Source: Gammaproteobacteria bacterium (lineage in GTDB: Bacteria > Pseudomonadota > Gammaproteobacteria > Pseudomonadales > Halieaceae). Taken from it: a stretch of DNA of 64,000 bases. The stretch's first letter is position 1. Each line of letters opens with the position of its first letter. Both the position numbers and the translations under genes were made by a program. The notes under the pieces were generated by a model. That model was given only the letters and a program-made list of their open reading frames with translations, did no database searches and was not told where the DNA came from. Location: NCBI GenBank assembly GCA_024742415.1, contig JANSYN010000010.1, positions 39,251-103,250 of the forward strand, in the 5' to 3' direction. Positions 1-64,000 of the stretch are shown in pieces.

Positions 1-254
1 CACGGGGCGCAGTTTGTCGGAATCCGCACAGCGACGCAATTGGGCCGGTGCCAGGCTGTCGCGGCCCGGCGCAATGGCGCCGGCCCCTGAACCTGGCCGC
101 AAGTGTGGGTGGGAGCGGCCGGCCTGTGCGGGCGGTTTTGTCAGGCCCCAGTCGGGCCGGTATGGATAGATGAACTTCGCAGGTGAGGTTTCGCTGTATT
201 CCGGTTGTTATCACCGCCACAATTGGGGGTGTTGTAGCACAGCCCGGGGAATGT

Positions 255-1082
255 ATGGCAGCTTCAGAATTGCGTTTCACACCCGACTTGCGCCCGCCGC
301 GTTTGCATCACAGTTTGATGGAGGCCGGGCGCGTTTTCCTGGAAATGGGCAGTAGCGCAATGCTGGCGCCGGTGCTGAAGGCACTGCCCAAGGGCGACGG
401 CCACACGGTGATGACGATTCCGGGCTTCATGGGAGCCGACGGCTCTACCTCCCGACTGCGCCAGTTCCTCAACGGCCGTGGCTACCGGGCCATTCCCTGG
501 GGCTTTGGTCGCAATGCCTCTGAGGTGCGTTCGCGCGATATCGATGATTTCATTGCACACCGTGCAGCCATGGAAGACCGCCTGGCCCAGCGCATAGAGC
601 AGGAGTACCTTGCCAGCGGCGCCAGGTTGACGCTGATCGGCTGGAGTCTTGGCGGCCTGTACGCCGTGGCCCTGGCACACCGCTGTCCGCAGTGGATACG
701 GCAGGTGGTGACGCTGGGCACGCCCTATGGTGATCCGCGAGGCACTGCCCTCTATAGCGTGATGGGGGCTTTGTATGACAACGAGGTCGACGAACAGGGT
801 CTGCAGCGCTGGGTTGAGCACACCTACAGTGGCGGTAGGCTACGCGTGCCCGTGCTGGCTTTATACAGCGAATCCGATGGTGTGGTGGGCGTGGGTATCG
901 CCCAATGCCAGGCCAGCCCCGACTACGTAACGAATATGGCGGTGATGGCCAGTCATGTGGGGTTTCCGTTCAATCCGCTGGTGTTTGCAGTGATTGCCAA
1001 TCACCTGGTGGAGCCGCATGAGCGCTGGTCCATCTGCAGTAGTGAACGGTTGCGTCCATTTGTGGCCGTGCAGGATGTTTGA
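255..1082 (+). CDS. Alpha/beta hydrolase (esterase/lipase-like)
   Basis: IPGFMG oxyanion region, GWSLGG nucleophile elbow, SESDGVV (Asp) and SHVG (His) triad motifs. The ATG at 255 is preferred over the ORF-track GTG at 183. Confidence 0.8.
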   Translation: MAASELRFTPDLRPPRLHHSLMEAGRVFLEMGSSAMLAPVLKALPKGDGHTVMTIPGFMGADGSTSRLRQFLNGRGYRAIPWGFGRNASEVRSRDIDDFIAHRAAMEDRLAQRIEQEYLASGARLTLIGWSLGGLYAVALAHRCPQWIRQVVTLGTPYGDPRGTALYSVMGALYDNEVDEQGLQRWVEHTYSGGRLRVPVLALYSESDGVVGVGIAQCQASPDYVTNMAVMASHVGFPFNPLVFAVIANHLVEPHERWSICSSERLRPFVAVQDV

Positions 1083-1143
1083 GGCGCGCGCGGAGAGCCC
1101 GCCGTTGCGGGGCTGACCTGTGCTCCAGTACCAGGGGAAGGGG

Positions 1144-1329
1144 CTAGTTGCCGCTACGCACCGGGGTAGAGTTATCGGTGCTATCGGCATCGGCACGCCT
1201 GGCCCGGGGGCTGAAGTGTGCAAAGTGACTCGATACCTCGATGGCGTCTTTGCTGGCGTTGCGTGAGTTGAACTTGATGCTGCGCATGAAGTCAACAAAG
1301 CGGGTTTTGTTGTCGTCCAGTCGTTTCAT
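1144..1329 (-). CDS. Small hypothetical protein (61 aa)
   Basis: ATG-initiated ORF whose third positions are mostly G/C like neighbouring genes. GAGCAG lies upstream and an AT-rich promoter-like tract (TATACT) sits further upstream. It fills the gap between two plus-strand genes. Confidence 0.45.
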   Translation of the reverse strand: MKRLDDNKTRFVDFMRSIKFNSRNASKDAIEVSSHFAHFSPRARRADADSTDNSTPVRSGN

Positions 1330-1573
1330 GATCTGCTCGAAAAAGCTGCCCGGAAGTTAAGTATAGGATGTTACCGCTGCAGTGCCCTGTAAAAAGTTGT
1401 CAGCCTCGATGTGAAAATTGCCTACTACGTTATACTTGCGCGTTTTTTGGTGACACTTCGTGCCACGTCTTACAGGGTGTGCCTGCACACCTGCCATACC
1501 GCCCGGAGCCGCAGCAGCGCCAGTGCGGCGTGGTGCGGCGCAGGCCGTGACAACTTGAAACGGGACTGATGTC

Positions 1574-2761
1574 ATGCTTGAGAATCTTGAACCCCTACCG
1601 GTAGATCCCATCCTGGGCCTCGCCGCCCTCGCGCGGGCGGATACCAGGGCGCAGAAAGTGGATTTAACGGTGGGTGTCTATATGGACGACAGTGGCCATT
1701 GCCCGGTGTTTCGCGCCGTGCAGCAGGCCCAGCACGAACTCGCCCAGCAGGAATCGACCAAGGCCTATTTGCCGCCAGCCGGTGATGAGCGCTTCAATGC
1801 CGGTATGCAGCAACTGTTGCTGGGCGCTGACAGCGCTGCGCTGCGCGATGGTCGTGTCAGCAGTATCCAGACCCCGGGTGGCTGCGGTGCCTTGCGCATC
1901 AGCTCTGAGGTAGTCTTTAGTGCCTCGCCAGATGCCCGCGTCTGGGTGTCTAATCCCACATGGCCGGTGCATATACCGCTGCTCGGTAGTGTAGGCCTGG
2001 CGTTCCAGAGCTATCGCTACTACAACCCGGTCGATCACAGCGTTGACTTCGATGCCATGGTTGAGGATCTGCAAGCGGCCCGGCCCAGCGACGTCGTACT
2101 GTTGCACGGATGCTGCCATAACCCTTCCGGCGCCGACCTCACCCTGGAACAGTGGGCTGTGATTGCCGATATGGCGCAGGCGCAGGGTTTTACCCCCATG
2201 GTGGATATTGCCTACCAGGGCCTGGCCGATGGACTTGAGGCAGACGCCGCGGGCCTGCGCCTGTTGGTGGAACAGCTGCCTGAGGTGATTATCGCCGCCT
2301 CCTGCTCAAAAAATATGGGCCTGTATCGCGAGCGGACCGGAGCCGCCGTGTTTGTCTGCCAGAACACCCAGACGGCCTCGCGCACGCTGGACCAGGCAAA
2401 AGCCGCGGCGCGGCGCGTGTATTCCATGCCACCTGCGCACGGCGCACTACTGGCCGGTCGCATTTTATCCGATGCCACGCTTGGTACGCTCTGGCGCGAG
2501 GAGCTGGCGCAGATGTGCCAGCGCATCAACCGTACCCGCGGCGAGCTGCGCGCGGCTCTCCAGCAGCACAGTGGCGTGGACTTTGCTTTCATTGAACGCG
2601 AACGCGGTATGTTCTCGTTCCTGGGCCTGAGTATCGAGCAGGCAGTGCGCCTGCGCGAGGAATACAGCCTGTACATGCTCGAGTCCTCGCGCATTAACGT
2701 GGCGGGCGTCAACGCTGACAACATCGACTATGTCGCGCAGTCAGTTGCTGCAGTGCTGTAG
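1574..2761 (+). CDS. Aspartate/aromatic amino acid aminotransferase (AspC/TyrB family, PLP class I)
   Basis: DLTVGVY, TPGGCGAL, HGCCHNPSG, DIAYQG, SCSKNMGLYRERTG (PLP lysine) and GMFSFLGL motifs. Confidence 0.95.
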   Translation: MLENLEPLPVDPILGLAALARADTRAQKVDLTVGVYMDDSGHCPVFRAVQQAQHELAQQESTKAYLPPAGDERFNAGMQQLLLGADSAALRDGRVSSIQTPGGCGALRISSEVVFSASPDARVWVSNPTWPVHIPLLGSVGLAFQSYRYYNPVDHSVDFDAMVEDLQAARPSDVVLLHGCCHNPSGADLTLEQWAVIADMAQAQGFTPMVDIAYQGLADGLEADAAGLRLLVEQLPEVIIAASCSKNMGLYRERTGAAVFVCQNTQTASRTLDQAKAAARRVYSMPPAHGALLAGRILSDATLGTLWREELAQMCQRINRTRGELRAALQQHSGVDFAFIERERGMFSFLGLSIEQAVRLREEYSLYMLESSRINVAGVNADNIDYVAQSVAAVL

Positions 2762-2835
2762 TCTGCGCTAGCACCAGGCCGGGCATCAGCGCCCCCGACG
2801 ACGGGAAGCACCCATAACAATAAAGGAACGAGCAA

Positions 2836-3222
2836 GTGAAACACGTATTGACGGCTAAAAACCTGGGCCTGGGGGTGATCTTTCTGTGGTTCATGTTGGG
2901 CGGCATCGCGCACTTTACCCACCCGGAGTTCTTCGTGGCGATTATGCCGCCAGCGGTGCCCTGGCACCTCGAAATCGTCTACATCAGCGGCGTCTTTGAG
3001 ATACTCGGCGCCATCGGCATCCTGATTGCCGGCCTGCGCCAGCTGGCCGGCAACTGCCTGATACTGTTGGTGATCTGTGTGTCACCGGCCAATATCTACA
3101 TGTGGATGAATCCACAGCTCTTTCCAGATGTTTCTGAAATTTTTCTCAGCCTGCGGTTGGTGGTACAGGTGGGGCTGCTCTGGCTGATCTGGTGGTCAAC
3201 GCGCATGCCTCGCGCGCAGTAA
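2836..3222 (+). CDS. DoxX-like small membrane protein
   Basis: GIAHF...PEFFVAIMP...ISGVFEILG...PANIYM pattern, about 4 hydrophobic helices, AAGGA RBS before the GTG. Confidence 0.75.
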   Translation: MKHVLTAKNLGLGVIFLWFMLGGIAHFTHPEFFVAIMPPAVPWHLEIVYISGVFEILGAIGILIAGLRQLAGNCLILLVICVSPANIYMWMNPQLFPDVSEIFLSLRLVVQVGLLWLIWWSTRMPRAQ

Positions 3223-3226
3223 ACCG

Positions 3227-3245
3227 AAACGCTGCGCAGGCGTTT
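3227..3245. terminator. Possible bidirectional hairpin terminator between convergent genes
   Basis: AAACGC-N7-GCGTTT stem between the two convergent stop codons. Confidence 0.3.
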
Positions 3246-3993
3246 AGCTAGCGCTGAAAACCGGCGGCAGGTAGCGGTCGGCGACAGCGGCGGGATACCC
3301 GATGAGCTCAACCAGGCGCCGCCGACACTCGGCCTGGTCTGCGCCGCGCTCGCGCCACACTGGAACGCGCTTGGCCAGCGTTTCAACCAGTTCACGGGGC
3401 GTGATAATCCAGGTGTGCTGTTCCACTTCACCAAAGTGAAAGTCTACCGGGCAGGCCGCCAGCGCCTGCGGTTTCATGTACAGCGCCAGCGTCATTACAC
3501 GGCGGGCGTGATGTTGCACAAGATGGTCGTGCAAGAAGGCCAGCGTGCCGCCGCGATCCCCCAGGTCGTCAATGACCAGCACATTTTCACCTGCGATGTT
3601 GATTGAAGCCGCTTGCTGCACCCGCGGCTGCTCGTAGCGCTCGTTTGGCCCCTTGTAGAGCGAGACGCCGATGCTGCCAAAAGCCATCCGTGCACTGCCT
3701 GCGGGGCGGCCGTGCACAAGATGATCATGCAGGAGTATTCCCGGCAGCATGCCACCCATGGTGGCAATCAGTGCCGCGGTAATGGCGTTGTCCGGGCCAG
3801 CTTCCTGCTGGAACCGGTTGACGTCGTATGCCACTTCGGTGACGGCCATGGCGTGGGCGGCATCGGGCACCAACAGGAACGCCAGTTCGTCATCGGGAAT
3901 AGTGACGCCAGTCGGGTTTCTCCAGAATGCGGTGTCGATCTGGGCAGCGCTGCAGCGCAGTTGCTGATGGTAGTGTTGCAGTGGGTCAGTCAT
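3244..3993 (-). CDS. Type I phosphoribosyltransferase (purine-salvage-like)
   Basis: PRPP-loop motif VLVIDDLGDRGGTL, preceded by SIGVSLY and followed by LYMKP...DFHF...WIITP. Confidence 0.75.
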   Translation of the reverse strand: MTDPLQHYHQQLRCSAAQIDTAFWRNPTGVTIPDDELAFLLVPDAAHAMAVTEVAYDVNRFQQEAGPDNAITAALIATMGGMLPGILLHDHLVHGRPAGSARMAFGSIGVSLYKGPNERYEQPRVQQAASINIAGENVLVIDDLGDRGGTLAFLHDHLVQHHARRVMTLALYMKPQALAACPVDFHFGEVEQHTWIITPRELVETLAKRVPVWRERGADQAECRRRLVELIGYPAAVADRYLPPVFSAS

Positions 3994-4170
3994 GCCGCCG
4001 TGGTTAGCAGGTCAGGGGATGGCGTGGAGGATAGCATCAAGCGCAGGCTGAAATCATCGGGGCTGGTGCGCAACGCAGTCACGTTAAGTCGGTTACCAGG
4101 CGCGCGAGGCGCACTGGCTTGCGTGGCCGCGCGACGCACGCCCGGTACCGGTTGCGCGGGACCACCGCCA

Positions 4171-6069
4171 CTAGAGTGCATCCAGCTCTGACCAGCGTTC
4201 GAAGGCCGATTCAAGCTCCTGTTGCAGCTGCGTCAGCGCTGCCAGCGTCTGCTCTACCTGATCGCGCGGTTGCTGGTAAAAGCCCGCATCGGCAATCATC
4301 GCTTCAAGCTCGGTTTGCCGTTGCTCCAGCGCTTCAATGGTTTGCGGCAGTGCATCCAGCTCGCGTTGCTCCTTGTAGGACAGCTTGCGGGCCTTTGGGG
4401 CTGCTTTTGTGGGTGCACTGGCAGCGCGGGTGGCAGTGGGCTCAGATCTGCCTTGAGCGCTGCCGCCGCCCGGCCCACCGTGCAGGCGATTGCCGCGTGC
4501 TTCCCAGTCGCTGTAGCCGCCGGCATGTTCGGTAATCACCCCGTCACCTTCAAATACCAGCAGGCTGGTTACGACGTTATCCATGAAGTCCCGGTCATGG
4601 CTAACCAGCAATACGGTGCCACTGAAGTTCAACAGTATCTCTTCGAGTAACTCCAGTGTTTCGATGTCCAGGTCATTGGTGGGCTCATCCAGGACCAGCA
4701 GATTGGCCGGCTCACTGAACAGCTTTGCCAGTACGGCGCGGTTCTGTTCACCGCCAGACAGTACCTTGACCGGCGTTCGCGTGCGCTCGGGGCTGAACAG
4801 GAAGTCGCCGAGATAGGAAATGGCGTGCCGCGACTTGCCATCGATCTCGACAAACTCGCGCCCGCCGCAAATGTTGTCGATCAGGTTTTTCTCCGGCTCC
4901 AGGTGGGAGCGCAGCTGGTCGGAGTAGGCCACCTCCAGGCGCGTGCCGCGCGTTACCGTGCCGCTGTCGGGTTCCAGTTCGCCCAGCAGCATTTTGACCA
5001 GCGTGGATTTACCGGCACCGTTGGGCCCGACGATGCCAATACGGTCGCCGCGCTGGATGATGCAGGAAAAGCGATCAACCACCTGCTTACCCTCAAAACG
5101 CTTGCTGATAGCGGCGGCCTCGGCGACGATTTTTCCGGACTTTTCAGCCTGGTCAACACTGAAGTTCGCGTTGGCAGTTTTTTCCCGTCGTTCCTGGCGT
5201 TCGCGGCGCATGCTTTGCAGCGCGCGCACCCGGCCTTCGTTGCGCGTGCGCCTGGCCTTGATGCCCTGTCGAATCCAGACTTCTTCCTGCGCCAGCTTTT
5301 TATCGAACAGCGCGTTGGCGCGCTCTTCCGCCTGTGCCTGCTGTTCACGGTGTGCCAGAAACCCGCGATAGTCACCACGCCACACTGTCAGGTGGCCGCG
5401 GTCCAGCTCGGCAATGTGGTTGCAGCTGGCCTGCAAAAAGCGCCGGTCATGGGTGATGATGACAATCGCCCCGGCAAAGGCGAGCAGTTGCTCCTCGAGC
5501 CATTGGATGGCGGGTATGTCCAGGTGGTTGGTCGGCTCGTCCAGCAAGAGTATGTCTGGCTCGCTGACCAACGCTCTGGCCAGGGCGACGCGTCGCCGCC
5601 AACCGCCGGACAACTCGGCGAGTTTCCAGTTGCCTTCCAGCTCGAGCTGGCTCAAGGTGGTTTCCACCCGCTGCTGCAGCTGCCAGCCGTCGACCGCCTC
5701 CAGTTCCTGCTGCACTCGCGTCAGTGCGTCCATGTTGTCGCTCAGGTCGGACTGCAGCAGGTGGTGATACTCGCTGAGCAGCCGCCCGGCCTCGGGCAGT
5801 CCAGCGGCAACGGCATCAAAAACCTCGGTACTATCGCCCTCGGGCAGGGTCTGTTCGAGCCGGGCAATTTTTACACCAGGACGAACCCAGCGTTCGCCGT
5901 CGTCCGCGGTGATGTCGCCCGCTATCAGTTTCAGCAGTGTGGTTTTACCGGCGCCGTTTCTGCCCAGTAGTCCCAGCTTTTCGCCGCGCTTGATTTCCAG
6001 GTCGACGCCGTCAAGTAAAACCTGCGTTCCGTAGTGTAGGTGTACGTCGTCCAGGCGAAGCAGTGGCAT
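4171..6069 (-). CDS. uup: ABC-F family ATPase Uup
   Basis: Two ABC cassettes (GRNGAGKTT/LSGGW/LLDEPTN and GPNGAGKST/LSGGE/VLDEPTN), an ARRTRNEGRVR linker and a C-terminal coiled coil (KLSYKEQRELD). Confidence 0.93.
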   Translation of the reverse strand: MPLLRLDDVHLHYGTQVLLDGVDLEIKRGEKLGLLGRNGAGKTTLLKLIAGDITADDGERWVRPGVKIARLEQTLPEGDSTEVFDAVAAGLPEAGRLLSEYHHLLQSDLSDNMDALTRVQQELEAVDGWQLQQRVETTLSQLELEGNWKLAELSGGWRRRVALARALVSEPDILLLDEPTNHLDIPAIQWLEEQLLAFAGAIVIITHDRRFLQASCNHIAELDRGHLTVWRGDYRGFLAHREQQAQAEERANALFDKKLAQEEVWIRQGIKARRTRNEGRVRALQSMRRERQERREKTANANFSVDQAEKSGKIVAEAAAISKRFEGKQVVDRFSCIIQRGDRIGIVGPNGAGKSTLVKMLLGELEPDSGTVTRGTRLEVAYSDQLRSHLEPEKNLIDNICGGREFVEIDGKSRHAISYLGDFLFSPERTRTPVKVLSGGEQNRAVLAKLFSEPANLLVLDEPTNDLDIETLELLEEILLNFSGTVLLVSHDRDFMDNVVTSLLVFEGDGVITEHAGGYSDWEARGNRLHGGPGGGSAQGRSEPTATRAASAPTKAAPKARKLSYKEQRELDALPQTIEALEQRQTELEAMIADAGFYQQPRDQVEQTLAALTQLQQELESAFERWSELDAL

Positions 6070-6230
6070 AGTGAGTCGATGTCGGGTAAGCGGTCAGGGG
6101 CTGGCATTCTACGTCAGGCCGCAGGAGTCTGGCCACTGGCTGGCGAAGCGTTTACAGTGGTGGCTGTTTTGCAGGCGGCGCCTGGCGACCGCGCTGACAC
6201 CGCCGCAACCAGACGGATGGCATAATTGTT

Positions 6231-8210
6231 ATGACCCGAATGTGGGCCCCCAATGGTGAGCGCATTGCCAGCTCACAGATCATGCGCTTCATGCTGTTTG
6301 TGCGCCAGTATTGTGGTGTGCAGGTGGGCCCCAACTACTTCTCATTGCATCGCTGGTCAGTGGAGAACCCGCAGGCGTTCTGGCGCGCCGTGTGGGATTT
6401 TTGCGAAGTGCAAGCCAGTGAGCAGGGCGAGGCGGTTCTGCTGGACGCGGACAAACTTCCTGGCGCGCGCTGGTTTCCACAGGCGCGCCTGAACTTCGCC
6501 GAGAATCTGCTGCGTTTTCGCGATGAGCGCACGGCGCTCGTAGGGCTGCTGGAAAACGGCGAGCGCCGCAGCATGACCTATGCCGAGCTCTATCGTGCGG
6601 TGGCACAGTTTGCCGCAGCGCTGCGCAAGCACGGCGTGGTTGCCGGCGATCGTGTTGCCGGCTTTATGCCCAATGTGGAAGAGACCGTGGTTGCCATGCT
6701 GGCAACCGCGAGCATCGGTGCTGTGTGGTCCTCCTGCTCACCGGATTTCGGTGCCGATGGCGTGGTGGACCGCTTTGGTCAGATCGCCCCCCGTGTGCTG
6801 GTGGCGGCGGACGGCTATTACTACAACGGCAAATCCTGCGATTGCCTGGACACCCTCGCCCGGGTGGTGGGCGCGATAGACAGCATCGAGTGCGTTGTCG
6901 TTGTGCCGGTGCTCGGGCGGCAGCCAGCTGCACGCGACCCTGACGGTCTGGCGATGAAGATGGCGGCGATCAGGGGCGCACAGTGGTATGGCGATTTTCT
7001 CGATGTCGCTGCCACGGCAGTGAGCTTCACGCAGCTGCCCTTCGATCACCCCCTGTATGTGATGTTCTCCTCGGGTACCACCGGCAAGCCCAAATGCATT
7101 GTGCACGGTGCCGGCGGCACCTTGTTGCAGCATCTCAAAGAGCATCGCCTGGCGGTGGATCTGGGGCGCGATGACGTATTTTTCTACTTCACCACCTGTG
7201 GCTGGATGATGTGGAACTGGCTGGTATCTGGCCTTGCCAGCGGTTGTACGCTGGTGCTGTTTGACGGTGCGCCGCTGGGCGGTGACGGCCGCATGCTGCT
7301 CGATGCGATTGACCAGGAGGGCATCAGCATTTTCGGTACCAGCGCCCGCTACATTGCCGGGCTTGAAAAAGCCGGCCACAAGCCGCGCAATACGCACAAC
7401 CTGGCCACCCTGAAGACGCTGCTTTCAACCGGTTCGCCGCTGGCCCACGAGAGCTTCGACTACGTGTACCGCGATTTCAAGGAAGATGTGTGCCTGTCGA
7501 GCATTTCTGGCGGCACCGATATCCTGTCCTGTTTTGTGGGCGGCAGCCCCATCCTGCCGGTACACCGCGGTGAGATTACCGCGCCGGGCCTGGGAATGGC
7601 GGTGGCAATTTGGGACGACGCAGGCAATCCGTTAAAATCGGGCAAGGGCGAGTTGGTGTGTACCCGGCCCTTCCCCTCCTGCCCGCTGGGCTTCTGGGAC
7701 GACGCCGATAACGAGCGCTTCCATGCGGCCTATTTCGAGCGTTTTGCGGGGGTATGGTGCCAGGGTGACTACGCCGAGCTAACGGCGCACGGCGGGTACA
7801 TTGTGCATGGCCGCTCTGATGCGGTGCTCAATCCCGGTGGCGTGCGCATCGGCACCGCCGAAATTTATCGGCAGGTGGAGCAGGTCGATGAAGTGCTGGA
7901 GAGCGTTGTCGTCGGCCAGCAGTGGCAGGGGGATGTGCGCATCCTGTTGTTTGTGGTGTTGCGAGCAGGGTGCACACTGGATGCGCCGTTGCGTGATCGC
8001 ATTCGCCAGCTCATCCGCCAGAACACTACCGCTCGCCATGTACCGGCTCTGATAGTACAGGTCGATGATATCCCGCGTACGCGCAGTGGCAAGATCGCCG
8101 AGTTGGCCGTGCGCGATGCGATTCACGGCAGGACGGTAGCGAACACGCAGGCACTGGCCAACCCGGAGGCACTGGAGCTGTACCGGAATCTGCCCGAACT
8201 GACGCAATAG
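6231..8210 (+). CDS. Acetoacetate--CoA ligase (acetoacetyl-CoA synthetase)
   Basis: [56 protein letters not shown] and TRSGKIAE motifs. Confidence 0.93.
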
Positions 8211-8258
8211 CGGTATGATGCCGCCCTTTTTATGTATCTGCAGGCTTGAAGCGCGCTT

Positions 8259-9296
8259 ATGACAACACTGCAACGCCCCCAAAATGATCGCATTGTCGCC
8301 CTGTGGCTGGTGTTCTGCGCCGCCGTCGTGTTTGGCATGATTATGTTGGGCGCCGTCACCCGGCTCACCGGGTCAGGGCTGTCCATGGTGGAGTGGAAGC
8401 CGCTAGTGGGCGTGGTGCCGCCGCTGTCAGAACAGGCCTGGATGGAAACCTTCCAGAAGTACAAGCAGTATCCCGAGTACCAGAAGGTCAACAAGGGGAT
8501 GTCGCTGCACGAGTTCAAGCAGATTTTCATGTTCGAGTACCTGCACCGGGTGCTTGGCCGCCTGATCGGCGTCATATTTTTCTTTCCCATGCTGTACTTC
8601 GCCGTGCGCGGCCAGATTCGGCGCGGTTTGATGCCGCATTTATGGCTGCTGTTTCTGCTCGGTGGGCTGCAGGGCCTGTTGGGCTGGTACATGGTGAAAA
8701 GTGGGCTGGTCAATATGCCCAGGGTCAGCCAGTACCGGCTTACTGCGCACCTTGGCCTGGCGGTGGCGATCTACGCTTATATGGTCTGGCTGGTCTTTGA
8801 CCTGTTGTTTATGTCTCGCCAGCAGCGGCCCGCGCGGGCACGCCCGCTGGCGAAATGGTCGCTGGCGCTGGTGGGTTTGATCTACCTGATGATCCTCAGT
8901 GGGGGGCTGGTGGCAGGAACGCGCGCCGGTTATGCCTACGCCACCTGGCCCCTGATGGGCGATTCGTTTATTCCCCCGGGCCTGTACCAGATGACGCCGG
9001 TGTGGCTGTCTGCGTTTGAAGATATTACGACGATTCAGTTCAACCACCGTATGTTTGCCTATCTGCTGTGCGTTCTGATTGGTGGGATGGTGGTTGCGGT
9101 CATGCGCAGCAGTGAATCCGCGATGGCGCGCTCTGCCGCGCTGTTCATGGGCGTGGCGCTGGTGCTGCAGGTCACACTGGGGGTCAGTACCCTGTTGCTG
9201 CATATGCCGGTGCCGATTGCGACTGCGCACCAGGGCGGGGCGGTTCTGTTGCTAACGGCGACCCTGTTTCTCAGCCACACGCTGGTGCGGCAATAA
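8259..9296 (+). CDS. ctaA: Heme A synthase (COX15/CtaA)
   Basis: GAVTRLTGSGLS, EYLHR, GWYMVKSGL, RLTAHL, QFNHR and AHQ conserved His motifs; multi-pass membrane protein. Confidence 0.93.
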   Translation: MTTLQRPQNDRIVALWLVFCAAVVFGMIMLGAVTRLTGSGLSMVEWKPLVGVVPPLSEQAWMETFQKYKQYPEYQKVNKGMSLHEFKQIFMFEYLHRVLGRLIGVIFFFPMLYFAVRGQIRRGLMPHLWLLFLLGGLQGLLGWYMVKSGLVNMPRVSQYRLTAHLGLAVAIYAYMVWLVFDLLFMSRQQRPARARPLAKWSLALVGLIYLMILSGGLVAGTRAGYAYATWPLMGDSFIPPGLYQMTPVWLSAFEDITTIQFNHRMFAYLLCVLIGGMVVAVMRSSESAMARSAALFMGVALVLQVTLGVSTLLLHMPVPIATAHQGGAVLLLTATLFLSHTLVRQ

Positions 9297-9356
9297 GGCC
9301 AACCGGATGGCAGTGCGATGCGTGGTCACGGCAGGTTCGGCCGGTGCTGTGACGCC

Positions 9357-9575
9357 CTACCAGAATTGCGGAGTGCTATCGTCGCTGCGCCGCCCCTGAT
9401 TAGTGCGCCGGTCTTCCTTGTCGAGCTCAAAACGCACGTCTTCGCGACGGTCGGTCTGCACGCGCCGTGCCGTGACGCGCCGGTCCTCGCCCTTGTATAC
9501 GGGTGACGGCGAGGCGATTGCGTGCTCGGGCTGTGCAGAGGGGCGTTGGGAGTAAAAGGATGATTTGCTGTTCAT
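9357..9575 (-). CDS. Small DRR-repeat hypothetical protein (72 aa)
   Basis: ATG with GGAC upstream. The pattern YKGEDRR...RR...DRREDVRFE...DRR...GRR..D is typical of small Arg-rich gammaproteobacterial hypotheticals. Confidence 0.7.
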   Translation of the reverse strand: MNSKSSFYSQRPSAQPEHAIASPSPVYKGEDRRVTARRVQTDRREDVRFELDKEDRRTNQGRRSDDSTPQFW

Positions 9576-9699
9576 GGTGATTGTCCGTCTTTTTCTGTCC
9601 TGCGCACTGAGTTGCCTGCGCATTAAACAGTAGTGCTATCTGCCTGTTAGAGGTATAGCAGCAAATGGGTGGGTCCGTGGCAGATTTTAGGCTGACAAG

Positions 9700-9715
9700 T
9701 GTGAACCGCGTCACA
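9700..9715. promoter_or_regulatory. CRP/Vfr-type binding site
   Basis: Exact TGTGA-N6-TCACA in an intergenic gap, about 62 bp upstream of the predicted start of a minus-strand TG-C-TATACC extended -10 promoter (hexamer 9652-9657). Confidence 0.65.
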
Positions 9716-9730
9716 CGTGCGAGGGCGCTG

Positions 9731-10399
9731 CTAGATAGAAAGCGCCGCGATGCGACTCAGGTGGCTATAGGGCAAACCCGATTCGGCGTGCCACTGGTTA
9801 AAGGTGGCCTGTATCAGTCGCAGTTCACGCCCGCTGGTGGGATTCGAGCGTATATCCAGGCCGGCACGCTGTAATGCCAGAACCACGTCGCCGGTAATGA
9901 CAAACGTGTCGCGGCCCAGGTTGCGCAAGACACGCTGGCCGGTCATACCGCCGAGCCTGGCGCCGCCTTTTTTCAGCGCAGCGAACAAGCCGATGAGGTC
10001 CTCATCGGGCCAGTTGGTGGCGAAGGTCCCAAAGTTGCCGTGTTCCCGGGCGATATCCAGCACAAACTGCGCATTGGCCTGAATCGCCAGGACTTTCTGG
10101 CGGTTACGTATGATGCGCGGATTCTGCGCAAAGCGGTCGATTTGCTCGGGGCTGAGCATGACGATCTTGTGGGGCGGGAAGCCGAAAAAAACATCCTCAA
10201 AGTCGTCCCACTTGCGCTCGACAACCCGCCACACGAAACCTGCCTGAAACACGCAGCGCGTCATTTCGGCCAGCCAGCGATCATCGGCGGTGCGCTTTAG
10301 CGCGCGTGCACTGCGCACCTCGGGCAGCATTGCCGTGACGGCTGTACCGCCACCGTGGCGTTCACAGGCGCGCTCATGGATCTCGCCAAACGGTTGCAT
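9731..10399 (-). CDS. tag: DNA-3-methyladenine glycosylase I family protein
   Basis: VFQAGFVWRVVERKW...F.GF.P...IIRNRQKVLAIQANA...LKKGGARLGGMT pattern. Confidence 0.8.
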   Translation of the reverse strand: MQPFGEIHERACERHGGGTAVTAMLPEVRSARALKRTADDRWLAEMTRCVFQAGFVWRVVERKWDDFEDVFFGFPPHKIVMLSPEQIDRFAQNPRIIRNRQKVLAIQANAQFVLDIAREHGNFGTFATNWPDEDLIGLFAALKKGGARLGGMTGQRVLRNLGRDTFVITGDVVLALQRAGLDIRSNPTSGRELRLIQATFNQWHAESGLPYSHLSRIAALSI

Positions 10400-10431
10400 G
10401 CGCTCAGGGGTGACCGGGACGTCGCCCGGGA

Positions 10432-10668
10432 TCAGTTATTGTGGCTGCCGTCGCACAGTGGTTGATTGGCCGAGGCCTTGCAGCCACAGAAAAACACCTT
10501 GCTGTCTTCAGTGGCGTCCCAGCGCACCGGCGAAAAGCCGCTGTCCTTGTGTGAACCGTCGCAGAAGGGCTGGCTGGCGCTGAGTCCGCAGGCGCACCAG
10601 AAATAGGCCTTGCCCGATTCGACCTCGACGGCATAGGGGGTGTCTGCAGCGCGCTTGGGATCGTCCAT
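10432..10668 (-). CDS. CDGSH iron-sulfur protein with two motifs (CISD3/MiNT-like)
   Basis: WCACGLSASQPFCDGSH and FCGCKASANQPLCDGSH. Confidence 0.92.
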   Translation of the reverse strand: MDDPKRAADTPYAVEVESGKAYFWCACGLSASQPFCDGSHKDSGFSPVRWDATEDSKVFFCGCKASANQPLCDGSHNN

Positions 10669-10701
10669 AGGTGTGTCCTCCGGGGGTGGTTTTGGCCAAG
10701 A

Positions 10702-11949
10702 CTACTGGATGTTGGTTTTCAGTAACAGGCGTTTGAACACCACGGCGTTGTGATCGGTTTCGTCGCGCTCGGGTTCTTCGGCCAGTTCCACGTTCGGGAA
10801 ACGCGTGAACAGTTCAGACAGCGTGAGAAAGAGCTGGCGTTTGGCCAGTGCCGCGCCGATACAGTAGCGCGGCCCATAGCCGAACATGACATCCGGATTG
10901 AACGTTCTTTCCACGTCAAAGGTTTCCGGATCCTCATAGTATTGCGGGTTGTAGTCTTTCAAATGCGGCATCATCAACACCATGACGCCCTTGCGCAGCT
11001 GTTCGCCCATGAATTCCATGTCGCGTGGGGCGTAGCGTGCAAAGCCCATCTTCGACGACACTCCCCAGCGGTTGATTTCACAAAAGGCGTTGGAAAACGC
11101 ATCGGGCGAGGCCAGGGCCTTGGCAATCTGTGCGCGGTCGTTCTTCAGCAGCGCATAGACCGACCATTGCTGCGCAACCAGGGTGGTGTCGGCGCCAGCG
11201 CCGATCAGCGCAAGAATGAGGGTGATGATGTCGCCCTCTTCAAACTTTTCGTTCTCCTGCTCGATGCGCAGCAGGGTGCTGAGGAAGTCATCCTGCTCAG
11301 GCGCAGCGCGGCGCTCGTCGATGACCTTCTTGATGATGTCGATGGCACGATTGCTGTCCTGGCGCGCGGCTTCACGTTGCTCATCCGAGATTGTCGGGTT
11401 CCACGCTTCGGTGAACGTCAGGATGACCTGCTTGATTTCAGGCCAGTATTTCTCCGGGATGCCGACCATGCGCGTGATGGAGATGAAAGGGATGTGGAAG
11501 GCGATCTCTTGCTTGTAGTCAAAAACCTCAGGCGTACCGAGTTCATCGAACAGCTTCTTGACCTCTGGCTCAATCTTGGACTGGATGGCGTCCACCACGT
11601 TGCGTGAGAAAGCCGGGGCCGTCACGCGGCGCACCAGGCGGTGATGGTCCTGCTCCGCCAGCAGACTGTGGCCGATCATGGCGCGCTCAAAATTGCTCCA
11701 TTCATCTTCGGGCGGGCGCGGCGGTGCAAACTCCCAGTCGTAAAAATCCGATGACAGGGGTTCTTCTTTCCAGCAGCGCATGATGTCTTCCATGCGCGTG
11801 ACAATCCACGCCTGCCAGGGTTCGTACCACACGATCGGGCCGCGCTCGGCCAACGCCAGGCACTGCGGTACGGGGTTTTCCATGTAGGCTCTGGAATTGG
11901 GGTCGAAAATGTCCTGGATGGGTGGCAGGTTCTGGGCGGCCTCGGCCAT
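10702..11949 (-). CDS. Cytochrome P450
   Basis: I-helix GAGADTT, K-helix EINR, heme motif FGYGPRYCIG. AGGAGA RBS before the ATG at 11949. Confidence 0.93.
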   Translation of the reverse strand: MAEAAQNLPPIQDIFDPNSRAYMENPVPQCLALAERGPIVWYEPWQAWIVTRMEDIMRCWKEEPLSSDFYDWEFAPPRPPEDEWSNFERAMIGHSLLAEQDHHRLVRRVTAPAFSRNVVDAIQSKIEPEVKKLFDELGTPEVFDYKQEIAFHIPFISITRMVGIPEKYWPEIKQVILTFTEAWNPTISDEQREAARQDSNRAIDIIKKVIDERRAAPEQDDFLSTLLRIEQENEKFEEGDIITLILALIGAGADTTLVAQQWSVYALLKNDRAQIAKALASPDAFSNAFCEINRWGVSSKMGFARYAPRDMEFMGEQLRKGVMVLMMPHLKDYNPQYYEDPETFDVERTFNPDVMFGYGPRYCIGAALAKRQLFLTLSELFTRFPNVELAEEPERDETDHNAVVFKRLLLKTNIQ

Positions 11950-12026
11950 AGGGTTCTCCTTTTGCGGGCAGGGGTGGTGCTGTCCCAATCTGGTTCGGTT
12001 TAAAGTGTAGCAAGATCGCGGAAAAA

Positions 12027-12042
12027 GTATACATCTGTATAC
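12027..12042. promoter_or_regulatory. Palindromic operator-like site upstream of P450
   Basis: Perfect GTATACA-TC-TGTATAC flanked by A and T tracts in a divergent intergenic region. Confidence 0.5.
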
Positions 12043-12194
12043 CTTTTGCAGATAATTAGTTTTTGCCCCCTGGTCAAACTGATGACCGGCAACCTGTGTA
12101 TCGGCCACGCTGGCGCGGGCCAGCGCCCGGCGTGTGTGTCCTACTGGGCACACTGGGAATAGCCCCGCAAAATAGCTTCTGGATCACACAATCT

Positions 12195-13019
12195 ATGGAA
12201 CTGGTAGTTTTCGATCTCGACGGCACCTTGCTCAATGGCAGCGCACAGGTGTCTGCGCACACCCGCGATACGCTGCGCCAACTGCGCGAGCGCGGTGTGG
12301 CCTACACGGTAGCCACCGGCAGAACCCTGCATGCCGCTGTGGACCTGCTCGATGGGCATGGTTTTGAACTGCCGCACATTTACAAGAACGGCGTGGTGGT
12401 GTGGCAGCCGGCACTGGGTGCCTACAGCCACAGCCAGTTACTGACCGGCGAGGAAATCCGCGACATTCTGGGCGCGTTTTATCGAGCGCAGGTCACACCG
12501 TTTATTTTCACGCTGGACGCCCAGGGTGAACATGCGGTGTATCACGGCCCCCTGCAGAACATGGCCGAGCACAAGCTTGCCCAGGTCATCGCCAATGATC
12601 GCGGGCTGGATGTACTGCCCGTGGCGGATATGCCGGGGCACCTGGATATCACCAATATCAGCGCTCTGGGGCAGGAAAGCGCCATTGCCACCATCGAACA
12701 GTGTGTAGCCGACGCACCGCACCTTGTCGCTTTTGGCGGTGTTGCGTTTGAAGGGGATGACCTGTACTGGCTGGATGTGCATCACAGCGCCGCCAGTAAA
12801 GGCAGCGCCGTGACCCTGCTGAAAGAGGAGTTGGGGTTCAGTCGCGTGATCTGCTTTGGGGATAGCGACAACGACCTTTCCATGTTCGAAATTGCCGATG
12901 AAAGCTATGCGCCCAGTAACGCCAAGGCACCGGTCAAAGCGGCGGCAACGGCTATCGTGGGGCACCACGATGAAGACGGCATCTCCCGCTTCCTGCGCGA
13001 GCGTTTCAACCTGGCCTAG
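12195..13019 (+). CDS. Cof-type HAD-IIB hydrolase
   Basis: VFDLDGTLL, VATGR, SKGSAV and CFGDSDNDLSMF motifs. Confidence 0.92.
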   Translation: MELVVFDLDGTLLNGSAQVSAHTRDTLRQLRERGVAYTVATGRTLHAAVDLLDGHGFELPHIYKNGVVVWQPALGAYSHSQLLTGEEIRDILGAFYRAQVTPFIFTLDAQGEHAVYHGPLQNMAEHKLAQVIANDRGLDVLPVADMPGHLDITNISALGQESAIATIEQCVADAPHLVAFGGVAFEGDDLYWLDVHHSAASKGSAVTLLKEELGFSRVICFGDSDNDLSMFEIADESYAPSNAKAPVKAAATAIVGHHDEDGISRFLRERFNLA

Positions 13020-13052
13020 GCCGCCGCGCGCCCGTGTGCCGGTCGCGCGCCG

Positions 13053-14450
13053 CTACGGCTCCTGCAGTATCCCGCCAGCGCGCTGCCTCGCCAACAGCTC
13101 CTGGTAGATCAGCATCGCCAGGAACATTCCTGCGGGCGCCAGGTGAATGGCCAGTCTTCCCACCGCCGCGAAATTTTCTGCGCCGGCGCCAAAGCCTGTA
13201 AAAACAAACAGGAAGAAGTAGGCCGCAGCAGCGCAGGCAACGACCGTCGTCAGGATCAGGAGCTTGCGCGTCAACGCGCCGGGCATCACCAGCCCCAGCG
13301 GCACCAGCATCAGGATCAGGTAACCCAGCAGGTGCCAGCTGCTGTGCTGAAAGATGCTGTAAACAATGCCCAGCAGTGCCTCCTGGTTGAACGACGGCCG
13401 GAAGTCACGAATGGTGTGCCCTACTATCGCCAGATCCTTGGGCGCAACCAGCACGGCAAGCAGGCCGAGCAAAACAAGCAGCACGAAAAACTTGGCCGCC
13501 TCTCGGCGCTGCATGAGTGCCACTGCCAGCGCGGGTATGAGTGTCAGTGCCCAGATCAGACCCTCGTTCTTGATCAGCGGGCAAAGCAGCGCGAAGGCCA
13601 GGGCCAGCACGGCCAGCCAGGGCTCACGCAGGCGCGCCCAGTTGTGCAGGCACATCACGGCGCAGCCAAAGGCCGCCCCGAGGAACATATCGGCGTATCC
13701 GGCCAGCGCAACATGGGTATTGAGCAGCGGCAGTGACAGCAGCAGGTAGGTGAAAGCCACGGCCAGGGTGGTGCTGGCGCCGGCCAGCCGCGCCTGGCCG
13801 TAGAAAATGGCGCCCAGTGCCATAAAGCACAGCAGCCATGGCATGTTCATGGCGCTCTCGTTCCACTGGCCGAGTACCAGGGTCATCCACACCTGCAGCA
13901 GTGGAATGGTCGCCGGGTAGTGGGGGTGGCGGTCGGTGTACACGCCGCTACCGGAGCGCTCCAGCCAGCTGTTGTGGTCAACGAAAGGCACCATGGCCTG
14001 GTGTTCGAACCACACCCGGGCCTTGGTCGCCCAGTGCATGGTGGCATCCCAGGGAAACAGTGGCCGCAGGGAAACTTCTGTCGCCAGGGTCACCAGGCGC
14101 AGGGCGATCATCGCCAGAAGCAGGGCCAGCAACAGGCGCTCCGCATGACCCATGGGTGCCGTCGGGGTGGGGTAGGGGTGGGCGGCGCTGACACCGCGCC
14201 TGAGGCCGGGTGCCAGTGCGAGTAGCGTCAGGCCCAGGCAGGTCAGTAGTGTGGGCAGTATGGCCAGCCCCCACCCTAGGGCGTCCCACAGGCGCATGAT
14301 TTGCGGCAACACCAGCAGCCCCAGCAACGTACCGGTGCCAAGCACCATGAATGGCCTGGCGATCACGCGGCGCGGCAGCAGTGCATGGGTCCATGCGCTG
14401 CCCATGAGTGCCGGCAGCAGGAGCGCTAGAATGATTAACAGCGCAGTCAT
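13053..14450 (-). CDS. Multi-pass GT-C-fold glycosyltransferase-like protein (PMT/ArnT-like)
   Basis: About 12 hydrophobic segments. First loop PLFPWDATMHW...K, then HPHYP, GYAD and IKNEG motifs typical of polyprenol-phosphate-sugar-dependent transferases. Confidence 0.65.
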   Translation of the reverse strand: MTALLIILALLLPALMGSAWTHALLPRRVIARPFMVLGTGTLLGLLVLPQIMRLWDALGWGLAILPTLLTCLGLTLLALAPGLRRGVSAAHPYPTPTAPMGHAERLLLALLLAMIALRLVTLATEVSLRPLFPWDATMHWATKARVWFEHQAMVPFVDHNSWLERSGSGVYTDRHPHYPATIPLLQVWMTLVLGQWNESAMNMPWLLCFMALGAIFYGQARLAGASTTLAVAFTYLLLSLPLLNTHVALAGYADMFLGAAFGCAVMCLHNWARLREPWLAVLALAFALLCPLIKNEGLIWALTLIPALAVALMQRREAAKFFVLLVLLGLLAVLVAPKDLAIVGHTIRDFRPSFNQEALLGIVYSIFQHSSWHLLGYLILMLVPLGLVMPGALTRKLLILTTVVACAAAAYFFLFVFTGFGAGAENFAAVGRLAIHLAPAGMFLAMLIYQELLARQRAGGILQEP

Positions 14451-15602
14451 TTACTGCAACCTGACCAGTGTGCCAACCGGGCTGTCGTGCACGATGTCCA
14501 CGGGCAGGCGCCGCTGTGCACTGAACAGCAGGCCGGCGCGGCGACTGATTTTCAGGTCAGAAGGTTTTGCAACAACAATATAGTCGCCCGGCTGCAGGTA
14601 TTTCAGGAAGGGGAGCTCGGGGCCGCGCAACACCCAGTACACGTTCTGCGGGTACAGGTAGTAAGAACTGCGCAGCCCGGTGTAGTTGTCTGTGCTGGCG
14701 ACGAACACCCTGGCATCGGGCTGATCAATGGCGGCTCTTGCTGCGCTGATAAATGCATACAGTGCTGCGTCGGGGCCGGCCTTGAGCTTCTCATCCGTGG
14801 TTTTGTAGGCAAACTGCTGGTGTGTCTCCACAACTTGCCGCAGTAGTTTGTGTTGCCAGACAAGATCCAGTGTAAACCAGCACACAAGAAACAGGAGCCC
14901 CGGGACGCGCCAGTCGATACCGCGGCCGCGCGCGAACAGCAGCACCCAGACGCCGTACAGCAACAGGCTGAGCACGAGAACGCACACCACCAGCACAACC
15001 GGGTAGAAGGGGGATAACTTGCTGACGCCGGTGTAACTGTTCATGGATGCGCGGCGCCACGGGTCATAGTTGCTCCAGTCGTTAACGATGTTACGTACCT
15101 GTCGCCAGATGGAGTAGTTGAGAAATTGCACATCCTCCAGTACGAAGGTATCGCCCTGCTGCCCGCGCACTATGATGCCGAAGTTGTCTATTGGCCCGGC
15201 CCAGTTGGCAATCTCGCTGGTTTGTAACCACATCGATTGGCGCGCCCGCACGGGCAGGTCGACGCTGGCGGGTGCGGACCTGCCGCTCTCGGCGCTCCAA
15301 CCCAGCGACACAGAGACCGCCGCAGGAATCTCGGCAAAATTGAGAACAAGGTAGTGATACTGCTCGGCGGCCCTGACTGACAAGGGCGCAATCACAACGC
15401 CGGTACTGCCCTTGCCCAGTTCCACGGCAAGGTTGCCATCGACGGGTCTGCCGCTGGCGCCTGCTACGGTAAACGCGTCGGCGCCCAGGCGAATGTCTGG
15501 AACCTTAACGGTATTTTCTGCTCGCAGGCTGTGCAATACAGACAGCCCCGCAAGCGTTGCGCCTATTGCCAGCACCAGAGACAACAGCGTTGCTCGCAGC
15601 AT
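14451..15602 (-). CDS. Hypothetical membrane protein with an N-terminal beta-sandwich-like exported domain
   Basis: N-terminal signal/anchor, beta-rich domain, two central TM helices and a C-terminal YYLYPQNV motif. Its stop codon abuts the ATG of the GT-C gene. Confidence 0.6.
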   Translation of the reverse strand: MLRATLLSLVLAIGATLAGLSVLHSLRAENTVKVPDIRLGADAFTVAGASGRPVDGNLAVELGKGSTGVVIAPLSVRAAEQYHYLVLNFAEIPAAVSVSLGWSAESGRSAPASVDLPVRARQSMWLQTSEIANWAGPIDNFGIIVRGQQGDTFVLEDVQFLNYSIWRQVRNIVNDWSNYDPWRRASMNSYTGVSKLSPFYPVVLVVCVLVLSLLLYGVWVLLFARGRGIDWRVPGLLFLVCWFTLDLVWQHKLLRQVVETHQQFAYKTTDEKLKAGPDAALYAFISAARAAIDQPDARVFVASTDNYTGLRSSYYLYPQNVYWVLRGPELPFLKYLQPGDYIVVAKPSDLKISRRAGLLFSAQRRLPVDIVHDSPVGTLVRLQ

Positions 15603-15861
15603 GGTCGGTCGTTTCTTCCCAAAGATAGCAAGAATAGTAGCAGGAAACAGGAAACCGGGGTGTCTATGGCGACCAAGGCTGTGAACCTGTTCTCGCTGGT
15701 AAGGTGCGTCGGTTCCGGCAGGACTGCGGGCGCGGCGCGACGGCCCGTACCCCGGCCATCACGTGCGTGTGCGCGGCGCGCCAGCTGCACGGCAGGCGCC
15801 CGGTACTATAACCATCTTCATTGCTCGCTGGGCACGGCCTCACAAGGGTAGAATTTTGCGC

Positions 15862-16530
15862 ATGCGGATACTCTTTATTCTCATGCTCGCCGTGCTGCTT
15901 GGCGGTTGTGGTGGCTATGAAATCAAGAACCTGGTCAAGTCTGACATTGACCTGGTAACGGATGAGTTTATCGCCCAGACGCGCCTGGCGGTGCAGGAAC
16001 TTGTGGTCAAACTTTACAAGCGCAATCCGGCGCAGCTGCGCAAGAACCCTGGCATGACCGTGCCGATGCGCCTGGCGCAGCTGCGCGATAATCGCTATGA
16101 GTTGAAGTTCGCCGAACTGGGTTATCGCCAGGACATCGATGCGATGAACCTGGCATTCGATGAGGAGTTTGGCGGCGATCGCGTCTTCGCACTGGCAGTT
16201 GGCCTGGGCAGCATGTTGCGCGAAGCCTACCAGTACAAGCCCGAGATGTTCCTGCCCGACCAGCTTGATGCCGCGGTATTGCTCACCAGTGCGCGTAACG
16301 TGGAAGTGCTGCTATGGAAGTTGAAGAACACGCGTCGCCCCAACGGCGAGCACTACATCATCAGCCATGAGTACCAGGGAGTGGTGGACAACCTCAGCTT
16401 TGAACGCCTGTTCGGGGAAATCATTGTTCTGCAGGAAATGATGGCGAAAATCGCCGGTGATTCCGACGACCGCGTGGTCACCGGTGCGGTGCACGCGGTG
16501 TCCAAGGTGTTTATTCCGCTGCCGCTATAG
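15862..16530 (+). CDS. Hypothetical lipoprotein
   Basis: Lipobox LLGGC after a hydrophobic signal; long ORF with typical codon bias. Confidence 0.7.
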   Translation: MRILFILMLAVLLGGCGGYEIKNLVKSDIDLVTDEFIAQTRLAVQELVVKLYKRNPAQLRKNPGMTVPMRLAQLRDNRYELKFAELGYRQDIDAMNLAFDEEFGGDRVFALAVGLGSMLREAYQYKPEMFLPDQLDAAVLLTSARNVEVLLWKLKNTRRPNGEHYIISHEYQGVVDNLSFERLFGEIIVLQEMMAKIAGDSDDRVVTGAVHAVSKVFIPLPL

Positions 16531-16555
16531 CGCGCAGGGGCAGCGATGCCAGGCG

Positions 16556-17143
16556 CTACGGGTTGTCAGTCGCAGCGGCGGGTTCTGCGCCTGTTGCCAT
16601 GGCGTCACCGATGCTTGCCGCGAATCTGGCCAGCAGGGCTTTTTCGGCGCTGGCCAGCGCGGCGTAGCCCGGGGTGTCCAGCGGTAACGATTCGGCAAAC
16701 CGGTGGGCGCTGGTCATTACACCGCTGCTGCTCAGCCACCAGTAGGCTACGAGGAGCGCCTGGCCGTCCAGGGTGCCGTGCATCTGGTCGATGCGGACAT
16801 TGATGGTTGTGCGGCCCGGGTCACGGTTGCCCGGCAACAGGTTCTCGCCGGTGCGCCTGGAAATTTCCTGCCGCAGTAACGTTTCTATGCCATCGCGGAC
16901 GGGCTCGGCCCACAGGTGGTAGCGCGCCGCGCGCACTTCGCCCGGAGCCGTTTCGAGCAGCAGGCCAGGCTGGTCGATGTACGGTGCGATGGAAATCTGT
17001 CCCAGAGCAAACTCACGGGATGGCTCCAGCGCGCCGCTGGTGATCGTCGCATCAGAGCGCAACAGATAATAGTTGGGTTCCAGCGGGGGGGTAGCACAGG
17101 CGCCAAGTGTGAGCGCCAGTACCAGGGCGATGCTGCGTTTCAT
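16556..17143 (-). CDS. pqiC: PqiC-family outer-membrane lipoprotein
   Basis: Lipobox LGAC, YYLL, I.IAPYIDQPGL, HLWAEP; last gene of the pqi operon with a 4-bp overlap. Confidence 0.85.
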   Translation of the reverse strand: MKRSIALVLALTLGACATPPLEPNYYLLRSDATITSGALEPSREFALGQISIAPYIDQPGLLLETAPGEVRAARYHLWAEPVRDGIETLLRQEISRRTGENLLPGNRDPGRTTINVRIDQMHGTLDGQALLVAYWWLSSSGVMTSAHRFAESLPLDTPGYAALASAEKALLARFAASIGDAMATGAEPAAATDNP

Positions 17144-18765
17144 TTACCGGCCTCCGGTATTGGGTCCGCCGCCGGCGCTGATGGCAACAGGACCGCATTG
17201 GGTTGTTCGGCCAGAGTGTGCGTAAAGACTTCGAGATTTTGCAGTGCACGATTCAGTCGCAACAGGCTGGAGTCGATGGTCTGGTAAACCGGCGAACCGG
17301 GAGCGACACCCTCAAGCGTAGCGCGCAGTTCACGCAGGGTGCCTTCTATTTCGGCGGGCAATTGCTGGGTGCTGGAACTGTTGATCAGCCCATTGAGGCT
17401 CTCCAGTGTGCTGTCGAGTGACGCTATGGCGGCGTTTGCCGTTTCTACCGTTTCCAGCAGCGGCAAGTCACTGAGCGTATCGAGTATCGATGCCACCTGC
17501 TGCTGCAACTGGTCGAAGCCCGTCTCAACGGTGGGAATCTCCTGGTAATCCATGAAGCTGCCCATGCTGGCAGACTGCGCCGCCTCAAAATAATCCAGGT
17601 TGATAAATTTCGCCCCGGTGAGCAGGCTGGCCGATTCCAGCGAGGCGCGCATGCCGTTGCGCACGCCAAGCTCGAGCGCATCGCGCAGTTTCTGGATCGA
17701 GGACTCACGGTCTGGCATTTCCAGGCGCGCAGGCTCCAGGTAGATCAGCACGGGCAGTGAGCTGGCCTGCCCTTTGAGACCCACGGCAAGTGCGCTCTCC
17801 ATAGTTTCACGCAGCAGTATCCGTTCGACCTTGCCGATGTGAATGCCACGGTACTCGACGGGCGCGCCGGGTAGCAGGCCCTTGACTGACTGGCTGAAGG
17901 ACACAACGTAGTAGGTGCCAAATTTGTACGGGTTCTCCAGGATGTCATCATAGGAGTCATACAGGCGAAACTCGGCATCGTGGGTGACGGGCTCTCCGGC
18001 CGCGATGCCCGGCGGATTGCCCAGCGCGATGCCGCCGAGAAAGACCGTATCCAGGGAGCCGGTGTCGATCTTCAGGCCCTCGGCGCTGGCGCTCATGGAA
18101 ATACCACTGACGTCCCAAAAGCGCGTGGAAGTGGATACCAGGTCGTCATAGGGTGCATCGATAAAAATACTGTGGCGTATCAGGCGCGATACCGGGTCAA
18201 ACTCGGTACTCTCGACCTGGCCGATCTTGAAACCCTTGAACAGTACCGCATCGCCGGTGCCGACTGACGTGCCGGAGCGGCTGGTTAACTGTATGCGCAA
18301 GCCGTGCGCGTCCGCAGCGGTGAGGGGAGGTTTGTCCAGCGCGGTAAACTTGCGCCAGCCGGCCTCGCCGGTGCCGGGTGACATTTCGATATAGGCACCG
18401 GAAAGCAGAGTATCCAGACCCGAGATTCGGTCGATACCCACGGTGGCGGTGACGACCCAGAACTTGGTGTCCTCGCGCAATAGCGGCGATGCCTGGCGAT
18501 TGAGCCTGACGGTGGCAACCACGCCGTTGAAGTCATCGTTCAGCCTGACGCTCTCGACAATGCCCATATCGACATTGCGATACTTTACCTTGGTCTTGCC
18601 CTGTTCCAGGCCATTGGCCGTGGTGAAGCCCAGTTCGATCTGTGGGCCCTGGGTGCTCCAGTTGTGAATGACCACAGACGCACCCAGCACCAGCGCGAGC
18701 AGAGGAATGAGCCACACCTTACTCATGTTGGAGCTTTGTGTTATTACCGCTTGTTCAGTGCTCAC
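17140..18765 (-). CDS. pqiB: PqiB intermembrane transport protein (three MCE/MlaD domains)
   Basis: VWLIPLLAL, GLEQGKTKVKYRNVDMG, TKFWVV, GLDTLLSGAYI, RFWDVSG, SVKGL.PGAPVEYRGI and SLLTGAKFI. The GTG start overlaps the pqiA C-half. Confidence 0.92.
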   Translation of the reverse strand: MSTEQAVITQSSNMSKVWLIPLLALVLGASVVIHNWSTQGPQIELGFTTANGLEQGKTKVKYRNVDMGIVESVRLNDDFNGVVATVRLNRQASPLLREDTKFWVVTATVGIDRISGLDTLLSGAYIEMSPGTGEAGWRKFTALDKPPLTAADAHGLRIQLTSRSGTSVGTGDAVLFKGFKIGQVESTEFDPVSRLIRHSIFIDAPYDDLVSTSTRFWDVSGISMSASAEGLKIDTGSLDTVFLGGIALGNPPGIAAGEPVTHDAEFRLYDSYDDILENPYKFGTYYVVSFSQSVKGLLPGAPVEYRGIHIGKVERILLRETMESALAVGLKGQASSLPVLIYLEPARLEMPDRESSIQKLRDALELGVRNGMRASLESASLLTGAKFINLDYFEAAQSASMGSFMDYQEIPTVETGFDQLQQQVASILDTLSDLPLLETVETANAAIASLDSTLESLNGLINSSSTQQLPAEIEGTLRELRATLEGVAPGSPVYQTIDSSLLRLNRALQNLEVFTHTLAEQPNAVLLPSAPAADPIPEAGK

Positions 18766-19381
18766 GTTGGTCCTGTTCCGCGTTGTCCCAGATGAGTCGG
18801 GAGTCAAAGCATTCGGCGGCGATCATTGTCACAATGACAACCCCAGCAAAGGAGATCGCTGCGACGCCCGGCCGAATGACCATCAAATCCCCAAGATGCA
18901 CGAGCGCTGCGAGTATCGCAACTACAAATACGTCGATCATTGACCACTTGCCAATGAACTCTGTCACTCGATAAATCTGGCTGCGCTGCTTCGCGTCCAT
19001 TACCTGGTGATTGTGCACGCTCCAGCACAGGTAAAACAGCACCATGAGTTTGCCCGATGGCACAATCACGCTGAACAGGAAGATCACCAGCGCGATCGGG
19101 ATGGATCCCAATTCAATCAGGAGCAGTATGCCCCCAAGAATGGTTGAGGCTTCAGTGGGCGCACCCAGGTGTTCGGTGTACATGATGGGGTACAGGTTGG
19201 CTGGAATGTACAGCACGCAGGCGGTGACAAGCAGGGCCAGCGTGCGTTGCAGGCTTTCCTCGGTGCGCAGGTGCAGGCGCGAGCCGCAGCGCGGGCAGTG
19301 CTGCAAGTGCGCCGGTGACAACTTGCAGCACAAGTGGCAGGACGCCAGCCCGACCGCTGCGGCCGTGTGTGCGTTGCTCAT
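18755..19381 (-). CDS. pqiA: PqiA-family membrane protein (C-terminal-half gene)
   Basis: CHLC...CPRCG, PANLYPIM, FSVIVP.GK and EFIGKWSMIDVFVV. ATGA overlap with the upstream half. Confidence 0.9.
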   Translation of the reverse strand: MSNAHTAAAVGLASCHLCCKLSPAHLQHCPRCGSRLHLRTEESLQRTLALLVTACVLYIPANLYPIMYTEHLGAPTEASTILGGILLLIELGSIPIALVIFLFSVIVPSGKLMVLFYLCWSVHNHQVMDAKQRSQIYRVTEFIGKWSMIDVFVVAILAALVHLGDLMVIRPGVAAISFAGVVIVTMIAAECFDSRLIWDNAEQDQREH

Positions 19382-20097
19382 TGCATCGACTCCAGCGCTT
19401 CTATTTGCTGCCAGCACTGGTAGCGGTCCAGGCTGGCCACGGCCAGCGTGAAACAAATGGCAAAGGCCACGTAGGCCCAGAAGGAAACCCCGAGGTAGAC
19501 CGTGGCCATCGCGGCGATTTTCACCAGCGCTACGATCACGCCGATGATGAACACCTCAACCATGGCCCAGTTCTGGGCAAGAAAAATGCCCTTTGCGAGT
19601 GTGCGCAGCCACGGGTAGTAGCGCTGCTGTAGCAGCGGGATACAAAGGCCGACCATCATGACCAGTACGCCGGCAGGAATGAAAATAATAAAGGCACCGA
19701 CGATGAAGGCGGCCGATGGCATGCCGTACTCAAACAGCGTGCCGGGTGTTTGTCCCAGCGTCATCTGGTTCTCCAGACCGCCGGCAGAAAAAGACAGGAA
19801 GGAAAAACTGTTGGCGATCACCAGCAGTATCAGCGCGGCCACAGTGAACGCCAGCGTGCGACTCGAGGCGTCTGCACGATAGCGCGTGAGTGTGTGTCCG
19901 CAGCGCGGGCAGGCGGCGCTCTCGCCATCGTGCAGGCCCGCTACGTTGACCAGTAAATCGCAGCCCGGGCAGGCCAGGTCAGCGCCTGTTTCATCGACGC
20001 GTCTTGCCGCGCTGTCTTCAGGCGTGGTGCTGCCGGAAGCCTTGCGCGTCCTTGTGCTCGTAGCTGTGCTGATGCTTGTGCTCATGGCTGTGCTCAT
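19378..20097 (-). CDS. pqiA: PqiA-family membrane protein (N-terminal-half gene) with a Ser/Thr-rich leader
   Basis: CPGCD...[14 protein letters not shown] and [17 protein letters not shown]. Confidence 0.9.
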
Positions 20098-20324
20098 GGC
20101 TGCGCTGGTAGTTGTGCGCCAGTTGTGCCTGTAGTTGCGCTCGTTGTTGTGCCTGTGGTTGTGCCTGTGGTTGTGCCTGTGGTTGTGCCTGTGGTTGTGC
20201 CCGTAGTTGTGCCTGTAGTTGTGCCTGTAGTTGTACCGGCAGTTGTGCCTGTAGTTTTGCTCGCAGTTGTGCCTGTATTTGTGCCCGTAGTTGTACCGGT
20301 AGTTGTACCCGCAGTTGTGCCCGC
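20050..20324 (-). repeat. 12-bp tandem array (consensus ACAGGCACAACY), about 23 units including one 11-bp unit
   Basis: Read directly: 17 units of 12 bp (20324-20121), an 11-bp unit GGCGCACAACT (20120-20110), then 5 degenerate 12-bp units running into the pqiA start. Confidence 0.9.
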
Positions 20325-20369
20325 AGGTGCGCCCATCATTGTGTTGGTCTTGCTGTTGGCTGTGCCCAT
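20094..20369 (-). CDS. Thr/Gly-rich repeat ORF (TGTT)n, possibly a detached N-terminus of PqiA
   Basis: ATG at 20369. Variation between units is largely at third codon positions, and its TGA overlaps the pqiA ATG (ATGA). Confidence 0.4.
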
Positions 20370-20654
20370 CGTCGCACTCAGCAATGCGCGGGTGCCGCTA
20401 CGTCCATGGGCTGGATGTGGGTACTCATTGCAGGGGTCGTGCAACGCGAGCCAAAAGCGGGGTCGTCACTCGACAGCAGCTTCGTAAGGCGCAGTATAGC
20501 GTTCGCCGCCGGGGCTGTGTAGCAAGGTGTGCGCAGACGATGCTGTGTTTTGCGTACTCTCGTGCTGCCCAGTACCCGTAGATGTCCAGAAAATCGCGTG
20601 CTGTGCCGGGTGCACCATCTATACCGTCACTGGCGATGGGGCTACACTGGCGGC

Positions 20655-23600
20655 ATGAAAGTAGTCAGTGTAAGCCGCCTCCACCGGTGGGTGTTGGGGT
20701 GGTGTGTTGTCCTTACGGTACTGGTGCTGTCGGCTGTTGATGCCTCTGCAGAGCCTGCTCCGGGGTACCGTTGTAGCTTTGTGGCAGGCCAGGCGTCGCC
20801 CGGTGTGCTGCGCTGTCGCCTCTTCACCCAGGAAGCAATGGCTGGCCAGGCAGACCTTCTGGCAACATTGCCCGAACAAAGCGTGCGCCTGGAACTGGAA
20901 CTGCTTGACGCACTCGACGGCGCTGCCATGCAACCGCTTCTGGATGCCATTGCAGCGCAGTACCGGGCCAGTCTGGAACTGAAATCCGGCATCCGGCTGG
21001 TTGCCAGTGGCTCTGCCGCCGCGGCTGCCGTGGCGGCGCCAGCCACCTTGCCCAATGCACTGTGGCGCGCGCTACTAACGGAAGTGGACGCCTTCAAGCT
21101 GACCGACCAGGCACTGCTTGCTCTGCGCGAACATGGTGCGACGGGTGCGCTGGATCACGTGCATTACCGTTTTTGGCAAAACCGGGATGGCGCGCCGGTC
21201 AGTGGCGGAGCCCCCAGTGTGGATAAGGGTTCTGCAGATGTTGTCACCGCGTTGCTCGAGGCCTGTGACCAGTATGCGGTTTCCTGCTCACTGGTGCGTG
21301 TGCCTGCTGCATTTTTGGCAGCGCAGTCCAGCGCTGCGGCTGCGGGCCCGCCGCCGCTGTTTGCACCGGGATCGGTGATGCCGGTGTTCACCCGGATGCA
21401 GGTCAATACCGGCGCGGGCCTGGTGCCCGTACTTGCCGGGCTGCAGTGGAAGCCCGAAGCGGTCGTTAATACCAATCGCCAACTGGTGTTGCCGCTGCGC
21501 TACCGCGGAAACACGCCGCCATTGCGAGAGGCCAGGAGTGTGCAGTTCGATATTACCCTGCGACGTGCGGCGCTGGCGGCGAAGTATCCTGCCGGCAAGC
21601 TGCGCTGGGAACTCTCCGATGGACAGGAGCGCGCCTTGCAAAGCGGCGAAGTGACGCCCGCTGCAGACGGCACGCTGAACATTCGCGGCCTGATGCTGAC
21701 ACCGCAGAAACCCTACCGGCGTTTGACCCTGCTGCCACCGCCGCCGCAGTGGCAGGTGGTGTACACACGCCAGCCACGGGCCCGCAAGCCAGTGCCCGGT
21801 ACGCCGATCGCCGAGGCGGCGAACTGGCAGCATGCAACGGACGTGGGGCGTATCAACGGTGGCATTGCCGAGGCAGATGTGGTGATCGACGATCTGCAGG
21901 GCAATACAAAGGTGATCCATGACTGCACCACGTCCAGGGCGATTTGTGTAGCACACGAGGCGCGGGTGAGCCCGGACGGCACGAAAATCGCCTACTCCGT
22001 GGGCTATGGCAACGAGCTGGTGCCTGTGCGTGTTGAGGGCGTAGACCTGGGCATCAGGCACATTCCGGGCCTCACCCACGCGGATATCTGGATTTACGAT
22101 TTGCAGACGGGCAAGAAATGGCCGGTGCCCAATCACCCGGATCGAGCGATTGACCGGCAGCCGGAATGGCTGAACAACGAAAAAATCGTTTTTGCGAGCA
22201 ATCGCGCCGGCGTCTACCCGTTCAAGAATCCCACCAGCATGCACCAGGGAAAAGACCAGTTTGGTCGCGGTCGCTGTTTTAACCCGCCGTACTGTGTTTC
22301 ACAGGAATACGGTTACGCCCCCGGCGGTATGGCGATGCAGATCTGGACAATGAACATCGACGGCACGGACGCGCGCAATATCAGCCCGCATGAACAGAAT
22401 GCGCTGGCCCCGGCCGTGATGAGCAACGGCGATATTCTCTATTCCTGCTGGAACGCGCATGAGAACAAGAGCTTTGATACCAAGACAGCGCACTCCAACA
22501 AACCGGCGACGGCAAAGAACAAGTGGTGGTTGTGCCGCACCGATGGCAATGGCGCCGACGCCACCGTGATACTCAATGGTCACAAAACAATGACGCTCAA
22601 GACCAAGGCGTGGCTGCCCGGCAGCGTGAGCGGCGGTGAGAACCGTACGGCGTTGCGTGCGATTCGTTCGGTTGCAGAGATTCACAAGGACCGGCTCGCC
22701 GTGACCAATTACTACCGTTCCAATCATGTCGGCAGCATGGGAATTATCTTCGCGCTGGACTACCTGGACCCACACGTAGAGGGCTGCTCCACAGCCAGTT
22801 GCTATCCCGAGGCCGAACGACGCAGCGGCCGGCGCGGCAGTGGGCATTTTGTGCCCAGCACGCTCACCGCCCTGACGCCCTACGGCATGGACCAGGACAT
22901 GGCCGTACGGCGTGACGCCAAAGGGCGTGCGCTGGGTAAGGCGGGTTATCCGGCGCCGCTACCCAACACCGATTCGCAGTACCTGATCACCCATGCGCGC
23001 GGTTCGTGTTATGAGGTGACGCGTTTTAGCGAGGCCAATCGCCACGCCATGGGTGGGGAGCCGACCTGCCAGAAGGCGCTGTACAAGGTGAAGGTCGATC
23101 GCGTGACCAATCCCTTTGACCAGCGCCAGATGGAGTTGCTTGCCGGTGGTGAACAGTGGCAAGTCTGGGATGGACGGGCGATTGCACCCTACCGCGATTT
23201 TTTCGGGCAGGAATTGCCTGACCAGCCCGAACCGCTGGATGAAAACGCCGCCTGTTACCTGCAGGTGGTGGATGCGCGCAAGGCAGAACTGGAGCCGGCC
23301 AACCCCTATGACTGGCTCAATACGCTCTATCAACAATGTGCTTTCCAGGGCTGCGCAGTGAACACCGAGGATCCGAACTTCCACGCGCGGAATATGCACG
23401 CACTGACCGTATTTCTTCCGCAGATGTGGGATTTTACCTACAGCGGCAACAAGCAGAAGGCCTATGCCAGCATTTTGAATAACACCGGACACAAATCGAT
23501 GGCAACGCTGGGCTCGCAACCCTTGCTCGCAGACGGTTCCGTAAAAATGCGCGTGCCCTGCGAAACGCCGTTGATCATGGTCGGTACAGACAGGAACGGC

Positions 23601-24395
23601 ATGATGATCGCGCATGATGTCATGCTGCACTCACTGCGCGCGGGGGAATCGCGCACCTGCCACGGCTGTCACGATGGTCATTCCGAAGAACGCGCCGCGC
23701 AGATCAGGGGGAGCGCGGTCGAGCGCTTTGCCGCAACCGCGGCCTTCAACACCTTCCCACCCATGCCCGCCAGCACGCCACCGGTCACCTTTGCCGATGT
23801 GCAGCCCATTCTCGAGCGCCGCTGCAGTGGTTGTCACAAAGACATGACCAATCATGACGGTCTGCTGTATTCGCGTGTGGCGCAGGATTACGAACAGCAT
23901 GACTGGCCCTGGGCGAGGAAACAGCCCGGCGTAGGCAATCGCACGCATGTGGAGCACGTATTGATCAAGCGCCCGGGTAAGGGTTATGCAGTCGGTGACA
24001 AACTGCAGTTTCCCCCCGGCGGCGCAGCAGGCCAGGTAGCGGCCGTGAACCGCGATGGCGGTATCGCAAAGATCCGCCTGTCAGCGGGGGGCGTGGGCTA
24101 TGAACCGTTTACGCGACTGGGTGTGGCTTCGGCGGGTGGACAGGGCGCTGACCTTGTCGCAATGACAGATCGCTTTGACCTGCCGCGGCCTTACAGCAGC
24201 AAGTGGGTGGCCCGCTTCGCGCGGGATTCCCTGCTGTACTGGAAGTGCGTAGGCTCACGCCAGGATGGCCGCACCGACAAGCAGTACGCCAATGACATAG
24301 ACTTCGGGCCCGCGCATGAATCCGGAGCCACCGCCCAGGAATGCCAGACGATTGGGCGCTGGATCGATACCGGCATTCAGCACAATCTGCAGTAA
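20655..24395 (+). CDS. Large exported HzsA-related di-heme c protein (beta-propeller + HZS-alpha-like middle domain + cytochrome c)
   Basis: Signal peptide ending ASA-E; TolB/PD40-like repeats (VSPDGTKIAYS, PEWLNNEKIVFASNR, IWTMNIDGTDARNIS); LADGSVKMRVPCETP...GTDRNG...AGESRTCHGCH; second CxxCH in VTFADVQPILERRCSGCH. Confidence 0.75.
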   Translation: MKVVSVSRLHRWVLGWCVVLTVLVLSAVDASAEPAPGYRCSFVAGQASPGVLRCRLFTQEAMAGQADLLATLPEQSVRLELELLDALDGAAMQPLLDAIAAQYRASLELKSGIRLVASGSAAAAAVAAPATLPNALWRALLTEVDAFKLTDQALLALREHGATGALDHVHYRFWQNRDGAPVSGGAPSVDKGSADVVTALLEACDQYAVSCSLVRVPAAFLAAQSSAAAAGPPPLFAPGSVMPVFTRMQVNTGAGLVPVLAGLQWKPEAVVNTNRQLVLPLRYRGNTPPLREARSVQFDITLRRAALAAKYPAGKLRWELSDGQERALQSGEVTPAADGTLNIRGLMLTPQKPYRRLTLLPPPPQWQVVYTRQPRARKPVPGTPIAEAANWQHATDVGRINGGIAEADVVIDDLQGNTKVIHDCTTSRAICVAHEARVSPDGTKIAYSVGYGNELVPVRVEGVDLGIRHIPGLTHADIWIYDLQTGKKWPVPNHPDRAIDRQPEWLNNEKIVFASNRAGVYPFKNPTSMHQGKDQFGRGRCFNPPYCVSQEYGYAPGGMAMQIWTMNIDGTDARNISPHEQNALAPAVMSNGDILYSCWNAHENKSFDTKTAHSNKPATAKNKWWLCRTDGNGADATVILNGHKTMTLKTKAWLPGSVSGGENRTALRAIRSVAEIHKDRLAVTNYYRSNHVGSMGIIFALDYLDPHVEGCSTASCYPEAERRSGRRGSGHFVPSTLTALTPYGMDQDMAVRRDAKGRALGKAGYPAPLPNTDSQYLITHARGSCYEVTRFSEANRHAMGGEPTCQKALYKVKVDRVTNPFDQRQMELLAGGEQWQVWDGRAIAPYRDFFGQELPDQPEPLDENAACYLQVVDARKAELEPANPYDWLNTLYQQCAFQGCAVNTEDPNFHARNMHALTVFLPQMWDFTYSGNKQKAYASILNNTGHKSMATLGSQPLLADGSVKMRVPCETPLIMVGTDRNGMMIAHDVMLHSLRAGESRTCHGCHDGHSEERAAQIRGSAVERFAATAAFNTFPPMPASTPPVTFADVQPILERRCSGCHKDMTNHDGLLYSRVAQDYEQHDWPWARKQPGVGNRTHVEHVLIKRPGKGYAVGDKLQFPPGGAAGQVAAVNRDGGIAKIRLSAGGVGYEPFTRLGVASAGGQGADLVAMTDRFDLPRPYSSKWVARFARDSLLYWKCVGSRQDGRTDKQYANDIDFGPAHESGATAQECQTIGRWIDTGIQHNLQ

Positions 24396-24461
24396 CCGCG
24401 TCTGCGCGGTGCTGCGCCGCTGTGCCTGTGTTATCCCCAACGGCGCGGTGCTGCGGTCGCG

Positions 24462-25295
24462 TCAGTCACTGTGCGCCGAGATAAAATCGGCAACGCGTGC
24501 ACTGGTTTGCGCAAACGCCGGGTTGCCGTCTTCTCGTGGATTAAAAAAACCGTGACCGAGCCCGGCATACAGTCCGACCTGGCACTGGCCGCCCTCTGCC
24601 TGCACCGCTGCGCAGAACGCGTTCACCATGGCCGGCGTCACCTCGCTGTCCAGCTCGCCCGAAAGAATCAGGGTAGGCGGAAACCGCGCATCGACGTTGT
24701 GCAGTGGAGACACCTCGTGCCACTGTTTTGCGGTGAGGTGGTGGGAAGGTGTGCAGGGTGAAAGATCGACCACCGGGTTATACAGGGCGAGCGCGGCAGG
24801 GCGCCTGCGAGACTTGCCGTGCATGCCAGCGCCCAGCGCTGCGGCCAGGTGGCCACCGGCCGAGCCGCCGCCCGCGAATATGCGGTGACTATCAATGCCC
24901 AGGTCGGCGGCATGTTCGTGCAGGTAGTCCAGGGCCGCGCCCGCATCGCTGATCGCGCCGCGAATATCCGGCGCATGCAGTGGCCCCAGTCGATACTCGG
25001 CCGAGATGCAGGTAATGCCGCGTTGTGCAAAAAATTCGCACTGCGGAAAAAACTGCTGCGCCTGGCCATAGCGCCAGCCGCCGCCATGGAACAGCAACAA
25101 CGCCGGTACAGGCGCGGCGCTATCGCTGGCATAGAAAATGTGCAGCTTGAGCGCGCGCTCACCCGCGTTGCCATAGTGGATGGTGTGATGCGCACGGGGT
25201 TCAAAAAGATCCAGTTTTTTCAGCGCCAGCAGCACGATCAGCGGCAGCAGCACCAGCAGCGCGCCGCTGACAAAATACAGAACTTCTCTGGGCAT
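24462..25295 (-). CDS. Alpha/beta hydrolase, HSL/GDXG esterase family, with an N-terminal TM anchor
   Basis: FHGGGW, GGSAGGHLA, GELD (Asp) and GLGHGF (His). Confidence 0.88.
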   Translation of the reverse strand: MPREVLYFVSGALLVLLPLIVLLALKKLDLFEPRAHHTIHYGNAGERALKLHIFYASDSAAPVPALLLFHGGGWRYGQAQQFFPQCEFFAQRGITCISAEYRLGPLHAPDIRGAISDAGAALDYLHEHAADLGIDSHRIFAGGGSAGGHLAAALGAGMHGKSRRRPAALALYNPVVDLSPCTPSHHLTAKQWHEVSPLHNVDARFPPTLILSGELDSEVTPAMVNAFCAAVQAEGGQCQVGLYAGLGHGFFNPREDGNPAFAQTSARVADFISAHSD

Positions 25296-25614
25296 GGCGT
25301 GACGACCGTGTGAGTGGCTGGTGTGGGCAATGTAGTCGCTTTGCCGTGTATGCGTCCAGTAGGCAGGCGCTGTTGCCGGGCGCGTGTCGGACCACGGCAC
25401 ATCGCCGCGCCGTCTTGCGGGTCGCGCGGCGTGCGTGGGCGCACATGCGCCGCGCCGCACAGTGACGTGCGAATACACTCGCAGCCCTTGCGCTGGCTTG
25501 CTAATCTGCTGGCTGACGAGGCGGCTGCAAAGCAGCGGCCGGTGGCGCGCAAGGTTTGGGGCACGCGCTCGCCACTGCGCCGCGCGTGTTGCGCCTGCAG
25601 GTATAAGGGATGCA

Positions 25615-26238
25615 ATGACAGTGAACATGGCAAAAGAACTGGCGGCCCACCGTGTAGTGCCGGTGATAACGCCCGTGGATATCCCCTCAACGGTAGCGCT
25701 GGCCGACGCGCTGGCGGCCGGGGGCATGGGTTGTGTTGAAATCACACTGCGCGCCGACTGCGCGCTGGATGCTATTCGCGCGGTGAAAACGTCTGTTGCC
25801 GGCTTGCGGGTGGCGGCAGGCACAATCACCCAGCCCGCCGCCATGGAGGCGGCACTCGACGCGGGGGCTGATTTCCTGGTCAGCCCGGGTATCAGTGTGG
25901 GCCTGTTGCAGCAGGCGGCGTCGATGGACGCCCCCTTCCTGCCGGGCGTGGCGACCGCGTCAGAGGTGATGTTGGGCCTCGATCACGGTATGGCATGCTT
26001 CAAACTGTTCCCTGCCCATGCCCTGGGGGGGTTGGCGTTGCTGAAGAGCCTGGGCGGTCCGTTTCCGCAGGTGCGTTTTTGCCCCACGGGCGGGCTCAGT
26101 GCGGGCAATTTTCGCCAGTACCTGGCGCAGCCCAATGTAGTGTGTTGCGGTGGTTCGTGGATGGTAACGCCGGAGCTGGTGGCGGCCCGGCGCTGGGATG
26201 AGGTTCGCGCGCTGGCCGCCGCGGCCCTGGCCGCATGA
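25615..26238 (+). CDS. eda: KDPG/KHG aldolase
   Basis: VVPVI, VEITLR, AGT, FLVSPG, PGVATASE, FKLFPA (Schiff-base Lys), FCPTGG and CCGGSW. Confidence 0.93.
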   Translation: MTVNMAKELAAHRVVPVITPVDIPSTVALADALAAGGMGCVEITLRADCALDAIRAVKTSVAGLRVAAGTITQPAAMEAALDAGADFLVSPGISVGLLQQAASMDAPFLPGVATASEVMLGLDHGMACFKLFPAHALGGLALLKSLGGPFPQVRFCPTGGLSAGNFRQYLAQPNVVCCGGSWMVTPELVAARRWDEVRALAAAALAA

Positions 26239-26269
26239 GTCCGCCGGGAATGGCAGGGCGCAGTCGACC

Positions 26270-27217
26270 ATGAAAAAGGGCAGGGCAAGCCGGACCGCCG
26301 AGGGTGCCGCCGCCGCCCGCGCGTTGCATCGTTTTGGTGTGCCCGACCCCCTGTTTGACGATCCCTATGCGCTGCGCTTTACCTCGCCGGCCTGGCGCAT
26401 GCTAATGTCTGTTCCGGGGCTGGGTACCTGGGTGAACCGCAGCCTGATGCGGCCCCTGCGTCCGGTGCAGGCGCAGGTGCTGGTGCGCAGCCGCTATGCC
26501 GAGGATCAGTTAGCCGCTGCACTGGCGCAGGTAGGCGCCGCGCAGAATGGCCGCGGTCACGATGGTCGTGGCGCGCAGCAGGATGCCTACCCCGCAGGCC
26601 GCAGTGCCATCGGGCAGTATGTCATTGTCGGCGCAGGCTTCGATTCATTTGCGTTGCGCCGCACCGAGTGGGCCAAAACCTTGCGCATTTATGAGCTGGA
26701 CCATCCCGATACGCAGCTTGCCAAGCGTCAGCGCCTGCATAAAGTGAGCCGCGAGCTCCCCAAAAACCTTGAGTTTGTGCCGGTGGATTTTGAGCGTGAA
26801 ACGGTGGCTGCGGCACTGCAACGTTCCAGTTTTGATAGCGCCAGCCCCGCTTTTTTTTCATGGCTGGGCACCACGCCTTACCTGTCCAATGCAGCAACGC
26901 TGGCCACGCTGCAGGCGATCGCCGAGATCGCCGCGACCGGCTCGCAGTTGGTCTTTGACTACATGATCCCGCAGGCGCTGCTGCACGGTGAGCAGTTGGA
27001 AATGATGCAAACCCTAAAGGGCTACACCGAACGCCGCAATGAGCCGCTGTGCGGTGATATTGATCCGCCGCGCCTGCGCGCGGCGGTACAGGCAATGGGT
27101 TTTGAATGGCTGGAGGAACTCGACGGTCATCAGCAGTACGAGCGCTACTTTGCGGCGCGCCAGGATGACCTGGTGCCCATGCATGCCACGCACCTGGTGC
27201 ACCTGCGCCGTTGTTGA
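26270..27217 (+). CDS. SAM-dependent methyltransferase (leucine carboxyl methyltransferase/TIGR00027-like)
   Basis: SRTAEG, DDPYA, RSRYAED, YVIVGAGFDS, YELDHP, VPVDF and WLG motifs. Confidence 0.85.
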   Translation: MKKGRASRTAEGAAAARALHRFGVPDPLFDDPYALRFTSPAWRMLMSVPGLGTWVNRSLMRPLRPVQAQVLVRSRYAEDQLAAALAQVGAAQNGRGHDGRGAQQDAYPAGRSAIGQYVIVGAGFDSFALRRTEWAKTLRIYELDHPDTQLAKRQRLHKVSRELPKNLEFVPVDFERETVAAALQRSSFDSASPAFFSWLGTTPYLSNAATLATLQAIAEIAATGSQLVFDYMIPQALLHGEQLEMMQTLKGYTERRNEPLCGDIDPPRLRAAVQAMGFEWLEELDGHQQYERYFAARQDDLVPMHATHLVHLRRC

Positions 27218-27301
27218 CTCGTCGGCAGTCGCACGCGGCAGTGCCTGCGCTCGCTCAGTGCATCATGCCTGCGGCGGTCGCAAGGGCATCGGGCTGATCA
27301 G

Positions 27302-28171
27302 TCAGTGTGATGCGTTGTCGGGGTGCCACTGTCGCGGATCCAATTGGTAGTAGTGCAGTAGTTGCTCAAACAGTTCGGGCCGTTTGGCCTGCAATTCCAG
27401 TGGCTTTTCGAAAAATGTTTCAGTGGCGACCGCGAAAAACTCCGCTTCGTTGCTCGCTCCGTAGGTGTCCATCACGGTGGGTTTGCCCTGTTGCGCACGC
27501 TCGCGCAGGTCGTTGAAATTTTCGCTAAAGACCGTTGCCCAGGTTTGGTAGCTAGTGTGGGAGCTGCCCCGGTGATCATTGCGCCGCAGTGCTGGCGCAC
27601 CATTGGTGGCGCCGGAGGCAGAGTCCAGCTGGTGCGCGAATTCGTGCAGCACAACGTTGTGGCCGTCGGTGAAATCGCTGGCCCCCCGTGCAACATCATC
27701 CCAGGAAAGAATCACGCGGCCGCTATCCCAGGATTCACCCAGGAGCGCGTGGGCCTCGTCGGCAACGGTGCCGTCTTCCTGGAACGACTCGCGGGCGACC
27801 AGAAACGCCGCCGGGTAGACCAGGATAGCCTGCAGCCCGGGGTACAGCGGCCCCTGGCGACCCAGGCACAGCAGGCAGGCCTGCGCAGCGATGCACACCC
27901 GCATCTCGTCGGTCACCAGCAGCCCGGCGCAGCCGTAGAAGGTTTTGTCATCCAGGAACAGGTGGATCATCTGGTGCAGGTGATTGCGTTGTTGTGCAGA
28001 CAGCCGGGTATACACCGGCAGGCGCTGTTCCAGGTATGTGACCCACAAGGCAGGCAGGGGTGTGTTGATCAGGCGGGCATGTCGCCAGCGCCGCCAGTAG
28101 TAGTGCAGCGCAAAGGCGACCAGCGCCAGGGCAATGGGCAGCAAGGGTAGCAGGTTGTTGAGTGATTCCAC
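27302..28171 (-). CDS. Zinc metallopeptidase, MtfA/M90 family
   Basis: HEFAH zinc motif, IAAQACLL, GESW, and YGASNEAEFFAVATETFFE; N-terminal TM helix. Confidence 0.88.
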   Translation of the reverse strand: MESLNNLLPLLPIALALVAFALHYYWRRWRHARLINTPLPALWVTYLEQRLPVYTRLSAQQRNHLHQMIHLFLDDKTFYGCAGLLVTDEMRVCIAAQACLLCLGRQGPLYPGLQAILVYPAAFLVARESFQEDGTVADEAHALLGESWDSGRVILSWDDVARGASDFTDGHNVVLHEFAHQLDSASGATNGAPALRRNDHRGSSHTSYQTWATVFSENFNDLRERAQQGKPTVMDTYGASNEAEFFAVATETFFEKPLELQAKRPELFEQLLHYYQLDPRQWHPDNASH

Positions 28172-28305
28172 GTGGCCGCTCGCAACGGTAAAGTGCAGGA
28201 GAGTGTAGCACTTGCCCTGTCGGCAGTACTGGCATTGTCCGCGGCGCAGGCGTTAGCATGGCCTGCGAACATACAGTGTCACTGCCTGGAAAAGGAATCG
28301 GTGTA

Positions 28306-29364
28306 ATGAGCTACAAAGTTATTCAATGGGCGACCGGTGGCGTAGGCCGCGCTGCAATACAGGGTGTGCTGGATCACCCGGAACTGGAACTGGTGGGCTG
28401 CTGGGTGCACAGCGCTGACAAGGTCGGGCGCGATGCGGGCGAACTGGCCGGGCGCAATCCCTGCGGCGTGCTGGCCACGGACGATGTCGATGCGCTGTTG
28501 GCTATGGAGGCCGATTGCATTATGTATGCCCCGGTGATGGCCGACGAGTCCATGGTCGTGCGTATGCTCGACAGCGGCAAGAACGTGGTCACGCCGCTGG
28601 GGTGGTTCTTTGGTAAACACCGGGATTTTTCTGCGGTAGAGGCCGCCTGTGCACGTGGTGGCGTTTCATTGCATGGCACCGGTATTCATCCTGGCGGCGT
28701 GACCGAGCGCTTTCCGCTGATGATCTCGGCCATGTCCAATGCCATTACACATGTGCGTGCGGAGGAATTCTCCGACATTCGCACCTATGGTGCCCCCGAG
28801 GTCATCAGCGAGATCATGCTCTTTGGCAAAACGCCTGAAGAGGCCGCCGAGAGCTTTATGCTCACCCTGCTTGGCGACGGTTTTATGCAGTCTGTGGATA
28901 TGATTGCCCATGAACTTGGCCTGCGTGTCGACCCGCAGCCCGTTGCCACCCACGACATTGCCGTTGCCACGGCACCGATTGCATCGCCTATTGGCGATAT
29001 CGCGCCAGGGCGCGTCGCCGCGCAACGCTTTACCTGGCAGGCAACAGTGGATGGCGTGCCGGTCATTACCGCTATTACCAACTGGTTCATGGGTGAAGAG
29101 CACCTGGATCCGCCGTGGGATTTTGGGCCCGAGGGTGAACGCTTCGAGGTGGAGGTCAGTGGCGACCCCACCTCCATGGTGACCTTTCACGGCTGGCACC
29201 CGGAGTCCATTGCCGCCGGCCTTGAGCGCAACCCGGGTATCGTTGCCACGGCCATGCACGGCGTGAATGCGATTCCTTATGTGTGTGCCGCAGCGCCCGG
29301 TGTAAAGAGCTATCTCGATCTGCCACTGGTTGCGGGCAGGGCTGCGCCGCACCTGCGCGGCTAG
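28306..29364 (+). CDS. NAD(P)H-dependent amine dehydrogenase / DapB-like oxidoreductase
   Basis: VIQWATGGVG Rossmann motif, KVGRDAGEL, SGKNVVT, GIHPGG and ATAMHGVNAIPYVC.AAPG. Confidence 0.8.
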   Translation: MSYKVIQWATGGVGRAAIQGVLDHPELELVGCWVHSADKVGRDAGELAGRNPCGVLATDDVDALLAMEADCIMYAPVMADESMVVRMLDSGKNVVTPLGWFFGKHRDFSAVEAACARGGVSLHGTGIHPGGVTERFPLMISAMSNAITHVRAEEFSDIRTYGAPEVISEIMLFGKTPEEAAESFMLTLLGDGFMQSVDMIAHELGLRVDPQPVATHDIAVATAPIASPIGDIAPGRVAAQRFTWQATVDGVPVITAITNWFMGEEHLDPPWDFGPEGERFEVEVSGDPTSMVTFHGWHPESIAAGLERNPGIVATAMHGVNAIPYVCAAAPGVKSYLDLPLVAGRAAPHLRG

Positions 29365-29385
29365 GCGTGGCGCGCGCACAGCGGC

Positions 29386-30009
29386 TCAGGTGCGCGCGTG
29401 GTCGGCCTCGATTCCGGCAATCAGCCAGCTGATCGTCTGCTCAAACTCGGCAAGGCTGGCGCTGGCGTCAGCCCTTGCGATGACCGCTGAGGTGGCAGGG
29501 GCTTCCCCTGGCGCCGCCCGTGTGCTACGCCTTGCAGTTGCGCGCTGGGCTGACGGGGGCGTCTTCAGCTCCGACAGGGTCAGCGTGATCGTCACGTTGG
29601 CCAGCGTGCGACAGCTGCGCAGTGCCAGCGCCTCGTTAAAGCCGGCGTGGCGCAGCGCTTTGAATAGCGTGTTTACGTAATTGGCGATGGGTGCGCGATG
29701 CTCCGCGGTAATCAGCCGGTAGAGGTCGGGGTGATCGCACAGGGCATTGCGCAGTGTGGCAGCCCAGGCGCTGGCGTTGTGTTGCCAGGTAGCGGCGGGG
29801 TCAAGTTCCAGTGGCAGCGTGGCCAGATGATAGTCCACCAGCTGCGCAATCAGTGCCTCGCGCTTACCGACCTGCTGGTAGAGCGTGCGCGTCGAGCAGC
29901 GCAGGTGGGCGGCCAGGTTGCGCGCTGTCAGCGCCTGGCTGCCGCGGGACTGCAGCAGTTCAAGAGCGGCAAGATAGATGGTTTCGCGGGTGATCAGCGG
30001 CTTGGCCAT
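29386..30009 (-). CDS. TetR/AcrR family transcriptional regulator
   Basis: N-terminal HTH ALTARNLAAHLRCSTRTLYQQVGKREALI; TetR_C-like C-terminus; divergent from the acyl-CoA dehydrogenase operon. Confidence 0.9.
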   Translation of the reverse strand: MAKPLITRETIYLAALELLQSRGSQALTARNLAAHLRCSTRTLYQQVGKREALIAQLVDYHLATLPLELDPAATWQHNASAWAATLRNALCDHPDLYRLITAEHRAPIANYVNTLFKALRHAGFNEALALRSCRTLANVTITLTLSELKTPPSAQRATARRSTRAAPGEAPATSAVIARADASASLAEFEQTISWLIAGIEADHART

Positions 30010-30035
30010 AGAAGAGGGGCGCGGGTTTAACCTTT

Positions 30036-30058
30036 TATAAAAACATCGTTGTTTTATA
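30036..30058. promoter_or_regulatory. AT-rich inverted repeat, candidate operator of the adjacent TetR
   Basis: TATAAAA-N9-TTTTATA 27 bp upstream of the tetR start in the divergent region. Confidence 0.45.
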
Positions 30059-30225
30059 CGCGCGCCTCGCGCACACTGCAAGCGTTGTTGCCTGGAATGA
30101 GCGTGTAAAGGCGCAGCGTGATCCGCACCGCCAGCGCTGCGCGCCCGCCAGCAGCTTTGACGCTACACAACGGTCCCGGCCAACAACCGGGCAACTGACC
30201 ATCCACACCGCAGGAGGCACGCCTT

Positions 30226-31515
30226 ATGTCATGGGATTTTGCAACTGACCCCGAGTTTCAGGAGAAGCTCGACTGGGCCAGGGCGTTTGTGGATGAGCAG
30301 TTGATCCCCCTGGAGCCAATAATGGGAGATTTCACTGAAGCCCAGTGGCATGCGGTGCAAGAGCCGCTGAAGCAGCAAGTAAAGGACCAGGGCCTCTGGG
30401 CCTGTCATCTGGAAAAGGAGCTGGGCGGCCAGGGCTTCGGGCAGCTTGCGCTTGCGCAGATGAACCTGGTGACGGGGCGCTGCCCTTTCGCGCAGGAGAT
30501 TTTCGGCAACATGGCGCCGGATTCAGGTAACTCGGAGCTGCTTGCCGAAGGTGGCACACCCGCGCAGAAAGAGCGCTGGCTGTGGCCCAACCTGCGCGGT
30601 GAGATCCGCTCTGCGTTTGCCATAACCGAGCCGTTCGTGGCGTCCACCGACCCCACACAAATCACGTCCACGGCAGTGCTGGATGGCGACGAGTGGGTGA
30701 TCAACGGCCGCAAGTGGATGATCACCAATGCCTCGCGGGCAGATTTTATTATCTTTATGCTGGTGACCGAGCCGGATGCGCCGGTGTATCAGCGTTGCTC
30801 CATGATTATTGTCGAGAAAGGCACGCCCGGCATGCACATTCCGCGCGACATACCCACCATGCATCATCCGCACAGTGAGTACGGCGCGATCGGCAACCAT
30901 GCCGAGGTGCTGCTGGAAGACGTGCGCGTTCCGAAAGACCACCTGATCGGTGAGCGTGGCCAGGGCTTTGTGTTGTCGCAGGTGCGCCTCGGCCCGGGCA
31001 GAATCCATCATGCGACGCGCTGGCTGGCAGAAGCCGAGCGCGCCTTTGACATGCTGTGTGAGCGCACCAGGTCGCGCACATCCTTCGGCAAGGGGTATGA
31101 AAAGCACCAGCTGATCCAGCAGTACATTGCCGAATCGCGCATTGAGCTGGAAATGGCCAAGCTGCTCACGTTGCGAGCTGCGTGGAAGATGGACGGTGCC
31201 GGGCACCGGGCAGCGCGCGCTGATATTGCCATGGCGAAAGTGAACAACGCCAAGGTGTTGTACAACGTTATCGACCGTGCGTTACAGGTGCATGGCTCAC
31301 TGGGTTACAGCTGTGATATGCCACTGGAGATGATGTATCGCTCGGCGCGGATGGCGCCGCTGGTGGACGGTGCCAATGAAGTGCACCTGGTCACCATTGC
31401 CCGTGAGGAACTCAAACGCTATGAGGCGGTAGAAGGTTGGCCGAGCGAGCACATTCCCAGTCGGCGGGAAGCGTCACTGCGGCGCTTTGCCCACCTGCTG
31501 GAGGCCGGTGCGTGA
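30226..31515 (+). CDS. Acyl-CoA dehydrogenase, ACAD10/11-LvaC-like clade
   Basis: APDSGNSELL, RSAFAITEP, NGRKWMITNA, QVRLGPGRIHH, IDRALQVHG and DGANEVH. AGGAGG RBS. Confidence 0.9.
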   Translation: MSWDFATDPEFQEKLDWARAFVDEQLIPLEPIMGDFTEAQWHAVQEPLKQQVKDQGLWACHLEKELGGQGFGQLALAQMNLVTGRCPFAQEIFGNMAPDSGNSELLAEGGTPAQKERWLWPNLRGEIRSAFAITEPFVASTDPTQITSTAVLDGDEWVINGRKWMITNASRADFIIFMLVTEPDAPVYQRCSMIIVEKGTPGMHIPRDIPTMHHPHSEYGAIGNHAEVLLEDVRVPKDHLIGERGQGFVLSQVRLGPGRIHHATRWLAEAERAFDMLCERTRSRTSFGKGYEKHQLIQQYIAESRIELEMAKLLTLRAAWKMDGAGHRAARADIAMAKVNNAKVLYNVIDRALQVHGSLGYSCDMPLEMMYRSARMAPLVDGANEVHLVTIAREELKRYEAVEGWPSEHIPSRREASLRRFAHLLEAGA

Positions 31516-32534
31516 GCGCAGTGGATTTCGACGAGGCGCGCTTTGCCCATTGGCTGGAGGAACACACCGGTCGTAGCGGCGACATTGAGATCACTGCGAT
31601 CAAGGGCGGTGGGTCCTGTGAGATGTTCGCCCTGCAGCAGGCCCGCGAGCGCTTTGTGGTGCGTCGCGCGCCGCTGGCTGCCGTGTCAGATACCGCGCAT
31701 GACGTTGCGCGCGAATATCGCATCATCGAGACCTTGAGTTCAGGCGATGTGCGCGTTCCCCGTGTACTGGCCTGCTGCGAAGATAGCACCGTACTGGGCG
31801 CGCCTTTTTATGTGATGAATTACATTGACGGTGAAGTCATTCGGCGCGGACTTCCGCAGCGCTACATCGATGCCCCTGACACCCAAGGTCATATTGGCGA
31901 AGACCTGATTGACGCGCTCGTTGAGCTGCACGCGTTTGAATGGCGCGGCACTGCGCTGGCGTCTATGGCAAGGCCAGAGGCTTTCCTGGCACGCCAGGTC
32001 AGCCGCTGGATGGCGCAGCTCGAAACCTATCGCGATCGCGATCTGCCCGGCGTTGACGCAGTCGCGCAGTGGCTGGAGTCCAACCGCCCGGCGCAGGGAG
32101 ACCTGACCGTGATGCACGGTGATTACAAGATCGATAACGCGATGTACAGCAAAACACTGCCGCCGCGCATACTCAGCCTGGTCGATTTCGAGATGACCAC
32201 AGTGGGTGACCCACTCATTGACCTGGCATGGGCGATGATCTTCTGGCCGCAGGAAGGCAATCTCATTGCCATTGCCGCGCCGGGCAGCGCGGGCGGCATG
32301 CACGCCCACTACTGTCAGGACCCGGCGGCCCTCATCGAGCGCTACGCCCGGCGCACGGGCCGTGATATGGCGCACATGCAGTGGTACCACGCCTTCGCTG
32401 CGTGGAAGTTGGGTATAGTGCTCGAAGCATCGTATGCGAAGTTTCGCAGCGGCGCGTCAAAAAACCCCACGCATGAATTTTTTGGGTTTCTGGTGGATCA
32501 ACTGATGGAGCGCGCGCAACGTTTTGCGTGCTAG
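31512..32534 (+). CDS. APH-family phosphotransferase (LvaA-like)
   Basis: HDVAREYR, GAPFYVM, HGDYKIDN, VDFE and GDPLIDLA. GTGA overlap with the ACAD stop. Confidence 0.9.
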   Translation: MSAVDFDEARFAHWLEEHTGRSGDIEITAIKGGGSCEMFALQQARERFVVRRAPLAAVSDTAHDVAREYRIIETLSSGDVRVPRVLACCEDSTVLGAPFYVMNYIDGEVIRRGLPQRYIDAPDTQGHIGEDLIDALVELHAFEWRGTALASMARPEAFLARQVSRWMAQLETYRDRDLPGVDAVAQWLESNRPAQGDLTVMHGDYKIDNAMYSKTLPPRILSLVDFEMTTVGDPLIDLAWAMIFWPQEGNLIAIAAPGSAGGMHAHYCQDPAALIERYARRTGRDMAHMQWYHAFAAWKLGIVLEASYAKFRSGASKNPTHEFFGFLVDQLMERAQRFAC

Positions 32535-32545
32535 AGGACAGGTCA

Positions 32546-33385
32546 ATGGCAGGTGAAAAGTTATTACAGGACAAAACCGCACTGGTGACCGGCGGCGGCA
32601 CCGGGATTGGCAAGGGCTGCGCTGCGGTGCTGGCGGATGCCGGCGCGCGCGTGACGATCTGCGGCCCCGATACGGCTGTGCTGGAGGCCGCTGCAGAAGC
32701 GCTGCGGAATGAGAATCCCGAACGGCAGCTGGTAACGGTGCATTGTGATGTCACCGAGGAAGCGCTTGTCGCCGAGGCGGTGAAGATTGCCGCCAATGGT
32801 GGTGCGCTGGATATCGCTCTGGCCAATGCCGGTACTGGCTTTCCCGGCTCACTGCTGCACCTGGAAAAAGAACACTGGATGGTGCCCATCGGCATCAACC
32901 TGCTGGGTACCGCCTTTACCCTCAAACACGCCGCGCTGAATATGAAAGCGCATGGCGGGGGCTCGATTATCACCATGTCGTCGGTTGCCAGTGAGCGCCA
33001 GACCAAGTACATGGCAGCGTACGGGGTGAGCAAGGCGGCCATTGACGAGTTGACGCGTTCGGCGGCGGCAGAGCTGGGAGAGTTTGGTATTCGTGTCAAC
33101 GGTATTCGTCCTGGCTTCATCCAGACGGATGCGGTAATGGGCAGCACCGGGCAGGACAACATCGACAAGGCCAGGCGTGAAACGGTGCTCGGCAGGCTGG
33201 GCACCGAAGCCGATGTCGCCCGCGCCGCGCTCTATTTTGCCTCGTCCCAATCCGAGTGGGTGACTGGTCAGATGCTGGCCGTGTGCGGGGGCTTCACGCT
33301 CTACCCTGAATCCATGAATTGCGAGGCAATGGCGCGGATGCTGTTTCCCGAACAGATGACGCGTGATTTCGGGCCTGCGCAGTAG
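32546..33385 (+). CDS. Short-chain dehydrogenase/reductase
   Basis: TGGGTGIG, NAG, YGVSK, IRVNGIRPG and VTGQ. Confidence 0.92.
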   Translation: MAGEKLLQDKTALVTGGGTGIGKGCAAVLADAGARVTICGPDTAVLEAAAEALRNENPERQLVTVHCDVTEEALVAEAVKIAANGGALDIALANAGTGFPGSLLHLEKEHWMVPIGINLLGTAFTLKHAALNMKAHGGGSIITMSSVASERQTKYMAAYGVSKAAIDELTRSAAAELGEFGIRVNGIRPGFIQTDAVMGSTGQDNIDKARRETVLGRLGTEADVARAALYFASSQSEWVTGQMLAVCGGFTLYPESMNCEAMARMLFPEQMTRDFGPAQ

Positions 33386-33436
33386 CACGGGAACAAATCC
33401 GGAGCAATCCTGGAACAAAGTACAAGAGGTGATCTT

Positions 33437-34444
33437 ATGGGCTTTCGTTATGTTATGACCGCGCCGGGAGTCGAGCACGTATCGCGCCAGGAGGTCGCCA
33501 CACAGGCACCGGCCGCCGGCGAGGTACAGCTGCGTGTGCGCGCATCCAGCTTGAACTACCACGACCTGGTAACGTTGCTGGGGTTGATTCCCGACATCGC
33601 TTACCCGCGCGTGCCCCTGTCTGACGGCTGTGGCGAAATCGTCGCCGTGGGTGAAGGGGTGACGGGTGTGCAGGTGGGCGACAGGGTTGTCGGGCTGTTC
33701 TATCCACTGTGGCACAGTGGCCGGCCCAGCAGTGCCGGGAAGCGCCTGATACTGGGCGAGAGCACCGACGGTTGCCTGCAGGAATTCCTGAACATCGATG
33801 CGCGCAGTGTCGTGACGGCACCCGCGTCCCTGAACGATGCAGAGGCCGCGACGCTGGTATGCGCGGGGCATACCGCCTGGTACGCGTTGATGGAAGCGTT
33901 TGCGCTGCGGCCTGAGCATACGGTCCTCATTCAGGGCAGCGGTGGGGTTTCCCTGTTTGCCCTGCAGATCGCCAGGGCGGTGGGCGCAACGGTGGTTGCC
34001 ACCTCATCCTCTGACGACAAGCTCGCGCGCCTGGCCGCGCTGGGCGCCGATCACCTGGTCAATTACCGCACGCACCCCAACTGGGAGGAGGAAGTAACGC
34101 GCCTGACCGGTGGAGTGGATGCGGTCATCGATGTTGGCGGAGAGGCGACGCTGGGTCGCTCGGTGGCCTGTGCAAAGATAGACGCCTTTATTGCGGTGAT
34201 CGGCGTGCTCAGTGGTTTTGGCAGCGCGCCGCTGTCGGTGATCGAGGTGATGCAGAAAAACCTCAATGTGCGTGGCATTACCGTCGGCTGTGGCGAATCC
34301 CTTGAGCGCTTCTGTCGCTTCGTTGATGCACACAGCATCAAACCTGTGATCAGCGATACGTATCCGGCGGGGGAGCTCTCAGCGGCACTGGTGCAGATGC
34401 AGGAAGGCAGGCACTTCGGCAAGATCGCGGTACGGGTCGAGTAG
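33437..34444 (+). CDS. Medium-chain (zinc-type) NAD(P)-dependent alcohol dehydrogenase family protein
   Basis: SLNYHD, PLSDGCGE, GSGGVSLFALQ, TSSSDDKL and HFGKIAV. Confidence 0.9.
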   Translation: MGFRYVMTAPGVEHVSRQEVATQAPAAGEVQLRVRASSLNYHDLVTLLGLIPDIAYPRVPLSDGCGEIVAVGEGVTGVQVGDRVVGLFYPLWHSGRPSSAGKRLILGESTDGCLQEFLNIDARSVVTAPASLNDAEAATLVCAGHTAWYALMEAFALRPEHTVLIQGSGGVSLFALQIARAVGATVVATSSSDDKLARLAALGADHLVNYRTHPNWEEEVTRLTGGVDAVIDVGGEATLGRSVACAKIDAFIAVIGVLSGFGSAPLSVIEVMQKNLNVRGITVGCGESLERFCRFVDAHSIKPVISDTYPAGELSAALVQMQEGRHFGKIAVRVE

Positions 34445-35281
34445 TTGGCCCGGATAGACTGGCAGGGAAAAGCCGCGCTGATCACCGGTGCGGCAACGGG
34501 CATTGGTCGCGCGCTCGCGCATGAGCTTGCCCGGCGCGGTGCCTCGGTTTACGTCAGTGCCCTCTCGGTAAGCCAGGCGCAGGGCGTTGTTGATGAGATC
34601 ACCGCGGACGGCGGCAAGGCAGTGGCGCTGGCCCTGGATGTGACCATCAACGCGCAATACGCCAGCGCGATCGAACGCGTGGTTCGCGACTGTGGAAAGC
34701 TCGATGTGCTAATCAATAATGCGGGCCTGGTGTACGTTGGTGAATACCACGAAATGGACGAGGCTTTCCTGGAACAGTTGATACGGGTTAACCACACGGG
34801 TGTTGCCATCGGCACCCTGTACGGCTACCGCCAGATGAAAACACAGGGCCACGGCCTGATTGTCAATGTCGCTTCACAAGGGGGCATTATGCCCGTGGGC
34901 ACCATGGCGGCCTACTCGGGCACCAAGCATGCGGTAGTAGGCTTGACCGCGTCGGTTGCGGGTGAAGCGGAGGCCTTTGGGGTAGCGTTCAAAACCGTGT
35001 GCCCGGGCAATATAACGTCTGAACTGCTGGCCAATGCGGTTACCCGTGGAACGGACGCGCAGGGCGTGCTGGACGTGCTGCCCAGGCCCATGCCGGCCGA
35101 ACGCGCCGCTATCATTATTGTCGACGGGTTTGCGCAAAAGTCGCGCAAGATCTTTGTGCCCTGGTATGCCCGGGCGCTGTACCTGGTCCAGCGCCTGTGG
35201 CCGGAATTTGGCCACAAAGGTGTAGTGCACTCCATCGAGCAGTTTCGCCGCCGGCGCGACGATACGCGCAACCAGCGATGA
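34445..35281 (+). CDS. Short-chain dehydrogenase/reductase
   Basis: TGAATGIG, NNAG, YSGTK and VCPG. The TTG start directly after the upstream TAG is uncertain. Confidence 0.88.
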   Translation: MARIDWQGKAALITGAATGIGRALAHELARRGASVYVSALSVSQAQGVVDEITADGGKAVALALDVTINAQYASAIERVVRDCGKLDVLINNAGLVYVGEYHEMDEAFLEQLIRVNHTGVAIGTLYGYRQMKTQGHGLIVNVASQGGIMPVGTMAAYSGTKHAVVGLTASVAGEAEAFGVAFKTVCPGNITSELLANAVTRGTDAQGVLDVLPRPMPAERAAIIIVDGFAQKSRKIFVPWYARALYLVQRLWPEFGHKGVVHSIEQFRRRRDDTRNQR

Positions 35282-35575
35282 GGCTCGGTGTCTGCCGCAG
35301 GGCTGCCTGTTGCAGTTGTACCGTTGCGATGGTGTTGCAGGCGGCACTTCCAACATTCTATACCTTGGGTCGCTTTAGCGGCCTGCGCGCTTCACTCTGC
35401 GCGTTACGGGCGTTATGCTTCGCCTCGATTCATCCATCCACCTGTAGAACAGGCCATCAGCGCCGCTGGTAATGGCCAGCATAAAGCGCGCCCGCAGCGT
35501 GAGTGTGCCGGGGCGTTCCCTTTGCACAGGTGAGACAGGGGTCGCGGTGATGCATTCGCACGACGGGAGAGCAGC

Positions 35576-37054
35576 ATGACGGGTTCAAGCTCATCGGCAG
35601 CAGGCACGGGGCCGGTTACCGACAACAACACGGCCGCAGACACTGCCGGCATGGAGGCTATCCTCGAGCGCATGCGCGCCGACCAGGTCGCCCAGGGTGT
35701 GCCCAGCGCAGAAGTGCGCATCGCCCGGCTGCAGAAGGTTGTTGATCTGCTGGTGGATCACCAGGATGCCCTGGCCACTGCGCTGGATGAAGACTACGGT
35801 GGCCGTTCGCAGTACCTGACGATCATGTCAGAAGTGATGCAGCCGATTGCGCACCTCAAGGATGCACAGAAAAACCTGCATAAGTGGATGAAAACCGAGA
35901 AGCGCAAACCGCCTTTCCCCATGGGCCTGTTCGGTGCCAGGGCGCAGGTGCGGTACCAGCCCAAAGGGGTAGTGGGCATTATGTCGCCGTGGAACTATCC
36001 CATCGCCATGGTGGTTAATCCGCTGTGCAATGCGCTGGCCGCGGGTAATCGCGCGATGGTCAAGCCGTCAGAGTTCAACCCGCGCACTGCAGCGCTGATG
36101 GAAAGCCTCTTCCACGAGTATTTTCCCGATGGCGAGGTGGTGGTGGTGAATGGCGGGCCTGAAGTGGGCGCGGCGTTTGCCGCCCTGCCGCTGAACCACC
36201 TGTTTTTTACTGGCGCTGGCGGTATTGGCAGCAAAGTGATGGAGGCCGCCGGGCGCAACCTGACGCCGGTTACCCTGGAACTGGGTGGCAAGTCACCCGT
36301 GATCATCGGGCGTTCGGCCAGCGTGGCTGGCGCCGCGATGAAGATTATCACCGGCAAGTGTATGAATTCCGGACAGGCCTGTGTCTCGCCCGACTATGTG
36401 TTTGTGCCCCAGGAGCACGTGGAGGAATTCATAAAGGTATGCCGTGCAACGTTCCTGTCCCAGTACCCCTCGGTGTTAAAGAATCGCGACTACACCGCCG
36501 TGGTGAATGAGCGTCATTACACTCGCATTATGGGCTACCTGCGCGAAGCCGAGGCCCTGGGCGCGCGCCTTGAGAACCTCTCGGCCGAGCCGGTGATTGA
36601 AGGCAATCGCCGCATTCCCCTGCACCTGGTAATTAACCCGGACGAATCACTCAGGCTGATGCAGGAAGAAATTTTTGGCCCCATGATGATCGTCAAGGGC
36701 TACGGCGAGGTGATCGACGTGATTCACTACATCAATGCGCGGCCGACGCCGCTCGCCCTGTATTACTTCGGCAGTGATGAGGCGGAGAAAGAAACCGTGC
36801 TCAATCACACGCTGTCCGGTGGCGTCAGTGTGAATGAGGTGATGCTGCATACGGCCTGTGTGGACATGCCCTTTGGTGGTGTGGGCGCCAGCGGCGTGGG
36901 GAACTACCATGGCCGCGAGGGCTTCAAGACCTTCAGTCACGCGCGCAGTATTTTTACTGATGGCAAGGTGAACCTGGCAAAACTGGCCGGCACACTGCCG
37001 CCGTACCGGCCAGAAAAACTCAAGAAAGTATTTGCCGGACAAATCAAGAAATAG
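35576..37054 (+). CDS. calB: Coniferyl-aldehyde-dehydrogenase-like ALDH
   Basis: QPKGVVGIMSPWNYP, KPSE, FTG, LELGGKSP, GQACV, EEIFGP and PFGGVGASG.GNYHG. Confidence 0.88.
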   Translation: MTGSSSSAAGTGPVTDNNTAADTAGMEAILERMRADQVAQGVPSAEVRIARLQKVVDLLVDHQDALATALDEDYGGRSQYLTIMSEVMQPIAHLKDAQKNLHKWMKTEKRKPPFPMGLFGARAQVRYQPKGVVGIMSPWNYPIAMVVNPLCNALAAGNRAMVKPSEFNPRTAALMESLFHEYFPDGEVVVVNGGPEVGAAFAALPLNHLFFTGAGGIGSKVMEAAGRNLTPVTLELGGKSPVIIGRSASVAGAAMKIITGKCMNSGQACVSPDYVFVPQEHVEEFIKVCRATFLSQYPSVLKNRDYTAVVNERHYTRIMGYLREAEALGARLENLSAEPVIEGNRRIPLHLVINPDESLRLMQEEIFGPMMIVKGYGEVIDVIHYINARPTPLALYYFGSDEAEKETVLNHTLSGGVSVNEVMLHTACVDMPFGGVGASGVGNYHGREGFKTFSHARSIFTDGKVNLAKLAGTLPPYRPEKLKKVFAGQIKK

Positions 37055-37085
37055 ACTCAACAACTATCGACCCAGGAGAAGACAA

Positions 37086-37856
37086 ATGGCGTTCACAGGC
37101 AAGGTGGCATTGGTAACAGGTGGTGGCAGTGGCATGGGACAAACAGCAGCGCGCATGCTGGCAGAGCAGGGCGCCAAGGTTGCGATCTTTGACGTCAACG
37201 AGGCAGGCATGGCGGAAACCGCCGAGGGTTTGCCCAACGTCACGGCCTACGCGGTAGATATCAGCGATACCGATGCCGTGCACGCGGCAGTGGCGCGGGT
37301 GGAGTCCGAGCTTGGCCCGATTGATCGCGTCGCCAATGCGGCGGCCATTATGCCCTTTGGCAAATTGCTGGAGCAGGACCCGAAAGTGCAGTTGAAGCTC
37401 ATGGCAATCAACTACGGTGGGCTGGTCAATATTGCCACGGCAACGCTGCCGGGTATGGTGGCGCGCGGCCAGGGCGACTTTATCAGTTTTTCATCGATGT
37501 CCGGCATCATTCCCGGTTTGCTCATGGGTGGCTACTGCGCCACCAAGGGCGCCGTGCAGATGTACACCGAGATCCTTTACCACGAAAACCGTGATAGTGG
37601 CGTGCGCTTCTGCTGCGTGTGCCCGCCGCCGGTCGCCACGCCCTTGTGGAAGCAGGCGAAGGATACCGTCGTGCCCAAGCTGACCGATGCCAGCGAGGCG
37701 ATTGCCCCGGCCGAGGTGATCGAGGACGTCGAGCGCTGCCTGGACAGCGGCAAGTTCCTGTCTTTCCCGGGCAAGCAAACGCGCATGGGCTACATCATGC
37801 GCCGGCTGTTCCCCAACTACCTGTGGAATTACTCGCATAAAGCAGAGGGCTTCTAG
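37086..37856 (+). CDS. Short-chain dehydrogenase/reductase (paralog of 39900-40673)
   Basis: TGGGSGMG, NAAAIMPFG and YCATK. AGGAGA RBS. Confidence 0.92.
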   Translation: MAFTGKVALVTGGGSGMGQTAARMLAEQGAKVAIFDVNEAGMAETAEGLPNVTAYAVDISDTDAVHAAVARVESELGPIDRVANAAAIMPFGKLLEQDPKVQLKLMAINYGGLVNIATATLPGMVARGQGDFISFSSMSGIIPGLLMGGYCATKGAVQMYTEILYHENRDSGVRFCCVCPPPVATPLWKQAKDTVVPKLTDASEAIAPAEVIEDVERCLDSGKFLSFPGKQTRMGYIMRRLFPNYLWNYSHKAEGF

Positions 37857-37859
37857 TCC

Positions 37860-38840
37860 ATGCACGCCTGGGTCTGCAAAGACCTCAGCGGTGAGGATGG
37901 GCTGGCGTTCGAAGACCAGGGCGAGGTCAGCTGCGGCCCGGGCCAGGTGCTGGTGCGTACCCACTGCGTTGCCCTGAACTTTCCCGACGTGCTCATCACG
38001 CGTGGCAAGTACCAGATGAAGCTGGAGCCACCGTTCGTTCCCGGCAGTGAGTTGGCCGGGGAAGTGATTGCCGTTGGCGAGGGGGTGCTGGACATCGCCC
38101 CAGGCCAGCGGGTGTTAGCCATGACCGGCTTTGGCGCCTTTGCCCAGGAGGTACTGGTCAGTCCGCCGATGCAGCAGGTGATGGTCATTCCGCAAGCCAT
38201 GAGCGATGAAGAAGCCGCCGCCTTCAATATGGTGTACGGCACGGCGATGCACGGCCTTGAACAACGCGGCCAGCTGCGCGAGGGAGAAACCGTCCTGGTG
38301 CTTGGCGCCGCCGGTGGCTGCGGTAGCGCAGCAGTGCAGGTGGCCAAGGCGATGGGCGCAACCGTGATTGCCGGCGCCAGCTCGCCGGAAAAGTGCGCGC
38401 TGGCCAGTGCCTTCGGTGCTGATCACGTTATCAATTACCGCAGCTCAGACCTGCGTGAGGAAACACTGGCGCTCACCAACGGCAAGGGCGTCGACGTGGT
38501 GTTCGACCCGGTAGGCGATGACCTGTTCAAACCTGCGCTGCGCAGCCTGGCCTGGAACGGCCGCTATCTCGTGGTGGGCTTCGCCGGTGGAGAGATTCCC
38601 CAGCTGGGTGTGAACTACACGATCATCAAGTCTGTCTCGGTGGTGGGTGTTGCTTACGGTATGTCGGCCATTGCCGACCCGGCGATGAACGCGGAGAACT
38701 TTGAGCGCCTGTTTGACTGGTATGATGCAGGCCTGCTGAAACCGCACATTGGCGCGCGGTATCCCTGTGCGTCGCTGCCTGATGCCCTGCGCGAGATGTA
38801 TGCCGGGCAGGTGCTGGGTAAAACGATCGTCCACTTCTAG
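37860..38840 (+). CDS. NADPH:quinone oxidoreductase family protein (MDR)
   Basis: LNFPD, PFVPGSE, GAAGGCG, GVDVVFDPVG, GRYLVVGFAGG and GKTIV. Confidence 0.92.
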   Translation: MHAWVCKDLSGEDGLAFEDQGEVSCGPGQVLVRTHCVALNFPDVLITRGKYQMKLEPPFVPGSELAGEVIAVGEGVLDIAPGQRVLAMTGFGAFAQEVLVSPPMQQVMVIPQAMSDEEAAAFNMVYGTAMHGLEQRGQLREGETVLVLGAAGGCGSAAVQVAKAMGATVIAGASSPEKCALASAFGADHVINYRSSDLREETLALTNGKGVDVVFDPVGDDLFKPALRSLAWNGRYLVVGFAGGEIPQLGVNYTIIKSVSVVGVAYGMSAIADPAMNAENFERLFDWYDAGLLKPHIGARYPCASLPDALREMYAGQVLGKTIVHF

Positions 38841-38870
38841 AGCGGGGCGCCTGTCGCGCCGCTTTCCCTT
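38841..38870 (+). terminator. Possible intrinsic terminator after the MDR gene
   Basis: 9-bp GC-rich stem with one mismatch (AGCGGGGCG/CGCGCCGCT) followed by a pyrimidine tract. Confidence 0.3.
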
Positions 38871-39026
38871 GTCTTGATCCCTTGCCGTGTCCGCTGGCCC
38901 AATGACCGGGGCAGGCTGGTCGACGCCATGTTCGGGCAATGCGCGCGGTTATGCGCGCCCCGGTGATGTTGGCGCTCGCAGTGGTATGCTGTGCGCCACA
39001 GAACGGCTGACACGGGAACAGGGCGC

Positions 39027-39728
39027 GTGGCGCGACTCACTTTTGCAACTCGCAAGCTGATTGCTGGCCTGCTCGTGCTGCTGTTGGCACTACTGGCGTT
39101 TTCGGCACTGTTTCCTTATCTGCAGTTGGAGTTCATGCAGGCGCAGCGTCAGGATTTTCTCGACTTCTATGCCGAGGAGCCCGGCACAGTGATGCTGCTC
39201 TACGTGGCTGTGACGGCCACCTGTATTGGGCTGTCCCTGCCCGCCACCGGTATTTTTGCCCTGCTCGCCGGTGCGGTTTTTGGGTTTGGCGTTGGCGTCG
39301 TGCTGTGTGCTATTGCCAGCATGATCGGGTCAGTCATTGCTTTTTTGTGGGCTCGCTACCTGTTTCGGGACTGGGTGCAGGCGCGGTTTGGGCGGCGCCT
39401 GGCAACATTTAATCGCGGCATTGAGCGCGAGGGCGGCTACTACCTGTTTACGATTCGGCTGCTCATGGTGTTGCCGTTTTTCCTGGTTAATGTGCTGTGC
39501 GGCGTCACCAGTCTCAGGCTGGGTGTTTACATCATCGCAACGCTTGCGAGCCACACGATTGTGATCGCGGTGTGGGTCTACGCGGGCGCCGCGCTGGCAA
39601 CGCTGGAGTCGCCGGCTGACGTGCTGTCTTTGGAGGTGTTCGGCGGTTTGGCATTGATCGGCCTGACGCCGCTGTTACTGCATCGCCTGGTCCTGCGAGT
39701 GCGCAACCGCCGCAGCCGTTCGCATTAG
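39027..39728 (+). CDS. TVP38/TMEM64 (DedA/VTT domain) membrane protein
   Basis: LSLPATG...LAGAVFG...ARYLFRD...LFTIRL..V.PFFLVN. Start uncertain (38991 or 39027). Confidence 0.85.
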   Translation: MARLTFATRKLIAGLLVLLLALLAFSALFPYLQLEFMQAQRQDFLDFYAEEPGTVMLLYVAVTATCIGLSLPATGIFALLAGAVFGFGVGVVLCAIASMIGSVIAFLWARYLFRDWVQARFGRRLATFNRGIEREGGYYLFTIRLLMVLPFFLVNVLCGVTSLRLGVYIIATLASHTIVIAVWVYAGAALATLESPADVLSLEVFGGLALIGLTPLLLHRLVLRVRNRRSRSH

Positions 39729-39899
39729 TTGGGGGCAGTCCGGAATCGCAGGGCCCCTGGTGTGGTTTCGGTTAGTCTTTTTACACCGTCTGTCGGCTTC
39801 TGGCGCATTTCACCGGGTTAGCCCCCGGCTGGACTGTCCTGCACCGGCGTACTGGCTATACTTGGCGGCCTTCAACGGGTTATACGGGAATGCGTGAAA

Positions 39900-40673
39900 A
39901 TGGCAGATTCAAAGCGGGTTGTTCTGATTACCGGCGGTGGCAGCGGCATGGGGCGCGAGGCCGCCCGGCGTTTTGCTGCAGCGGGCGATGCTGTGGCCCT
40001 GTTTGACCTCAACACACAGGGCATGGAAGAAACCGCCGCAGGCTTTGATAACGTGCGCAGCTGGCAAGTGGACGTGACTGATTTCGAGGCGGTGTGCGCG
40101 GCCGTGGCCGAGGTAGAGACGGCCTTTGGCCCGGTGGATCGACTGTACAACTGCGCCGCGATCATGCCCTTCGGGATTTTGCTCGAACAGGACAACGCCA
40201 TCATCCACAAACAGATGGCGATCAACTATGGCGGCCTGGTGAACATCACACAGGCGGTCCTGCCTGGCATGGTGGCGCGTGGCCGTGGTGATTTTGTCAG
40301 TTTCGCCTCCATGGCCGGCTGGATCCCCATGTTAAAGACCGGTGCCTATACGGCGACCAAGTTCGCCGTGCGCGCCTTTACCGAGACACTACACCACGAA
40401 AATCTCAATTGTGGTGTGCGCTTTGCCTGCGTCTGTCCGCCGGCGGTGGCCACGCCATTGCTCAAGCAGGGCAAGGAGAGCGCCTGGCCGAAGATGCTCG
40501 AAAACCAGGGCGAGCCCATCGCGCCGGCGGTGGTTATTGATGCAATCGAAGATTGCCTGCAGCGCGGCAAATTCTTTGTGTATCCGACACGCGATGCGAA
40601 GATCGGTGTGTTGATGCGTCGCTTGCTCCCCGGCCTGATCTGGAAGCAGGTGCATCAGGTCGAGGGTTTCTAG
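39900..40673 (+). CDS. Short-chain dehydrogenase/reductase (paralog of 37086-37856)
   Basis: TGGGSGMG, NCAAIMPFG and YTATK. Confidence 0.92.
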   Translation: MADSKRVVLITGGGSGMGREAARRFAAAGDAVALFDLNTQGMEETAAGFDNVRSWQVDVTDFEAVCAAVAEVETAFGPVDRLYNCAAIMPFGILLEQDNAIIHKQMAINYGGLVNITQAVLPGMVARGRGDFVSFASMAGWIPMLKTGAYTATKFAVRAFTETLHHENLNCGVRFACVCPPAVATPLLKQGKESAWPKMLENQGEPIAPAVVIDAIEDCLQRGKFFVYPTRDAKIGVLMRRLLPGLIWKQVHQVEGF

Positions 40674-40705
40674 CCGTTCGCCAACCCGCTGCGTGATCGC
40701 GCTGC

Positions 40706-40822
40706 GCGAACCTGCCACGCGAACCTGCCGAGTGAAGGTGCCGCGTGAAGGTGCCGCGTGAAGGTGCCACGTGAAGGTGCCACGTGAAGGTGCCGCAGAA
40801 AGTTGCCGCGCAAACCTGCCTC
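40706..40822. repeat. 13-bp tandem repeat, 9 units (core GTGAAGGTGCCRC x5)
   Basis: Read directly: five near-identical units at 40732-40796, flanked by degenerate units, between convergent genes. Confidence 0.9.
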
Positions 40823-40887
40823 ACAAATGTGCCTCACGATATGACATGGTCGCCCTGTCCCGCGCTGCAAGCGCAGCGCCTGCAGGT

Positions 40888-42942
40888 TTAATTCACGTGG
40901 GGCAAGAAGGAATAGTGCTGCGCGTAGTGCAGCATTTGCGCGTCAAAACTTGTCGGGTACGATAGCAGCACATCGACGAGTTCTCCCCGACGATACACCG
41001 GTGTCAGCACCGGGTTCACGAAACCGCGATAGGGCGCGATGTCCAGCGGTGCGTAGCGCTGCAGTACCTCAGCATGGAGCGCTGGGTCCAGGTCGGTGCC
41101 GTAGGTGGCAACCAGTGCCTCGGCGCTGGCGAAATCGCCCTCGGACTTGATGCGCTGTAGTTCCCGCAACAGCGTGGCGAACAATCCACGCAAGGCCTGG
41201 TAGTCGTTGATGACAAAGTACGTCTTGCCATCGCGCACCCTGCGCTCGACGATGTTCGCCGCCTCGCCCTGTGCATAGGCCCAGCGGGCAACCAGGGCGC
41301 GGTTGCGCATGTGCGCATCTTCCAACTGGCCGCCGGGGGGTATGCGATACATCTGGGTTAGCAATCCGCTGCGCAGGTACCGGTCATAGGCGGCGCGGCC
41401 CACATCGAGGTTTGGCATTACGCCCAGTTCGATCAGTTTGGCGTCCATGATGTAGTAGAGTGCTACCAGGTCTGCGCGCGCCTCTTCCAGCGTACTGGCG
41501 TACTGCTTGAGCGTTTCCCTGGTCTCGCCCACCCCGGGGTTGATACGCCCGGAGGCGTGTCCGATCACTTCATGCATATCGATGGAAAGTGCACTGGCCA
41601 GCTGCCGATACTGGCGGGCGCGCTGGATCTCTTGTTCGTCCCAGGCAAATTCCTGCAGTGCTTTGTCTGGCGAGGCGTAGTAGGCGTCAAAGACATTGGT
41701 AAGCGTGACGGACTTGGAGCCGTGCTGTGCGCGGATCCAGTTGGCATTGGGAAGATTGATGCCCACTGGCGTGCCGGGTGAGGCGTCGCCGGCCTCGGCA
41801 ACCACGGTGATGGCCTTGCCCATAATGCCCTTGACGTTGTCGCGCTTGTGCGCGTCCATGATGGGCATATGGTCTTCAAACCACTGTGCGTGAGCGCCGA
41901 TGGTCGCGATGCGGGCGTCGGTTTTCACGTCGCGAAAAGACACGATCGACTCATACGACCCGCGATAGGCAATCGGGTCGTTGTAGACCTCGATAAAGCC
42001 GTTGATCAGGTCTACGTGCGAGGCAGTGTCTTCAACCCAGGCTATGCTGTGGGCGTCGAAGGTACGCAAATCGCCGCTTCTGTAATAGCTGATCAATAAC
42101 TGCAGCGACTTCTTCTGTTGTTCGCTGTCGGCCACTGCAACGGCCTTGTCCAGCCAGTGGACGATCTCTTCTATGGCCTGTCCATACATGCCGCCCACGC
42201 GCCAGACCCGCTCGCGCACGCGGCCGTCGTTGTCTTTGACCAGTTGACTGTTCAGACCATGGGAAATCGGCGTGGGATCGTCCGCCGCCGAGAGGCCGGC
42301 GTAGAATGCACGCACCTCTGCTTCACTGACATCTCGATAGAAGTTCACGGCGGAGGAGGCGACCTTGTCAACGCCGGGCTCTGTGACCACTTTTTTCGGC
42401 GCGATGGCCGCATCGAACAGAATGCCGGTGAGCTGCCTGGACAGTTGCTCGTCACTTTCGCCCTCCAACAGCGGCAAGGCACCTGAATCGGCGACATCGG
42501 CGATGTACTGCTGGAAGCTGTCGGCGCTGAACCCAGGCTGCAGTTTGAGGGTGGAATTGTGGTGGTGAATGCCGTTGGCAAACCATACCTGGCGTGTATA
42601 GGTTCTGAATGCCGCAAATTCTGCGGTGCTGCGATCACCGCTGTAGTGCTGGATGATGGCTTCGAGCGTGCGCCGTATGCGCAAGTTGTGGCGGTAGTTC
42701 TGGTCCCACATGATGTCGCGCCCGGCGTAGCTGGCCTGGTACAGGTAGTAGATCAGTGTTTTCTGTTGCAGTGGGAGCTCGGCAAAACCCGGTACCTCGT
42801 AGGCCATCACCTGAATGTCGGCAAAGCGCTCAAACTCGAATTTGAAATCCTGTGCAGGCTGCGGTGTGTGGGCGCATGCCGCAAGCAATATGGCCAACAG
42901 GGCAGCGGATAGAAGGTTGGTAGGGCTCGGCAGTGGGGGCAT
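40888..42942 (-). CDS. Dipeptidyl-peptidase III (family M49), lipoprotein
   Basis: Lipobox LAAC, ERFADIQV, PVGINLPN, HGSKSV, HEVIGH zinc motif and EEARAD. Confidence 0.92.
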   Translation of the reverse strand: MPPLPSPTNLLSAALLAILLAACAHTPQPAQDFKFEFERFADIQVMAYEVPGFAELPLQQKTLIYYLYQASYAGRDIMWDQNYRHNLRIRRTLEAIIQHYSGDRSTAEFAAFRTYTRQVWFANGIHHHNSTLKLQPGFSADSFQQYIADVADSGALPLLEGESDEQLSRQLTGILFDAAIAPKKVVTEPGVDKVASSAVNFYRDVSEAEVRAFYAGLSAADDPTPISHGLNSQLVKDNDGRVRERVWRVGGMYGQAIEEIVHWLDKAVAVADSEQQKKSLQLLISYYRSGDLRTFDAHSIAWVEDTASHVDLINGFIEVYNDPIAYRGSYESIVSFRDVKTDARIATIGAHAQWFEDHMPIMDAHKRDNVKGIMGKAITVVAEAGDASPGTPVGINLPNANWIRAQHGSKSVTLTNVFDAYYASPDKALQEFAWDEQEIQRARQYRQLASALSIDMHEVIGHASGRINPGVGETRETLKQYASTLEEARADLVALYYIMDAKLIELGVMPNLDVGRAAYDRYLRSGLLTQMYRIPPGGQLEDAHMRNRALVARWAYAQGEAANIVERRVRDGKTYFVINDYQALRGLFATLLRELQRIKSEGDFASAEALVATYGTDLDPALHAEVLQRYAPLDIAPYRGFVNPVLTPVYRRGELVDVLLSYPTSFDAQMLHYAQHYSFLPHVN

Positions 42943-42945
42943 GGG

Positions 42946-44139
42946 TCAGTCCGTTGTGGGTGCGCGGCGCAGGTGCTCCAGCGCATGCATCACCCCGCGC
43001 AGTTCCGCGAGTCCTTTCATGCGCCCCCCGAAGGAGTAGCCGGGGTTCAGGCCGGCCTGTCCGATCTCATCGGCCATGGTGTGGCCATGATCCGGTCGCA
43101 TCGGGATGAGATCCAGGCGCCCCTGCGCGCGGCGGTTGTCTTCTTCATCCAGCAGCGCGGCGATCAGGCCGACCATGTCGTTATCGCCGTCCAGGTGTTC
43201 GGATTCAAAGAAAGAGCCGTCGTCCTCGCGCCTGATATTGCGCAGGTGCACAAAATGAATGCGCGGCCCAAACTCACGCACCATGGCAATGAGATCGTTG
43301 TCGGCGCGTGCACCGAATGAGCCGGCACACAGCGTGATGCCATTGTGCATGCTCGGTGCTGCGTCCAGCAACTGGCGCGCGTCTTCAGCGGTCGATACCA
43401 CCCGGGGCAAACCAAACAGGGAGAATGGCGGGTCGTCCGGGTGGATGCACATTCTGACGCCGGCTTCCTCAGCGACCGGTATGATCTCGTGCAGGAAGGC
43501 AAACAGGTTGTCGCGCATGCCCTGCGTCCCCAGGGCAATGAACTGTGCAATGGCCGCACGAATGCTGTCCCGGTCGTAGGAACCCTCACCGCCGGGCAGC
43601 CCCGCAATAATGTTTTTTTCCAGTTGCTCGCGCTGCTGTGTCGTCATGGCATCGAGGCGCTGTTTTGCGCGCGCCAGCACCTCGGGCGTGTAGTCCTGCT
43701 CTGCGCCACTGCGCTGCAGTACGTAGACATCGTAGGCCGCAAAGTCGGACATCTCGAACCGCAGGGCGCGTGACGCGTTGGGCAATTCGTAGTCCAGGTT
43801 GGTACGCGTCCAGTCAACCACCGGCATGAAGTTATAGCACACGACCTTGATGCCGGCCGCGCCGACGTTGCGTACGGAGGTTTTGTAGTTCTCCAGAAGC
43901 TCGGTGTAGTTGCCGCTGCGCGTTTTGAGATCGTTATGCAGCGGAATGCTCTCCACCACCGACCACTGCAGCCCGTGCGCTTCGATTTCCTGTTTGCGCT
44001 GCTCAATCTCGCGCAGTAGCCAGGCGTCACCGGTGGGCACGTGATGCAATGAAGTCACGATTCCCGTAGCGCCAGCCTGCACGATGTTGGTCAGGCTGAC
44101 CGGGTCATTGGGACCGAACCAGCGCCAGGTTTGCTGCAT
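42946..44139 (-). CDS. uxuA: Mannonate dehydratase
   Basis: MQQTWRWFGP, WSVVESIP, CYNFMPVVDWTRT, IHPDDPP, HFVHLRN and RPDHGH. Confidence 0.96.
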   Translation of the reverse strand: MQQTWRWFGPNDPVSLTNIVQAGATGIVTSLHHVPTGDAWLLREIEQRKQEIEAHGLQWSVVESIPLHNDLKTRSGNYTELLENYKTSVRNVGAAGIKVVCYNFMPVVDWTRTNLDYELPNASRALRFEMSDFAAYDVYVLQRSGAEQDYTPEVLARAKQRLDAMTTQQREQLEKNIIAGLPGGEGSYDRDSIRAAIAQFIALGTQGMRDNLFAFLHEIIPVAEEAGVRMCIHPDDPPFSLFGLPRVVSTAEDARQLLDAAPSMHNGITLCAGSFGARADNDLIAMVREFGPRIHFVHLRNIRREDDGSFFESEHLDGDNDMVGLIAALLDEEDNRRAQGRLDLIPMRPDHGHTMADEIGQAGLNPGYSFGGRMKGLAELRGVMHALEHLRRAPTTD

Positions 44140-44155
44140 GTCTGTGAGTGCTCCG

Positions 44156-45151
44156 CTAATAAGTGCTGCGTGATAGATGCCCGTTGCCCGCTGCCGGGAG
44201 GATAGCACCGTGCTGTTGCACCACCTGTGCCGCCAGCGCCTGCGCACAGTGTACCGCGTGTTGCAGCGCCGCGCCGCGCAGTCGCGCGGCAATGTAGCCT
44301 GCGTTGAACGCATCGCCGGCGCCCGTGGTGTCAACGGCCGCGACCGGGGCTGCCTGCAGGCAGACACTGTCACTGCCAGAGAAGGCGTGTGTGGTCAGCG
44401 CGCTCCCCTTTATCACGATCTCATCGATGTTGTAGTCGGCATAGAAAGCATGGCAATCCTGGGCAGAGACACTGCCCCACAGGGATTGTTCGTCATCCAG
44501 GGTGGGAAACACACTGCTGCAGAACGGCAGTACCGAGCGCAGGTAGTGCTGCGCCTGTTCGGCTGAGTCCCACAGGACTGGCCTGTAGTTGGGATCAAAC
44601 AGGATCTGGCAGTTGCGCGAGCGCAGTGCGCGCAGCAGGCTGACCAGGTTGGCGTGGTCGGCGCGGGTGATCGCAACGGTGATACCGCTGAAATAAAAAT
44701 GCGTGGTGTTGCCCAGGTCCGGCACCTGCGCGAAGCATTCGCGCGCCGGCGAGTGCGCGCGCTCGTAATTGAACGAGCGTTCTCCCCCGGCGTCATTGCT
44801 GATGGTGTAGCGCCCGGCCGTGCGGCCCGGCCAGCGGGTGACCAGGTGCGTATCGATGTGCTCGGCGCGCAGCGCGGCAAGGATGTCACCAGAGGCAGGG
44901 TCATCGCCCAGGCGTGTCAGGTAGCTTACCGGCAGGCCGCTACGCGCCAGGTAGACGGCGGTGTTGTACGTGTCCCCGGCAACGCTGGCACGACGCTGTG
45001 CTGCCTGGCCGGCACTGCGGTGTGCGCCCGATTCAGGTGCGCCACAGTCGCCAGGAATGGCAGGGTGCCCGGAAGGCGACGGCGCAACAGCGTCGATGGC
45101 CGCGTTTGCGGTTATTTCTATCATCGCTTCGCCGGCACAGCAGATTTGCAT
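44156..45151 (-). CDS. kdgK: 2-keto-3-deoxygluconate kinase (PfkB family)
   Basis: GEAMIE, GDTYNTAVYLAR, FDPNYRP.LW and VDTTGAGDAFNAG; next to uxuA. Confidence 0.88.
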   Translation of the reverse strand: MQICCAGEAMIEITANAAIDAVAPSPSGHPAIPGDCGAPESGAHRSAGQAAQRRASVAGDTYNTAVYLARSGLPVSYLTRLGDDPASGDILAALRAEHIDTHLVTRWPGRTAGRYTISNDAGGERSFNYERAHSPARECFAQVPDLGNTTHFYFSGITVAITRADHANLVSLLRALRSRNCQILFDPNYRPVLWDSAEQAQHYLRSVLPFCSSVFPTLDDEQSLWGSVSAQDCHAFYADYNIDEIVIKGSALTTHAFSGSDSVCLQAAPVAAVDTTGAGDAFNAGYIAARLRGAALQHAVHCAQALAAQVVQQHGAILPAAGNGHLSRSTY

Positions 45152-45196
45152 GGTGTCTCACGCCTTGGAGGAATGCCTGTTCATCGTGCGGGCAAC

Positions 45197-45225
45197 TTGA
45201 CAGGCCAGCCGCCAGATTCTAGATT
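45197..45225 (+). promoter_or_regulatory. Sigma70-type promoter for the oxidoreductase-uxaC operon
   Basis: TTGACA (45197-45202), 17-bp spacer, TAGATT (45220-45225). Confidence 0.7.
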
Positions 45226-45238
45226 GGCCTGACCAATT
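45222..45238. promoter_or_regulatory. FadR-subfamily GntR operator overlapping the -10 box
   Basis: GATTGGCCTGACCAATT matches the AATTGGN5CCAATT type of PdhR/LldR/UxuR-like regulators, and a FadR-type gene lies in the same operon. Confidence 0.7.
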
Positions 45239-45359
45239 CGCCCGACCGTAGTTTGACGCAGGCCCGTACCGAAGACAAGGCGCCTCACAACGCTGTGGCG
45301 ACTGCCGGGCGGGCAAGGCAGGCCCTGGCGATCCAACGGGCACAACAGGAGAGAACCTC

Positions 45360-46514
45360 ATGCAACAGGCAGGCCCGGTTCGCCTGGGCGTAGTGGGGCC
45401 AGGCAATATCGGTCGCAAACACATCGATAACGTGGTTGCCGGCCACGTGCCGGAGTGCGCGATCACTGCGCTGTGCTCGCGCCACCCCCCCGACGCGGCA
45501 ATAGCGCCGGGTGCACAGCACTTTAGCTCGCTCGAAGCGCTGCTGGACAGCGGTCGCTGTGATGCGGTCATTGTGGCGACGCCCACCTGCAATCATCTTC
45601 AGGCAGGGGCGGCGGTGCTGCGCAGCGGCCTGCACCTGATGATGGAGAAACCTCTTGGCCTGTCTATCGCCGAAGGGGAGGCGCTGCTGGCGCAGCAGGG
45701 TCCGGCGCAGGTTTTCGCGCTGATGCTCAACCAGCGCACCGATCCGCTGTTCACGGCAATGCGCGATTGCATCGATTCGGGGCAGCTCGGAGAGCTAACG
45801 CGCACGCAGTGGACGATGACCCACTGGTTTCGGCCCGAGGTGTATTTCAAGGTCAGTGACTGGCGCGCCACATGGAAGGGAGAGGGCGGCGGCCTGCTGC
45901 TCAACCAGTGTATTCACAACCTGGATATTTACCAGTGGCTGTGCGGTATGCCGGCCTCGCTGCACGCTTTTTGCCGCTTCGGGCGCTACCACGATATCGA
46001 AGTGGAAGATGAGGTCAGCGCCTTTTTCAGCTATGCCAGTGGTGCCAGCGGGGTTTTTGTAGGGTCCACTGGCGAATCTCCCGGTGTCAATCGCTTTGAT
46101 GTGATCGGTGACAGTGGCAGCCTGTGCTTCGATGGTGAGCGGTTGCTGCTGACCCAAAACGCCCAATCGACACAGCAGTACAGCCGCACCACCCGCGACA
46201 TGTTTGGCCAGCCGCCATCGCACACTCGCGATATTACGCCGGAGCGTGCCGTCAATCAGCACGCCATCGTGCTGGACAACTTTGTGCAGGCCATACGCAA
46301 CGACGAGCCCTTGATTGCGCCGGCGCGTGAGGGCCTGAATTCCCTGGCACTGGCGAATGCGATGTTGTTGTCGAGCTGGGAGAACACCGCCGTGGACCTG
46401 CCGCTGGATGCGGCGCGCTACCAGCAGGCGCTGGAACAGCGCATGGCCGTATCGCAGTTGCGCAAGAAGCAGGAAATCAGCGCCACTATCGACATGGACG
46501 CCTCGTTTCGCTGA
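45360..46514 (+). CDS. Gfo/Idh/MocA family oxidoreductase
   Basis: GVVGPGNIG, ATP, MEKP, WRATWKGEGGGLLLNQCIH.LD. Confidence 0.9.
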   Translation: MQQAGPVRLGVVGPGNIGRKHIDNVVAGHVPECAITALCSRHPPDAAIAPGAQHFSSLEALLDSGRCDAVIVATPTCNHLQAGAAVLRSGLHLMMEKPLGLSIAEGEALLAQQGPAQVFALMLNQRTDPLFTAMRDCIDSGQLGELTRTQWTMTHWFRPEVYFKVSDWRATWKGEGGGLLLNQCIHNLDIYQWLCGMPASLHAFCRFGRYHDIEVEDEVSAFFSYASGASGVFVGSTGESPGVNRFDVIGDSGSLCFDGERLLLTQNAQSTQQYSRTTRDMFGQPPSHTRDITPERAVNQHAIVLDNFVQAIRNDEPLIAPAREGLNSLALANAMLLSSWENTAVDLPLDAARYQQALEQRMAVSQLRKKQEISATIDMDASFR

Positions 46515-46541
46515 CGCGTACCACCTGAAAGAGACCGCACT

Positions 46542-47897
46542 ATGACAAGCGACGCGCAACAACTCTCACGGCTCGCGGCAATGGGTCCATTGCAACGGGT
46601 GCCAGGCTACGTGCGACTTAGCGGCCCCGGCTGGCTGCAAGGTGCCATGACGCTGGGCGGTGGCAGCGCCATTACATCGCTAACGATTGGCGCGGTGTAC
46701 GGCTACGAATTGCTCTGGGTGCAACCGCTGTCGATGTTGATCGGTTGCATCATGTTATTTGCGCTGTCGCACCAGACCCTCAGCACCGGCGTAAAACCGT
46801 TTGCCGCCATGCGCGATCACGTCAACCCCCAGTTGGCGTGGCTGTGGGCGCTGGCGGCGCTGGCCTCGAGTATCATCTGGGGCTTCTCGCACTACCCGCT
46901 GTCTGCCGGCATGCTCGAAGAGATCATCGCAGTGAGCAGCGGGTTCAGTTTGCAGGACTCGCCCGGCATGGGCCGCGAGTTGTATCTGTTTGCGCTGGCG
47001 CTGCTGGTCTGGGCGATCTGCGCCTATACCGCCTGGCATTACGGTGCTGGCGGTCGTGCGGTAACCGTGTTTGAAAGTGCAATAAAAGTGCTCAGTTGCA
47101 TGATTGTCTTGTCGTTTGCGTGGGTCGTCATTACCGCCAGTGCCGCCGGGCAGATTGACTGGGGCGCGGCGCTGGCAGGGTATGTGCCTGGCAATCTGCC
47201 CTCTGACAGGGCTGGCGTCACCACCATCATGGCGGCACTGGGAACAGCCGTGGGTATCAATATGACCTTTGTCTATGGCTACACCCTGCTGGATAAGGGC
47301 TGGGGGCCTGCGCACCGGGAACTGGCGCGCTGGGATATCGTCATGGGTCTGGTCATTCCCTACATCCTGGTAACCGGCTTGATATCCATCGCTGCCGCCG
47401 GGGCGTTTTACGGTTCGGACCTCAGTGTGCAGGGCAAGCTCGCCCCGGCGCAGGCCGCCGCGATGTTCAGCGATGCAGGTATGGGGCCGGTAACGGGGCG
47501 CCTGGTGTTTGCCCTGGGTGTGCTGGGCATGGCGGTGGGTTCGCTGGTGATGCACATGCTGTGTTGCGGTGCGGCTGCACGCGCCCTGTTTAACCTGGAG
47601 CACAACGCATTGCAGTATCGCCTGGCCCTGCTGCTGCCAACGCCGGCGGTGCTGGGTGTGTTCCTGTGGTCGAGCATGGGCCCATATGTCATCCTGCCGA
47701 CCTCGGCCATCTGTGGTTTTCTGTTGCCCATCGCCTATGTAGGCTGGTTGTTCCTGAACAACAACAGCGCCTACCTGGGCGATGACCAGCCGCGCGGTGG
47801 GCGGCGTGTGGTATTCAACTGTGCGATGCTGCTGTGCATCCTGACCGTACTGGCCAGTGTGACCTACAGCACCGGCGTCGCGCTGGGCTGGTTTTAA
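46542..47897 (+). CDS. NRAMP/LeuT-fold secondary transporter lacking the DPGN motif
   Basis: GPGWLQGAMTLGGGS TM1, GAVYGYELLWVQPL, GTAVGINMTF; about 11 TM segments. Confidence 0.75.
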   Translation: MTSDAQQLSRLAAMGPLQRVPGYVRLSGPGWLQGAMTLGGGSAITSLTIGAVYGYELLWVQPLSMLIGCIMLFALSHQTLSTGVKPFAAMRDHVNPQLAWLWALAALASSIIWGFSHYPLSAGMLEEIIAVSSGFSLQDSPGMGRELYLFALALLVWAICAYTAWHYGAGGRAVTVFESAIKVLSCMIVLSFAWVVITASAAGQIDWGAALAGYVPGNLPSDRAGVTTIMAALGTAVGINMTFVYGYTLLDKGWGPAHRELARWDIVMGLVIPYILVTGLISIAAAGAFYGSDLSVQGKLAPAQAAAMFSDAGMGPVTGRLVFALGVLGMAVGSLVMHMLCCGAAARALFNLEHNALQYRLALLLPTPAVLGVFLWSSMGPYVILPTSAICGFLLPIAYVGWLFLNNNSAYLGDDQPRGGRRVVFNCAMLLCILTVLASVTYSTGVALGWF

Positions 47898-47927
47898 AGC
47901 CCAATGAACAAGCGGACACAATAGATC

Positions 47928-49028
47928 ATGGTGGACATCAAGGACGGGGCAAGTTATGCGCCCACAGCGGCGGCCAGGAAGGTGGTTACCAGGGGCGAGT
48001 TTGTGTTTGCTGCGGCGTTTCTTGACCACGGCCACATCTACGGCCAGACCAACGGCCTGCGTGACGCCGGAGCCCACCTCAAGTGGGTATACGATCCGGA
48101 TCCGGCGCGCCTGGAAAAGTTCGTGCAAACCTACCCCGGCGTGCAGGTTGCGCCGAGCTTTGACTGCATCTTACAGGACGCCCAGGTGCAGCTGGTGGCG
48201 AGCGCCGCAGTACCTGACCAGCGCGCCCGCGTTGGCCTGCAGGTGTTGCAACACGGCAAGGACTACTTCACCGATAAATCGCCCTTTACTGAGCTGTCGC
48301 AGCTCGAGCAAGTGCAGGCGGTGGTTGACCAGACCAATGGTAAATACCTTGTTTACTACGCAGAGCGCGTGCACAACGATGCCGCATGGCAGGCCGGTGA
48401 GATGATCAAGGACGGTGCGATCGGCCAGGTCCTGCAGGTGTTGAACCTGGCGCCGCATCGCCTGGCGAAAGCAACGCGACCTGACTGGTTTTTTGACAAG
48501 GCGCGCTATGGCGGCATCATTACCGATATTGGCTCACACCAGGTGGAACAGTTTCTCACCTATGCCGGTTGTGCAGCAGCCAGTGTGAATTTTGCGCGGG
48601 TCGAAAATTTCGGCCACCCCGACAAGCCCGGCTTTGAGGATTTTGGCGAGTTTTCGCTCACGGGCGACAACGGCGCGTCGTTTTATAGCCGGGTTGACTG
48701 GTATACCCCCGAGGGCCTGCGCGCCTGGGGTGATGGACGTACCTTTATCGTGGGCACGCAGGGCACTTTGGAGCTGCGCAAGTATCTTGATGTCGCGCGT
48801 CAGGCGCCGGCATCCAAACTGTTGTTGGTCGATGGCGCAGGTGAACAGGAAATCGACTGTCTCGGGCAGACGGGCTTTCCTTTCTTTGGCCAGTTGATCC
48901 TCGACTGCCTGCAGCGCAGCGAACAGGCGATGACGCAGGCGCACGCCTTTGCAGCCGCGCGACTGAGTATGCAGGCGCAGGCTGTGGCAGACGCCAGGGC
49001 GACCGCGACCGTAGGCGCAGCGCAGTAA
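47928..49028 (+). CDS. Gfo/Idh/MocA family oxidoreductase
   Basis: LDHGHIYG, GKDYFTDKSP, RPDWFFDK.RYGGIITDIGSHQ.EQFL and WGDGRTFI.GT.GT.E.RK. Confidence 0.88.
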   Translation: MVDIKDGASYAPTAAARKVVTRGEFVFAAAFLDHGHIYGQTNGLRDAGAHLKWVYDPDPARLEKFVQTYPGVQVAPSFDCILQDAQVQLVASAAVPDQRARVGLQVLQHGKDYFTDKSPFTELSQLEQVQAVVDQTNGKYLVYYAERVHNDAAWQAGEMIKDGAIGQVLQVLNLAPHRLAKATRPDWFFDKARYGGIITDIGSHQVEQFLTYAGCAAASVNFARVENFGHPDKPGFEDFGEFSLTGDNGASFYSRVDWYTPEGLRAWGDGRTFIVGTQGTLELRKYLDVARQAPASKLLLVDGAGEQEIDCLGQTGFPFFGQLILDCLQRSEQAMTQAHAFAAARLSMQAQAVADARATATVGAAQ

Positions 49029-49723
49029 TGTCGCAGCCGGACGAAAAAATTCAGCGCCTGTACCTTAAGCTGGCCCAGCAGTTGAGCGAGCGCATCGCGC
49101 GCGGCGATTACCCTGTGGGCGAACGCCTGCCCTCGGAACGTGACCTGGCGGCACAGTTTGGTGTCAGTCGCCCAACGGTGCGTGAGGCGATTATTGCGCT
49201 GGAGATCGCCGGCCTGGTGGATGTGCGCATAGGGTCGGGGGTGTACGTGCAAGAGCAGCGTGCGTCCCAGGCAGCGCTGCTGGAGGTGCAGGGCCCCGGC
49301 CCCTTTGAAATTCTCGATGCGCGCAAACTGATAGAAGGCGAGACCTGCGCACTGGCGGCGCAGCACGCCAGCGAGCAACAGCTCCAGGCCCTGCAGGCGG
49401 TTGTGGACGAAATGACCGAGGAAAACCGACGCGAGGCGGTGACAGAGCGCGCCGACGAGCACTTTCACTGGCTCATTGCACAGGCTGCGGGCAACAGTGC
49501 GCTGGCTGCCACCGTACACTGGCTGTGGCAGTTGCGCAGCCAATCTGGCATCAGTGCGCATTTTCAGCAGCGCGTTCGCGCTGAAGGCATACGACCCATC
49601 GTGGAGGACCACCAGGCCATCATCGATGCCCTGGTAAGGCGCGATGCAGCTGCAGCACGCATCGCCATGCAGGCGCACCTGCAACGGGTAGCCGACCACT
49701 TACTGGAGGTCATGCAACCATGA
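49028..49723 (+). CDS. GntR/FadR family regulator (ExuR/UxuR-like)
   Basis: GERLPSERDLA.QFGVSRPTVREA HTH plus an FCD domain (DEHFH..IA.AAGN). Confidence 0.92.
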   Translation: MSQPDEKIQRLYLKLAQQLSERIARGDYPVGERLPSERDLAAQFGVSRPTVREAIIALEIAGLVDVRIGSGVYVQEQRASQAALLEVQGPGPFEILDARKLIEGETCALAAQHASEQQLQALQAVVDEMTEENRREAVTERADEHFHWLIAQAAGNSALAATVHWLWQLRSQSGISAHFQQRVRAEGIRPIVEDHQAIIDALVRRDAAAARIAMQAHLQRVADHLLEVMQP

Positions 49724-51141
49724 GTCTGCACCCGGATCGCCTGTTCGCGAGCTGTCCGCAGCAGCGGGCGCTGGCGCGTGAACTGTACGAGGCGGTCAAG
49801 GCGCTGCCGATTGTCAGTCCGCACGGCCACACCGATGCGCGCTGGTTCGCTGACAACCGCGCGTTTCCCAATGCCACTACATTGTTACTACAGCCCGACC
49901 ACTACTTGTTGCGCATGCTCTACAGTCAGGGCGTGAGCTTGTCGGCACTGGGTATTGCGCCACTCGACACAGCGGCTGCCGGCGCGCCGCGGGCGAGTAT
50001 CGCCGACCCTGAGCAGGCCTGGCTGTGCTTTGCTGACCACTACCACCTGTTTCGCGGCACGCCCACGCAGCAATGGATGGACCACGTCTTTAGCGAAGTG
50101 TTCGACCTGCCCGAGCGATTTTGCGCCGACAACGCCCGTGAATTCTACGCCGCGATCAACCGCGCCCTGGCCACACCGGCGTTTTTGCCGCGCGCGCTGT
50201 TTGAGCGCTTCAATATAGAGGTGCTGGCCACGACGGAGTCTCCCCTTGACACACTGCAGGCCCATCAGCGCCTGCGTGATGACCCCTGGCGCGGCAGAGT
50301 CATCACGGCGTTTCGGCCCGACCCGGTGCTGGACCCGGATTACGAGGGCTTTGCCGACAACATCCTGAAAATGGAGCAGCTCAGTGGTATTGCCTGCGAT
50401 ACCTGGCGCGGTTATCTGCAGGCGCTGCGTGAGCGGCGCCAGTTCTTTCGCAGCCTCGGTGCAACGTCAACCGACCATGGCCATCCGACACCGTTTACTG
50501 CCGACCTGCCACTGGCACAGTGTGAAACACTGTACGCTGGCGCCCTGGCGGGCTCGCTGTGTGCCGCAGATGCCGAGCTGTTTCGCGGACAGATGCTGCT
50601 GGAAATGGCGCAGATGTCACTGGACGATGGCCTGGTCATGCAGATCCATCCCGGCGTGTATCGCAACCATAACCCCAGTCTGTTCGCACATTACGGGCGT
50701 GATCGTGGTGCCGATATTCCCGGTGCTACCGAGTATGTACGCAACCTCAAGCCGCTGCTGGATAAAGTCGGCAACAACGCCGACTTCACATTGATACTGT
50801 TTACCCTGGACGAGGCCACCTACGCACGAGAACTGGCGCCCCTGGCGGGACACTACCCTGCGGTGCGCCTCGGCCCCCCGTGGTGGTTCCACGACAGCCC
50901 GGAAGGCATGTTGCGCTATCGCCAGCAGACCAGCGAGACAGCGGGTTTCTACAATACCGCCGGGTTCAATGACGACACGCGCGCGTTCCTGTCGATTCCA
51001 GCGCGGCACGACATGGCGCGGCGTATGGACTGCCGCTTTCTTGCGCAATGGGTGAGTGAGCATCGCCTGTGCATGGACGACGCACACGCCCTGGCGCGGG
51101 ATCTGGCAGGTGATCTTGCGCGCAAGGCCTACAGGCTGTAA
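49720..51141 (+). CDS. uxaC: Uronate (glucuronate) isomerase
   Basis: PIVSPHGH, PDHY..RMLYSQG, TDHGH, MQIHPG..RNHN, GPPWWF.DS and FNDDTRAF.SIPARHD. Confidence 0.96.
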   Translation: MSLHPDRLFASCPQQRALARELYEAVKALPIVSPHGHTDARWFADNRAFPNATTLLLQPDHYLLRMLYSQGVSLSALGIAPLDTAAAGAPRASIADPEQAWLCFADHYHLFRGTPTQQWMDHVFSEVFDLPERFCADNAREFYAAINRALATPAFLPRALFERFNIEVLATTESPLDTLQAHQRLRDDPWRGRVITAFRPDPVLDPDYEGFADNILKMEQLSGIACDTWRGYLQALRERRQFFRSLGATSTDHGHPTPFTADLPLAQCETLYAGALAGSLCAADAELFRGQMLLEMAQMSLDDGLVMQIHPGVYRNHNPSLFAHYGRDRGADIPGATEYVRNLKPLLDKVGNNADFTLILFTLDEATYARELAPLAGHYPAVRLGPPWWFHDSPEGMLRYRQQTSETAGFYNTAGFNDDTRAFLSIPARHDMARRMDCRFLAQWVSEHRLCMDDAHALARDLAGDLARKAYRL

Positions 51142-51188
51142 TCCGCTGATGTGCCTGCCGATGCCGAGCCCCTGTTTGCCGTGGTGTT

Positions 51189-52643
51189 ATGCCTAGACTG
51201 TCTCCCGACACGCTGTGTGACGTAGCCCCCGAGGTACGCTTGCCAGCCTACGCGCGCGAGGCGGTGGGTGCGGGCATTGTGCACCTGGGCATAGGCGCAT
51301 TCCATCGCGCGCACCAGGCGCTGTATACCGACGAGCTACTGGCACGACACGGCGGTGACTGGGGCATCATTGGCGTGTCGTTGCGCAGCGCTTGCGTAGC
51401 GCAGCAGTTGCAGCCGCAGGCCGGTTTGTACTCGCTGCTGAGCGTCGATGCGCAGGGTCAGTCGCTGCGTGTCATCGGCGCCGTGCAGTCGGTACTGGTT
51501 GCCACCCGTGAGCCCGACGCCTTGGTGGCTGCCATTGCCGATCCCGCCATACAGGTGATTACGCTCACGATTACCGAGAAGGGCTACTGTATTGGTGCGG
51601 ATGGTCGCTCGCTGAATACCCGCCATGCCGATGTTGCCCATGATTTGCGCAATCCTGGCCACCCGCGCACGGCGCTGGGGTTTCTTGCGCTGGGTTTGCA
51701 TCGTCGAATGGCGCATGGCGGATCTGCACTGACGCTGCTCAGTTGTGACAACCTGGCACAGAACAGTCGCGTGTTGCGCGCGGTGTTGATCGATTACCTG
51801 CAGCGTACCTGGCCCGAGGTTGTGACATGGCTGGAACAGCGCGTGCGCTTTCCCTGCAGTGTGGTCGATCGCATTGTGCCTGCCATGACGGCAGCGCATC
51901 GTGAGCAGCAGGAGCAGGCGCTGGGTCTGTGCGATGCGGGTGCTGTTGCGGCAGAGCCGTTTTGCCAGTGGATTATTGAAGATGATTTTGCCGCGGCCCG
52001 GCCGCCCTGGGACGTCGCTGGTGCGCAGTTTGTGGACAGCGTTGCGCCCTATGAAGCGATCAAGCTGCGCCTGCTCAATGCCAGTCATAGTGCGATCGCC
52101 TGCCTCGGGCTGTTGGTCGGTGCGCAGACCGTCGATGCGGTCATGGCGCAGGCACCCCTGCGCGGTTTTATTGATGGGCTGATGACGCGCGAATTGATGC
52201 CCACGCTGCAGGTGCCGGCGCATTTCGATCTTGCGGCCTACAAAGACACCTTGTTACAACGTTTTGATAACCCCTGGCTGGCACATCGTTGCGCGCAGAT
52301 AGCGATGGACAGCAGCGAAAAAATTGCCCAGCGCTGGCTGCCCACGCTGCAAATTTCGCTGTCACCGGCACTGGTCGCGGCGCTTAGCCTGTGGTGCGCC
52401 ATGATGCTATTGACGGATACCGATGTGGAGGATTCGCAGGCAGGGCCGCTGTTACGCGCCCGTGCTTCGGGGGCAGCGCTGGCGCAGCGTATTGGCGATG
52501 TCCTGGCGTGTGCGCGCATAACGCCAGCAAGCGTTGCAGATTTTGATCATCTGCTGGCGATGCTGGTACGAAACCTCGACAACTACCAGCGCTGCGGCGT
52601 GTCCGGTGTGCTGGATGCGCCTGCCTCCCGGGCAACGGCCTAG
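51189..52643 (+). CDS. uxuB: D-mannonate oxidoreductase / mannitol dehydrogenase family
   Basis: IVHLGIGAFHRAHQA, TITEKGY, LSCDNL, VDRIVP, EPF.QW.IED, KLRLLNASHS and RFDNP.L.H...QIAMD. Confidence 0.88.
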   Translation: MPRLSPDTLCDVAPEVRLPAYAREAVGAGIVHLGIGAFHRAHQALYTDELLARHGGDWGIIGVSLRSACVAQQLQPQAGLYSLLSVDAQGQSLRVIGAVQSVLVATREPDALVAAIADPAIQVITLTITEKGYCIGADGRSLNTRHADVAHDLRNPGHPRTALGFLALGLHRRMAHGGSALTLLSCDNLAQNSRVLRAVLIDYLQRTWPEVVTWLEQRVRFPCSVVDRIVPAMTAAHREQQEQALGLCDAGAVAAEPFCQWIIEDDFAAARPPWDVAGAQFVDSVAPYEAIKLRLLNASHSAIACLGLLVGAQTVDAVMAQAPLRGFIDGLMTRELMPTLQVPAHFDLAAYKDTLLQRFDNPWLAHRCAQIAMDSSEKIAQRWLPTLQISLSPALVAALSLWCAMMLLTDTDVEDSQAGPLLRARASGAALAQRIGDVLACARITPASVADFDHLLAMLVRNLDNYQRCGVSGVLDAPASRATA

Positions 52644-52735
52644 GTGGCTTGTTGGGGAGTCGCCGCCAGATACGCCATACTTGGGCAACGTGTGTGGCGC
52701 GTAATAATGAAACCAAAAACAAGTGAGAGAACCGC

Positions 52736-55700
52736 GTGATAAAAAAACTCGCCACCGTGGGTGGACTGCTCGTACTGGTACTCATCGCCTGGCGCTTGCT
52801 GGGTGTGACCGAGGCGCCGACGTTCGTGCCCGAGGAGGGCTACACCGCACTGTATGACGGTCGCTCCCTGGCGGGTTGGCAAGTGGTCGGCGGTGGCGCA
52901 ACGTTCAGTGCGCAGGGCGAATCGATTGTCGGCCGTGTCGGGCCAGGAGAGAACACCTTCCTGCGTACGCAAGCAACCTTCGGCGATTTTTCCCTGAAGC
53001 TGCAGATGCGCTGGGATGAACCGGGTAACTCCGGCGTCATGTTTCGCGCCAACCAGCGTGGCGGTGACGGCCGGACCTACGGCTACCAGTATGAGCTGGA
53101 TGCCTCAGATCGCGCCTGGAGTGGCGGCATCTATGACGAGGCGCGCCGTGGCTGGCTGGCCAACCTGGAAAATAACGCCGCGGCGCGTGAGGCAATTCGG
53201 CTCGATGACTGGAACGATGTGGAGATCCAGGCACGCGGTGCCAGCTTGCAAACCTGGATTAACGGCGTGCCCGCCGCCGATATCGTTGACGGCCTGGATG
53301 CAAGGGGCTTTATTGCCCTGCAGGTACACAGCGGTAGCACCGGCGTGATGCGCTGGCGCCACATCCAGATCAAGGAATTACCCCCGACGCTGGTCGCCGG
53401 AGACAGCCTCGTGAGCGCTGCTGAATGGCGTGACGTGCCCGCCGGGATCAGCTTTGACAACAGCGCCATTCGCGGGCCCTCGCTTGCCCGGGACGAGTTG
53501 CTGGTATCTCGCCGCTTGTTCAATGACGCCATGATCCGAATGACGGTGCCCGCCTGTGAGCAGCCGACCATCGTACAACTGCGCCATCGCCTGGATAGCA
53601 GCACAGATGAGGCAGGTTTTGCCGAAGTGCGCATTTTTTCTGATCGTGCGCAGGCCAGGCTGGTCACGCGCGCGGGCGAGCGGCTGATGGACCCCATCCA
53701 GTTGCCGGCAGGCACCACGCATGAGTTTGTGGGTCTGACGCGCGAAGGCGAAGTGGCGTTGACCATTGGTGAGCAGGACGCTTTGCGCATCAGCGGTGCG
53801 GCGCTGCACGACCGCGGGCAGCTGCGTGTGCACCCCGCGCGCTGCGGCCAGGACTTCGTGATTGACGACCTGGCCTGGTACTCACTCAAACGCACCAGCG
53901 CAGAGCCCCTGTTTTACCAGACGCTTGAGGTACCGCCCGCACCGGTGCTGACGCCCGAGCAGGCCTTGCAGTCCTTTCACCTTGCGCCGGGCTTTGAGAT
54001 TGAACTGGTAGCGGCCGAGCCGCTGGTGGAAGACCCGGTCGCCATGGCCTGGGATGAGTATGGCCGGCTGTACGTGGTGGAGATGCGCGGTTACATGCCC
54101 GATGCCTATGGTACGGGTTCGCAGGAGCCGGTGGGGCAGGTCGTGCGCCTGGAAGATACTGACGGCGATGGTCGTATGGATACCAGCGAAGTTTTCCTCG
54201 GGCAGCTGGTCAACCCGCGTGCGGTCGCGGTGGTGAACGAGGGCATTTTGATTGGCGAACCGCCCAACCTGTGGCTGTGTGAACTGCCCGCGCACGATGC
54301 CCTGTGTACCAGCAAGCGACGTGTCGGCGGCTATGCCACCAACGTCGATACGGCCAATGTGGAGCACATGGAAAACGGCCTGCTGCCGGGGCTGGATAAC
54401 TGGCTCTACAACGCCAAATCCGATCGCCGATTGCGCCTTGTGGATGGAGCAATCGTTGCGCAGCAGGGTGTGAATCGTGGCCAGTGGGGCATTACCAAAG
54501 ACAACCTGGGGCGGCTGTTGTACAACCACAACTCAACGTGGGTGCAGGCGGATTTGTTTCAGGCTGAAGATATCGTCCTTCCCGATCGCAAAACCCCGGC
54601 CAGGGGAGTGGGCGTTAACCTGACCCCGCAGCCGGAAGTGTTTTCAGTACGCGTGAACCCGGGCGTAAACCGCGCGTATCTCGACGGGACCCTGCGTGAG
54701 GATGGGCGCCTGAATCGAACCACCGGCGTGAGCGGCCTGGTGGCCTATCGTGGTGACCAGTTTCCCGCGCGTTATGCCGGCGATGTGTTTGTGCCGGAAT
54801 CCGCCGGCAACGTGGTGGCGCAGTTTGCCGTGCAGCCCAGCGGTATGTCGCTGCAGGCACAGCAGCGCCTGTACCCGGATACCACCTGGGGCCAGCGCGA
54901 CTTTCTGGGGTCTACCGATGAACGCTTCCGTCCGGTGGATGCCAGCAACGGTCCGGACGGTGCCCTGTACATCATCGATATGTATCGCGGCATTATCCAG
55001 GATGACCACTTCCTGACGGACGAACTGCGCGAACAGATTTTCCAGCGCGGCCTGGATGCCCCCGTTGGTATGGGTCGCATCTGGCGAGTGCGTCACAGTG
55101 AAGGGGCCGAACGTTCCGCTGCGCCGGTGCTGGCTACTGCAAGCGATGCGCAGCTCGTTGCGGCGCTGTCGCATGGCAATGGCTGGGTGCGAGATACCGC
55201 ACAGCGGCTGTTGCTGGCCCGCGGTGACGCGGTGACCGGGCCACTGGCTGCGGTGGCGCGCACGGGTGAACAGCTGGCGGCGCTGCATGCACTGTGGACG
55301 CTGCACGGTCGCCACGAGCTCGATGCTGGCCTGGTGCAGTCGCTGCTTGGCCGCACCGATGAGCCACAGCTGCAGGTCAACGCCTTGCGTGCCGGCGCCA
55401 CGTTGTTGAGTGATGAGGCATTGCTGGCGCTGGAGCCGCTAACAAGGACACAGGAGAGTGTCGCCATGCAATGGGCTTTTGCGCTGTCGGGCAGGGCGCA
55501 GAACCCTCAGGTGCGCGCAGCCCTGGTGCGACTGCTGGAAGGTCACTGGGACAGCCCCTTCGTGAACCAGGCGGTAGTGCGTGCGGTGTATGGCCATGAA
55601 ACTGCGTTTTTGCAGGATGTGCTGCGCTCAGGTGTTGCAGATACACGTGGCAAGCCGCGCGTGGCCCTGTTGCGTGAGTTGGGTAGCAATGCCTACCTGA

Positions 55701-56653
55701 CCCTGCGCGGGGACCTCACGGCGACTGCTGCGGCGAATCCGCAGTTGACTGGCCTGCTCGAGCTGATCCAGTCACGCGCGGGAGCGCTGGCGTGGCAGCA
55801 GGTCGCCTTGCTTCAGGGCCTGAATCGCGTTGCCGACAGTGCCGGGTTTGTGCCGGCTGCGCTGGACGCGGCGCCCCCCATTTTTGCGGATGCGACGATC
55901 GGTGAAGACAACCCACTGTACAAGGCGCGCCTGGCAGGACGCCGTGCCTTCACCTGGCCGGGGGATGAACTGGCGCTGGGCATCACGCCACTGAGTCCCG
56001 AACAACTTAAATTACAGCAGCAGGGCGAGGCCTTTTATGTGCAATGTGCCGCCTGTCATGGCGATGATGGCAAGGGCATCAGCGGCCTGGCGCCGGCCCT
56101 GGCCGGGGCATCCTGGGTGACCGGCCCGCCGGAATGGCTCGGCCGCATTATCCTGCAGGGTCTGAAGGGGCCTATCGAGGTGAACGGCGAGGTCTTTGAT
56201 GGCGTCATGCCGGGGCATGGGCACCTGCCTGCCCTGGATGACGCAACGCTGGCGGGCCTGATGACGTATCTGCGCCGTAGTTGGGGTAATCGCGCCAACC
56301 CGGTGAGTGTGGCAGCGGCGGCGCAGATTCGGCAGTCCAGCGCGGATCGACAATCTCCCTGGACCGCCAGCGAACTGCAGGCGGTGGCCTATGACCGTGG
56401 CTACGCGCGTTTCGTGGGCCAATACAAGATCAGCTTCGTGACCTTTACGGTGACGCAGGAGCCCGATGGCCTGCACATGTCGGTGCCGATGTACGGCGCC
56501 GGCAAGTTAGAGCCACTGTCCGATACGCGCTTTGGCGCGGTTGCCGGCGGTGAGAAGGTCGAGGTGGAATTTGTGGTTGAAGACGACGGCAGCGTCGACA
56601 CGATGATCCTGCTGCGCCAGGGTGAACGCATTCCGGTGCCGCGCAAGGGGTAG
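52736..56653 (+). CDS. DUF1080 + PVC-type membrane-bound-dehydrogenase propeller + HEAT repeats + cytochrome c fusion protein
   Basis: N-terminal TM; DUF1080 motifs (GNSGVMFRA, WNDVEI, GFIALQVH); FHLAPGFEIELVAAEP..DPVAMAWD..GRLYVVEM; RFRPV....GPDGALYI.DMY; LSH.NGWVRDTAQRLL; CAACH...VMPG. Confidence 0.85.
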   Translation: MIKKLATVGGLLVLVLIAWRLLGVTEAPTFVPEEGYTALYDGRSLAGWQVVGGGATFSAQGESIVGRVGPGENTFLRTQATFGDFSLKLQMRWDEPGNSGVMFRANQRGGDGRTYGYQYELDASDRAWSGGIYDEARRGWLANLENNAAAREAIRLDDWNDVEIQARGASLQTWINGVPAADIVDGLDARGFIALQVHSGSTGVMRWRHIQIKELPPTLVAGDSLVSAAEWRDVPAGISFDNSAIRGPSLARDELLVSRRLFNDAMIRMTVPACEQPTIVQLRHRLDSSTDEAGFAEVRIFSDRAQARLVTRAGERLMDPIQLPAGTTHEFVGLTREGEVALTIGEQDALRISGAALHDRGQLRVHPARCGQDFVIDDLAWYSLKRTSAEPLFYQTLEVPPAPVLTPEQALQSFHLAPGFEIELVAAEPLVEDPVAMAWDEYGRLYVVEMRGYMPDAYGTGSQEPVGQVVRLEDTDGDGRMDTSEVFLGQLVNPRAVAVVNEGILIGEPPNLWLCELPAHDALCTSKRRVGGYATNVDTANVEHMENGLLPGLDNWLYNAKSDRRLRLVDGAIVAQQGVNRGQWGITKDNLGRLLYNHNSTWVQADLFQAEDIVLPDRKTPARGVGVNLTPQPEVFSVRVNPGVNRAYLDGTLREDGRLNRTTGVSGLVAYRGDQFPARYAGDVFVPESAGNVVAQFAVQPSGMSLQAQQRLYPDTTWGQRDFLGSTDERFRPVDASNGPDGALYIIDMYRGIIQDDHFLTDELREQIFQRGLDAPVGMGRIWRVRHSEGAERSAAPVLATASDAQLVAALSHGNGWVRDTAQRLLLARGDAVTGPLAAVARTGEQLAALHALWTLHGRHELDAGLVQSLLGRTDEPQLQVNALRAGATLLSDEALLALEPLTRTQESVAMQWAFALSGRAQNPQVRAALVRLLEGHWDSPFVNQAVVRAVYGHETAFLQDVLRSGVADTRGKPRVALLRELGSNAYLTLRGDLTATAAANPQLTGLLELIQSRAGALAWQQVALLQGLNRVADSAGFVPAALDAAPPIFADATIGEDNPLYKARLAGRRAFTWPGDELALGITPLSPEQLKLQQQGEAFYVQCAACHGDDGKGISGLAPALAGASWVTGPPEWLGRIILQGLKGPIEVNGEVFDGVMPGHGHLPALDDATLAGLMTYLRRSWGNRANPVSVAAAAQIRQSSADRQSPWTASELQAVAYDRGYARFVGQYKISFVTFTVTQEPDGLHMSVPMYGAGKLEPLSDTRFGAVAGGEKVEVEFVVEDDGSVDTMILLRQGERIPVPRKG

Positions 56654-56758
56654 CCGGTTAGCCCGATGACCGTGCGCTGGTTCCGCGGGCAACAGCTGCA
56701 GGGGGCCAGGACAGAGTGGGTGTCTTGTGCTGTGTCACCCGCACACCACGGCCTGCGC

Positions 56759-57115
56759 TCAAGGCGGTGTTGGTGAGTGTCTGGCCAGCAGTACGCCGGA
56801 CCACAGCGCAACAAGGGCCAGGCCGCCGATCTCGCGGGCTTCTTCAATGGCGCGGGTGCGCATGCCCAGCGATGCGAATACCTCGCTCCAGCTTACCGTG
56901 CCGGCAAGGCCAGGCAGCAGGGTGGCGATCCAGGCAAGGCTGGTCAGCAGCAGTGCCAGCGGCACCCAGCGGGCGAGTTTTCTGCGATACTGCGCCGCGC
57001 ACATGAGCGCAGCCGCCAGATAGAGGGCGATCCAGTGTGCCGCGTCGGCGTCGTTGACCTGCACCGCAGCACACAGCAGGTAGGCGAGCAGAAAAATGCT
57101 GTTCAACAGGGTCAT
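56759..57115 (-). CDS. TMEM220-like small membrane protein
   Basis: AAVQVNDAD...WIALY and C-terminal EEAREIGGL; 4 TM segments. Confidence 0.75.
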   Translation of the reverse strand: MTLLNSIFLLAYLLCAAVQVNDADAAHWIALYLAAALMCAAQYRRKLARWVPLALLLTSLAWIATLLPGLAGTVSWSEVFASLGMRTRAIEEAREIGGLALVALWSGVLLARHSPTPP

Positions 57116-57318
57116 CGGCGATCGTGCCACCAGCGCAGTGTACATAGCCCAGGGATGGCCATTGTAGCGCATGCCAGCGCCGCGCAGGGTGTGTCGTTGT
57201 GCCGCGGCGTTGGACGACCCGCGCCCGCTGAACCGCAGTGCGACCAGCGGCTTGCGCGCGAGCAATCCGGGCACTGCAATAACCTTTAAGAACCAACAGG
57301 ATCACACAGCAAATCGAC

Positions 57319-59235
57319 ATGACGTGTTTTTTTCTTCCCAGGGCACTGCCGCTGGCCATGCTGGCTGCAACCGCCTGTATAACGGGGTCCGCAAGTGCCG
57401 CTACGCCGTCGGCGGAAGCGCCACCGGCGCAAATGGAGCAGTTGCTGGTGACCGGTAGCTACGCGCCCACGGCGGACATTACCGCATCGGTAACGGTGCT
57501 CGATGCGCAGCTGATTGCAGCGCTGAACAAGCGCAGCGTGGCCGCACTGCTGAAAACGGTTCCGGGCTTGCTGGTTGAGGAGCAAGGCGGCCCCGGCGGA
57601 CTGACCGCCGTTTCCATACGCGGTGGCGAGGCCAATTTCACGCTGGTGTTGCTGGACGGCGTTGCCTTGAATGATCCCACCAATACCCGTGGCGGTGGCT
57701 TCGATGTCGCCAACCTTAACCCGACGCAGATAGAACGTATCGAAGTGGTGCGCGGCGCGCAGTCGTCGATTTACGGGTCCGATGCGCTGGCGGGGGTGAT
57801 CAATATCATCTCAAGGAAGGCGCGAGCCGGGCATCAGCAGCGCGTCAATCTTGAGGTTGGGGAAGATGACTTTCGCGATGCCGGCATCAGCTTCAGCGGT
57901 GTGCACGCAGACCTTGATTATCGCCTTGCGCTAACCACGCGCGACGAGGGCGAGCCGGTGCCTGGCAGCACGCGCGAAAACGACAGCGCGCATCTGCACC
58001 TGGGTTGGCGCGTGAACCAGCAGCACACGCTCGCGGCAAACCTGCGCTATCAGCAGGGCGAGCGCAGTGCTTACCCGGAACAAAGCGGTGGCCCGGAGTT
58101 CGCCCTGATCGATGCGCTGGACCATGCCGAGTATGAAGACAGGATCATTGCGCTTGACTGGCGCGCTGCGCTTTCCCCTGCGTGGAACAGCACGCTTACA
58201 GCGCAGCGGCTGGAACACCATGAAGACGTGGATTCACCCGGCATACCGCCGTTCTCTGCTGTGCCGCCGAACGGCGCCCGCACGCAGTACACACGCGATG
58301 ACCTGCGTTGGATCAACAGCGTGCTACTGGCAGAACACTACCGGCTCGATACGGGCGGGGATTTGCGCCAGGAGCAGGGCCGGGCCGAGGGCTATGTCGA
58401 GTTCTTTGGCGATCGCATGCCCACCAACTTTGCGCTCGACAGAAACACCCTGGGTGTGTTCGCCACGCTGAGCGCCACGCCCGTCGCCTCAACGGTGTTT
58501 AACACCAGCGTGCGCTATGACGACCCGGAGGGCTTTTCCAGTGAGACGTCATGGCGCCTGGGCGTGCGACATGCCGTGACACCCACGCTGCACCTCAGCG
58601 CCAATTGGGGTGAAGCCTACAAGCTCCCCAGTTTTTTTGCGCTGGGCAACGCGCTGGTGGGCAATCCTGACCTCAAGCCCGAGAAGGCCACGGGCAGTGA
58701 CATAGGCCTGGAATGGGCGATCGAGCGCGGACTGCACCTCGATCTCACGCTGTTCTATAACGATTTCAAGGATCTGGTGGACTTCGACGACGCCACCTTC
58801 CGCAACGTCAATCGCGGTCAGGTGGAAACTCAGGGTGTTGAGATGGCCCTGGCCTATGCACCTTCCACCCGGCTCAGTGTCATTGGTACGGGCACCTATA
58901 CGGACATCGATGTGCGCGAAGACACCCGGCTGACGGGGCGTCCGCAGTGGAGCGCGGGCCTGGCGGTGCAGTGGCAACTCGCGCTGGCATGGGACACCAG
59001 CGTGGACTATCGTTACACCTCAGGGCAGTGGTCCATTTCGCGCCACACCGGGCAGGAGCGCGCCGCACGACTCGACGACTACTATCGCCTGGACTGGGTG
59101 CTGCGTTGGCAGGCGGCCGAGGGCGTACAACTGCGCGCATCGCTGGACAACCTGCTGGATGCACGTTACGACACAGCCGTTGGTTTTGCGGCACCCGGTC
59201 GCGCGGCCCGGTTTGGCGTGCAACTGGAATTCTAG
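57319..59235 (+). CDS. TonB-dependent receptor (compact, BtuB/CirA-like)
   Basis: Signal peptide, TonB-box-like EQLLVTGS, plug motif IERIEVVRGAQSSIYGSDALAGVINII, GNPDLKPE, DNLLD..Y and C-terminal Phe. Confidence 0.93.
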   Translation: MTCFFLPRALPLAMLAATACITGSASAATPSAEAPPAQMEQLLVTGSYAPTADITASVTVLDAQLIAALNKRSVAALLKTVPGLLVEEQGGPGGLTAVSIRGGEANFTLVLLDGVALNDPTNTRGGGFDVANLNPTQIERIEVVRGAQSSIYGSDALAGVINIISRKARAGHQQRVNLEVGEDDFRDAGISFSGVHADLDYRLALTTRDEGEPVPGSTRENDSAHLHLGWRVNQQHTLAANLRYQQGERSAYPEQSGGPEFALIDALDHAEYEDRIIALDWRAALSPAWNSTLTAQRLEHHEDVDSPGIPPFSAVPPNGARTQYTRDDLRWINSVLLAEHYRLDTGGDLRQEQGRAEGYVEFFGDRMPTNFALDRNTLGVFATLSATPVASTVFNTSVRYDDPEGFSSETSWRLGVRHAVTPTLHLSANWGEAYKLPSFFALGNALVGNPDLKPEKATGSDIGLEWAIERGLHLDLTLFYNDFKDLVDFDDATFRNVNRGQVETQGVEMALAYAPSTRLSVIGTGTYTDIDVREDTRLTGRPQWSAGLAVQWQLALAWDTSVDYRYTSGQWSISRHTGQERAARLDDYYRLDWVLRWQAAEGVQLRASLDNLLDARYDTAVGFAAPGRAARFGVQLEF

Positions 59236-59245
59236 GGTGGTGGGT

Positions 59246-59980
59246 ATGCGCAGTGTTGTAGTGATCCTTGTTGTCGCGTGGGCCGCAGTACTGGGTGGCT
59301 GTTCTGACGACGAGGTTATCGCGCCAGGGGAATGCGTGAACGCGCTCAGCGCGCAGGAGCAAACCGCGGGCTGGCGTTTGCTCTTTGACGGGCAATCCCT
59401 GGCGCAATGGCGCAGTTATCAGCACGATGAATTGAAAGAAGGCTGGGGTATCGAGAACGGCTGCCTGGCGCGTCTGGGACGCGCGGGTGACATTATCAGC
59501 CGCGAGCAGTTTGGTGACTTCGAGCTGAAACTGGAATGGCGGGTCTCTGCGGCCGGCAACAGCGGCATTTTTATTCGTGGAGACGAGTCCGGTCGCAGCA
59601 TTCACCACACCGGCTATGAAATGCAGGTACTGGATAACGCCGGGCATCGGGATGCCAAAGACCCGACGCACCGTGCCGGCGCGCTGTACGACATGATCGC
59701 CCCTGATCACGACACCACCCAACCTGTGGGCTACTGGAATCGCGTGCATATCGTTGCGCGCGGTCGCGTCGTGGAATTCTGGCTGAACGAGCGCCTGACC
59801 GCGCGCTTTGAACAGGGCAGCAGCGACTGGCAGGCGCGCTATGCGCGCAGCAAGTTCACTGACAGGCCGGATTATGGCAGCCTCCTGCGCGGCCATATTG
59901 GCTTTCAGGACCACTGGGACAAGGTCTGGTTTCGCAATATCCGGATTCTCACTGCCGACCAGGCGGGCCAAACAAACTGA
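59246..59980 (+). CDS. DUF1080 (3-keto-disaccharide hydrolase/lyase) lipoprotein
   Basis: Lipobox LGGC, LLFDGQSL..W, FELKLEW, GNSGIF, EMQVLD, GALYD, WNRVHI, GHIGFQDH and VWFRNIRI. Confidence 0.9.
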   Translation: MRSVVVILVVAWAAVLGGCSDDEVIAPGECVNALSAQEQTAGWRLLFDGQSLAQWRSYQHDELKEGWGIENGCLARLGRAGDIISREQFGDFELKLEWRVSAAGNSGIFIRGDESGRSIHHTGYEMQVLDNAGHRDAKDPTHRAGALYDMIAPDHDTTQPVGYWNRVHIVARGRVVEFWLNERLTARFEQGSSDWQARYARSKFTDRPDYGSLLRGHIGFQDHWDKVWFRNIRILTADQAGQTN

Positions 59981-60052
59981 ATTAACACTGGTCGCACTGT
60001 TGTGCTGCCGTATAATCGGAACAATGACCGCTGAAATGTCCCTGCTTTACCG

Positions 60053-61111
60053 ATGACTGTTTTACTCATTTATTTGTCGATCGCCATCGGCATATCATTC
60101 ATGTGCTCTATTCTGGAAGCCGTATTGCTCTCGGTGACGCCGGGCTTTATTGAGCATACGCTGGGCAAGAATCCACGCCGTGGCGCGAAACTCAAGCGGG
60201 TGAAGGAGAATCTCGAAGAGTCGATTTCCTCCATACTCATCCTCAACACCTTCGCGCATACGATGGGCGCCGCCGGGGTGGGGGCGCAGGCGACCAAGGT
60301 GTTCGGCGCACGTTGGGAAACGCTCATTGCCTTTTTGCTGACGCTGGCCATTCTGTATTTTTCTGAGATTATCCCAAAGACTCTGGGTGCAACCTTCTGG
60401 AAGCAGCTTGCGCTGCCCGCCGCACAGCTGATCGGCTGGCTGGTGAAGATCCTGTATCCGCTGGTGTGGCTATCGGCCAAACTGACCGCGCTGTTTTCCA
60501 AAGAGGGCGGCAACGCGGCGATCAGCAGGGAAGAGCTTGCCGCCATGGCCAAGCTCGGTGCCAGGCACGGCTCGCTGGGCTCGCAGGAGAGCCTGCTGAT
60601 GGGCAATATTTTGCAACTGCGCGCCAAGCGCACGTCAGAGATACTCACGCCGCGCACGGTGGTGAGCGCGTTGCCTGTGGAGCTCACCGTCAGTGCGGCA
60701 CTCGAGGCGATAGAAGAACTGCAGTTCACACGCCTGCCCGTATTTGAGGACGATCTGGATACAGTCGTTGGCCTTGTCTTGCGGCCAACGCTGCTGATTG
60801 CCGAGCGCAAAGAGGGCGGCGAACGGCCACTGACGGACTACGTCGTCCCTATCTACCGCGTGTCCGAGGAATTGCCGGTGTTACGCTTGCTGGATCTGTT
60901 CATCAAGCGTCGCGAGCACTTGTTCCTGGTAGAAGACCAGTACGGCCAGACGGCAGGTATTGTGACACTCGAAGACGCGGTGGAAACCCTGCTTGGCCGC
61001 GAAATCATGGACGAGAGCGACCAGGTCGCGGATATGCAGGAGTTGGCGCGGACCCGGTATCGCGGTCGCCTGCGCGATTCCCGCGAGGCCGAGAGCGACC
61101 CTGGATCCTAG
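60053..61111 (+). CDS. CNNM/DUF21-CBS domain membrane protein
   Basis: CSILEAVLLS, ILILNTFAHTMGAAG, FSEIIPKTLG, ILTPRTVV, TRLPVF and GIVTLED.VE.LLG.EI.DE.D. Confidence 0.92.
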   Translation: MTVLLIYLSIAIGISFMCSILEAVLLSVTPGFIEHTLGKNPRRGAKLKRVKENLEESISSILILNTFAHTMGAAGVGAQATKVFGARWETLIAFLLTLAILYFSEIIPKTLGATFWKQLALPAAQLIGWLVKILYPLVWLSAKLTALFSKEGGNAAISREELAAMAKLGARHGSLGSQESLLMGNILQLRAKRTSEILTPRTVVSALPVELTVSAALEAIEELQFTRLPVFEDDLDTVVGLVLRPTLLIAERKEGGERPLTDYVVPIYRVSEELPVLRLLDLFIKRREHLFLVEDQYGQTAGIVTLEDAVETLLGREIMDESDQVADMQELARTRYRGRLRDSREAESDPGS

Positions 61112-61136
61112 AGCCTGATTCCTGCGCCTTAAATCC

Positions 61137-61241
61137 TGAATCCCGAAGCCAGAAGCCGAAAGCCGGAAACCGGAAACCGGAAGCCGGAAGCCAGAAGCCA
61201 GAAGCCAGAAGCCAGAAGCCAGAAGCCAGAAGCCAGAAGCC
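61137..61241. repeat. Heptamer tandem repeat (AGAAGCC and variants), 15 units
   Basis: Seven consecutive perfect AGAAGCC units at 61193-61241, preceded by GGAAGCC/GGAAACC variants, between convergent genes. Confidence 0.92.
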
Positions 61242-61366
61242 CAAACCTTAAATGATTGCCCCTTGACTCTGGGCAAGTTCCACCATGATTACGCCGACGC
61301 ATCGCGCTGAGCCCTCAGGCGGTTGTGTCGCGTTGCGGAGTGCGCCGGACACAAACCACAGGCGGC

Positions 61367-62338
61367 TCAGGGCGCGCACCGCGCCATCAGTTCGGCATTG
61401 GTCGGCAGTGCCGCAAAGCACTGGGCACGACAGGCGTCCGCCTCGTCGCCCCATGTGAGCGGGTTCAGGGTGCAGCCGGCCAGGCACGGCCCTACGGCCT
61501 TGCCCATTTCCCAGCGCATACAGGAGCGATCATCGTCAGTGAGGTACGCAGCGCCAGGCGCGGCCAGGAACTGCCCGATGGCAGGCGTTGTACTGTTTGG
61601 CGCCAGCCCGGTGCGTGCAGAGCCGTCCTGGTTGAGGTTTCCCGTTACCCACAACACCGCATTGGTGAGCAGGCGCTGGTAGGCCGGATCGTCAATGGTG
61701 GCAGTGCTGTGGCCCAGCGTGGTGCCGAACAGGCGCGTGTCGCCGGCGCTGTGGATCCAGGCGGTCACATGTTGTGCGCCATCCTCACCTGTCGCCTGCA
61801 GCAGCGCGCTGCCCTGGAATGCCAGGTTGATGTAGAGCTCATCATGGGCAATACGCCAGGGGCTTGGTATACCGGTGAGAATAGGGTGGCGCACCACCTG
61901 CTGCTGCTCGATTTCGCCAATCGATTCATGCGCCGTGGTGTGCAGTCCGTGCAGAGGCCACCACAGGTCTGTGGTGCGAAAAGAATGCATGGCGCAGTGC
62001 AGCACGATGGCCGGTATGCGCAGTGTTTCGGTCTGGCGGCGCAAATTGCCGATGAGTGCGGCGTCGCTGTTATCAGCCATGCAGATGTTGTAGATGATAA
62101 CGTCATAGTCGCGAGCAAAGTCGGCTTGCTGCCAGCGCGCGGTGTCCGCGAGTGAGACGTCGAACTGGATGTGGATGTTGCCGGCAAGGGCGGAGGTGAT
62201 GGCCTGGCTCTGGTATGCGTAATCATGATAGATGCCAGGGCTGGTCAGCAGCAGCGCCTTGATCTGTGCGTGGGCAAGGCTGCCCGGCAGCAGTGTGGCT
62301 GCCAATAGGAAAAATACTGTGCGGATATCAGGCGTCAT
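61367..62338 (-). CDS. Exported ThuA-like (class I GATase-fold) protein with a Cys-rich C-terminal tail
   Basis: Signal peptide ending AHA-Q; YDVIIYN, VLHCA.HSF, HPILTG.P.PW...DELY and RLFGTTLGH; six-Cys tail. Confidence 0.8.
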   Translation of the reverse strand: MTPDIRTVFFLLAATLLPGSLAHAQIKALLLTSPGIYHDYAYQSQAITSALAGNIHIQFDVSLADTARWQQADFARDYDVIIYNICMADNSDAALIGNLRRQTETLRIPAIVLHCAMHSFRTTDLWWPLHGLHTTAHESIGEIEQQQVVRHPILTGIPSPWRIAHDELYINLAFQGSALLQATGEDGAQHVTAWIHSAGDTRLFGTTLGHSTATIDDPAYQRLLTNAVLWVTGNLNQDGSARTGLAPNSTTPAIGQFLAAPGAAYLTDDDRSCMRWEMGKAVGPCLAGCTLNPLTWGDEADACRAQCFAALPTNAELMARCAP

Positions 62339-62579
62339 TGCGTATTCCAGGCCGCTTCCCGTTGGGGGTCGGCCGTTGCTTGGGACAGGTTGTCAATCCT
62401 TTGTGGCATCTTGTGGGGCCTTGTTATTGTCGGTGTGTCTTGTCGCTCCGCGCTTGCTGTTGCCGGTACTGCTGTGCTTGCTGCGACCACAGGTGTAACG
62501 ACCGGCGCGGTGCCCGGTAGGGCATCGTTGACGCAGCGGTGCAAGCCTGAGTGCTGCGCCCTGCCACAGGCAGTTGTGA

Positions 62580-64000
62580 TCAGCGCGCGTTACCTGCAGT
62601 GTGCGACTCGGGCAGTGCGTACGCAATATAAGTGCTGGCGGAGGGCTGGTCCACTCTGCCACCGCCGGCAGCGATGACCACAAACTGCCGTTGGCCCGCC
62701 CGGTAAATGGCCGGCGTCGCAAAACCCGCAGCGGGCAGCGTGGTTTGCCACAGCAACTCCCCCGAGGTCTTGTCGAAAGCGCGCAGTTTTGCGTCCGGCG
62801 TTGCTGCAATAAACAGCAGGCCCCCTGCCGTAACCACCGGTCCACCGTAATTCTCAGCGCCCAGCCCCGACAGGCCCATGGCCAGTGCCTGTGGATAGTC
62901 ACCCAGCGGTACCTTCCAGGCAATGCTGCCGCGGTTCATGTCCATGGCTACCAGGCTGCCCCATGGTGGTTGTGAGCCGGGCAGTTTGTGCTCATCGCGT
63001 AGCACGTGAAAGCCATCGGCCATGTAGCCTGTGATGTTGCCACTGGCCTCGCGGCTGGCGATTTCATCGTCAGCGGCGGTGTACAGGTATGCAATGGCGC
63101 CCGCCAGGTAGTACCAGGGCTCGTTGGAGAATGCCGGCATGCGGCCGCGGCCCTGCCGGGCAATAGCGTAGACCTCCCAGGGCCAGTACTTCGCGCTGAT
63201 GTTTTGCAGTGAGGGAAAAATCTGCCCGTTGCCCGCGCGATCGGCGCCATGGCAACTGCCGCAGAATTGCAGGTAGGCAAACTCGGTACTCATGACGTGC
63301 AGGCCACCCTCGGCAACCGAGGGCACCAGTTTGAAATACCACGGCACTTCGTTGGTATTGATGTACAGCATACCGGTGCTGGGATCATAGGCTTGTCCGC
63401 CCCACTCGGCACCACCATCGAGCCCGGGATAGATTACGATGCCCTGCTCATCGGGCGCGTGATAGGGCGCCGAGATGCTCATACCCTGAATGAGTTCACT
63501 GATGTAGGCATGGCTGCCGCTGGTGACCTTGGAGATTGCAAACTGCTGGTTGGCAAATGGCGGCGGCACGCTGGGCAGTGGCTGCGTTGTGGGCAAGTGT
63601 TCGCCCGGCGCACCGGCGCCTGTTACGGCAACCTCCTCAATGGGAAACAGCGGTTCGCCGGTGTCACGATGAAACACAAAGACATGGCCCGATTTGGTGG
63701 CCTGGGCGACAGCGGGGATGCGCTGGCCGTCGCGCATGATATGAATAAGGTTGGGTGGTGTGGGTAAATCCCTGTCCCAGAGATCATGGCGCACAAACTG
63801 ATAGTGCCACAGTCGCTCGCCGCTGGCGGCATCCAGCGCCACCAGGGAGTTGGCGTAGAGGTTGTCGCCGGCGCGGTTGGCGCCGTAGAAATCGTAAGCC
63901 GCAGAGCCTGTGGGAACGAAGGCTATGCCGCGCTGTTCATCCACGGTAATCCCCGCCCAGGAATTGGCTCCGCCGATAGTGGCACGGGTTGCCTCTGGCC
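62580..64000 (-). CDS. PQQ-dependent dehydrogenase (glucose-dehydrogenase-like) with an internal cytochrome c domain; 5' end outside the window
   Basis: GGANSWAG, NLYANSLVALDA.SG..LWHYQ.V.HD.WD.D, PGLDGGAEWGG, CGSCH, PPWG.LVA.D...G..AW, ENYGGPVVTAGGLLF and AFDK.SGELLW. Confidence 0.92.
   Translation of the reverse strand, partial: PEATRATIGGANSWAGITVDEQRGIAFVPTGSAAYDFYGANRAGDNLYANSLVALDAASGERLWHYQFVRHDLWDRDLPTPPNLIHIMRDGQRIPAVAQATKSGHVFVFHRDTGEPLFPIEEVAVTGAGAPGEHLPTTQPLPSVPPPFANQQFAISKVTSGSHAYISELIQGMSISAPYHAPDEQGIVIYPGLDGGAEWGGQAYDPSTGMLYINTNEVPWYFKLVPSVAEGGLHVMSTEFAYLQFCGSCHGADRAGNGQIFPSLQNISAKYWPWEVYAIARQGRGRMPAFSNEPWYYLAGAIAYLYTAADDEIASREASGNITGYMADGFHVLRDEHKLPGSQPPWGSLVAMDMNRGSIAWKVPLGDYPQALAMGLSGLGAENYGGPVVTAGGLLFIAATPDAKLRAFDKTSGELLWQTTLPAAGFATPAIYRAGQRQFVVIAAGGGRVDQPSASTYIAYALPESHTAGNAR

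What the first reader, a model, noticed from the sequence alone, without database searches (positions are those of the whole stretch)
20655..24395. Exported 1246-aa di-heme protein with hydrazine-synthase-alpha-like architecture in a non-anammox bacterium
Seen: signal peptide, TolB/PD40-type propeller repeats, the DGSVKMRVPCETP...D..G...GESRTCHGCH segment, and a second CxxCH (CSGCH, 23823-23837) in a C-terminal cytochrome domain. Established: the anammox hydrazine synthase alpha subunit is a propeller plus a heme-bearing middle domain plus a C-terminal heme domain, and HzsA-related proteins outside anammox bacteria have no assigned function. No hzsB/hzsC or other anammox genes are in the window. 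Inference: a stand-alone periplasmic heme enzyme of unknown chemistry, and the strongest novel-enzyme candidate here.
Basis: partly seen in the sequence, partly recalled or inferred. Interest (0 to 1): 0.75.

Follow-up and report, generated by a model that had tools for sequence, protein, structure and literature searches.

The report
Orphan hydrazine-synthase-like two-haem protein
A marine Halioglobus-type bacterium makes an exported two-haem protein built like the alpha subunit of anammox hydrazine synthase; it is not that enzyme, but belongs to an uncharacterised family that is tied to serine esterases and is also carried by phages.

Summary
ORF 20655-24395 encodes a 1246-aa protein with a signal peptide. 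It passes Pfam HZS_alpha, and its 887-aa core (AlphaFold pLDDT 93) superposes end to end on HzsA (PDB 5C2V; Z 28, 572 residues).

It is not a hydrazine synthase:
- It scores 35 bits against an 800-bit cut-off for the HzsA model.
- The Tyr591 haem ligand is absent.
- No hzsBC genes are linked.

It belongs to a separate clade with an invariant C-H-G-C-H-D-G-H haem-1 motif. The bis-His haem 2 of HzsA is kept.

New points:
1. Residues 33-365 are the relic of a serine esterase plus a beta-sandwich. Relatives keep an intact Ser-Asp-His triad, either fused or as the adjacent upstream gene. This orthologue group has lost it.
2. An HSL-type esterase gene lies next door in 11 of 11 genomes of the genus.
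3. At least five phage contigs carry family members with a signal peptide and the haem motif.
4. Close relatives occur in most genomes of the window's genus. None was found in 400 sampled genomes of the class.

Most likely it is a self-sufficient periplasmic haem enzyme that acts after an ester hydrolysis. The substrate is unknown. The scan found the same kind of protein before, in another Halioglobus genome.

The parts
20655..20750 (+). Sec-type signal peptide (residues 1-32, predicted cleavage A-S-A|E-P)
   Evidence: Read from the translation. Homologues, including the phage copies, also start with signal peptides.
20751..21374 (+). Relic of an alpha/beta-hydrolase (CE1/esterase-D-like) domain, residues 33-240, with the catalytic triad lost
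   Evidence: AF2 model ma4e4074b089b has pLDDT 84. All 50 best VIA matches are alpha/beta hydrolases, Z 8.3-9.9 over 139-195 residues. The Ser, Asp and His columns are kept in 27-29 of 29 other family members and in none of the 7 rows of this orthologue group.
21003..21020 (+). Former nucleophile elbow (A-S-G-S-A-A in place of G-x-S-x-G-G); Gly119 stands where the Ser nucleophile was
   Evidence: Ungapped alignment between flanking anchors. In the model it lies at the strand-to-helix turn, model residues 81-88.
21375..21749 (+). Beta-sandwich domain (residues 241-365), the conserved C-terminal half of the esterase module
   Evidence: Model strands 210-328. This is the only part still detectable against the stand-alone module P0263 (32% identity, query residues 236-435).
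21750..23204 (+). Six-bladed TolB/PD40-type beta-propeller (residues about 366-850)
   Evidence: Model m8604b1cb7e00 has pLDDT 93. VIA Z 23-24 to TolB propellers over model residues 6-488.
23205..23744 (+). HZS_alpha middle domain (residues about 851-1030) carrying haem 1
   Evidence: Pfam PF18582 matches residues 941-1007 at E 3.7e-10. The profile match to 5c2v_A covers this domain and the C-terminal domain together (E 1.1e-8).
23646..23693 (+). Haem-1 signature E-S-R-T-C-H-G-C-H-D-G-H-S-E-E-R (residues 998-1013): Cys1002/Cys1005 attach the haem, His1006 is the presumed axial ligand, His1009 is invariant
   Evidence: Invariant columns of alignment A1. The motif is present in nearly all of P0002-P0112. 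HzsA reads C-S-G-C-H-Y-G-S-Y here.
23745..24395 (+). C-terminal cytochrome c domain (residues 1031-1246, plus stop) carrying haem 2
   Evidence: Aligns with the HzsA C-terminal domain. It is absent from the roughly 650-aa family members.
23823..23837 (+). Haem-2 attachment motif C-S-G-C-H (residues 1057-1061)
   Evidence: Conserved in at least 90% of A1 rows.
24315..24317 (+). His1221, the predicted distal ligand of haem 2
   Evidence: Aligns with HzsA His772 (chain index 745) in the profile alignment. Conserved in at least 90% of rows.
23931..24170 (+). Roughly 80-aa six-stranded beta module inserted in the cytochrome domain (residues 1093-1172)
   Evidence: Model strands 740-812. It hits phrog_26741 (E 1.2e-6) and baseplate-hub phrog_1922 (E 3e-4). 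It is missing from paralogues, which match as two stretches.
24404..24425 (+). Terminator-like hairpin 9 nt after the stop codon
   Evidence: Consensus scan only.
24462..25265 (-). Convergent neighbour: HSL-family (family IV) esterase with an N-terminal membrane anchor, HGGG and G-G-S-A-G-G motifs. The real start is probably Met194 of the 460-aa ORF.
   Evidence: Pfam Abhydrolase_3/BD-FAE, NCBIfam HSL families, translation. It lies next to the orthologue in 10 of 10 other genomes of the genus.

Best explanation
The gene encodes a Sec-exported protein with two covalently bound c-type haems, matured by the Ccm system. It is a full-length structural homologue of the hydrazine synthase alpha subunit, but it belongs to a different, uncharacterised clade with the signature E-x-R-T-C-H-G-C-H-D-G-H-S-E-E-R.

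Proposed working model (inferred):
- It is a self-sufficient periplasmic haem enzyme that performs the second step of a 'hydrolyse, then transform' route.
- A serine esterase frees or unmasks a small substrate. That esterase was ancestrally fused to the N-terminus. Here it is an inactive relic, so the activity would be supplied in trans by the genome's two stand-alone copies of the module or by the syntenic HSL-type esterase.
- The substrate reaches the catalytic haem 1 at the interface between the propeller and the middle domain. His1006 is the likely axial ligand. The invariant His1009, Asp1007 and Glu1012 may hold a second metal, as His587 holds Zn in HzsA.
- The bis-His haem 2 (His1061/His1221) in the C-terminal cytochrome domain is an optional electron port. 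Many relatives lack it.

Shown: the fold, the motifs, loss of the triad, fusion and adjacency with esterases, phage carriage, and the distribution.
Inferred: that haem is actually attached, the axial ligands, catalysis, and coupling to ester hydrolysis. The substrate is unknown.
For: - Fold: Foldseek top hit is 5c2v_A at E 2e-23; VIA Z 28, 572 residues, rmsd 3.4.
- Domain: Pfam HZS_alpha scores above its cut-off.
- Haem 1: C1002, G1004, C1005, H1006, H1009 and E1012 are invariant in 35 diverse sequences. The motif is present throughout the clade.
- Haem 2: C-x-x-C-H plus His1221 aligns with HzsA His772.
- Maturation: CcmE is present in the genome.
- Catalytic core: about 650-aa relatives consist of signal peptide, propeller and haem-1 domain only.
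- Esterase link, fused: the N-extension is homologous in 62 family members. It has an alpha/beta-hydrolase fold. The G-x-S-x-G Ser, the Asp and the His are invariant or nearly so in active forms and lost in all 7 rows of this orthologue group.
- Esterase link, adjacent: a stand-alone module gene lies directly upstream of the haem gene in L030 (39-bp gap) and in the complete genome G581.
- Esterase link, syntenic: an HSL-type esterase is the neighbour in 11 of 11 genomes of the genus.
- Self-sufficiency: no redox partner is conserved nearby. At least five phage contigs carry the gene as a single insert.
Against: - No experiment exists for any member of this clade.
- I could not inspect model coordinates. 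The haem ligands, the haem-to-haem distance and any second metal site are therefore untested.
- In HzsA the two alpha-subunit haems are too far apart for efficient electron transfer (PMC12607021), so the 'electron port' role of haem 2 may not hold.
- Sequence-profile support for the esterase assignment is weak: E 0.07, and only chance hits. The assignment rests on the fold and on the conserved triad pattern.
- The HSL-esterase neighbour is convergent, not co-transcribed. Its constancy within one genus may be inherited synteny.
- Wider gene neighbourhoods are heterogeneous.
- RNA libraries do not show specific transcription.
Confidence: 0.45

Rival explanations
1. HzsA-type nitrogen chemistry. 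Haem 1 binds hydroxylamine or a related N-O/N-N compound and carries out an oxygen-tolerant, electron-independent condensation or cleavage, as HzsA haem alpha-I does. The esterase/amidase module would release the N-oxygenated substrate, for example from hydroxamates.
For: - The only characterised relative uses this domain to condense hydroxylamine with ammonium. That reaction starts on the oxidised haem and tolerates oxygen (PMC12607021; bioRxiv 10.64898/2026.02.25.707902).
- Family members without haem 2 fit chemistry that needs no electron relay.
- The whole alpha-subunit fold is kept.
Against: - The Tyr591 ligand that sets the very low potential of haem alpha-I is absent.
- The score is 35 bits against the 800-bit cut-off of the HzsA equivalog.
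- There is no gamma-type partner to make hydroxylamine.
- The host lineage is described as aerobic heterotrophs (my own knowledge, not tested here).
- No nitrogen-cycle genes appear in any neighbourhood seen.
Confidence: 0.08
2. Glycan- or lipid-ester processing accessory. The protein oxidises or modifies a product of carbohydrate-esterase or lipase action, working like a periplasmic quinohaemoprotein-type dehydrogenase (catalytic propeller domain plus cytochrome c exit domain).
For: - The esterase relic resembles CE1 feruloyl/acetyl esterases and esterase D.
- The neighbour is a BD-FAE/HSL esterase.
- A TonB-dependent receptor lies upstream of that esterase in 6 of 10 relatives, and DUF3604 is present in 7 of 10.
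- A sulfatase and a DUF1080-cytochrome gene are nearby in L005.
- Acyl-CoA and lipid genes are nearby in L015, L016 and at the paralogue.
- Other scan notes place wider-family members in fucose and glycoside-hydrolase clusters (untested leads).
Against: - The neighbourhoods are inconsistent, and such genes are abundant in these genomes.
- No carbohydrate-binding or glycoside-hydrolase family was detected in the protein.
- The phage copies have no such context.
Confidence: 0.2
3. Non-catalytic role. The TolB-like propeller binds an envelope component or peptide, and the haems serve only structure or electron transfer. The phage copies would then act on the host envelope, for example in superinfection exclusion or lysis timing.
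For: - The propeller is almost as close to TolB (Z 23.8) as the whole protein is to HzsA.
- The genes lie in phage late regions: between terS and terL, or after antiterminator Q.
- The esterase domain is already dispensable in this orthologue group.
Against: - The invariant polar residues around haem 1 (E998, R1000, H1003, D1007, H1009, E1012) and in the propeller (H643, R671, E675, Y686, Y687, N690) look like an active site.
- A conserved catalytic triad in the fused esterase of relatives argues for enzymology.
- The TolB N-terminal domain is absent, and the TolB family score is far below its cut-off.
Confidence: 0.12
4. Peroxidase or catalase-like detoxifier of peroxides in the periplasm.
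For: - An exported protein whose haem 1 may be five-coordinate.
- Relatives with haem 1 only need no electron donor chain, which would fit a dismutation reaction.
- HzsA haem alpha-I has been compared to catalases (PMC12607021).
Against: - The catalase-like Tyr ligand is exactly what is missing here.
- The genome has ordinary CCP/MauG genes.
- The esterase linkage is not explained by this reading.
Confidence: 0.1

Closest known systems
Hydrazine synthase alpha subunit HzsA (Kuenenia stuttgartiensis, PDB 5C2V/5C2W chain A)
   Same: - Same three-domain build: six-bladed propeller, haem-bearing middle domain, C-terminal cytochrome c domain. VIA Z 28 over 572 residues.
- C-x-x-C-H of haem 1 in the same place.
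- Bis-His haem 2, including the distal His (His772 aligns with His1221).
- Exported.
   Different: - 13-18% identity, and 35 bits against the 800-bit family cut-off.
- Tyr591 is replaced (Ser1010), with an invariant His at the position of Ser590.
- No beta or gamma subunits.
- Extra N-terminal esterase relic plus beta-sandwich.
- An 80-aa phage-type insert in the cytochrome domain.
- Found in a Halioglobus-type gammaproteobacterium and in phages, not in anammox bacteria.
HzsA homologues of Planctomycetota/Desulfobacterota (clades I-IV of Hagglund et al. 2025, PMC12758564)
   Same: - Non-anammox HZS_alpha proteins that lack Tyr591 and probably have a canonical haem pocket.
- Function unknown.
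   Different: - Those are encoded next to fused beta-gamma (CCP-like) homologues, often with FG-GAP/CRTAC1 genes. This clade has no such partner and is linked to serine esterases instead.
- The paper reports His772 absent from its clade I. Here the equivalent His is conserved.
Prolyl-oligopeptidase (S9) family and CE1/esterase-D serine hydrolases
   Same: - The ancestral architecture combines a propeller with an alpha/beta-hydrolase carrying G-x-S-x-G, Asp and His.
- Structural matches of the N-domain include FrmB, CE1 feruloyl esterases, PfeE and the hydrolase domains of DPP-IV.
   Different: - The domain order is reversed (hydrolase first).
- No Pfam or NCBIfam hydrolase family is detected by sequence.
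- In this protein the triad is gone.
Type II quinohaemoprotein alcohol dehydrogenases (PQQ propeller plus cytochrome c domain); analogy from my own knowledge
   Same: Periplasmic, a propeller-based catalytic part followed by a C-terminal c-type cytochrome domain that could pass electrons to soluble carriers.
   Different: No PQQ motifs, a six- rather than eight-bladed propeller, and the catalytic cofactor would itself be a haem. No homology is claimed.

Membership tests
Hydrazine synthase alpha subunit (HzsA; NCBIfam NF052339 equivalog) | Full-length match to the family model at or above its cut-off (800 bits) | tested here: not met
   35.3 bits, with only residues 943-1015 matched.
Hydrazine synthase alpha subunit (HzsA) | Three-domain architecture: six-bladed propeller, haem middle domain, C-terminal cytochrome c domain | tested here: met
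   VIA Z 28.0, 572 residues, model 4-887 against chain 54-804. Foldseek E 2e-23.
Hydrazine synthase alpha subunit (HzsA) | Haem alpha-I ligated by Tyr591, four residues after the C-x-x-C-H histidine | tested here: not met
   Tyr591 aligns with Ser1010. The motif reads C-H-G-C-H-D-G-H-S, with no Tyr, in the whole clade.
Hydrazine synthase alpha subunit (HzsA) | Zn site formed by His587 and Cys303 | not testable with these tools
   His1006 is the equivalent of His587. The propeller region around Cys303 does not align by sequence, and model coordinates could not be inspected.
Hydrazine synthase alpha subunit (HzsA) | Bis-His haem alpha-II (C-x-x-C-H plus His772) | tested here: met
   C1057-x-x-C1060-H1061, and His1221 aligned with His772. 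Conserved in at least 90% of rows. Ligation itself is inferred.
Hydrazine synthase alpha subunit (HzsA) | Encoded with hzsB and hzsC (propeller and CCP/MauG-like dihaem subunits) | tested here: not met
   The neighbours are pqiAB, an esterase and a methyltransferase. CCP_MauG matches occur only on contigs C27 and C25.
Pfam HZS_alpha (PF18582) domain-containing proteins | Match above the gathering threshold (26.6 bits) | tested here: met
   40.7 bits, E 3.7e-10. The paralogue on C12 scores 38.6 bits.
TolB (TIGR02800) | Family model at or above its cut-off (343 bits), with the TolB N-terminal domain | tested here: not met
   20.2 bits. Only the propeller superposes.
Alpha/beta-hydrolase serine esterases (N-terminal module) | Alpha/beta-hydrolase fold | tested here: met
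   All 50 best VIA matches are alpha/beta hydrolases, Z 8.3-9.9. This is a moderate Z, and sequence profiles give no significant match.
Alpha/beta-hydrolase serine esterases (N-terminal module) | Ser-Asp-His catalytic triad with a G-x-S-x-G elbow | tested here: not met
   Gly119 stands at the Ser position, and the Asp and His motifs are absent. The same is true of all 7 rows of this orthologue group. The triad is kept in 27-29 of 29 other members.

The most novel reading that the evidence does not exclude
The clade is a mobile, phage-spread, two-module periplasmic system: a serine esterase/amidase plus an HzsA-type haem. The haem performs oxygen-tolerant, electron-independent N-O/N-N chemistry in aerobic marine bacteria, for example handling hydroxylamine released from hydroxamate-type compounds. 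That would be a free-living relative of the reaction that makes hydrazine in anammox bacteria.
Probability: 0.07. Interest if true: 0.9.

Novelty: new variant of a known kind. Interest (0 to 1): 0.55.

Why it matters
HzsA is the only studied member of a large haem-protein family, and its origin is debated. A recent paper argues that it arose from pre-existing periplasmic haem proteins (PMC12758564). This clade offers tractable relatives in aerobic, possibly culturable bacteria. They are single polypeptides without beta or gamma partners. The fused or adjacent esterase is a built-in clue to the substrate.

The same gene sits in phage late regions with an intact signal peptide and haem motif. 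Its product would be an exported c-type haem protein as a phage auxiliary gene. I found no report of a phage hydrazine-synthase-like gene in the searchable literature.

Working out the chemistry would assign a function to about a thousand sequence clusters. It would also show what the HzsA scaffold did before anammox.

Tried and rejected
1. Folding the core with two haems (complex prediction) was not run by the tool, so it gives no evidence on ligands.
2. A profile of 35 active esterase modules against PDB sequences gave only chance hits to kringle domains. An earlier profile gave S-formylglutathione hydrolase at a non-significant E of 0.07. The esterase call therefore rests on the fold and the triad pattern.
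3. Pfam found nothing in ten N-extensions. PHROGs found nothing for the N-extension or the phage copy.
4. tblastn of the phage copy and of the insert against 50,697 deposited phage genomes gave no match.
5. The ESM Atlas feature search of the N-extension scored 0.76, which is uninformative.
6. Biofloc metatranscriptome runs hold a roughly 99%-identical strain. Depth is flat over genes and spacers on both strands, so transcription is not shown.
7. The idea that the gene after a 651-aa relative is a split-off cytochrome domain was rejected: there is no similarity.
8. Recent transfer into this genome was rejected. GC is uniform, and the gene is present in 21 of 24 and 8 of 10 sampled genomes of the genus.
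9. The 684-aa ORF at 40888-42942 is not the displaced DUF3604; it is a peptidase M49.
10. The promoter scan found no convincing + strand promoter upstream.


Full report
THE OBSERVATION. ORF 20655-24395 on the + strand translates without interruption into 1246 residues. A longer GTG-initiated frame from 20529 exists. The ATG at 20655 is followed directly by a textbook signal peptide: basic start, hydrophobic core, A-S-A|E-P. Orthologues and distant relatives also begin with signal peptides. Pfam HZS_alpha matches residues 941-1007 above threshold (E 3.7e-10, 40.7 against 26.6 bits). A terminator-like hairpin follows the stop codon. The flanking genes are on the opposite strand: pqiA/pqiB/ABC_trans_aux upstream and an alpha/beta hydrolase downstream. 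The gene is therefore monocistronic.

STRUCTURE. Short relatives of about 900 aa align only with residues 366-1246, so I folded residues 360-1246 with a 35-sequence alignment. The model has mean pLDDT 93 and pTM 0.91. The best PDB match is HzsA (5c2v_A, Foldseek E 2e-23). VIA-align gives Z 28.0 with 572 residues at 3.4 A, running from model residue 4 to 887 and chain residue 54 to 804. The propeller alone matches TolB at Z 23-24. The protein is thus a full-length structural homologue of the hydrazine synthase alpha subunit.

NOT A HYDRAZINE SYNTHASE. The NCBIfam equivalog for HzsA scores 35 bits against a cut-off of 800. In HzsA the haem alpha-I iron is held by Tyr591, while His587 of the C-x-x-C-H binds zinc (PMC12607021; PMC12758564). 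In the profile alignment, HzsA C-S-G-C-H-Y-G-S-Y lines up without gaps with C-H-G-C-H-D-G-H-S. Tyr591 therefore corresponds to Ser1010, and Ser590 to the invariant His1009. No hzsB or hzsC is nearby, and the only CCP/MauG-type genes lie on other contigs. The bis-His haem alpha-II does seem to be kept: His772 of HzsA aligns with His1221, which is conserved in at least 90% of relatives. CcmE is present, so the cell can make c-type haems.

THE FAMILY. A scan of 1.84 billion cluster representatives found 979 clusters at E below 1e-3 and 123 below 1e-30. Nearly every sequence down to about 35% identity carries E-x-R-T-C-H-G-C-H-D-G-H-S-E-E-R. Remoter ones read C-x-G-C-H-L-H-S, and only HzsA has the Tyr. 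Many relatives of about 650 aa consist of signal peptide, propeller and haem-1 domain only. That is the conserved core, and the second haem domain is optional. Invariant polar residues cluster around haem 1 (E998, R1000, D1007, H1009, E1012; H1003 is nearly invariant) and in the propeller (H643, R671, E675, Y686, Y687, N690, E709). This looks like an active site, but I could not inspect coordinates to confirm it.

THE N-TERMINAL 365 RESIDUES ARE A DEAD ESTERASE MODULE. This extension is homologous in 62 of the collected family members, including phage copies. A model of residues 33-368 (pLDDT 84) shows an alternating strand-helix domain followed by a beta-sandwich. All 50 best VIA matches to the first 208 model residues are alpha/beta hydrolases: esterase B, FrmB, CE1 feruloyl esterases, PfeE and the DPP-IV hydrolase domain, at Z 8.3-9.9. 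In relatives the module carries G-x-S-Y-G-G, a conserved Asp and W-H-x-x-G-H, in the canonical Ser-Asp-His order. Ser, Asp and His are invariant in an alignment of 35 active modules and present in 27, 28 and 29 of 29 non-orthologue rows. In this protein and its six sampled orthologues all three are gone. Gly119 sits at the nucleophile position, at the strand-to-helix turn of the model; there is a 21-column deletion; and the His motif is lost. Among orthologues the extension is only 27-35% identical, while the core is 65-76% identical. Only the beta-sandwich half is still detectable against a stand-alone module. Sequence-profile searches do not reach significance for any esterase family, so the assignment rests on the fold plus the triad pattern.

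ESTERASE LINKAGE BEYOND FUSION. Stand-alone versions of the module exist: about 430 aa, with a signal peptide and an intact triad. One lies 39 bp upstream of a 955-aa family member on the same strand in L030. Another lies directly upstream of the second paralogue in a complete genome of the same genus (G581). This genome has two unlinked copies, at C12:356391-357644 and C16:286748-287692. Separately, an HSL-type esterase (HGGG and G-G-S-A-G-G motifs, N-terminal membrane anchor) is the convergent downstream neighbour in this window and in 10 of 10 other genomes of the genus. Other neighbours vary: a TonB-dependent receptor in 6 of 10 and DUF3604 in 7 of 10, both missing here. Fusion, fission and adjacency together make a Rosetta-stone argument that the haem core works with an ester hydrolase. 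An earlier follow-up in this scan, on another Halioglobus genome, reached the same statement (e1-5247724). I used it as a lead and tested it here.

PHAGES. Family members sit in contigs with phage hallmark genes:
- P0107 lies between the small and large terminase subunits, followed by portal and major head protein genes.
- P0108 lies upstream of terminase and an SU10-type portal.
- P0084 lies just after RusA and an antiterminator-Q-like gene.
- P0094 lies with Gp77, DUF1353 and a peptidase M23.
- P0106, identical to an IMG/VR contig, lies upstream of a large terminase.
- Two more IMG/VR contigs carry relatives.
All the copies I checked (P0107 and the three IMG/VR contigs) keep a signal peptide and the haem-1 motif. 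In a maximum-likelihood tree the phage copies fall in at least three clades interleaved with bacterial ones. One Halioglobus paralogue clade is nested within a grade of phage copies (SH-aLRT 98 and 95, quick search). The roughly 80-aa insert in the cytochrome domain of this protein (residues 1093-1172) matches phage virion-protein families: phrog_26741 at E 1.2e-6 and baseplate hub phrog_1922 at E 3e-4. P0084 and P0106 match across this insert, while the paralogues do not. No deposited phage genome has a match. I found no report of a phage hydrazine-synthase-like gene in the literature I could search.

DISTRIBUTION. Close relatives are present in 21 of 24 and 8 of 10 sampled genomes of the window's genus, often as two or three paralogues. 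In other genera of the family only 30-37% identical relatives were found (7 of 39 genera). None was found in 400 genomes drawn from the class. The Pfam domain as such occurs in 11 of 400 sampled genomes of the phylum. This genome has a second copy on C12, followed by a META-domain gene. GC content is uniform across the locus, so the gene is a long-standing resident.

HOW IT PROBABLY WORKS. What is shown is listed above. The rest is inference. I take the protein to be a self-sufficient periplasmic haem enzyme. Haem 1, at the propeller/middle-domain interface as in HzsA, would be the catalytic site. His1006 is the likely proximal ligand, because the Tyr is absent; Hagglund et al. inferred the same for other non-anammox homologues. 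The invariant His1009, Asp1007 and Glu1012 may bind a second metal. Haem 2 would be a bis-His electron port that many relatives do without. The substrate would be something released or unmasked by a serine esterase, here supplied in trans. I put this at about 0.45.

The rivals are:
- a glycan- or lipid-ester accessory oxidoreductase (0.2), which overlaps with the main model;
- a non-catalytic envelope-binding role (0.12);
- a peroxide detoxifier (0.1);
- HzsA-type N-O/N-N chemistry (0.08).
The last is kept alive by recent evidence that the alpha-type half-reaction is oxygen-tolerant and starts on oxidised haem (bioRxiv 10.64898/2026.02.25.707902; PMC12607021).

NOVELTY AND VERDICT. HzsA-like proteins outside anammox bacteria are known and unassigned (PMC12758564). 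The Pfam family exists, and this scan has already met the same kind of protein in another Halioglobus genome and wider relatives elsewhere. What is not described, as far as I could search, is this partner-less clade with its own haem-1 signature, its esterase fusion, fission and decay, and its carriage by phages. I rate it a new variant of a known kind, with interest 0.55.

Noticed in passing
L008:8001-12209; L012:6135-10793; L017:7001-11419; L018:8001-12017; L019:1127-5620: Five phage or prophage contigs carry 1340-1550-aa family members with signal peptide, esterase module and haem motifs, placed between terS and terL, after an antiterminator Q, or next to Ig/beta-helix tailspike-like genes. 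An exported c-type haem protein as a phage gene appears to be unreported.
   Followed up: partly
G000:C12:201585-204656 (L003:7585-10656) and L003:10689-11150: A second paralogue in the same genome (about 60% identical core, lacking the 80-aa insert), followed 33 bp later by a META-domain gene. It lies near KshA-like Rieske and FAD-dehydrogenase genes.
   Followed up: partly
G000:C12:356391-357644(-) and G000:C16:286748-287692(+): Two stand-alone genes in this genome encode the esterase-plus-beta-sandwich module that is fused to relatives of the haem protein. The module has no Pfam family.
   Followed up: partly
window 24462-25844(-): The 460-aa ORF of the neighbouring esterase is probably over-extended. 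Orthologues are about 247-279 aa, and a Met at residue 194 (nt 25265) is followed by a membrane anchor.
   Followed up: partly
window 20050-20369: A 12-bp tandem array lies between pqiA and the haem gene, at the place where 7 of 10 relatives have a DUF3604 gene. This genome also lacks the TonB-dependent receptor that 6 of 10 relatives have beyond the esterase.
   Followed up: no
window 52736-56653(+): Another large exported haem protein (1305 aa): 3-keto-disaccharide hydrolase/DUF1080, DUF7133 and a cytochrome c domain. It belongs to a different family from the one studied here.
   Followed up: no
window 16000-28000: Biofloc (aquaculture) metatranscriptome runs contain contigs 95-100% identical to this locus, so a close strain lives in such systems. 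Depth is flat over genes and spacers, so expression is not shown.
   Followed up: partly
control genomes: Bacteroides thetaiotaomicron is the only one of 14 control genomes with a Pfam HZS_alpha match above cut-off. Other scan notes place wider-family members in glycan-degradation clusters.
   Followed up: no

Follow-up and report, generated by a model that had tools for sequence, protein, structure and literature searches.

Gene content of the locus

The analysed window is a stretch of 64,000 nucleotides from the genome of a Halieaceae bacterium (genome completeness 99.65%). We found that positions 46542..47897 (+ strand) of the window hold an open reading frame of 451 aa with 11 predicted transmembrane (TM) helices, encoding an NRAMP-fold protein without the metal site, here called the carrier, whose ATG has an RBS-like sequence (GAAAGAGA) 7-8 nt upstream. 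Upstream lies Gfo1 (45360..46514, +), a cytoplasmic Gfo/Idh/MocA oxidoreductase that is glucuronide 3-dehydrogenase-like and has GxGxxG at residues 12-17, and downstream lies Gfo2 (47928..49028, +), an atypical cytoplasmic Gfo/Idh/MocA protein without GxGxxG. The intergenic gaps on both sides of the carrier are 27-30 nt, the stop of Gfo2 overlaps the start of a GntR/FCD regulator gene (49028..49723, +), and the latter overlaps uxaC (49720..51141, +) by 4 nt. The regulator carries GntR and FCD domains and is ExuR/UxuR-like (best NCBIfam model ExuR, 160 bits, cut-off 396), and the glucuronate isomerase UxaC scored 547 bits with NF002794, above the cut-off. These genes are followed by a UxuB-like fructuronate/mannonate oxidoreductase (51189..52643, +; Mannitol_dh N and C domains; NF011611 318 bits, cut-off 603) and by an exported DUF1080-DUF7133-cytochrome c protein of 1305 aa (52736..56653, +), which is co-operonic with the carrier in relatives. 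Apart from the carrier, the cluster encodes a single transport component, a TonB-dependent outer-membrane receptor (TBDR) of 638 aa (57319..59235, +), and a DUF1080 protein of the 3-keto-disaccharide hydrolase family (59159..59980, +; PF06439, 167 bits) probably starts 3' of the stop of this receptor. On the opposite strand, divergent from Gfo1, are genes for the 2-dehydro-3-deoxygluconokinase KdgK (44156..45151, -; PfkB; NF052444 215 bits, cut-off 400) and the mannonate dehydratase UxuA (42946..44373, -; TIGR00695 514 bits), the reading frame of the latter being over-long, with the Pfam match beginning at residue 79.

An earlier note on this DNA had placed the carrier between two Gfo/Idh/MocA genes, upstream of the regulator, uxaC and uxuB, and the domain matches bear this out. 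It had also reported no ExuT, TRAP or ABC sugar transporter in the locus, and we likewise detected none in 35.5-64 kb of the window. The same region held no Iso1/Iso2-type sugar-phosphate-isomerase-like TIM barrels, only UxuA giving a secondary AP_endonuc_2 match. The best solved relative of Gfo1 is 8TDI, 'P2B11 glucuronide-3-dehydrogenase' (E 1.3e-65, 225 bits, residues 26-363), with which it shares the near-identical block SDWRATW.GEGGG.L.NQ..H.LD; a match of 225 bits is, on its own, not enough to settle the substrate of Gfo1. The best solved relatives of Gfo2, 2P2S (E 2.5e-93) and 3U3X (E 1.2e-81), are both uncharacterised. No signal peptide was found in Gfo1 or Gfo2, so their substrate must be imported.

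The carrier has an NRAMP-type fold and has lost the metal site

The carrier matched the Pfam Nramp family PF01566 with 80.7 bits (E 1.4e-22, cut-off 29.8) and stayed below the cut-off of all NCBIfam Nramp/MntH models (NF037982, 37.4 versus 50; NF001923, 28.1 versus 430; TIGR01197, 17.7 versus 272.5). It is the sole PF01566 gene of the genome, and a search of the ESM Atlas with it returned PF01566 clusters only. An AF2 model of the protein (pLDDT 91.7, pTM 0.91) was compared with solved structures by Foldseek, and the results showed that NRAMP and NRMT are the nearest fold: 8e60 (DraNramp) matched with TM 0.75/0.85 and E 4.5e-13, and 7qia (EleNRMT) with TM 0.75/0.84, both at 16-19% identity, while other APC folds reached TM values of at most 0.64. 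Over all matched NRAMP chains, identity was 14-19%. According to this model, the carrier is of the NRAMP-type LeuT fold, with helix breaks at L38-G39 in TM1 and at V237-G238 in TM6.

To locate the metal-binding motifs, we used a profile alignment of the carrier with human NRAMP1/DMT1 and the Bacteroides fragilis Nramp, to which EleNRMT was also aligned. Residues 28-42 of the carrier read GPGWLQGAMTLGGGS, the string that the earlier note had quoted in place of DPGN. In the alignment, DPGN of TM1 stands opposite G39-G40-G41-S42, and thus its equivalent is the GGGS that ends this string and not the GPG that opens it; A-x-x-M-P-H of TM6 stands opposite T235-A-V-G238-I239-N240. The ligands are therefore replaced as D to G39, N to S42, M to G238 and H to N240, and Asp55 of EleNRMT, its TM1 Asp, is also aligned with G39. 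The TM1 Asp is kept by the Al3+ branch of PF01566 as well.

The same signatures recur in a family of about 370 clusters at 50% identity from many phyla, which bear GPGWLQSA-TLGGGS and AVGINMTF. Among the best 150 of 665 phmmer matches, GPG[WYF]LQSA.TLG.G[ST] is present in nearly all full-length representatives. G39, V237 and N240 are invariant across the family, G238 shows no variation among 18 sequences and at least 90% conservation among 58, and the polar residues Q33, T37, S42, N240 and T242 are conserved. Judged from these alignments, the loss of all four canonical metal ligands is a family trait and not a one-off. H117 of the carrier is aligned with the TM3 Glu (FSEF motif of EleNRMT, AEI motif of the Bacteroides fragilis Nramp); this position is Gln in 49/49 distant members and His in 42/42 gammaproteobacterial members. 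A TM8 Glu conserved elsewhere is Ala in the gammaproteobacterial clade of the carrier. With the TM1 Asp changed to Gly, the TM3 Glu to Gln or His and the TM8 Glu to Ala, no conserved acidic PF01566 position is left in this clade. The loss of E348 was considered as removal of a pocket charge and rejected: its aligned partner is the Glu of 'MEGF' at the end of TM8, which is kept in NRAMP1 and EleNRMT and is probably remote from the substrate site. In 40-60 kb of the window, no Rfam match at E<=0.1 was obtained, M-box and Mn riboswitch included.

A predicted ExuR-type operator links the carrier operon to uxaC

The Gfo1 operon is preceded by a sigma-70-type promoter, TTGACA-17-TAGATT (45197..45225, +), with 10/12 consensus matches, and a TTGACA-N17-TAAATT layout is also found upstream of Gfo1 in the loci L031, L032, L035, L036, L051 and L056. 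Overlapping the -10 box in the intergenic region between the divergent kdgK and Gfo1 genes is a predicted FadR/ExuR-type GntR operator, AGATTGGCCTGACCAATTC (45221..45239, no strand assigned). Its form, TGGC-N3-ACCA (TGGC-CTG-ACCA), fits the FadR-subfamily motif TKGT/ACMA with ExuR spacing, TKGT-N3-ACMA (PMC4494728). The window contains no further site of this kind, and none in the genome scores higher with the PWM; the second and third best PWM sites are both intragenic and were discarded, and the scan found no other intergenic operator in the genome.

Comparison of genomes showed one FadR/ExuR-type operator (AAATTGGCCTGACCAATTT) 5' of the carrier operon and of uxaC alike, even where the two are unlinked. 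The exact 13-mer ATTGGCCTGACCA, expected about 0.1 times per genome as estimated from base composition, precedes the carrier operon and an unlinked uxaC/kdgK divergon in the genomes G098, G033 and G001. It was also found 5' of a CE15 glucuronoyl esterase gene, SDR-TBDR divergent pairs and a TRAP-kdgK operon in the compared genomes, and at a TBDR gene in G033 and G001. In G033 it lies 27 nt 5' of the DUF1080-DUF7133-cytochrome c gene, with Gfo1, the carrier and Gfo2 next in order; in both G033 and G001 the operator-controlled carrier operon begins with the DUF7133 gene. The operator is kept in carrier-orthologue loci without uxaC inside 10 kb.

Co-occurrence of the carrier with sugar catabolic genes

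We analysed the context of the carrier in 80 loci (28 gammaproteobacterial orthologue loci and 52 distant ones) and in 121 Halieaceae genomes. The carrier and Gfo1 occur in the same 23/121 Halieaceae genomes and are adjacent wherever both could be placed; in G115 one deletion took out the carrier/Gfo1 junction. UxaC is present in 22/23 carrier genomes versus 39/121 overall, counts that overstate independence because the compared genomes are related. The Gfo1-carrier-Gfo2 triad is kept in all gammaproteobacterial orthologue loci with flanking DNA, Gfo2 lying directly 3' of the carrier in nearly all of them. The DUF1080-DUF7133-cytochrome c gene is adjacent in about 17/28 orthologue loci, and uxaC is next door in only about 11/28. 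From these comparisons, the tie of the carrier to hexuronates is one of regulon, through a common predicted operator, and of genome co-occurrence, not of fixed adjacency. Among UxaC-positive genomes, the TRAP transporter of the regulon was found in 10/16 without the carrier and in 5/22 with it. The present genome has no orthologue of this TRAP and no ExuT equivalog, the best TIGR00893 matches lying elsewhere and reaching at most 142 bits (cut-off 395), and it gave no match to the Pfam domains of GH2, GH67, GH115 or CE15.

In the distant loci, neighbours were assigned from domain envelopes. The density of Gfo/Idh/MocA genes inside 3 kb of the carrier is ten times that at 3-10 kb, and 34/52 loci have a Gfo, DUF7133-cytochrome c, DUF1080, xylose-isomerase-TIM, DUF993 or OYE gene inside 3 kb. 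The contexts are Gfo/DUF1080/xylose-isomerase-TIM PULs, DUF7133-cytochrome c neighbours or OYE-DUF993 operons. Bacteroidales PULs have the order SusC-SusD-DUF1080-Gfo(cytoplasmic)-carrier-xylose-isomerase-TIM, and the carrier is the sole transporter among their annotated core genes, several flanking ORFs being unannotated. A Sedimentisphaerales cluster contains three Gfo genes and two carrier paralogues, and in 10 loci of Acidobacteriota and Myxococcota a divergent DUF7133-cytochrome c gene lies less than 300 bp from the carrier. The Gfo adjoining the carrier in Alistipes was considered as the published AL3 and rejected, with no solved relative at E 1e-10. The association of homologues with sugar catabolic genes, whose absence the earlier note had named as refuting its proposal, was found in the triad, in the 23/121 and 22/23 genome counts and in the 34/52 distant loci.

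Comparison with known systems

No characterised PF01566 protein is known to transport anything but a metal cation (Mn/Fe, Mg or Al). The carrier shares with the Mn2+/Fe2+:H+ symporters of SLC11/NRAMP (MntH, DMT1) the PF01566 domain, the 11-helix LeuT-type fold with unwound TM1 and TM6 and the GPG...LLWV framing of TM1, but differs from them in GGGS for DPGN, TAVGIN for AxxMPH and Gln or His for the TM3 Glu, and in lying under a predicted sugar-acid operator rather than metal regulation. The closest solved sequence is the Mg2+ transporter EleNRMT (7QIA, E 1e-5), in which, as in the carrier, two NRAMP-site residues, Met and Asn, are missing, but which keeps the TM1 Asp, D55, where the carrier has G39. 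The founding NRMT member is reportedly linked to an M-box Mg2+ riboswitch, whereas the carrier has none in 40-60 kb and is found in a context of sugar catabolism. The only metal-site-less branches of PF01566 described in the literature form an 'orphan outgroup' (Cellier, PMC9606685, PMC10606218), and these papers offer no substrate or genomic-context hypothesis for it. Both this outgroup and the carrier family are PF01566 without the Slc11 metal/proton synapomorphy (PMC9606685); compared by description only, the outgroup keeps the ancestral TM3 Glu (Cellier, PMC9606685), where the carrier family has Gln, and His in the clade.

In its proposed role the carrier resembles GusB/UidB and ExuT of E. 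coli (MFS) and the hexuronate TRAP transporters, which feed UxaC-UxuB-UxuA-KdgK under an ExuR/UxuR-type repressor, but their folds (MFS or TRAP) are unrelated to the LeuT/NRAMP fold, and the partner of the carrier is an oxidative Gfo enzyme instead of a GH2 beta-glucuronidase. As in the ExuR/UxuR regulon, the locus has a FadR-subfamily GntR protein and a palindromic operator at the promoter; the operator is common to uxaC, uxuB and kdgK, with exact sites 5' of unlinked uxaC/kdgK divergons in three genomes. Clusters for oxidative 3-keto glycoside cleavage have been described in BT2156-2160, Alistipes AL and P2B11 (Nasseri et al., bioRxiv 10.1101/2024.03.25.586180; Liu et al., PMC8121099), and the P2B11 system cleaves alpha- and beta-glucuronides via a 3-keto intermediate (bioRxiv 10.1101/2024.03.25.586180). 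Gfo1 is close to P2B11-Oxido1, and a second oxidoreductase and DUF1080 proteins are also present at our locus. The described clusters contain no NRAMP-like gene, and the P2B11 fosmid has no nearby transporter. Our literature search found no paper that gives an NRAMP-family protein a sugar substrate.

Proposed function of the carrier and alternative explanations

The genomic context and the lost ligands suggest a repurposed LeuT-fold carrier for a sugar acid or an oxidised glycoside, as the earlier note had proposed, and the replacement of all four canonical ligands, TM1 Asp included, argues in silico against the Mn/Fe transport that it had named as the contrary outcome. The resemblance of Gfo1 to a glucuronide 3-dehydrogenase makes an oxidised glycoside or uronide fit better than plain glucuronate. 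Because all metal ligands are lost and the gene belongs to a predicted glucuronic-acid regulon beside an enzyme of glucuronide-oxidising type, an acidic sugar conjugate is most likely what is imported. We therefore favour, with somewhat more belief than doubt, that the carrier no longer binds metals and brings glucuronides or related uronates across the inner membrane, feeding oxidative deglycosylation and the UxaC pathway. The cargo is most likely a glucuronide, an aldouronate or its 3-keto form; substrate identity, transport direction and coupling ion are all inferred. The substrate would cross the outer membrane, probably via the co-regulated TonB receptor, and the exported DUF1080-DUF7133-cytochrome c protein may process it before the carrier, as a secondary carrier, brings it into the cytoplasm. 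There, Gfo1 and Gfo2 would free glucuronate by the oxidative 3-keto route, UxaC, UxuB, UxuA and KdgK would degrade it, and the ExuR-like GntR protein would repress the whole set at the one promoter-overlapping operator. An anionic sugar may be bound by the glycine-rich unwound segments of TM1 and TM6 together with the clade-specific His117.

Several observations count against the favoured explanation. P2B11 needs Iso1 and Iso2, and neither type is present in 35.5-64 kb of the window; no link to uxaC was seen among the distant homologue loci; in Acidobacteriota, an ABC sugar transporter is encoded in the operon of the distant carriers; the carrier of G091 has no adjoining exact operator; and TRAP and carrier occur together in five genomes. 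The last point also counts against a rival explanation, in which free glucuronate or galacturonate is the imported substrate, the carrier stands in for ExuT or the hexuronate TRAP as their non-orthologous replacement, and Gfo1 and Gfo2 form a side branch (e.g. reduction or oxidation of a related uronate). In agreement with this explanation, the single-operator regulon of this genome includes no inner-membrane transporter besides the carrier, the genome has neither an ExuT equivalog nor a regulon-TRAP orthologue, the distribution of the carrier is partly complementary to that of TRAP among UxaC-positive genomes, and UxaC is present in 22/23 carrier genomes. However, the carrier is never found without Gfo1 and Gfo2, which are dispensable for glucuronate catabolism, and the likeness of Gfo1 to a glycoside (glucuronide) 3-dehydrogenase is left unexplained, so that we regard import of the free acid as unlikely.

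The exported protein allows another explanation, by which the carrier imports the product of its periplasmic oxidation (a keto-sugar, keto-uronate, lactone or aldonate) and Gfo1 and Gfo2 convert this to a UxaC or UxuB substrate. Its gene stands first in the operator-controlled operon of G033 and G001 and is adjacent in about 17/28 orthologue loci, and the divergent DUF7133-cytochrome c genes close to the 10 Acidobacteriota and Myxococcota carriers point the same way; yet about 11 orthologue loci have no such gene nearby, it is absent from the Bacteroidales and Planctomycetota contexts, and DUF7133 proteins have no known activity, which leaves this explanation rather improbable. We consider it very improbable that the carrier still moves a cation (Mg2+, Mn2+, Co2+ or another ion) via a re-modelled site and supplies neighbouring metal-dependent sugar enzymes. 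Such transport would accord with the PF01566 membership and NRAMP fold of the genome's only member, with the conserved polar Q33, T37, S42, N240 and T242, and with the stimulation of 3-keto glycoside enzymes by Mn2+ and Co2+ (bioRxiv 10.1101/2024.03.25.586180), but the canonical ligands are gone, even the TM1 Asp, whose aligned counterpart EleNRMT retains, the clade retains no conserved acidic PF01566 position after the changes in TM3 and TM8, Rfam gave no M-box or Mn riboswitch in 40-60 kb, and the gene has a predicted hexuronate-type operator and not that of a metal regulator.

Beyond this locus, we propose tentatively, with doubt slightly outweighing belief, that the branch of the NRAMP/SLC11 fold with TLGGGS in TM1 and AVGINMTF in TM6, present in at least six bacterial phyla, carries sugars or glycosides instead of metals and fills the inner-membrane gap in the oxidative (3-keto) pathways by which glycosides are broken down with Gfo/Idh/MocA enzymes, with the Halieaceae clade specialised on glucuronides and bearing His in place of the central TM3 Gln. 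If so, this would be the first organic (non-metal) substrate for PF01566, it would show how the ion site of a LeuT fold was rebuilt into a site for an organic solute, and it would supply the uptake step of the recently discovered non-Koshland pathways of oxidative glycoside cleavage. Clusters of the family are found in marine Gammaproteobacteria, Planctomycetota, Verrucomicrobiota, Bacteroidota and Acidobacteriota, and public annotation calls its members 'divalent metal cation transporter' or 'manganese transport protein'; if they are sugar-conjugate carriers, many genome annotations, across hundreds of 50%-identity clusters, would be wrong. The locus lends itself unusually well to testing: it has a single operator and a single operon, a candidate class of substrate can be named, a cultured relative, the Seongchinamella marina isolate of L036, has the same locus, and the genome is without a detectable competing glucuronidase domain or hexuronate transporter.

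Organization of the carrier locus

A sigma-70-type promoter was found at 45197-45225, upstream of the Gfo/Idh/MocA gene Gfo1 (45360-46514, + strand), and it is overlapped by a palindromic site at 45221-45239, a putative operator. Downstream lie Gfo1, the carrier gene, a second Gfo/Idh/MocA gene, Gfo2 (47928-49028, +), a GntR/FCD regulator gene with ExuR as best match, uxaC and a uxuB-like gene, and throughout this run the intergenic gaps are 27-48 nt or the genes overlap. Past the uxuB-like gene come genes for a 1305-aa DUF1080-DUF7133-cytochrome c protein, a TonB receptor and a DUF1080 protein, while kdgK and uxuA are transcribed divergently from the Gfo1 run. The earlier note had reported that the locus holds no ExuT, TRAP or ABC sugar transporter and that the carrier gene occupies 46542-47897; we confirmed the absence of all three transporter types from 35.5-64 kb and found that the frame (+ strand) is open over 451 residues, with an RBS-like GAAAGAGA 7-8 nt before its start. 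A long antisense frame (46755-48128) was unsupported as a gene and resembles a high-GC shadow ORF. No riboswitch was found by Rfam in 40-60 kb. The UxuA frame (42946-44373, −) encodes 475 aa from a GTG start and overlaps kdgK by ~220 nt; because its Pfam match begins only at residue 79, the true start is probably ~78 codons downstream.

Fold and metal-binding positions of the carrier

The carrier matches the Pfam Nramp model (PF01566) with 80.7 bits and falls far under the cut-off of all curated NCBIfam Nramp/MntH models. Its TM1 string at residues 28-42 is GPGWLQGAMTLGGGS, as previously described. We compared TM1 and TM6 of a 58-sequence family profile with human NRAMP1, DMT1 and Bacteroides fragilis Nramp. 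In TM1, the family sequence GPGwLqsAlTLGgGs lies over GPGFLMSIAFLDPGN, so that D-P-G-N corresponds to G39-G40-G41-S42 of the carrier; in TM6, tAVGiNmtF lies over GAVVMPHNLF, which places G238 at the ligand Met and N240 at the His. H117 is aligned with the Glu in TM3 that belongs to the NRAMP proton network. These three alignments indicate that every canonical ligand is absent from the carrier, including the Asp. The closest solved sequence, the Mg2+ transporter EleNRMT (7QIA, E 1e-5), retains the TM1 Asp at the aligned position, whereas the carrier does not; the Al3+ branch also retains it. The carrier is very probably not a transition-metal transporter.

An AlphaFold2 model built on the 58-sequence alignment (pLDDT 91.7, pTM 0.91) has helix breaks at residues 38-39 and 237-238, exactly the invariant glycines. 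In Foldseek, DraNramp (8e60, TM 0.75/0.85) and EleNRMT (TM 0.75/0.84) ranked at the top with 16-19% identity, and amino-acid and other APC carriers reached TM <=0.64. As modelled, the carrier is an NRAMP fold without the NRAMP site.

The carrier family and its distant homologues

A phmmer search of 1.84 billion representatives returned 665 relatives at E<=1e-3 and 372 at E<=1e-10, and among the best 150 of the 665 matches nearly all full-length members contain GPG[WYF]LQSA.TLG.G[ST]. In the 18- and 58-member alignments G39, V237, N240 and W254 are invariant, and conservation at G238, T37, Q33, E178, K182 and D265 is complete or >=90%. The family extends over Gammaproteobacteria, Planctomycetota, Verrucomicrobiota, Bacteroidota, Acidobacteriota, Myxococcota, Omnitrophota, Gemmatimonadota and Chloroflexota, where source annotations read 'divalent metal cation transporter' or 'manganese transport protein'. 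Cellier (PMC9606685, PMC10606218) divided PF01566 into Slc11, NRMT and a functionally unassigned 'orphan outgroup'; that outgroup is said to retain the TM3 Glu, whereas the carrier family lacks it. Residue 117 is Q in 49/49 distant members and His in 42/42 gammaproteobacterial members, and in the latter clade H77 and H338 are enriched and the Glu at the end of TM8 is replaced by Ala. These clade-specific residues are in line with family substrates that probably differ by clade. Many members (P0137, P0141, P0151, P0160 and about 40 other representatives) have 560-720 aa, with a charged-residue-rich insertion of ~100-150 residues between TM7 and TM8 (alignment A1, columns ~390-495).

Around the carriers of 52 distant loci (35-47% identity), the density of Gfo/Idh/MocA genes is 7.4 per 100 kb in the first 3 kb and 0.7 per 100 kb between 3 and 10 kb. 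In 34 of the loci at least one gene of the Gfo, DUF7133-cytochrome c, DUF1080, xylose-isomerase-TIM, DUF993 or OYE type lies no more than 3 kb from the carrier. None of the 52 contains uxaC, which suggests that the family theme is oxidoreductive sugar or glycoside catabolism. Bacteroidales PULs have the order SusC-SusD-DUF1080-Gfo (cytoplasmic)-carrier-TIM barrel-BACON, with the carrier as sole transporter among the annotated core genes and several flanking ORFs unannotated. Planctomycetota have OYE-carrier-DUF993, a sulfatase context also occurs among the distant loci, and in Acidobacteriota and Myxococcota a DUF7133-cytochrome c gene is divergent from the carrier. The two divergent genes are ~100 bp apart in Acidobacteriota loci L079, L081, L083, L087, L090, L096 and L101, most of which have a same-strand ribose/fructose-type ABC system (ATPase, permease, Peripla_BP_4) downstream and several an AcrB-type pump upstream. 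A Sedimentisphaerales cluster (L071:5566-16788) combines two carrier paralogues (475 aa; 579 aa with insertion) with three Gfo genes, two of them Tat-signal (exported) and one cytoplasmic, and a URO-D-like gene, and is a good second system for the family's role.

A shared putative operator

The promoter/operator sequence TTGACA-N17-TAAATTGGCCTGACCA.TT is retained ahead of Gfo1, also at loci without uxaC within 10 kb. The exact 13-mer ATTGGCCTGACCA occurs in 1-4 copies in each of five genomes, against ~0.1 copies per genome expected by our estimate from base composition. In three relatives (G098, G033, G001) it stands before the carrier operon and within an unlinked kdgK<>uxaC-uxuB divergon, which places the carrier module within a glucuronate-type regulon even when unlinked; in G033 it lies 27 nt ahead of the DUF7133 gene, the first gene of the carrier operon. 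Further operator sites precede a CE15 glucuronoyl esterase (G033), SDR<>TonB-receptor pairs (G033, G001), a TRAP DctPQM-kdgK operon (G091) and a DUF3604<>EamA pair (G098). The putative consensus in Halieaceae is AAATTGGCCTGACCAATTT (window 45221-45239; L111-L118). FadR-subfamily regulators such as ExuR bind TKGT-N3-ACMA sites with 3-nt spacing (PMC4494728), and the Halieaceae site has the same form and spacing. These sequences outline an ExuR-like regulon of Halieaceae under one putative operator, whose sole intergenic site in the window's own genome is the one before Gfo1.

Gfo partners and proposed cargo

No signal peptide was found in Gfo1 or Gfo2. Among solved structures, 8TDI, 'P2B11 glucuronide-3-dehydrogenase', is by far the best match of Gfo1 (E 1.3e-65, 225 bits), and the two are nearly identical in blocks surrounding the region of the reported active site. 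The 8TDI enzyme initiates an oxidative, non-Koshland route that cleaves alpha- and beta-glucuronides via a 3-keto intermediate, and the published P2B11 fosmid has no transporter nearby (bioRxiv 10.1101/2024.03.25.586180). The P2B11 system has Iso1/Iso2-type partners, whereas these are absent from the window locus (35.5-64 kb). Gfo2 lacks the Rossmann GxGxxG motif, contains AAAFLDHGHIYGQ at its N-terminus and belongs to a subfamily known solely from the uncharacterised structural-genomics entries 2P2S and 3U3X. The host, a Halioglobus-type member of Halieaceae, has a complete glucuronate pathway despite having no match to the GH2, GH67, GH115 and CE15 Pfam domains (genome 99.65% complete).

The best-supported reading is that the carrier may import a glucuronic-acid conjugate, or the 3-keto form of one, across the inner membrane. 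The conjugate would pass to cytoplasmic Gfo1 and Gfo2, the glucuronate they release would enter UxaC-UxuB-UxuA-KdgK, and one ExuR-like operator would govern carrier, Gfo1/Gfo2 and pathway. A sugar-derived organic solute is the probable cargo; more narrowly, a uronide or uronate that precedes glucuronate in the pathway is somewhat favoured. Weak points of this reading are the missing Iso1/Iso2-type partners and the uncharacterised Gfo2. Of 121 Halieaceae genomes (fixed sample), 23 have the carrier, and exactly the same 23 have Gfo1 orthologues; whenever both genes could be placed, they were neighbours. Among 28 gammaproteobacterial orthologue loci (62-85% identity), all those with available flanking sequence retain the Gfo1-carrier-Gfo2 triad.

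UxaC occurs in 39 of the 121 genomes and 22 of the 23 with the carrier (the exception is 70% complete), and the host genome has neither an ExuT equivalog nor an orthologue of the TRAP transporter from the operator-bearing TRAP-kdgK operon. Among UxaC-positive genomes that transporter is present in 10/16 without and 5/22 with the carrier, a distribution that is indicative only since the genomes are related; GntR/uxaC/uxuB adjoin the triad in only about 11 of the 28 orthologue loci. The large exported DUF7133 protein adjoins it in about 17 of the 28. Import of free hexuronate appears unlikely, and uptake of a periplasmic oxidation product made by the DUF7133 enzyme is a still weaker candidate. 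Residual cation transport supplying Mn/Co-dependent enzymes is very improbable for a protein that has lost the ligands. The carrier is the sole PF01566 gene of the genome, so the bacterium lacks a canonical MntH.

Beyond the 23 genomes, the Gfo1-carrier module is decaying in G115 (L025, G115:C1:5704967-5706155). A single ~1.3-kb deletion took the Gfo1-carrier junction and appears to remove the Gfo1 C-terminus and carrier residues 1-277; the remaining carrier fragment has a TAA stop inside, and uxaC is still there but looks broken.

Follow-up and report, generated by a model that had tools for sequence, protein, structure and literature searches.

What does a protein do that joins, on a single chain, a DUF1080 domain, a six-bladed β-propeller and a cytochrome c? 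This question is raised by a gene of a marine Halieaceae bacterium, which lies within a 64,000-nucleotide stretch of DNA (the window, to which all positions refer) and for which a first-pass annotation had proposed a self-contained enzyme that oxidises and cleaves glycosides. The gene starts with a GTG codon, with GAGAGAA ~8 nt upstream, and has the following parts, from the N-terminal anchor to the C-terminus.

52736–56653, + strand: whole fusion gene, a single uninterrupted ORF of 1305 aa (P0001)
52748–52804, + strand: N-terminal hydrophobic segment, residues ~5–23, signal anchor or uncleaved signal peptide (KKLATVGGLLVLVLIAWRLLG)
52838–53374, + strand: DUF1080 domain (PF06439), 'D1' (BT3469 domain 1) subtype, residues 35–213
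53393–53890, + strand: second jelly-roll domain, residues ~220–385, AlphaFold pLDDT mostly >90, no Pfam match in a profile search
53954–55099, + strand: DUF7133/TIGR02604 six-bladed β-propeller of the sGDH/AA12 superfamily, residues 407–788 (PF23500)
55148–55975, + strand: helical HEAT-like spacer, residues ~805–1080
56021–56278, + strand: class I cytochrome c domain, residues 1096–1181 (PF00034, 28.2 bits vs cut-off 21.3)
56402–56611, + strand: small C-terminal β domain, weakly DUF3471-like, residues 1223–1292 (PF11954 stays under its curated threshold, with E 2e-4 when this region is searched alone)

The fusion is a real exported protein. The same gene cluster is present in public data, with orthologues 51–69% identical and of identical architecture, and the CxxCH motif is kept in all 97 full-length orthologues, which indicates that the fusion architecture is under selection and excludes a chance ORF. 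A hydrophobic N-terminal stretch comparable to the one seen here, which the first-pass annotation had called a transmembrane anchor, is found in 73 of these 97 proteins. Metatranscriptome coverage is flat and uninformative. The overall layout read by that annotation is borne out by the single ORF and by profile matches for DUF1080, propeller and cytochrome c. The class I cytochrome c is confirmed, with CAACH at residues 1104–1108 (56045–56059) and the putative axial Met1158 of a VMP motif at 56207–56209, and the domain can be aligned, VMP Met included, to Thermus c552 and to its counterpart in Ralstonia Cu-nitrite reductase (E 3.5e-14). The HEAT-like repeats stand less firmly, since HEAT_2 is weak in the fusion itself (E 0.49) but clear and significant at the equivalent place in aligned homologues, which run contiguously across the spacer. 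The C-terminal β domain, also announced, is present and is missing from the common ~850-aa relatives, whose matches stop at query position 817.

The core of the protein, from propeller to heme, belongs to a large family. PF23500 (DUF7133) matches with E 2e-100 (337 bits vs cut-off 27), and the NCBIfam model TIGR02604, 'PVC-type heme-binding CxxCH protein', scores 159.1 bits vs a cut-off of 122.2. The DUF7133-HEAT-cytochrome c family counts 1988 clusters (50% identity) at E<=1e-30, and the alignments extend across the heme domain. Its members abound in Planctomycetota, Verrucomicrobiota, Acidobacteriota and marine Gammaproteobacteria. Homology extends along ~817 residues to hundreds of ~850-aa PVC-type CxxCH proteins (TIGR02604/TIGR02603), which share the propeller, the helical spacer and the C-terminal CxxCH cytochrome. 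Unlike those proteins of Planctomycetota/Verrucomicrobiota, the fusion is gammaproteobacterial and adds the N-terminal tandem of D1-type DUF1080 and second jelly roll, as well as the C-terminal β domain.

The propeller was predicted to be a dehydrogenase, which is supported by its membership of the sGDH/AA12 sugar-dehydrogenase superfamily, as judged from its six-bladed fold and detectable homology; its closest structural relatives are the aldose/glucose dehydrogenases 3A9G, 2ISM, 2G8S and 7CGZ. It shares the fold with sGDH (1C9U), Asd (2G8S), 3A9G and CcPDH (6JT5/6JWF), and three of its sites align with putative functional positions of these enzymes: a His, an Arg corresponding to that of the 'RN' pair, and ERFR, which resembles RxR. 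His544 aligns with the His of 'YIHNGGRIRFGPDG' in 3A9G, and Arg581 and Arg730/Arg732 with putative PQQ-contacting positions of sGDH, both mappings being transitive, and ERFR aligns with ERIR of the glucose dehydrogenase 7CDY. H544 is conserved in 55 of 65 sequences, R730 in 64 and R732 in all 65. The assignment of catalytic His, RN and RxR rests partly on what we take to be the sGDH motifs. The propeller departs from soluble PQQ sugar dehydrogenases and AA12 enzymes in its low identity (12–18% only), in the replacement of the Asn of the PQQ-binding RN pair by Gly582, in an electron acceptor fused in the same chain and in a host without PQQ biosynthesis: pqqC was not found in the host genome (99.65% complete, with a validated search method), and only one of 10 other carrier genomes has it. 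A canonical PQQ alcohol dehydrogenase is also among the genes of the host, which makes PQQ scavenging plausible. A cytochrome c is fused in almost every propeller relative, and the natural reading of an sGDH/AA12 propeller so constantly joined to a heme domain would be an oxidoreductase that passes electrons to the heme. The oxidation and electron transfer proposed earlier are consistent with these two observations.

The DUF1080 domain tells a different story from the one expected. It is an unambiguous PF06439 match (DUF1080/3keto-disac_hyd; E 5e-36, 124.9 bits vs cut-off 26.8), and its closest solved relative is domain 1 of BT3469 (PDB 4JQT; E 2e-46). It has Pfam family and jelly-roll fold in common with BT2157/AL2, and in sequence it resembles BT2-type PDB entries only marginally (E 1e-3 to 6e-3). 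BT2/AL2 is a 3-keto-glucoside lyase and hydratase, and we mapped its residues by alignment to 8V31, using those named in the same study (bioRxiv 10.1101/2024.03.25.586180). Equivalents of Asn134 (NSG) and Gln273/His275 (QxH) are retained and invariant (N98, Q196 and H198). On the other hand, Glu164-x-Gln166 is swapped to Gln118-x-Glu120, a swap invariant in the D1 subtype, a finger of ~20 residues bearing Lys245 ('SK(F/Y)') is deleted, and no Tyr aligns with Tyr190 ('LYD'). With QxE in place of ExQ, and with finger and LYD tyrosine missing, the fused domain is not of the characterised, keto-sugar-cleaving BT2157/AL2 type. The domain has a pocket (N73, N98, Q118, E120, D122, Y133, E135, Q196 and H198) that is invariant across phyla and sits on the strands at the places where BT2 has its active site; invariant residues new relative to the BT2 type are D122, R126, W128, Y133, E135 and W140. 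On sequence grounds, the fused DUF1080 is of BT3469-domain-1 type, with a pocket remodelled relative to the BT2157/AL2 lyase-hydratases.

The degenerate β-sandwich noted behind it is supported by an AlphaFold model of residues 25–402 (pLDDT 90, pTM 0.85), which has two all-β domains and, among PDB entries, matches best to BT3469, a protein with tandem DUF1080 domains (4JQT; E 7e-24, 438 columns, both domains spanned). This second jelly roll, confined to the Halieaceae fusion, is probably a degenerate DUF1080 copy. BT3469 of Bacteroides thetaiotaomicron, a structural genomics target, has the same two-domain layout, but it lacks propeller and cytochrome, and an intact BT2-type DUF1080 forms its second domain.

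Is the meeting of DUF1080 with a propeller an accident of one lineage? D1-type DUF1080 is fused N-terminally in six Halieaceae loci and C-terminally in a planctomycete (L051), and is a separate gene beside the propeller-cytochrome gene in other Planctomycetota and in Verrucomicrobiota, as at L050, L052, L061 and L069 (37–44% identity). In the host genome, all three DUF1080 domains are in or beside a propeller-cytochrome gene. One of them belongs to a second, independent fusion in the order propeller-cytochrome-DUF1080 (P0122), whose DUF1080 is of BT2 type with all motifs and whose family is itself conserved; the BT2-type proteins of this genome have ExQ. DUF1080 and the propeller-cytochrome unit are functionally coupled, as fusions in two orders, neighbouring genes in three phyla and the independent fusion P0122 show, and the link is strong.

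The neighbourhood of the gene is as follows.

45360–46514, + strand: first cytoplasmic Gfo/Idh/MocA oxidoreductase (Pfam; no signal peptide), first gene of the string
46542–47897, + strand: Nramp-like carrier (PF01566)
47928–49028, + strand: second cytoplasmic Gfo/Idh/MocA oxidoreductase (no signal peptide)
49028–52643, + strand: GntR regulator, uxaC and uxuB-like reductase directly upstream of the fusion (intergenic gaps −4 and 47 bp)
56759–57274, − strand: TMEM220-family membrane protein (PF15071, E 4e-17), between the fusion and the TonB receptor, in the same position in related loci
57319–59235, + strand: compact BtuB/CirA-like TonB-dependent receptor, syntenic in relatives
59243–59980, + strand: stand-alone BT2157/AL2-type DUF1080 lipoprotein, lipobox LGGC (PF06439, E 6e-49)
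61367–62338, − strand: exported ThuA-like protein (PF06283; signal peptide)

The fusion closes a string of closely spaced genes on one strand, in which uxaC and uxuB immediately precede it (gaps 27, 30, −1, −4, 47 and 92 bp). The uxuB-like gene (51189–52643, + strand) ends 92 bp before it, as the first reading had placed it; synteny is kept in Halioglobus maricola, where uxuB overlaps the start of the fusion by 4 bp, and uxuA and kdgK lie at 42946–45151. The proposed link to an adjacent uronate pathway is lineage-specific: of 80 related loci, only 8 have uronate genes beside them. The most conserved neighbour is instead the Nramp-like carrier (28/80, in Proteobacteria, Acidobacteriota and Myxococcota), and the Gfo/Idh/MocA pair adjoins the propeller gene in 15/80. 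Downstream, two genes separate the fusion from the DUF1080 lipoprotein, TMEM220 on the minus strand and the TonB receptor, upstream of which a search found no riboswitch. The lipoprotein retains the NSG, ExQ, LYD, SKF and QDH motifs and matches 8TDA, 8V31 and 8RR2 (E ~1e-29). ThuA recurs near orthologues of the fusion.

Taken as a whole, the fusion is probably a respiration-linked sugar oxidiser. Our preferred reading, to which we give about an even chance (roughly 0.5), makes it a member of the 'PVC-type' DUF7133-HEAT-cytochrome c family that is tethered to the membrane, faces the periplasm and works as a cytochrome-c-linked carbohydrate oxidoreductase, in which (i) the propeller, a remote relative of PQQ/Ca sugar dehydrogenases, would oxidise a sugar or glycoside, as its homology and the conserved His544 and ERFR suggest, with a cofactor that, if PQQ, would be scavenged because the genome has no pqqC, (ii) the fused class I heme c would take up the electrons and deliver them to the respiratory chain, in keeping with the near-obligatory cytochrome c fusion, (iii) the D1-type DUF1080 tandem would be a dedicated partner module, a partnership evident from the recurrent linkage, that may either bind the glycoside or carry out β-elimination/hydration of the oxidised sugar, and (iv) gene context suggests that the canonical lyase/hydratase step falls more likely to the downstream BT2-type lipoprotein, that the co-conserved Nramp-like carrier probably brings the oxidised sugar into the cell, where the two cytoplasmic Gfo/Idh/MocA enzymes would reduce it, and that the product may enter the UxaC/UxuB/UxuA/KdgK route in this lineage. 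Caulobacter crescentus LacABC, a periplasmic glycoside 3-dehydrogenase encoded alongside a DUF1080 protein (PMC9007349), likewise sends electrons from a periplasmic dehydrogenase to cytochrome c, a functional analogy only, since its dehydrogenase is of the FAD GMC kind and has its cytochrome and Tat subunits on chains of their own, whereas here an sGDH-like propeller and all other parts form one chain, in which a Pfam search found no GMC or FAD domain. In the BT2/AL2 cluster, AL4 is a cytosolic Gfo/Idh/MocA protein, and glucuronides are also cleaved via 3-keto intermediates (bioRxiv 10.1101/2024.03.25.586180).

How far can this be narrowed? The literal form of the first proposal, a self-contained glycosidase in which the propeller oxidises at C3 and its own DUF1080 eliminates the aglycone, draws on the fusions in both orders and the adjacency across phyla, on a polar pocket that keeps three BT2 residues, on 3-keto chemistry being the only activity shown for DUF1080 enzymes and on P0122 with its complete BT2-type domain. 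We nevertheless find it rather unlikely, because the D1 subtype has QxE and lacks both the Lys245 finger and Tyr190, and because a separate BT2-type DUF1080 is retained downstream even where D1 is fused, which argues that D1 does not replace it. Oxidation at C3 is moreover purely inferential and unsupported by the propeller's characterised relatives, most of which oxidise aldoses at C1.

That last point invites the idea of an aldose C1-dehydrogenase like Asd/sGDH, which would convert free reducing sugars to aldonolactones, with the DUF1080 tandem as a CBM66-like lectin capturing substrate and aldonates (e.g. mannonate) passing to UxuA/KdgK. The nearest structural relatives and the nearby uxuA and kdgK fit it, as does the compact D1 fold, which matches the lectin module CBM66 at TM 0.78–0.80 (4AZZ, 4B1M) vs ~0.53 for BT2/AL2. 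This too seems improbable to us, for it leaves unexplained both the recurrent pairing with BT2-type DUF1080 lyases and the two cytoplasmic Gfo/Idh/MocA enzymes, the uxu genes occur at a minority of related loci, and the invariant acid/amide/His pocket of D1 would, from its residues, fit a catalytic or metal-binding site better than the site of CBM66. Far less credible still is a non-redox glycosidase/lyase with a structural or sensing cytochrome, although the family is not wholly uncharacterised, contrary to what the first-pass annotation had stated: one member, Lac161_ORF7 (TIGR02604 + HEAT + cytochrome c), has been called a 'novel beta-galactosidase', and the purified protein, for which E. 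coli BL21(DE3)pLysS was the production host and a glucose-oxidase kit the assay, reportedly releases glucose from lactose with a Km of 1.8 mM, equal to that of LacZ, as its authors remarked (PMC5342196). We consider this assay questionable, and the near-universal fusion to a redox domain favours redox catalysis. As BL21 is lacZ+ and does not produce PQQ, the activity could plausibly stem from contaminating LacZ of the host, with which the matching Km agrees.

Extended from this protein to its relatives, the preferred reading of a cytochrome-c-linked carbohydrate oxidoreductase leads to a bolder and still tentative proposal, which we regard as rather unlikely, namely that DUF7133-HEAT-cytochrome c proteins might represent a class of periplasmic glycoside dehydrogenases, coupled to respiration, that has so far gone unrecognised. 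A distinct D1 branch of DUF1080 would be their dedicated partner and would cleave or hydrate the oxidised glycoside, and an Nramp-fold carrier, repurposed for the task, would take up the resulting keto-sugars for re-reduction by cytoplasmic Gfo/Idh/MocA enzymes. If true, this would amount to a complete non-hydrolytic, energy-conserving route of glycan breakdown, a parallel both of LacABC and of the BT2156-2160 system of Bacteroides.

Judging from its sequence, the fusion is most likely a respiration-linked periplasmic carbohydrate oxidoreductase that has DUF1080 as its dedicated partner module. The first-pass annotation had proposed a more specific scheme, in which the propeller and heme oxidise the C3 of a glycoside and the DUF1080 domain of the same chain then eliminates the aglycone. 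Its observations were borne out by domain scans, which recovered every element it had named, and its interpretation only in part. The features of the window on which the argument turns are the following.

52736-56653, forward strand: the fusion, a single uninterrupted ORF of 1305 aa with a GTG start after a purine-rich stretch
Fusion residues 35-213: DUF1080 (PF06439), E 5e-36 in the domain scan
Fusion residues 407-788: DUF7133 (PF23500) propeller, E 2e-100 in the domain scan
Fusion residues 1096-1181: cytochrome c, exceeding the Pfam cut-off
Fusion residues 1104-1108: CAACH motif
Fusion residue 1158: methionine of the VMP motif
56759-57274, reverse strand: TMEM220-family membrane protein gene, between the fusion and the TonB receptor gene
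59243-59980: bona fide BT2-type DUF1080 lipoprotein
62580-63998, reverse strand: canonical PQQ quinohemoprotein alcohol dehydrogenase

The protein also scores over the cut-off of NCBIfam TIGR02604 ('PVC-type heme-binding CxxCH protein'), its cytochrome domain aligns with both Thermus c552 and the cytochrome domain of a Cu-nitrite reductase, and the scans gave a weak DUF3471-like match in the tail and a likewise weak HEAT signal. A Pfam scan gave no match for the residues that separate DUF1080 from the propeller; the AlphaFold model of residues 25-402 (pLDDT 90, pTM 0.85) contains two beta-sandwiches and finds its best PDB match in the tandem-DUF1080 protein BT3469 (4JQT, E 7e-24), in agreement with the second sandwich that had been annotated after DUF1080. 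A complex prediction of the propeller and HEAT region against the cytochrome domain with heme gave no answer (score 0.00) and is evidence neither way. As annotated, the fusion lies next to uxuB, the uxuB-like gene ending 92 bp upstream, and the seven genes of 45360-56653 are spaced by 27, 30, -1, -4, 47 and 92 bp. Read mapping with one DNA run and three metatranscriptome runs showed that a near-identical strain is present, with coverage that is flat across all genes and both strands, so transcription and operon structure cannot be judged from these runs; a promoter/terminator scan gave signals no higher than the shuffled expectation. The position of the TMEM220 gene is kept in several relatives and the gene is missing in Halioglobus maricola. 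At window position 57288, in the spacer 5' of the TonB receptor start, 2 bp are absent in near-identical strains (two public runs).

The fusion is present in public databases under generic names, its nearest proteins coming from Halioglobus, Haliea, Seongchinamella and other Halieaceae. Ninety-eight full-length relatives share its architecture at 51-69% identity, and the N-terminal tandem is absent from 19 relatives, each of ~950 aa. In H. maricola the full gene string is syntenic, in the order Gfo, Nramp-like, Gfo, GntR, uxaC, uxuB, fusion, TonB receptor and DUF1080, with uxuB overlapping the fusion start by 4 bp. A literature search found nothing on the DUF1080-DUF7133-cytochrome architecture or on the function of BT3469.

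The fused DUF1080 matches domain 1 of 4JQT (hence D1-type; E 2e-46), BT2-type entries being only marginal. Characterised BT2/AL2 proteins are 3-keto-alpha-glucoside lyases and glycal hydratases, glucuronides being cleavable by the same logic, and the published active site of BT2157 comprises E103, N134, E164, Q166, Y190, K245, Q273 and H275 (bioRxiv 10.1101/2024.03.25.586180). When these residues were mapped onto the fusion through an alignment with 8V31 (Glu103, in a variable loop, could not be placed with confidence), the expected catalytic set proved to be there in part: N98, Q196 and H198 are retained, whereas Gln118-x-Glu120 stands where BT2157 has ExQ, and neither the LYD tyrosine nor the finger with the Lys is present. 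Across Gammaproteobacteria, Planctomycetota and Verrucomicrobiota, D1-type domains have their own invariant residues (N73, D94, N98, R104, Q118, E120, D122, R126, W128, Y133, E135, W140, Q196 and H198), and the pocket is free of decay. A binding role for D1 is also possible, because its compact fold resembles CBM66. C3 oxidation plus elimination within this one chain is, in our view, a minority possibility.

Arguably, a better candidate for oxidise-and-cleave in one chain is encoded elsewhere in the same genome.

Contig C19 (L001:814-4053), reverse strand: P0122, a second independent fusion of 1079 aa

P0122 begins with a ~270-aa uncharacterised region, continues with a cytochrome c domain (279-363) and an sGDH/DUF7133-like propeller, and ends in a complete DUF1080 of the BT2157 type that carries all catalytic motifs. 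Its family is conserved in Halieaceae, where forms of ~830 aa without DUF1080 also occur. All three DUF1080 domains of this genome lie in or beside a propeller-cytochrome gene. In a survey of 80 loci (one genome per species, own HMMs), 18 had DUF1080 either as part of the propeller gene or no more than 10 kb away: D1 is fused N-terminally at six Halieaceae loci and C-terminally at a planctomycete locus (L051), and at four others (L050, L052, L061 and L069) it is a separate, directly adjoining gene with 37-44% identity to the fused domain, the L052 neighbour being a BT3469-like protein with one D1 and one BT2-type domain. The second sandwich was considered as a conserved partner module and rejected, because the D1 neighbours in planctomycetes lack an equivalent. 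These arrangements are good Rosetta-stone evidence that DUF1080 and the propeller-cytochrome are functional partners, which bears on the partnership and not on its chemistry. In Caulobacter, LacABC is paired with DUF1080 (PMC9007349).

As for the propeller, phmmer detected no similar PDB sequence and a DUF7133 alignment profile gave a single marginal match, to glucose dehydrogenase 7CDY (E 0.68), so homology was shown via a bridging protein.

Contig C12 (L002:6550-8088), reverse strand: a 512-aa protein of this genome in which a GSDH/AA12-like propeller is followed by a cytochrome c at the C-terminus

A diverse 65-member family alignment matches this protein over 304 columns (hhalign probability 97.8%, E 1e-12), connecting DUF7133 to PQQ sugar dehydrogenases. 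Through it, the 3A9G counterpart of His544 in the fusion is the His of 'YIHNGGRIRFGPDG', Arg581-Gly582 stands opposite 'RN', and 'ERFRPV' aligns with 'ERIREV' of 7CDY; all three are conserved across the propeller family and are positions that we take, partly from the motifs of sGDH, to be catalytic or PQQ-contacting. The genome (99.65% complete) encodes at least three sGDH-like propellers, and searches found neither pqqC nor a pqqE above cut-off. The pqqC search works, since it recovers the gene from nine of the order's 61 genomes; among ten other carrier genomes, only one has it. Such propellers in a genome without pqqC or pqqE imply PQQ scavenging or another cofactor, the former being plausible because the window encodes a canonical PQQ alcohol dehydrogenase. 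The idea that the TonB receptor is a PqqU-like PQQ importer is unsupported: among solved structures it is closest to BtuB, CirA and FhuA, and none of its matches is a PQQ transporter. Nor is there any sign of a cobalamin-regulated BtuB-like receptor, as an Rfam scan of 44-64 kb found no riboswitch.

The propeller-spacer-cytochrome core matches 16,140 clusters at 50% identity (E<=1e-3), 1,988 of them at E<=1e-30. It usually comes as a ~850-aa protein without extra domains; N-terminal extensions, where present, are DUF1080, sulfatase, ceramidase-like, DMFA2_C or DUF6807, those other than DUF1080 being seen in other lineages (P0151, P0189, P0192, P0193, P0208 and P0241, the ceramidase-like one resembling neutral ceramidase). 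This variety suggests that the core acts as a redox module recruiting different accessory domains, some of them plausibly carbohydrate-processing. The sole published activity for the family is that of Lac161_ORF7, a PVC-type protein reported as a beta-galactosidase after production in E. coli BL21(DE3)pLysS, with a Km equal to that of LacZ (PMC5342196). Because of this host and the LacZ-like Km we regard the result as doubtful, and carry-over of host LacZ possibly lies behind it.

The most conserved partner lies elsewhere: beside the propeller gene, an Nramp-like carrier occurs at 28 of the 80 loci (Acidobacteriota and Myxococcota included), a Gfo/Idh/MocA pair at 15 and uxaC/uxuB at eight, the carrier being more conserved than DUF1080 or the uronate genes. 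Many Gamma- and Alphaproteobacteria have the Gfo/Idh/MocA - Nramp-like - Gfo/Idh/MocA triad (window 45360-49028; L006-L065) together with the DUF7133-cytochrome gene, and in Acidobacteriota and Myxococcota the Nramp-like gene stands there alone and divergent. Neither Gfo protein has a signal peptide; the ThuA-like protein does, and ThuA is seen repeatedly near orthologues. These neighbours suggest that periplasmic oxidation would come first, the oxidised sugar then being imported and reduced in the cytoplasm, with the uronate pathway perhaps a sink specific to the lineage. A parallel for cytoplasmic reduction by the Gfo/Idh/MocA pair is AL4, the cytosolic Gfo/Idh/MocA protein of the Alistipes cluster (bioRxiv 10.1101/2024.03.25.586180). 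Another system of the 3-keto-glycoside type appears to be encoded nearby in H. maricola, where an AraC-controlled cluster downstream of the orthologue (L003:17362-23909) combines a Gfo/Idh/MocA enzyme, an MFS carrier and two TIM barrels resembling xylose isomerase, a fold shared with the BT1/AL1 3-keto-beta-glucoside lyases, with a LacABC-like pair of Gluconate_2-dh3 and GMC oxidoreductase.

If true, this reading would (i) give a function to the 'membrane-bound dehydrogenase-like' proteins, a very large family and a prominent one in polysaccharide degraders of the sea and of soil, (ii) mean that oxidative, non-hydrolytic glycoside cleavage feeds electrons directly to respiration and (iii) define both a second branch of DUF1080 with a function of its own and a possible Nramp-fold carrier for an organic substrate, with the Halieaceae fusion and P0122 as handy single-polypeptide test objects.
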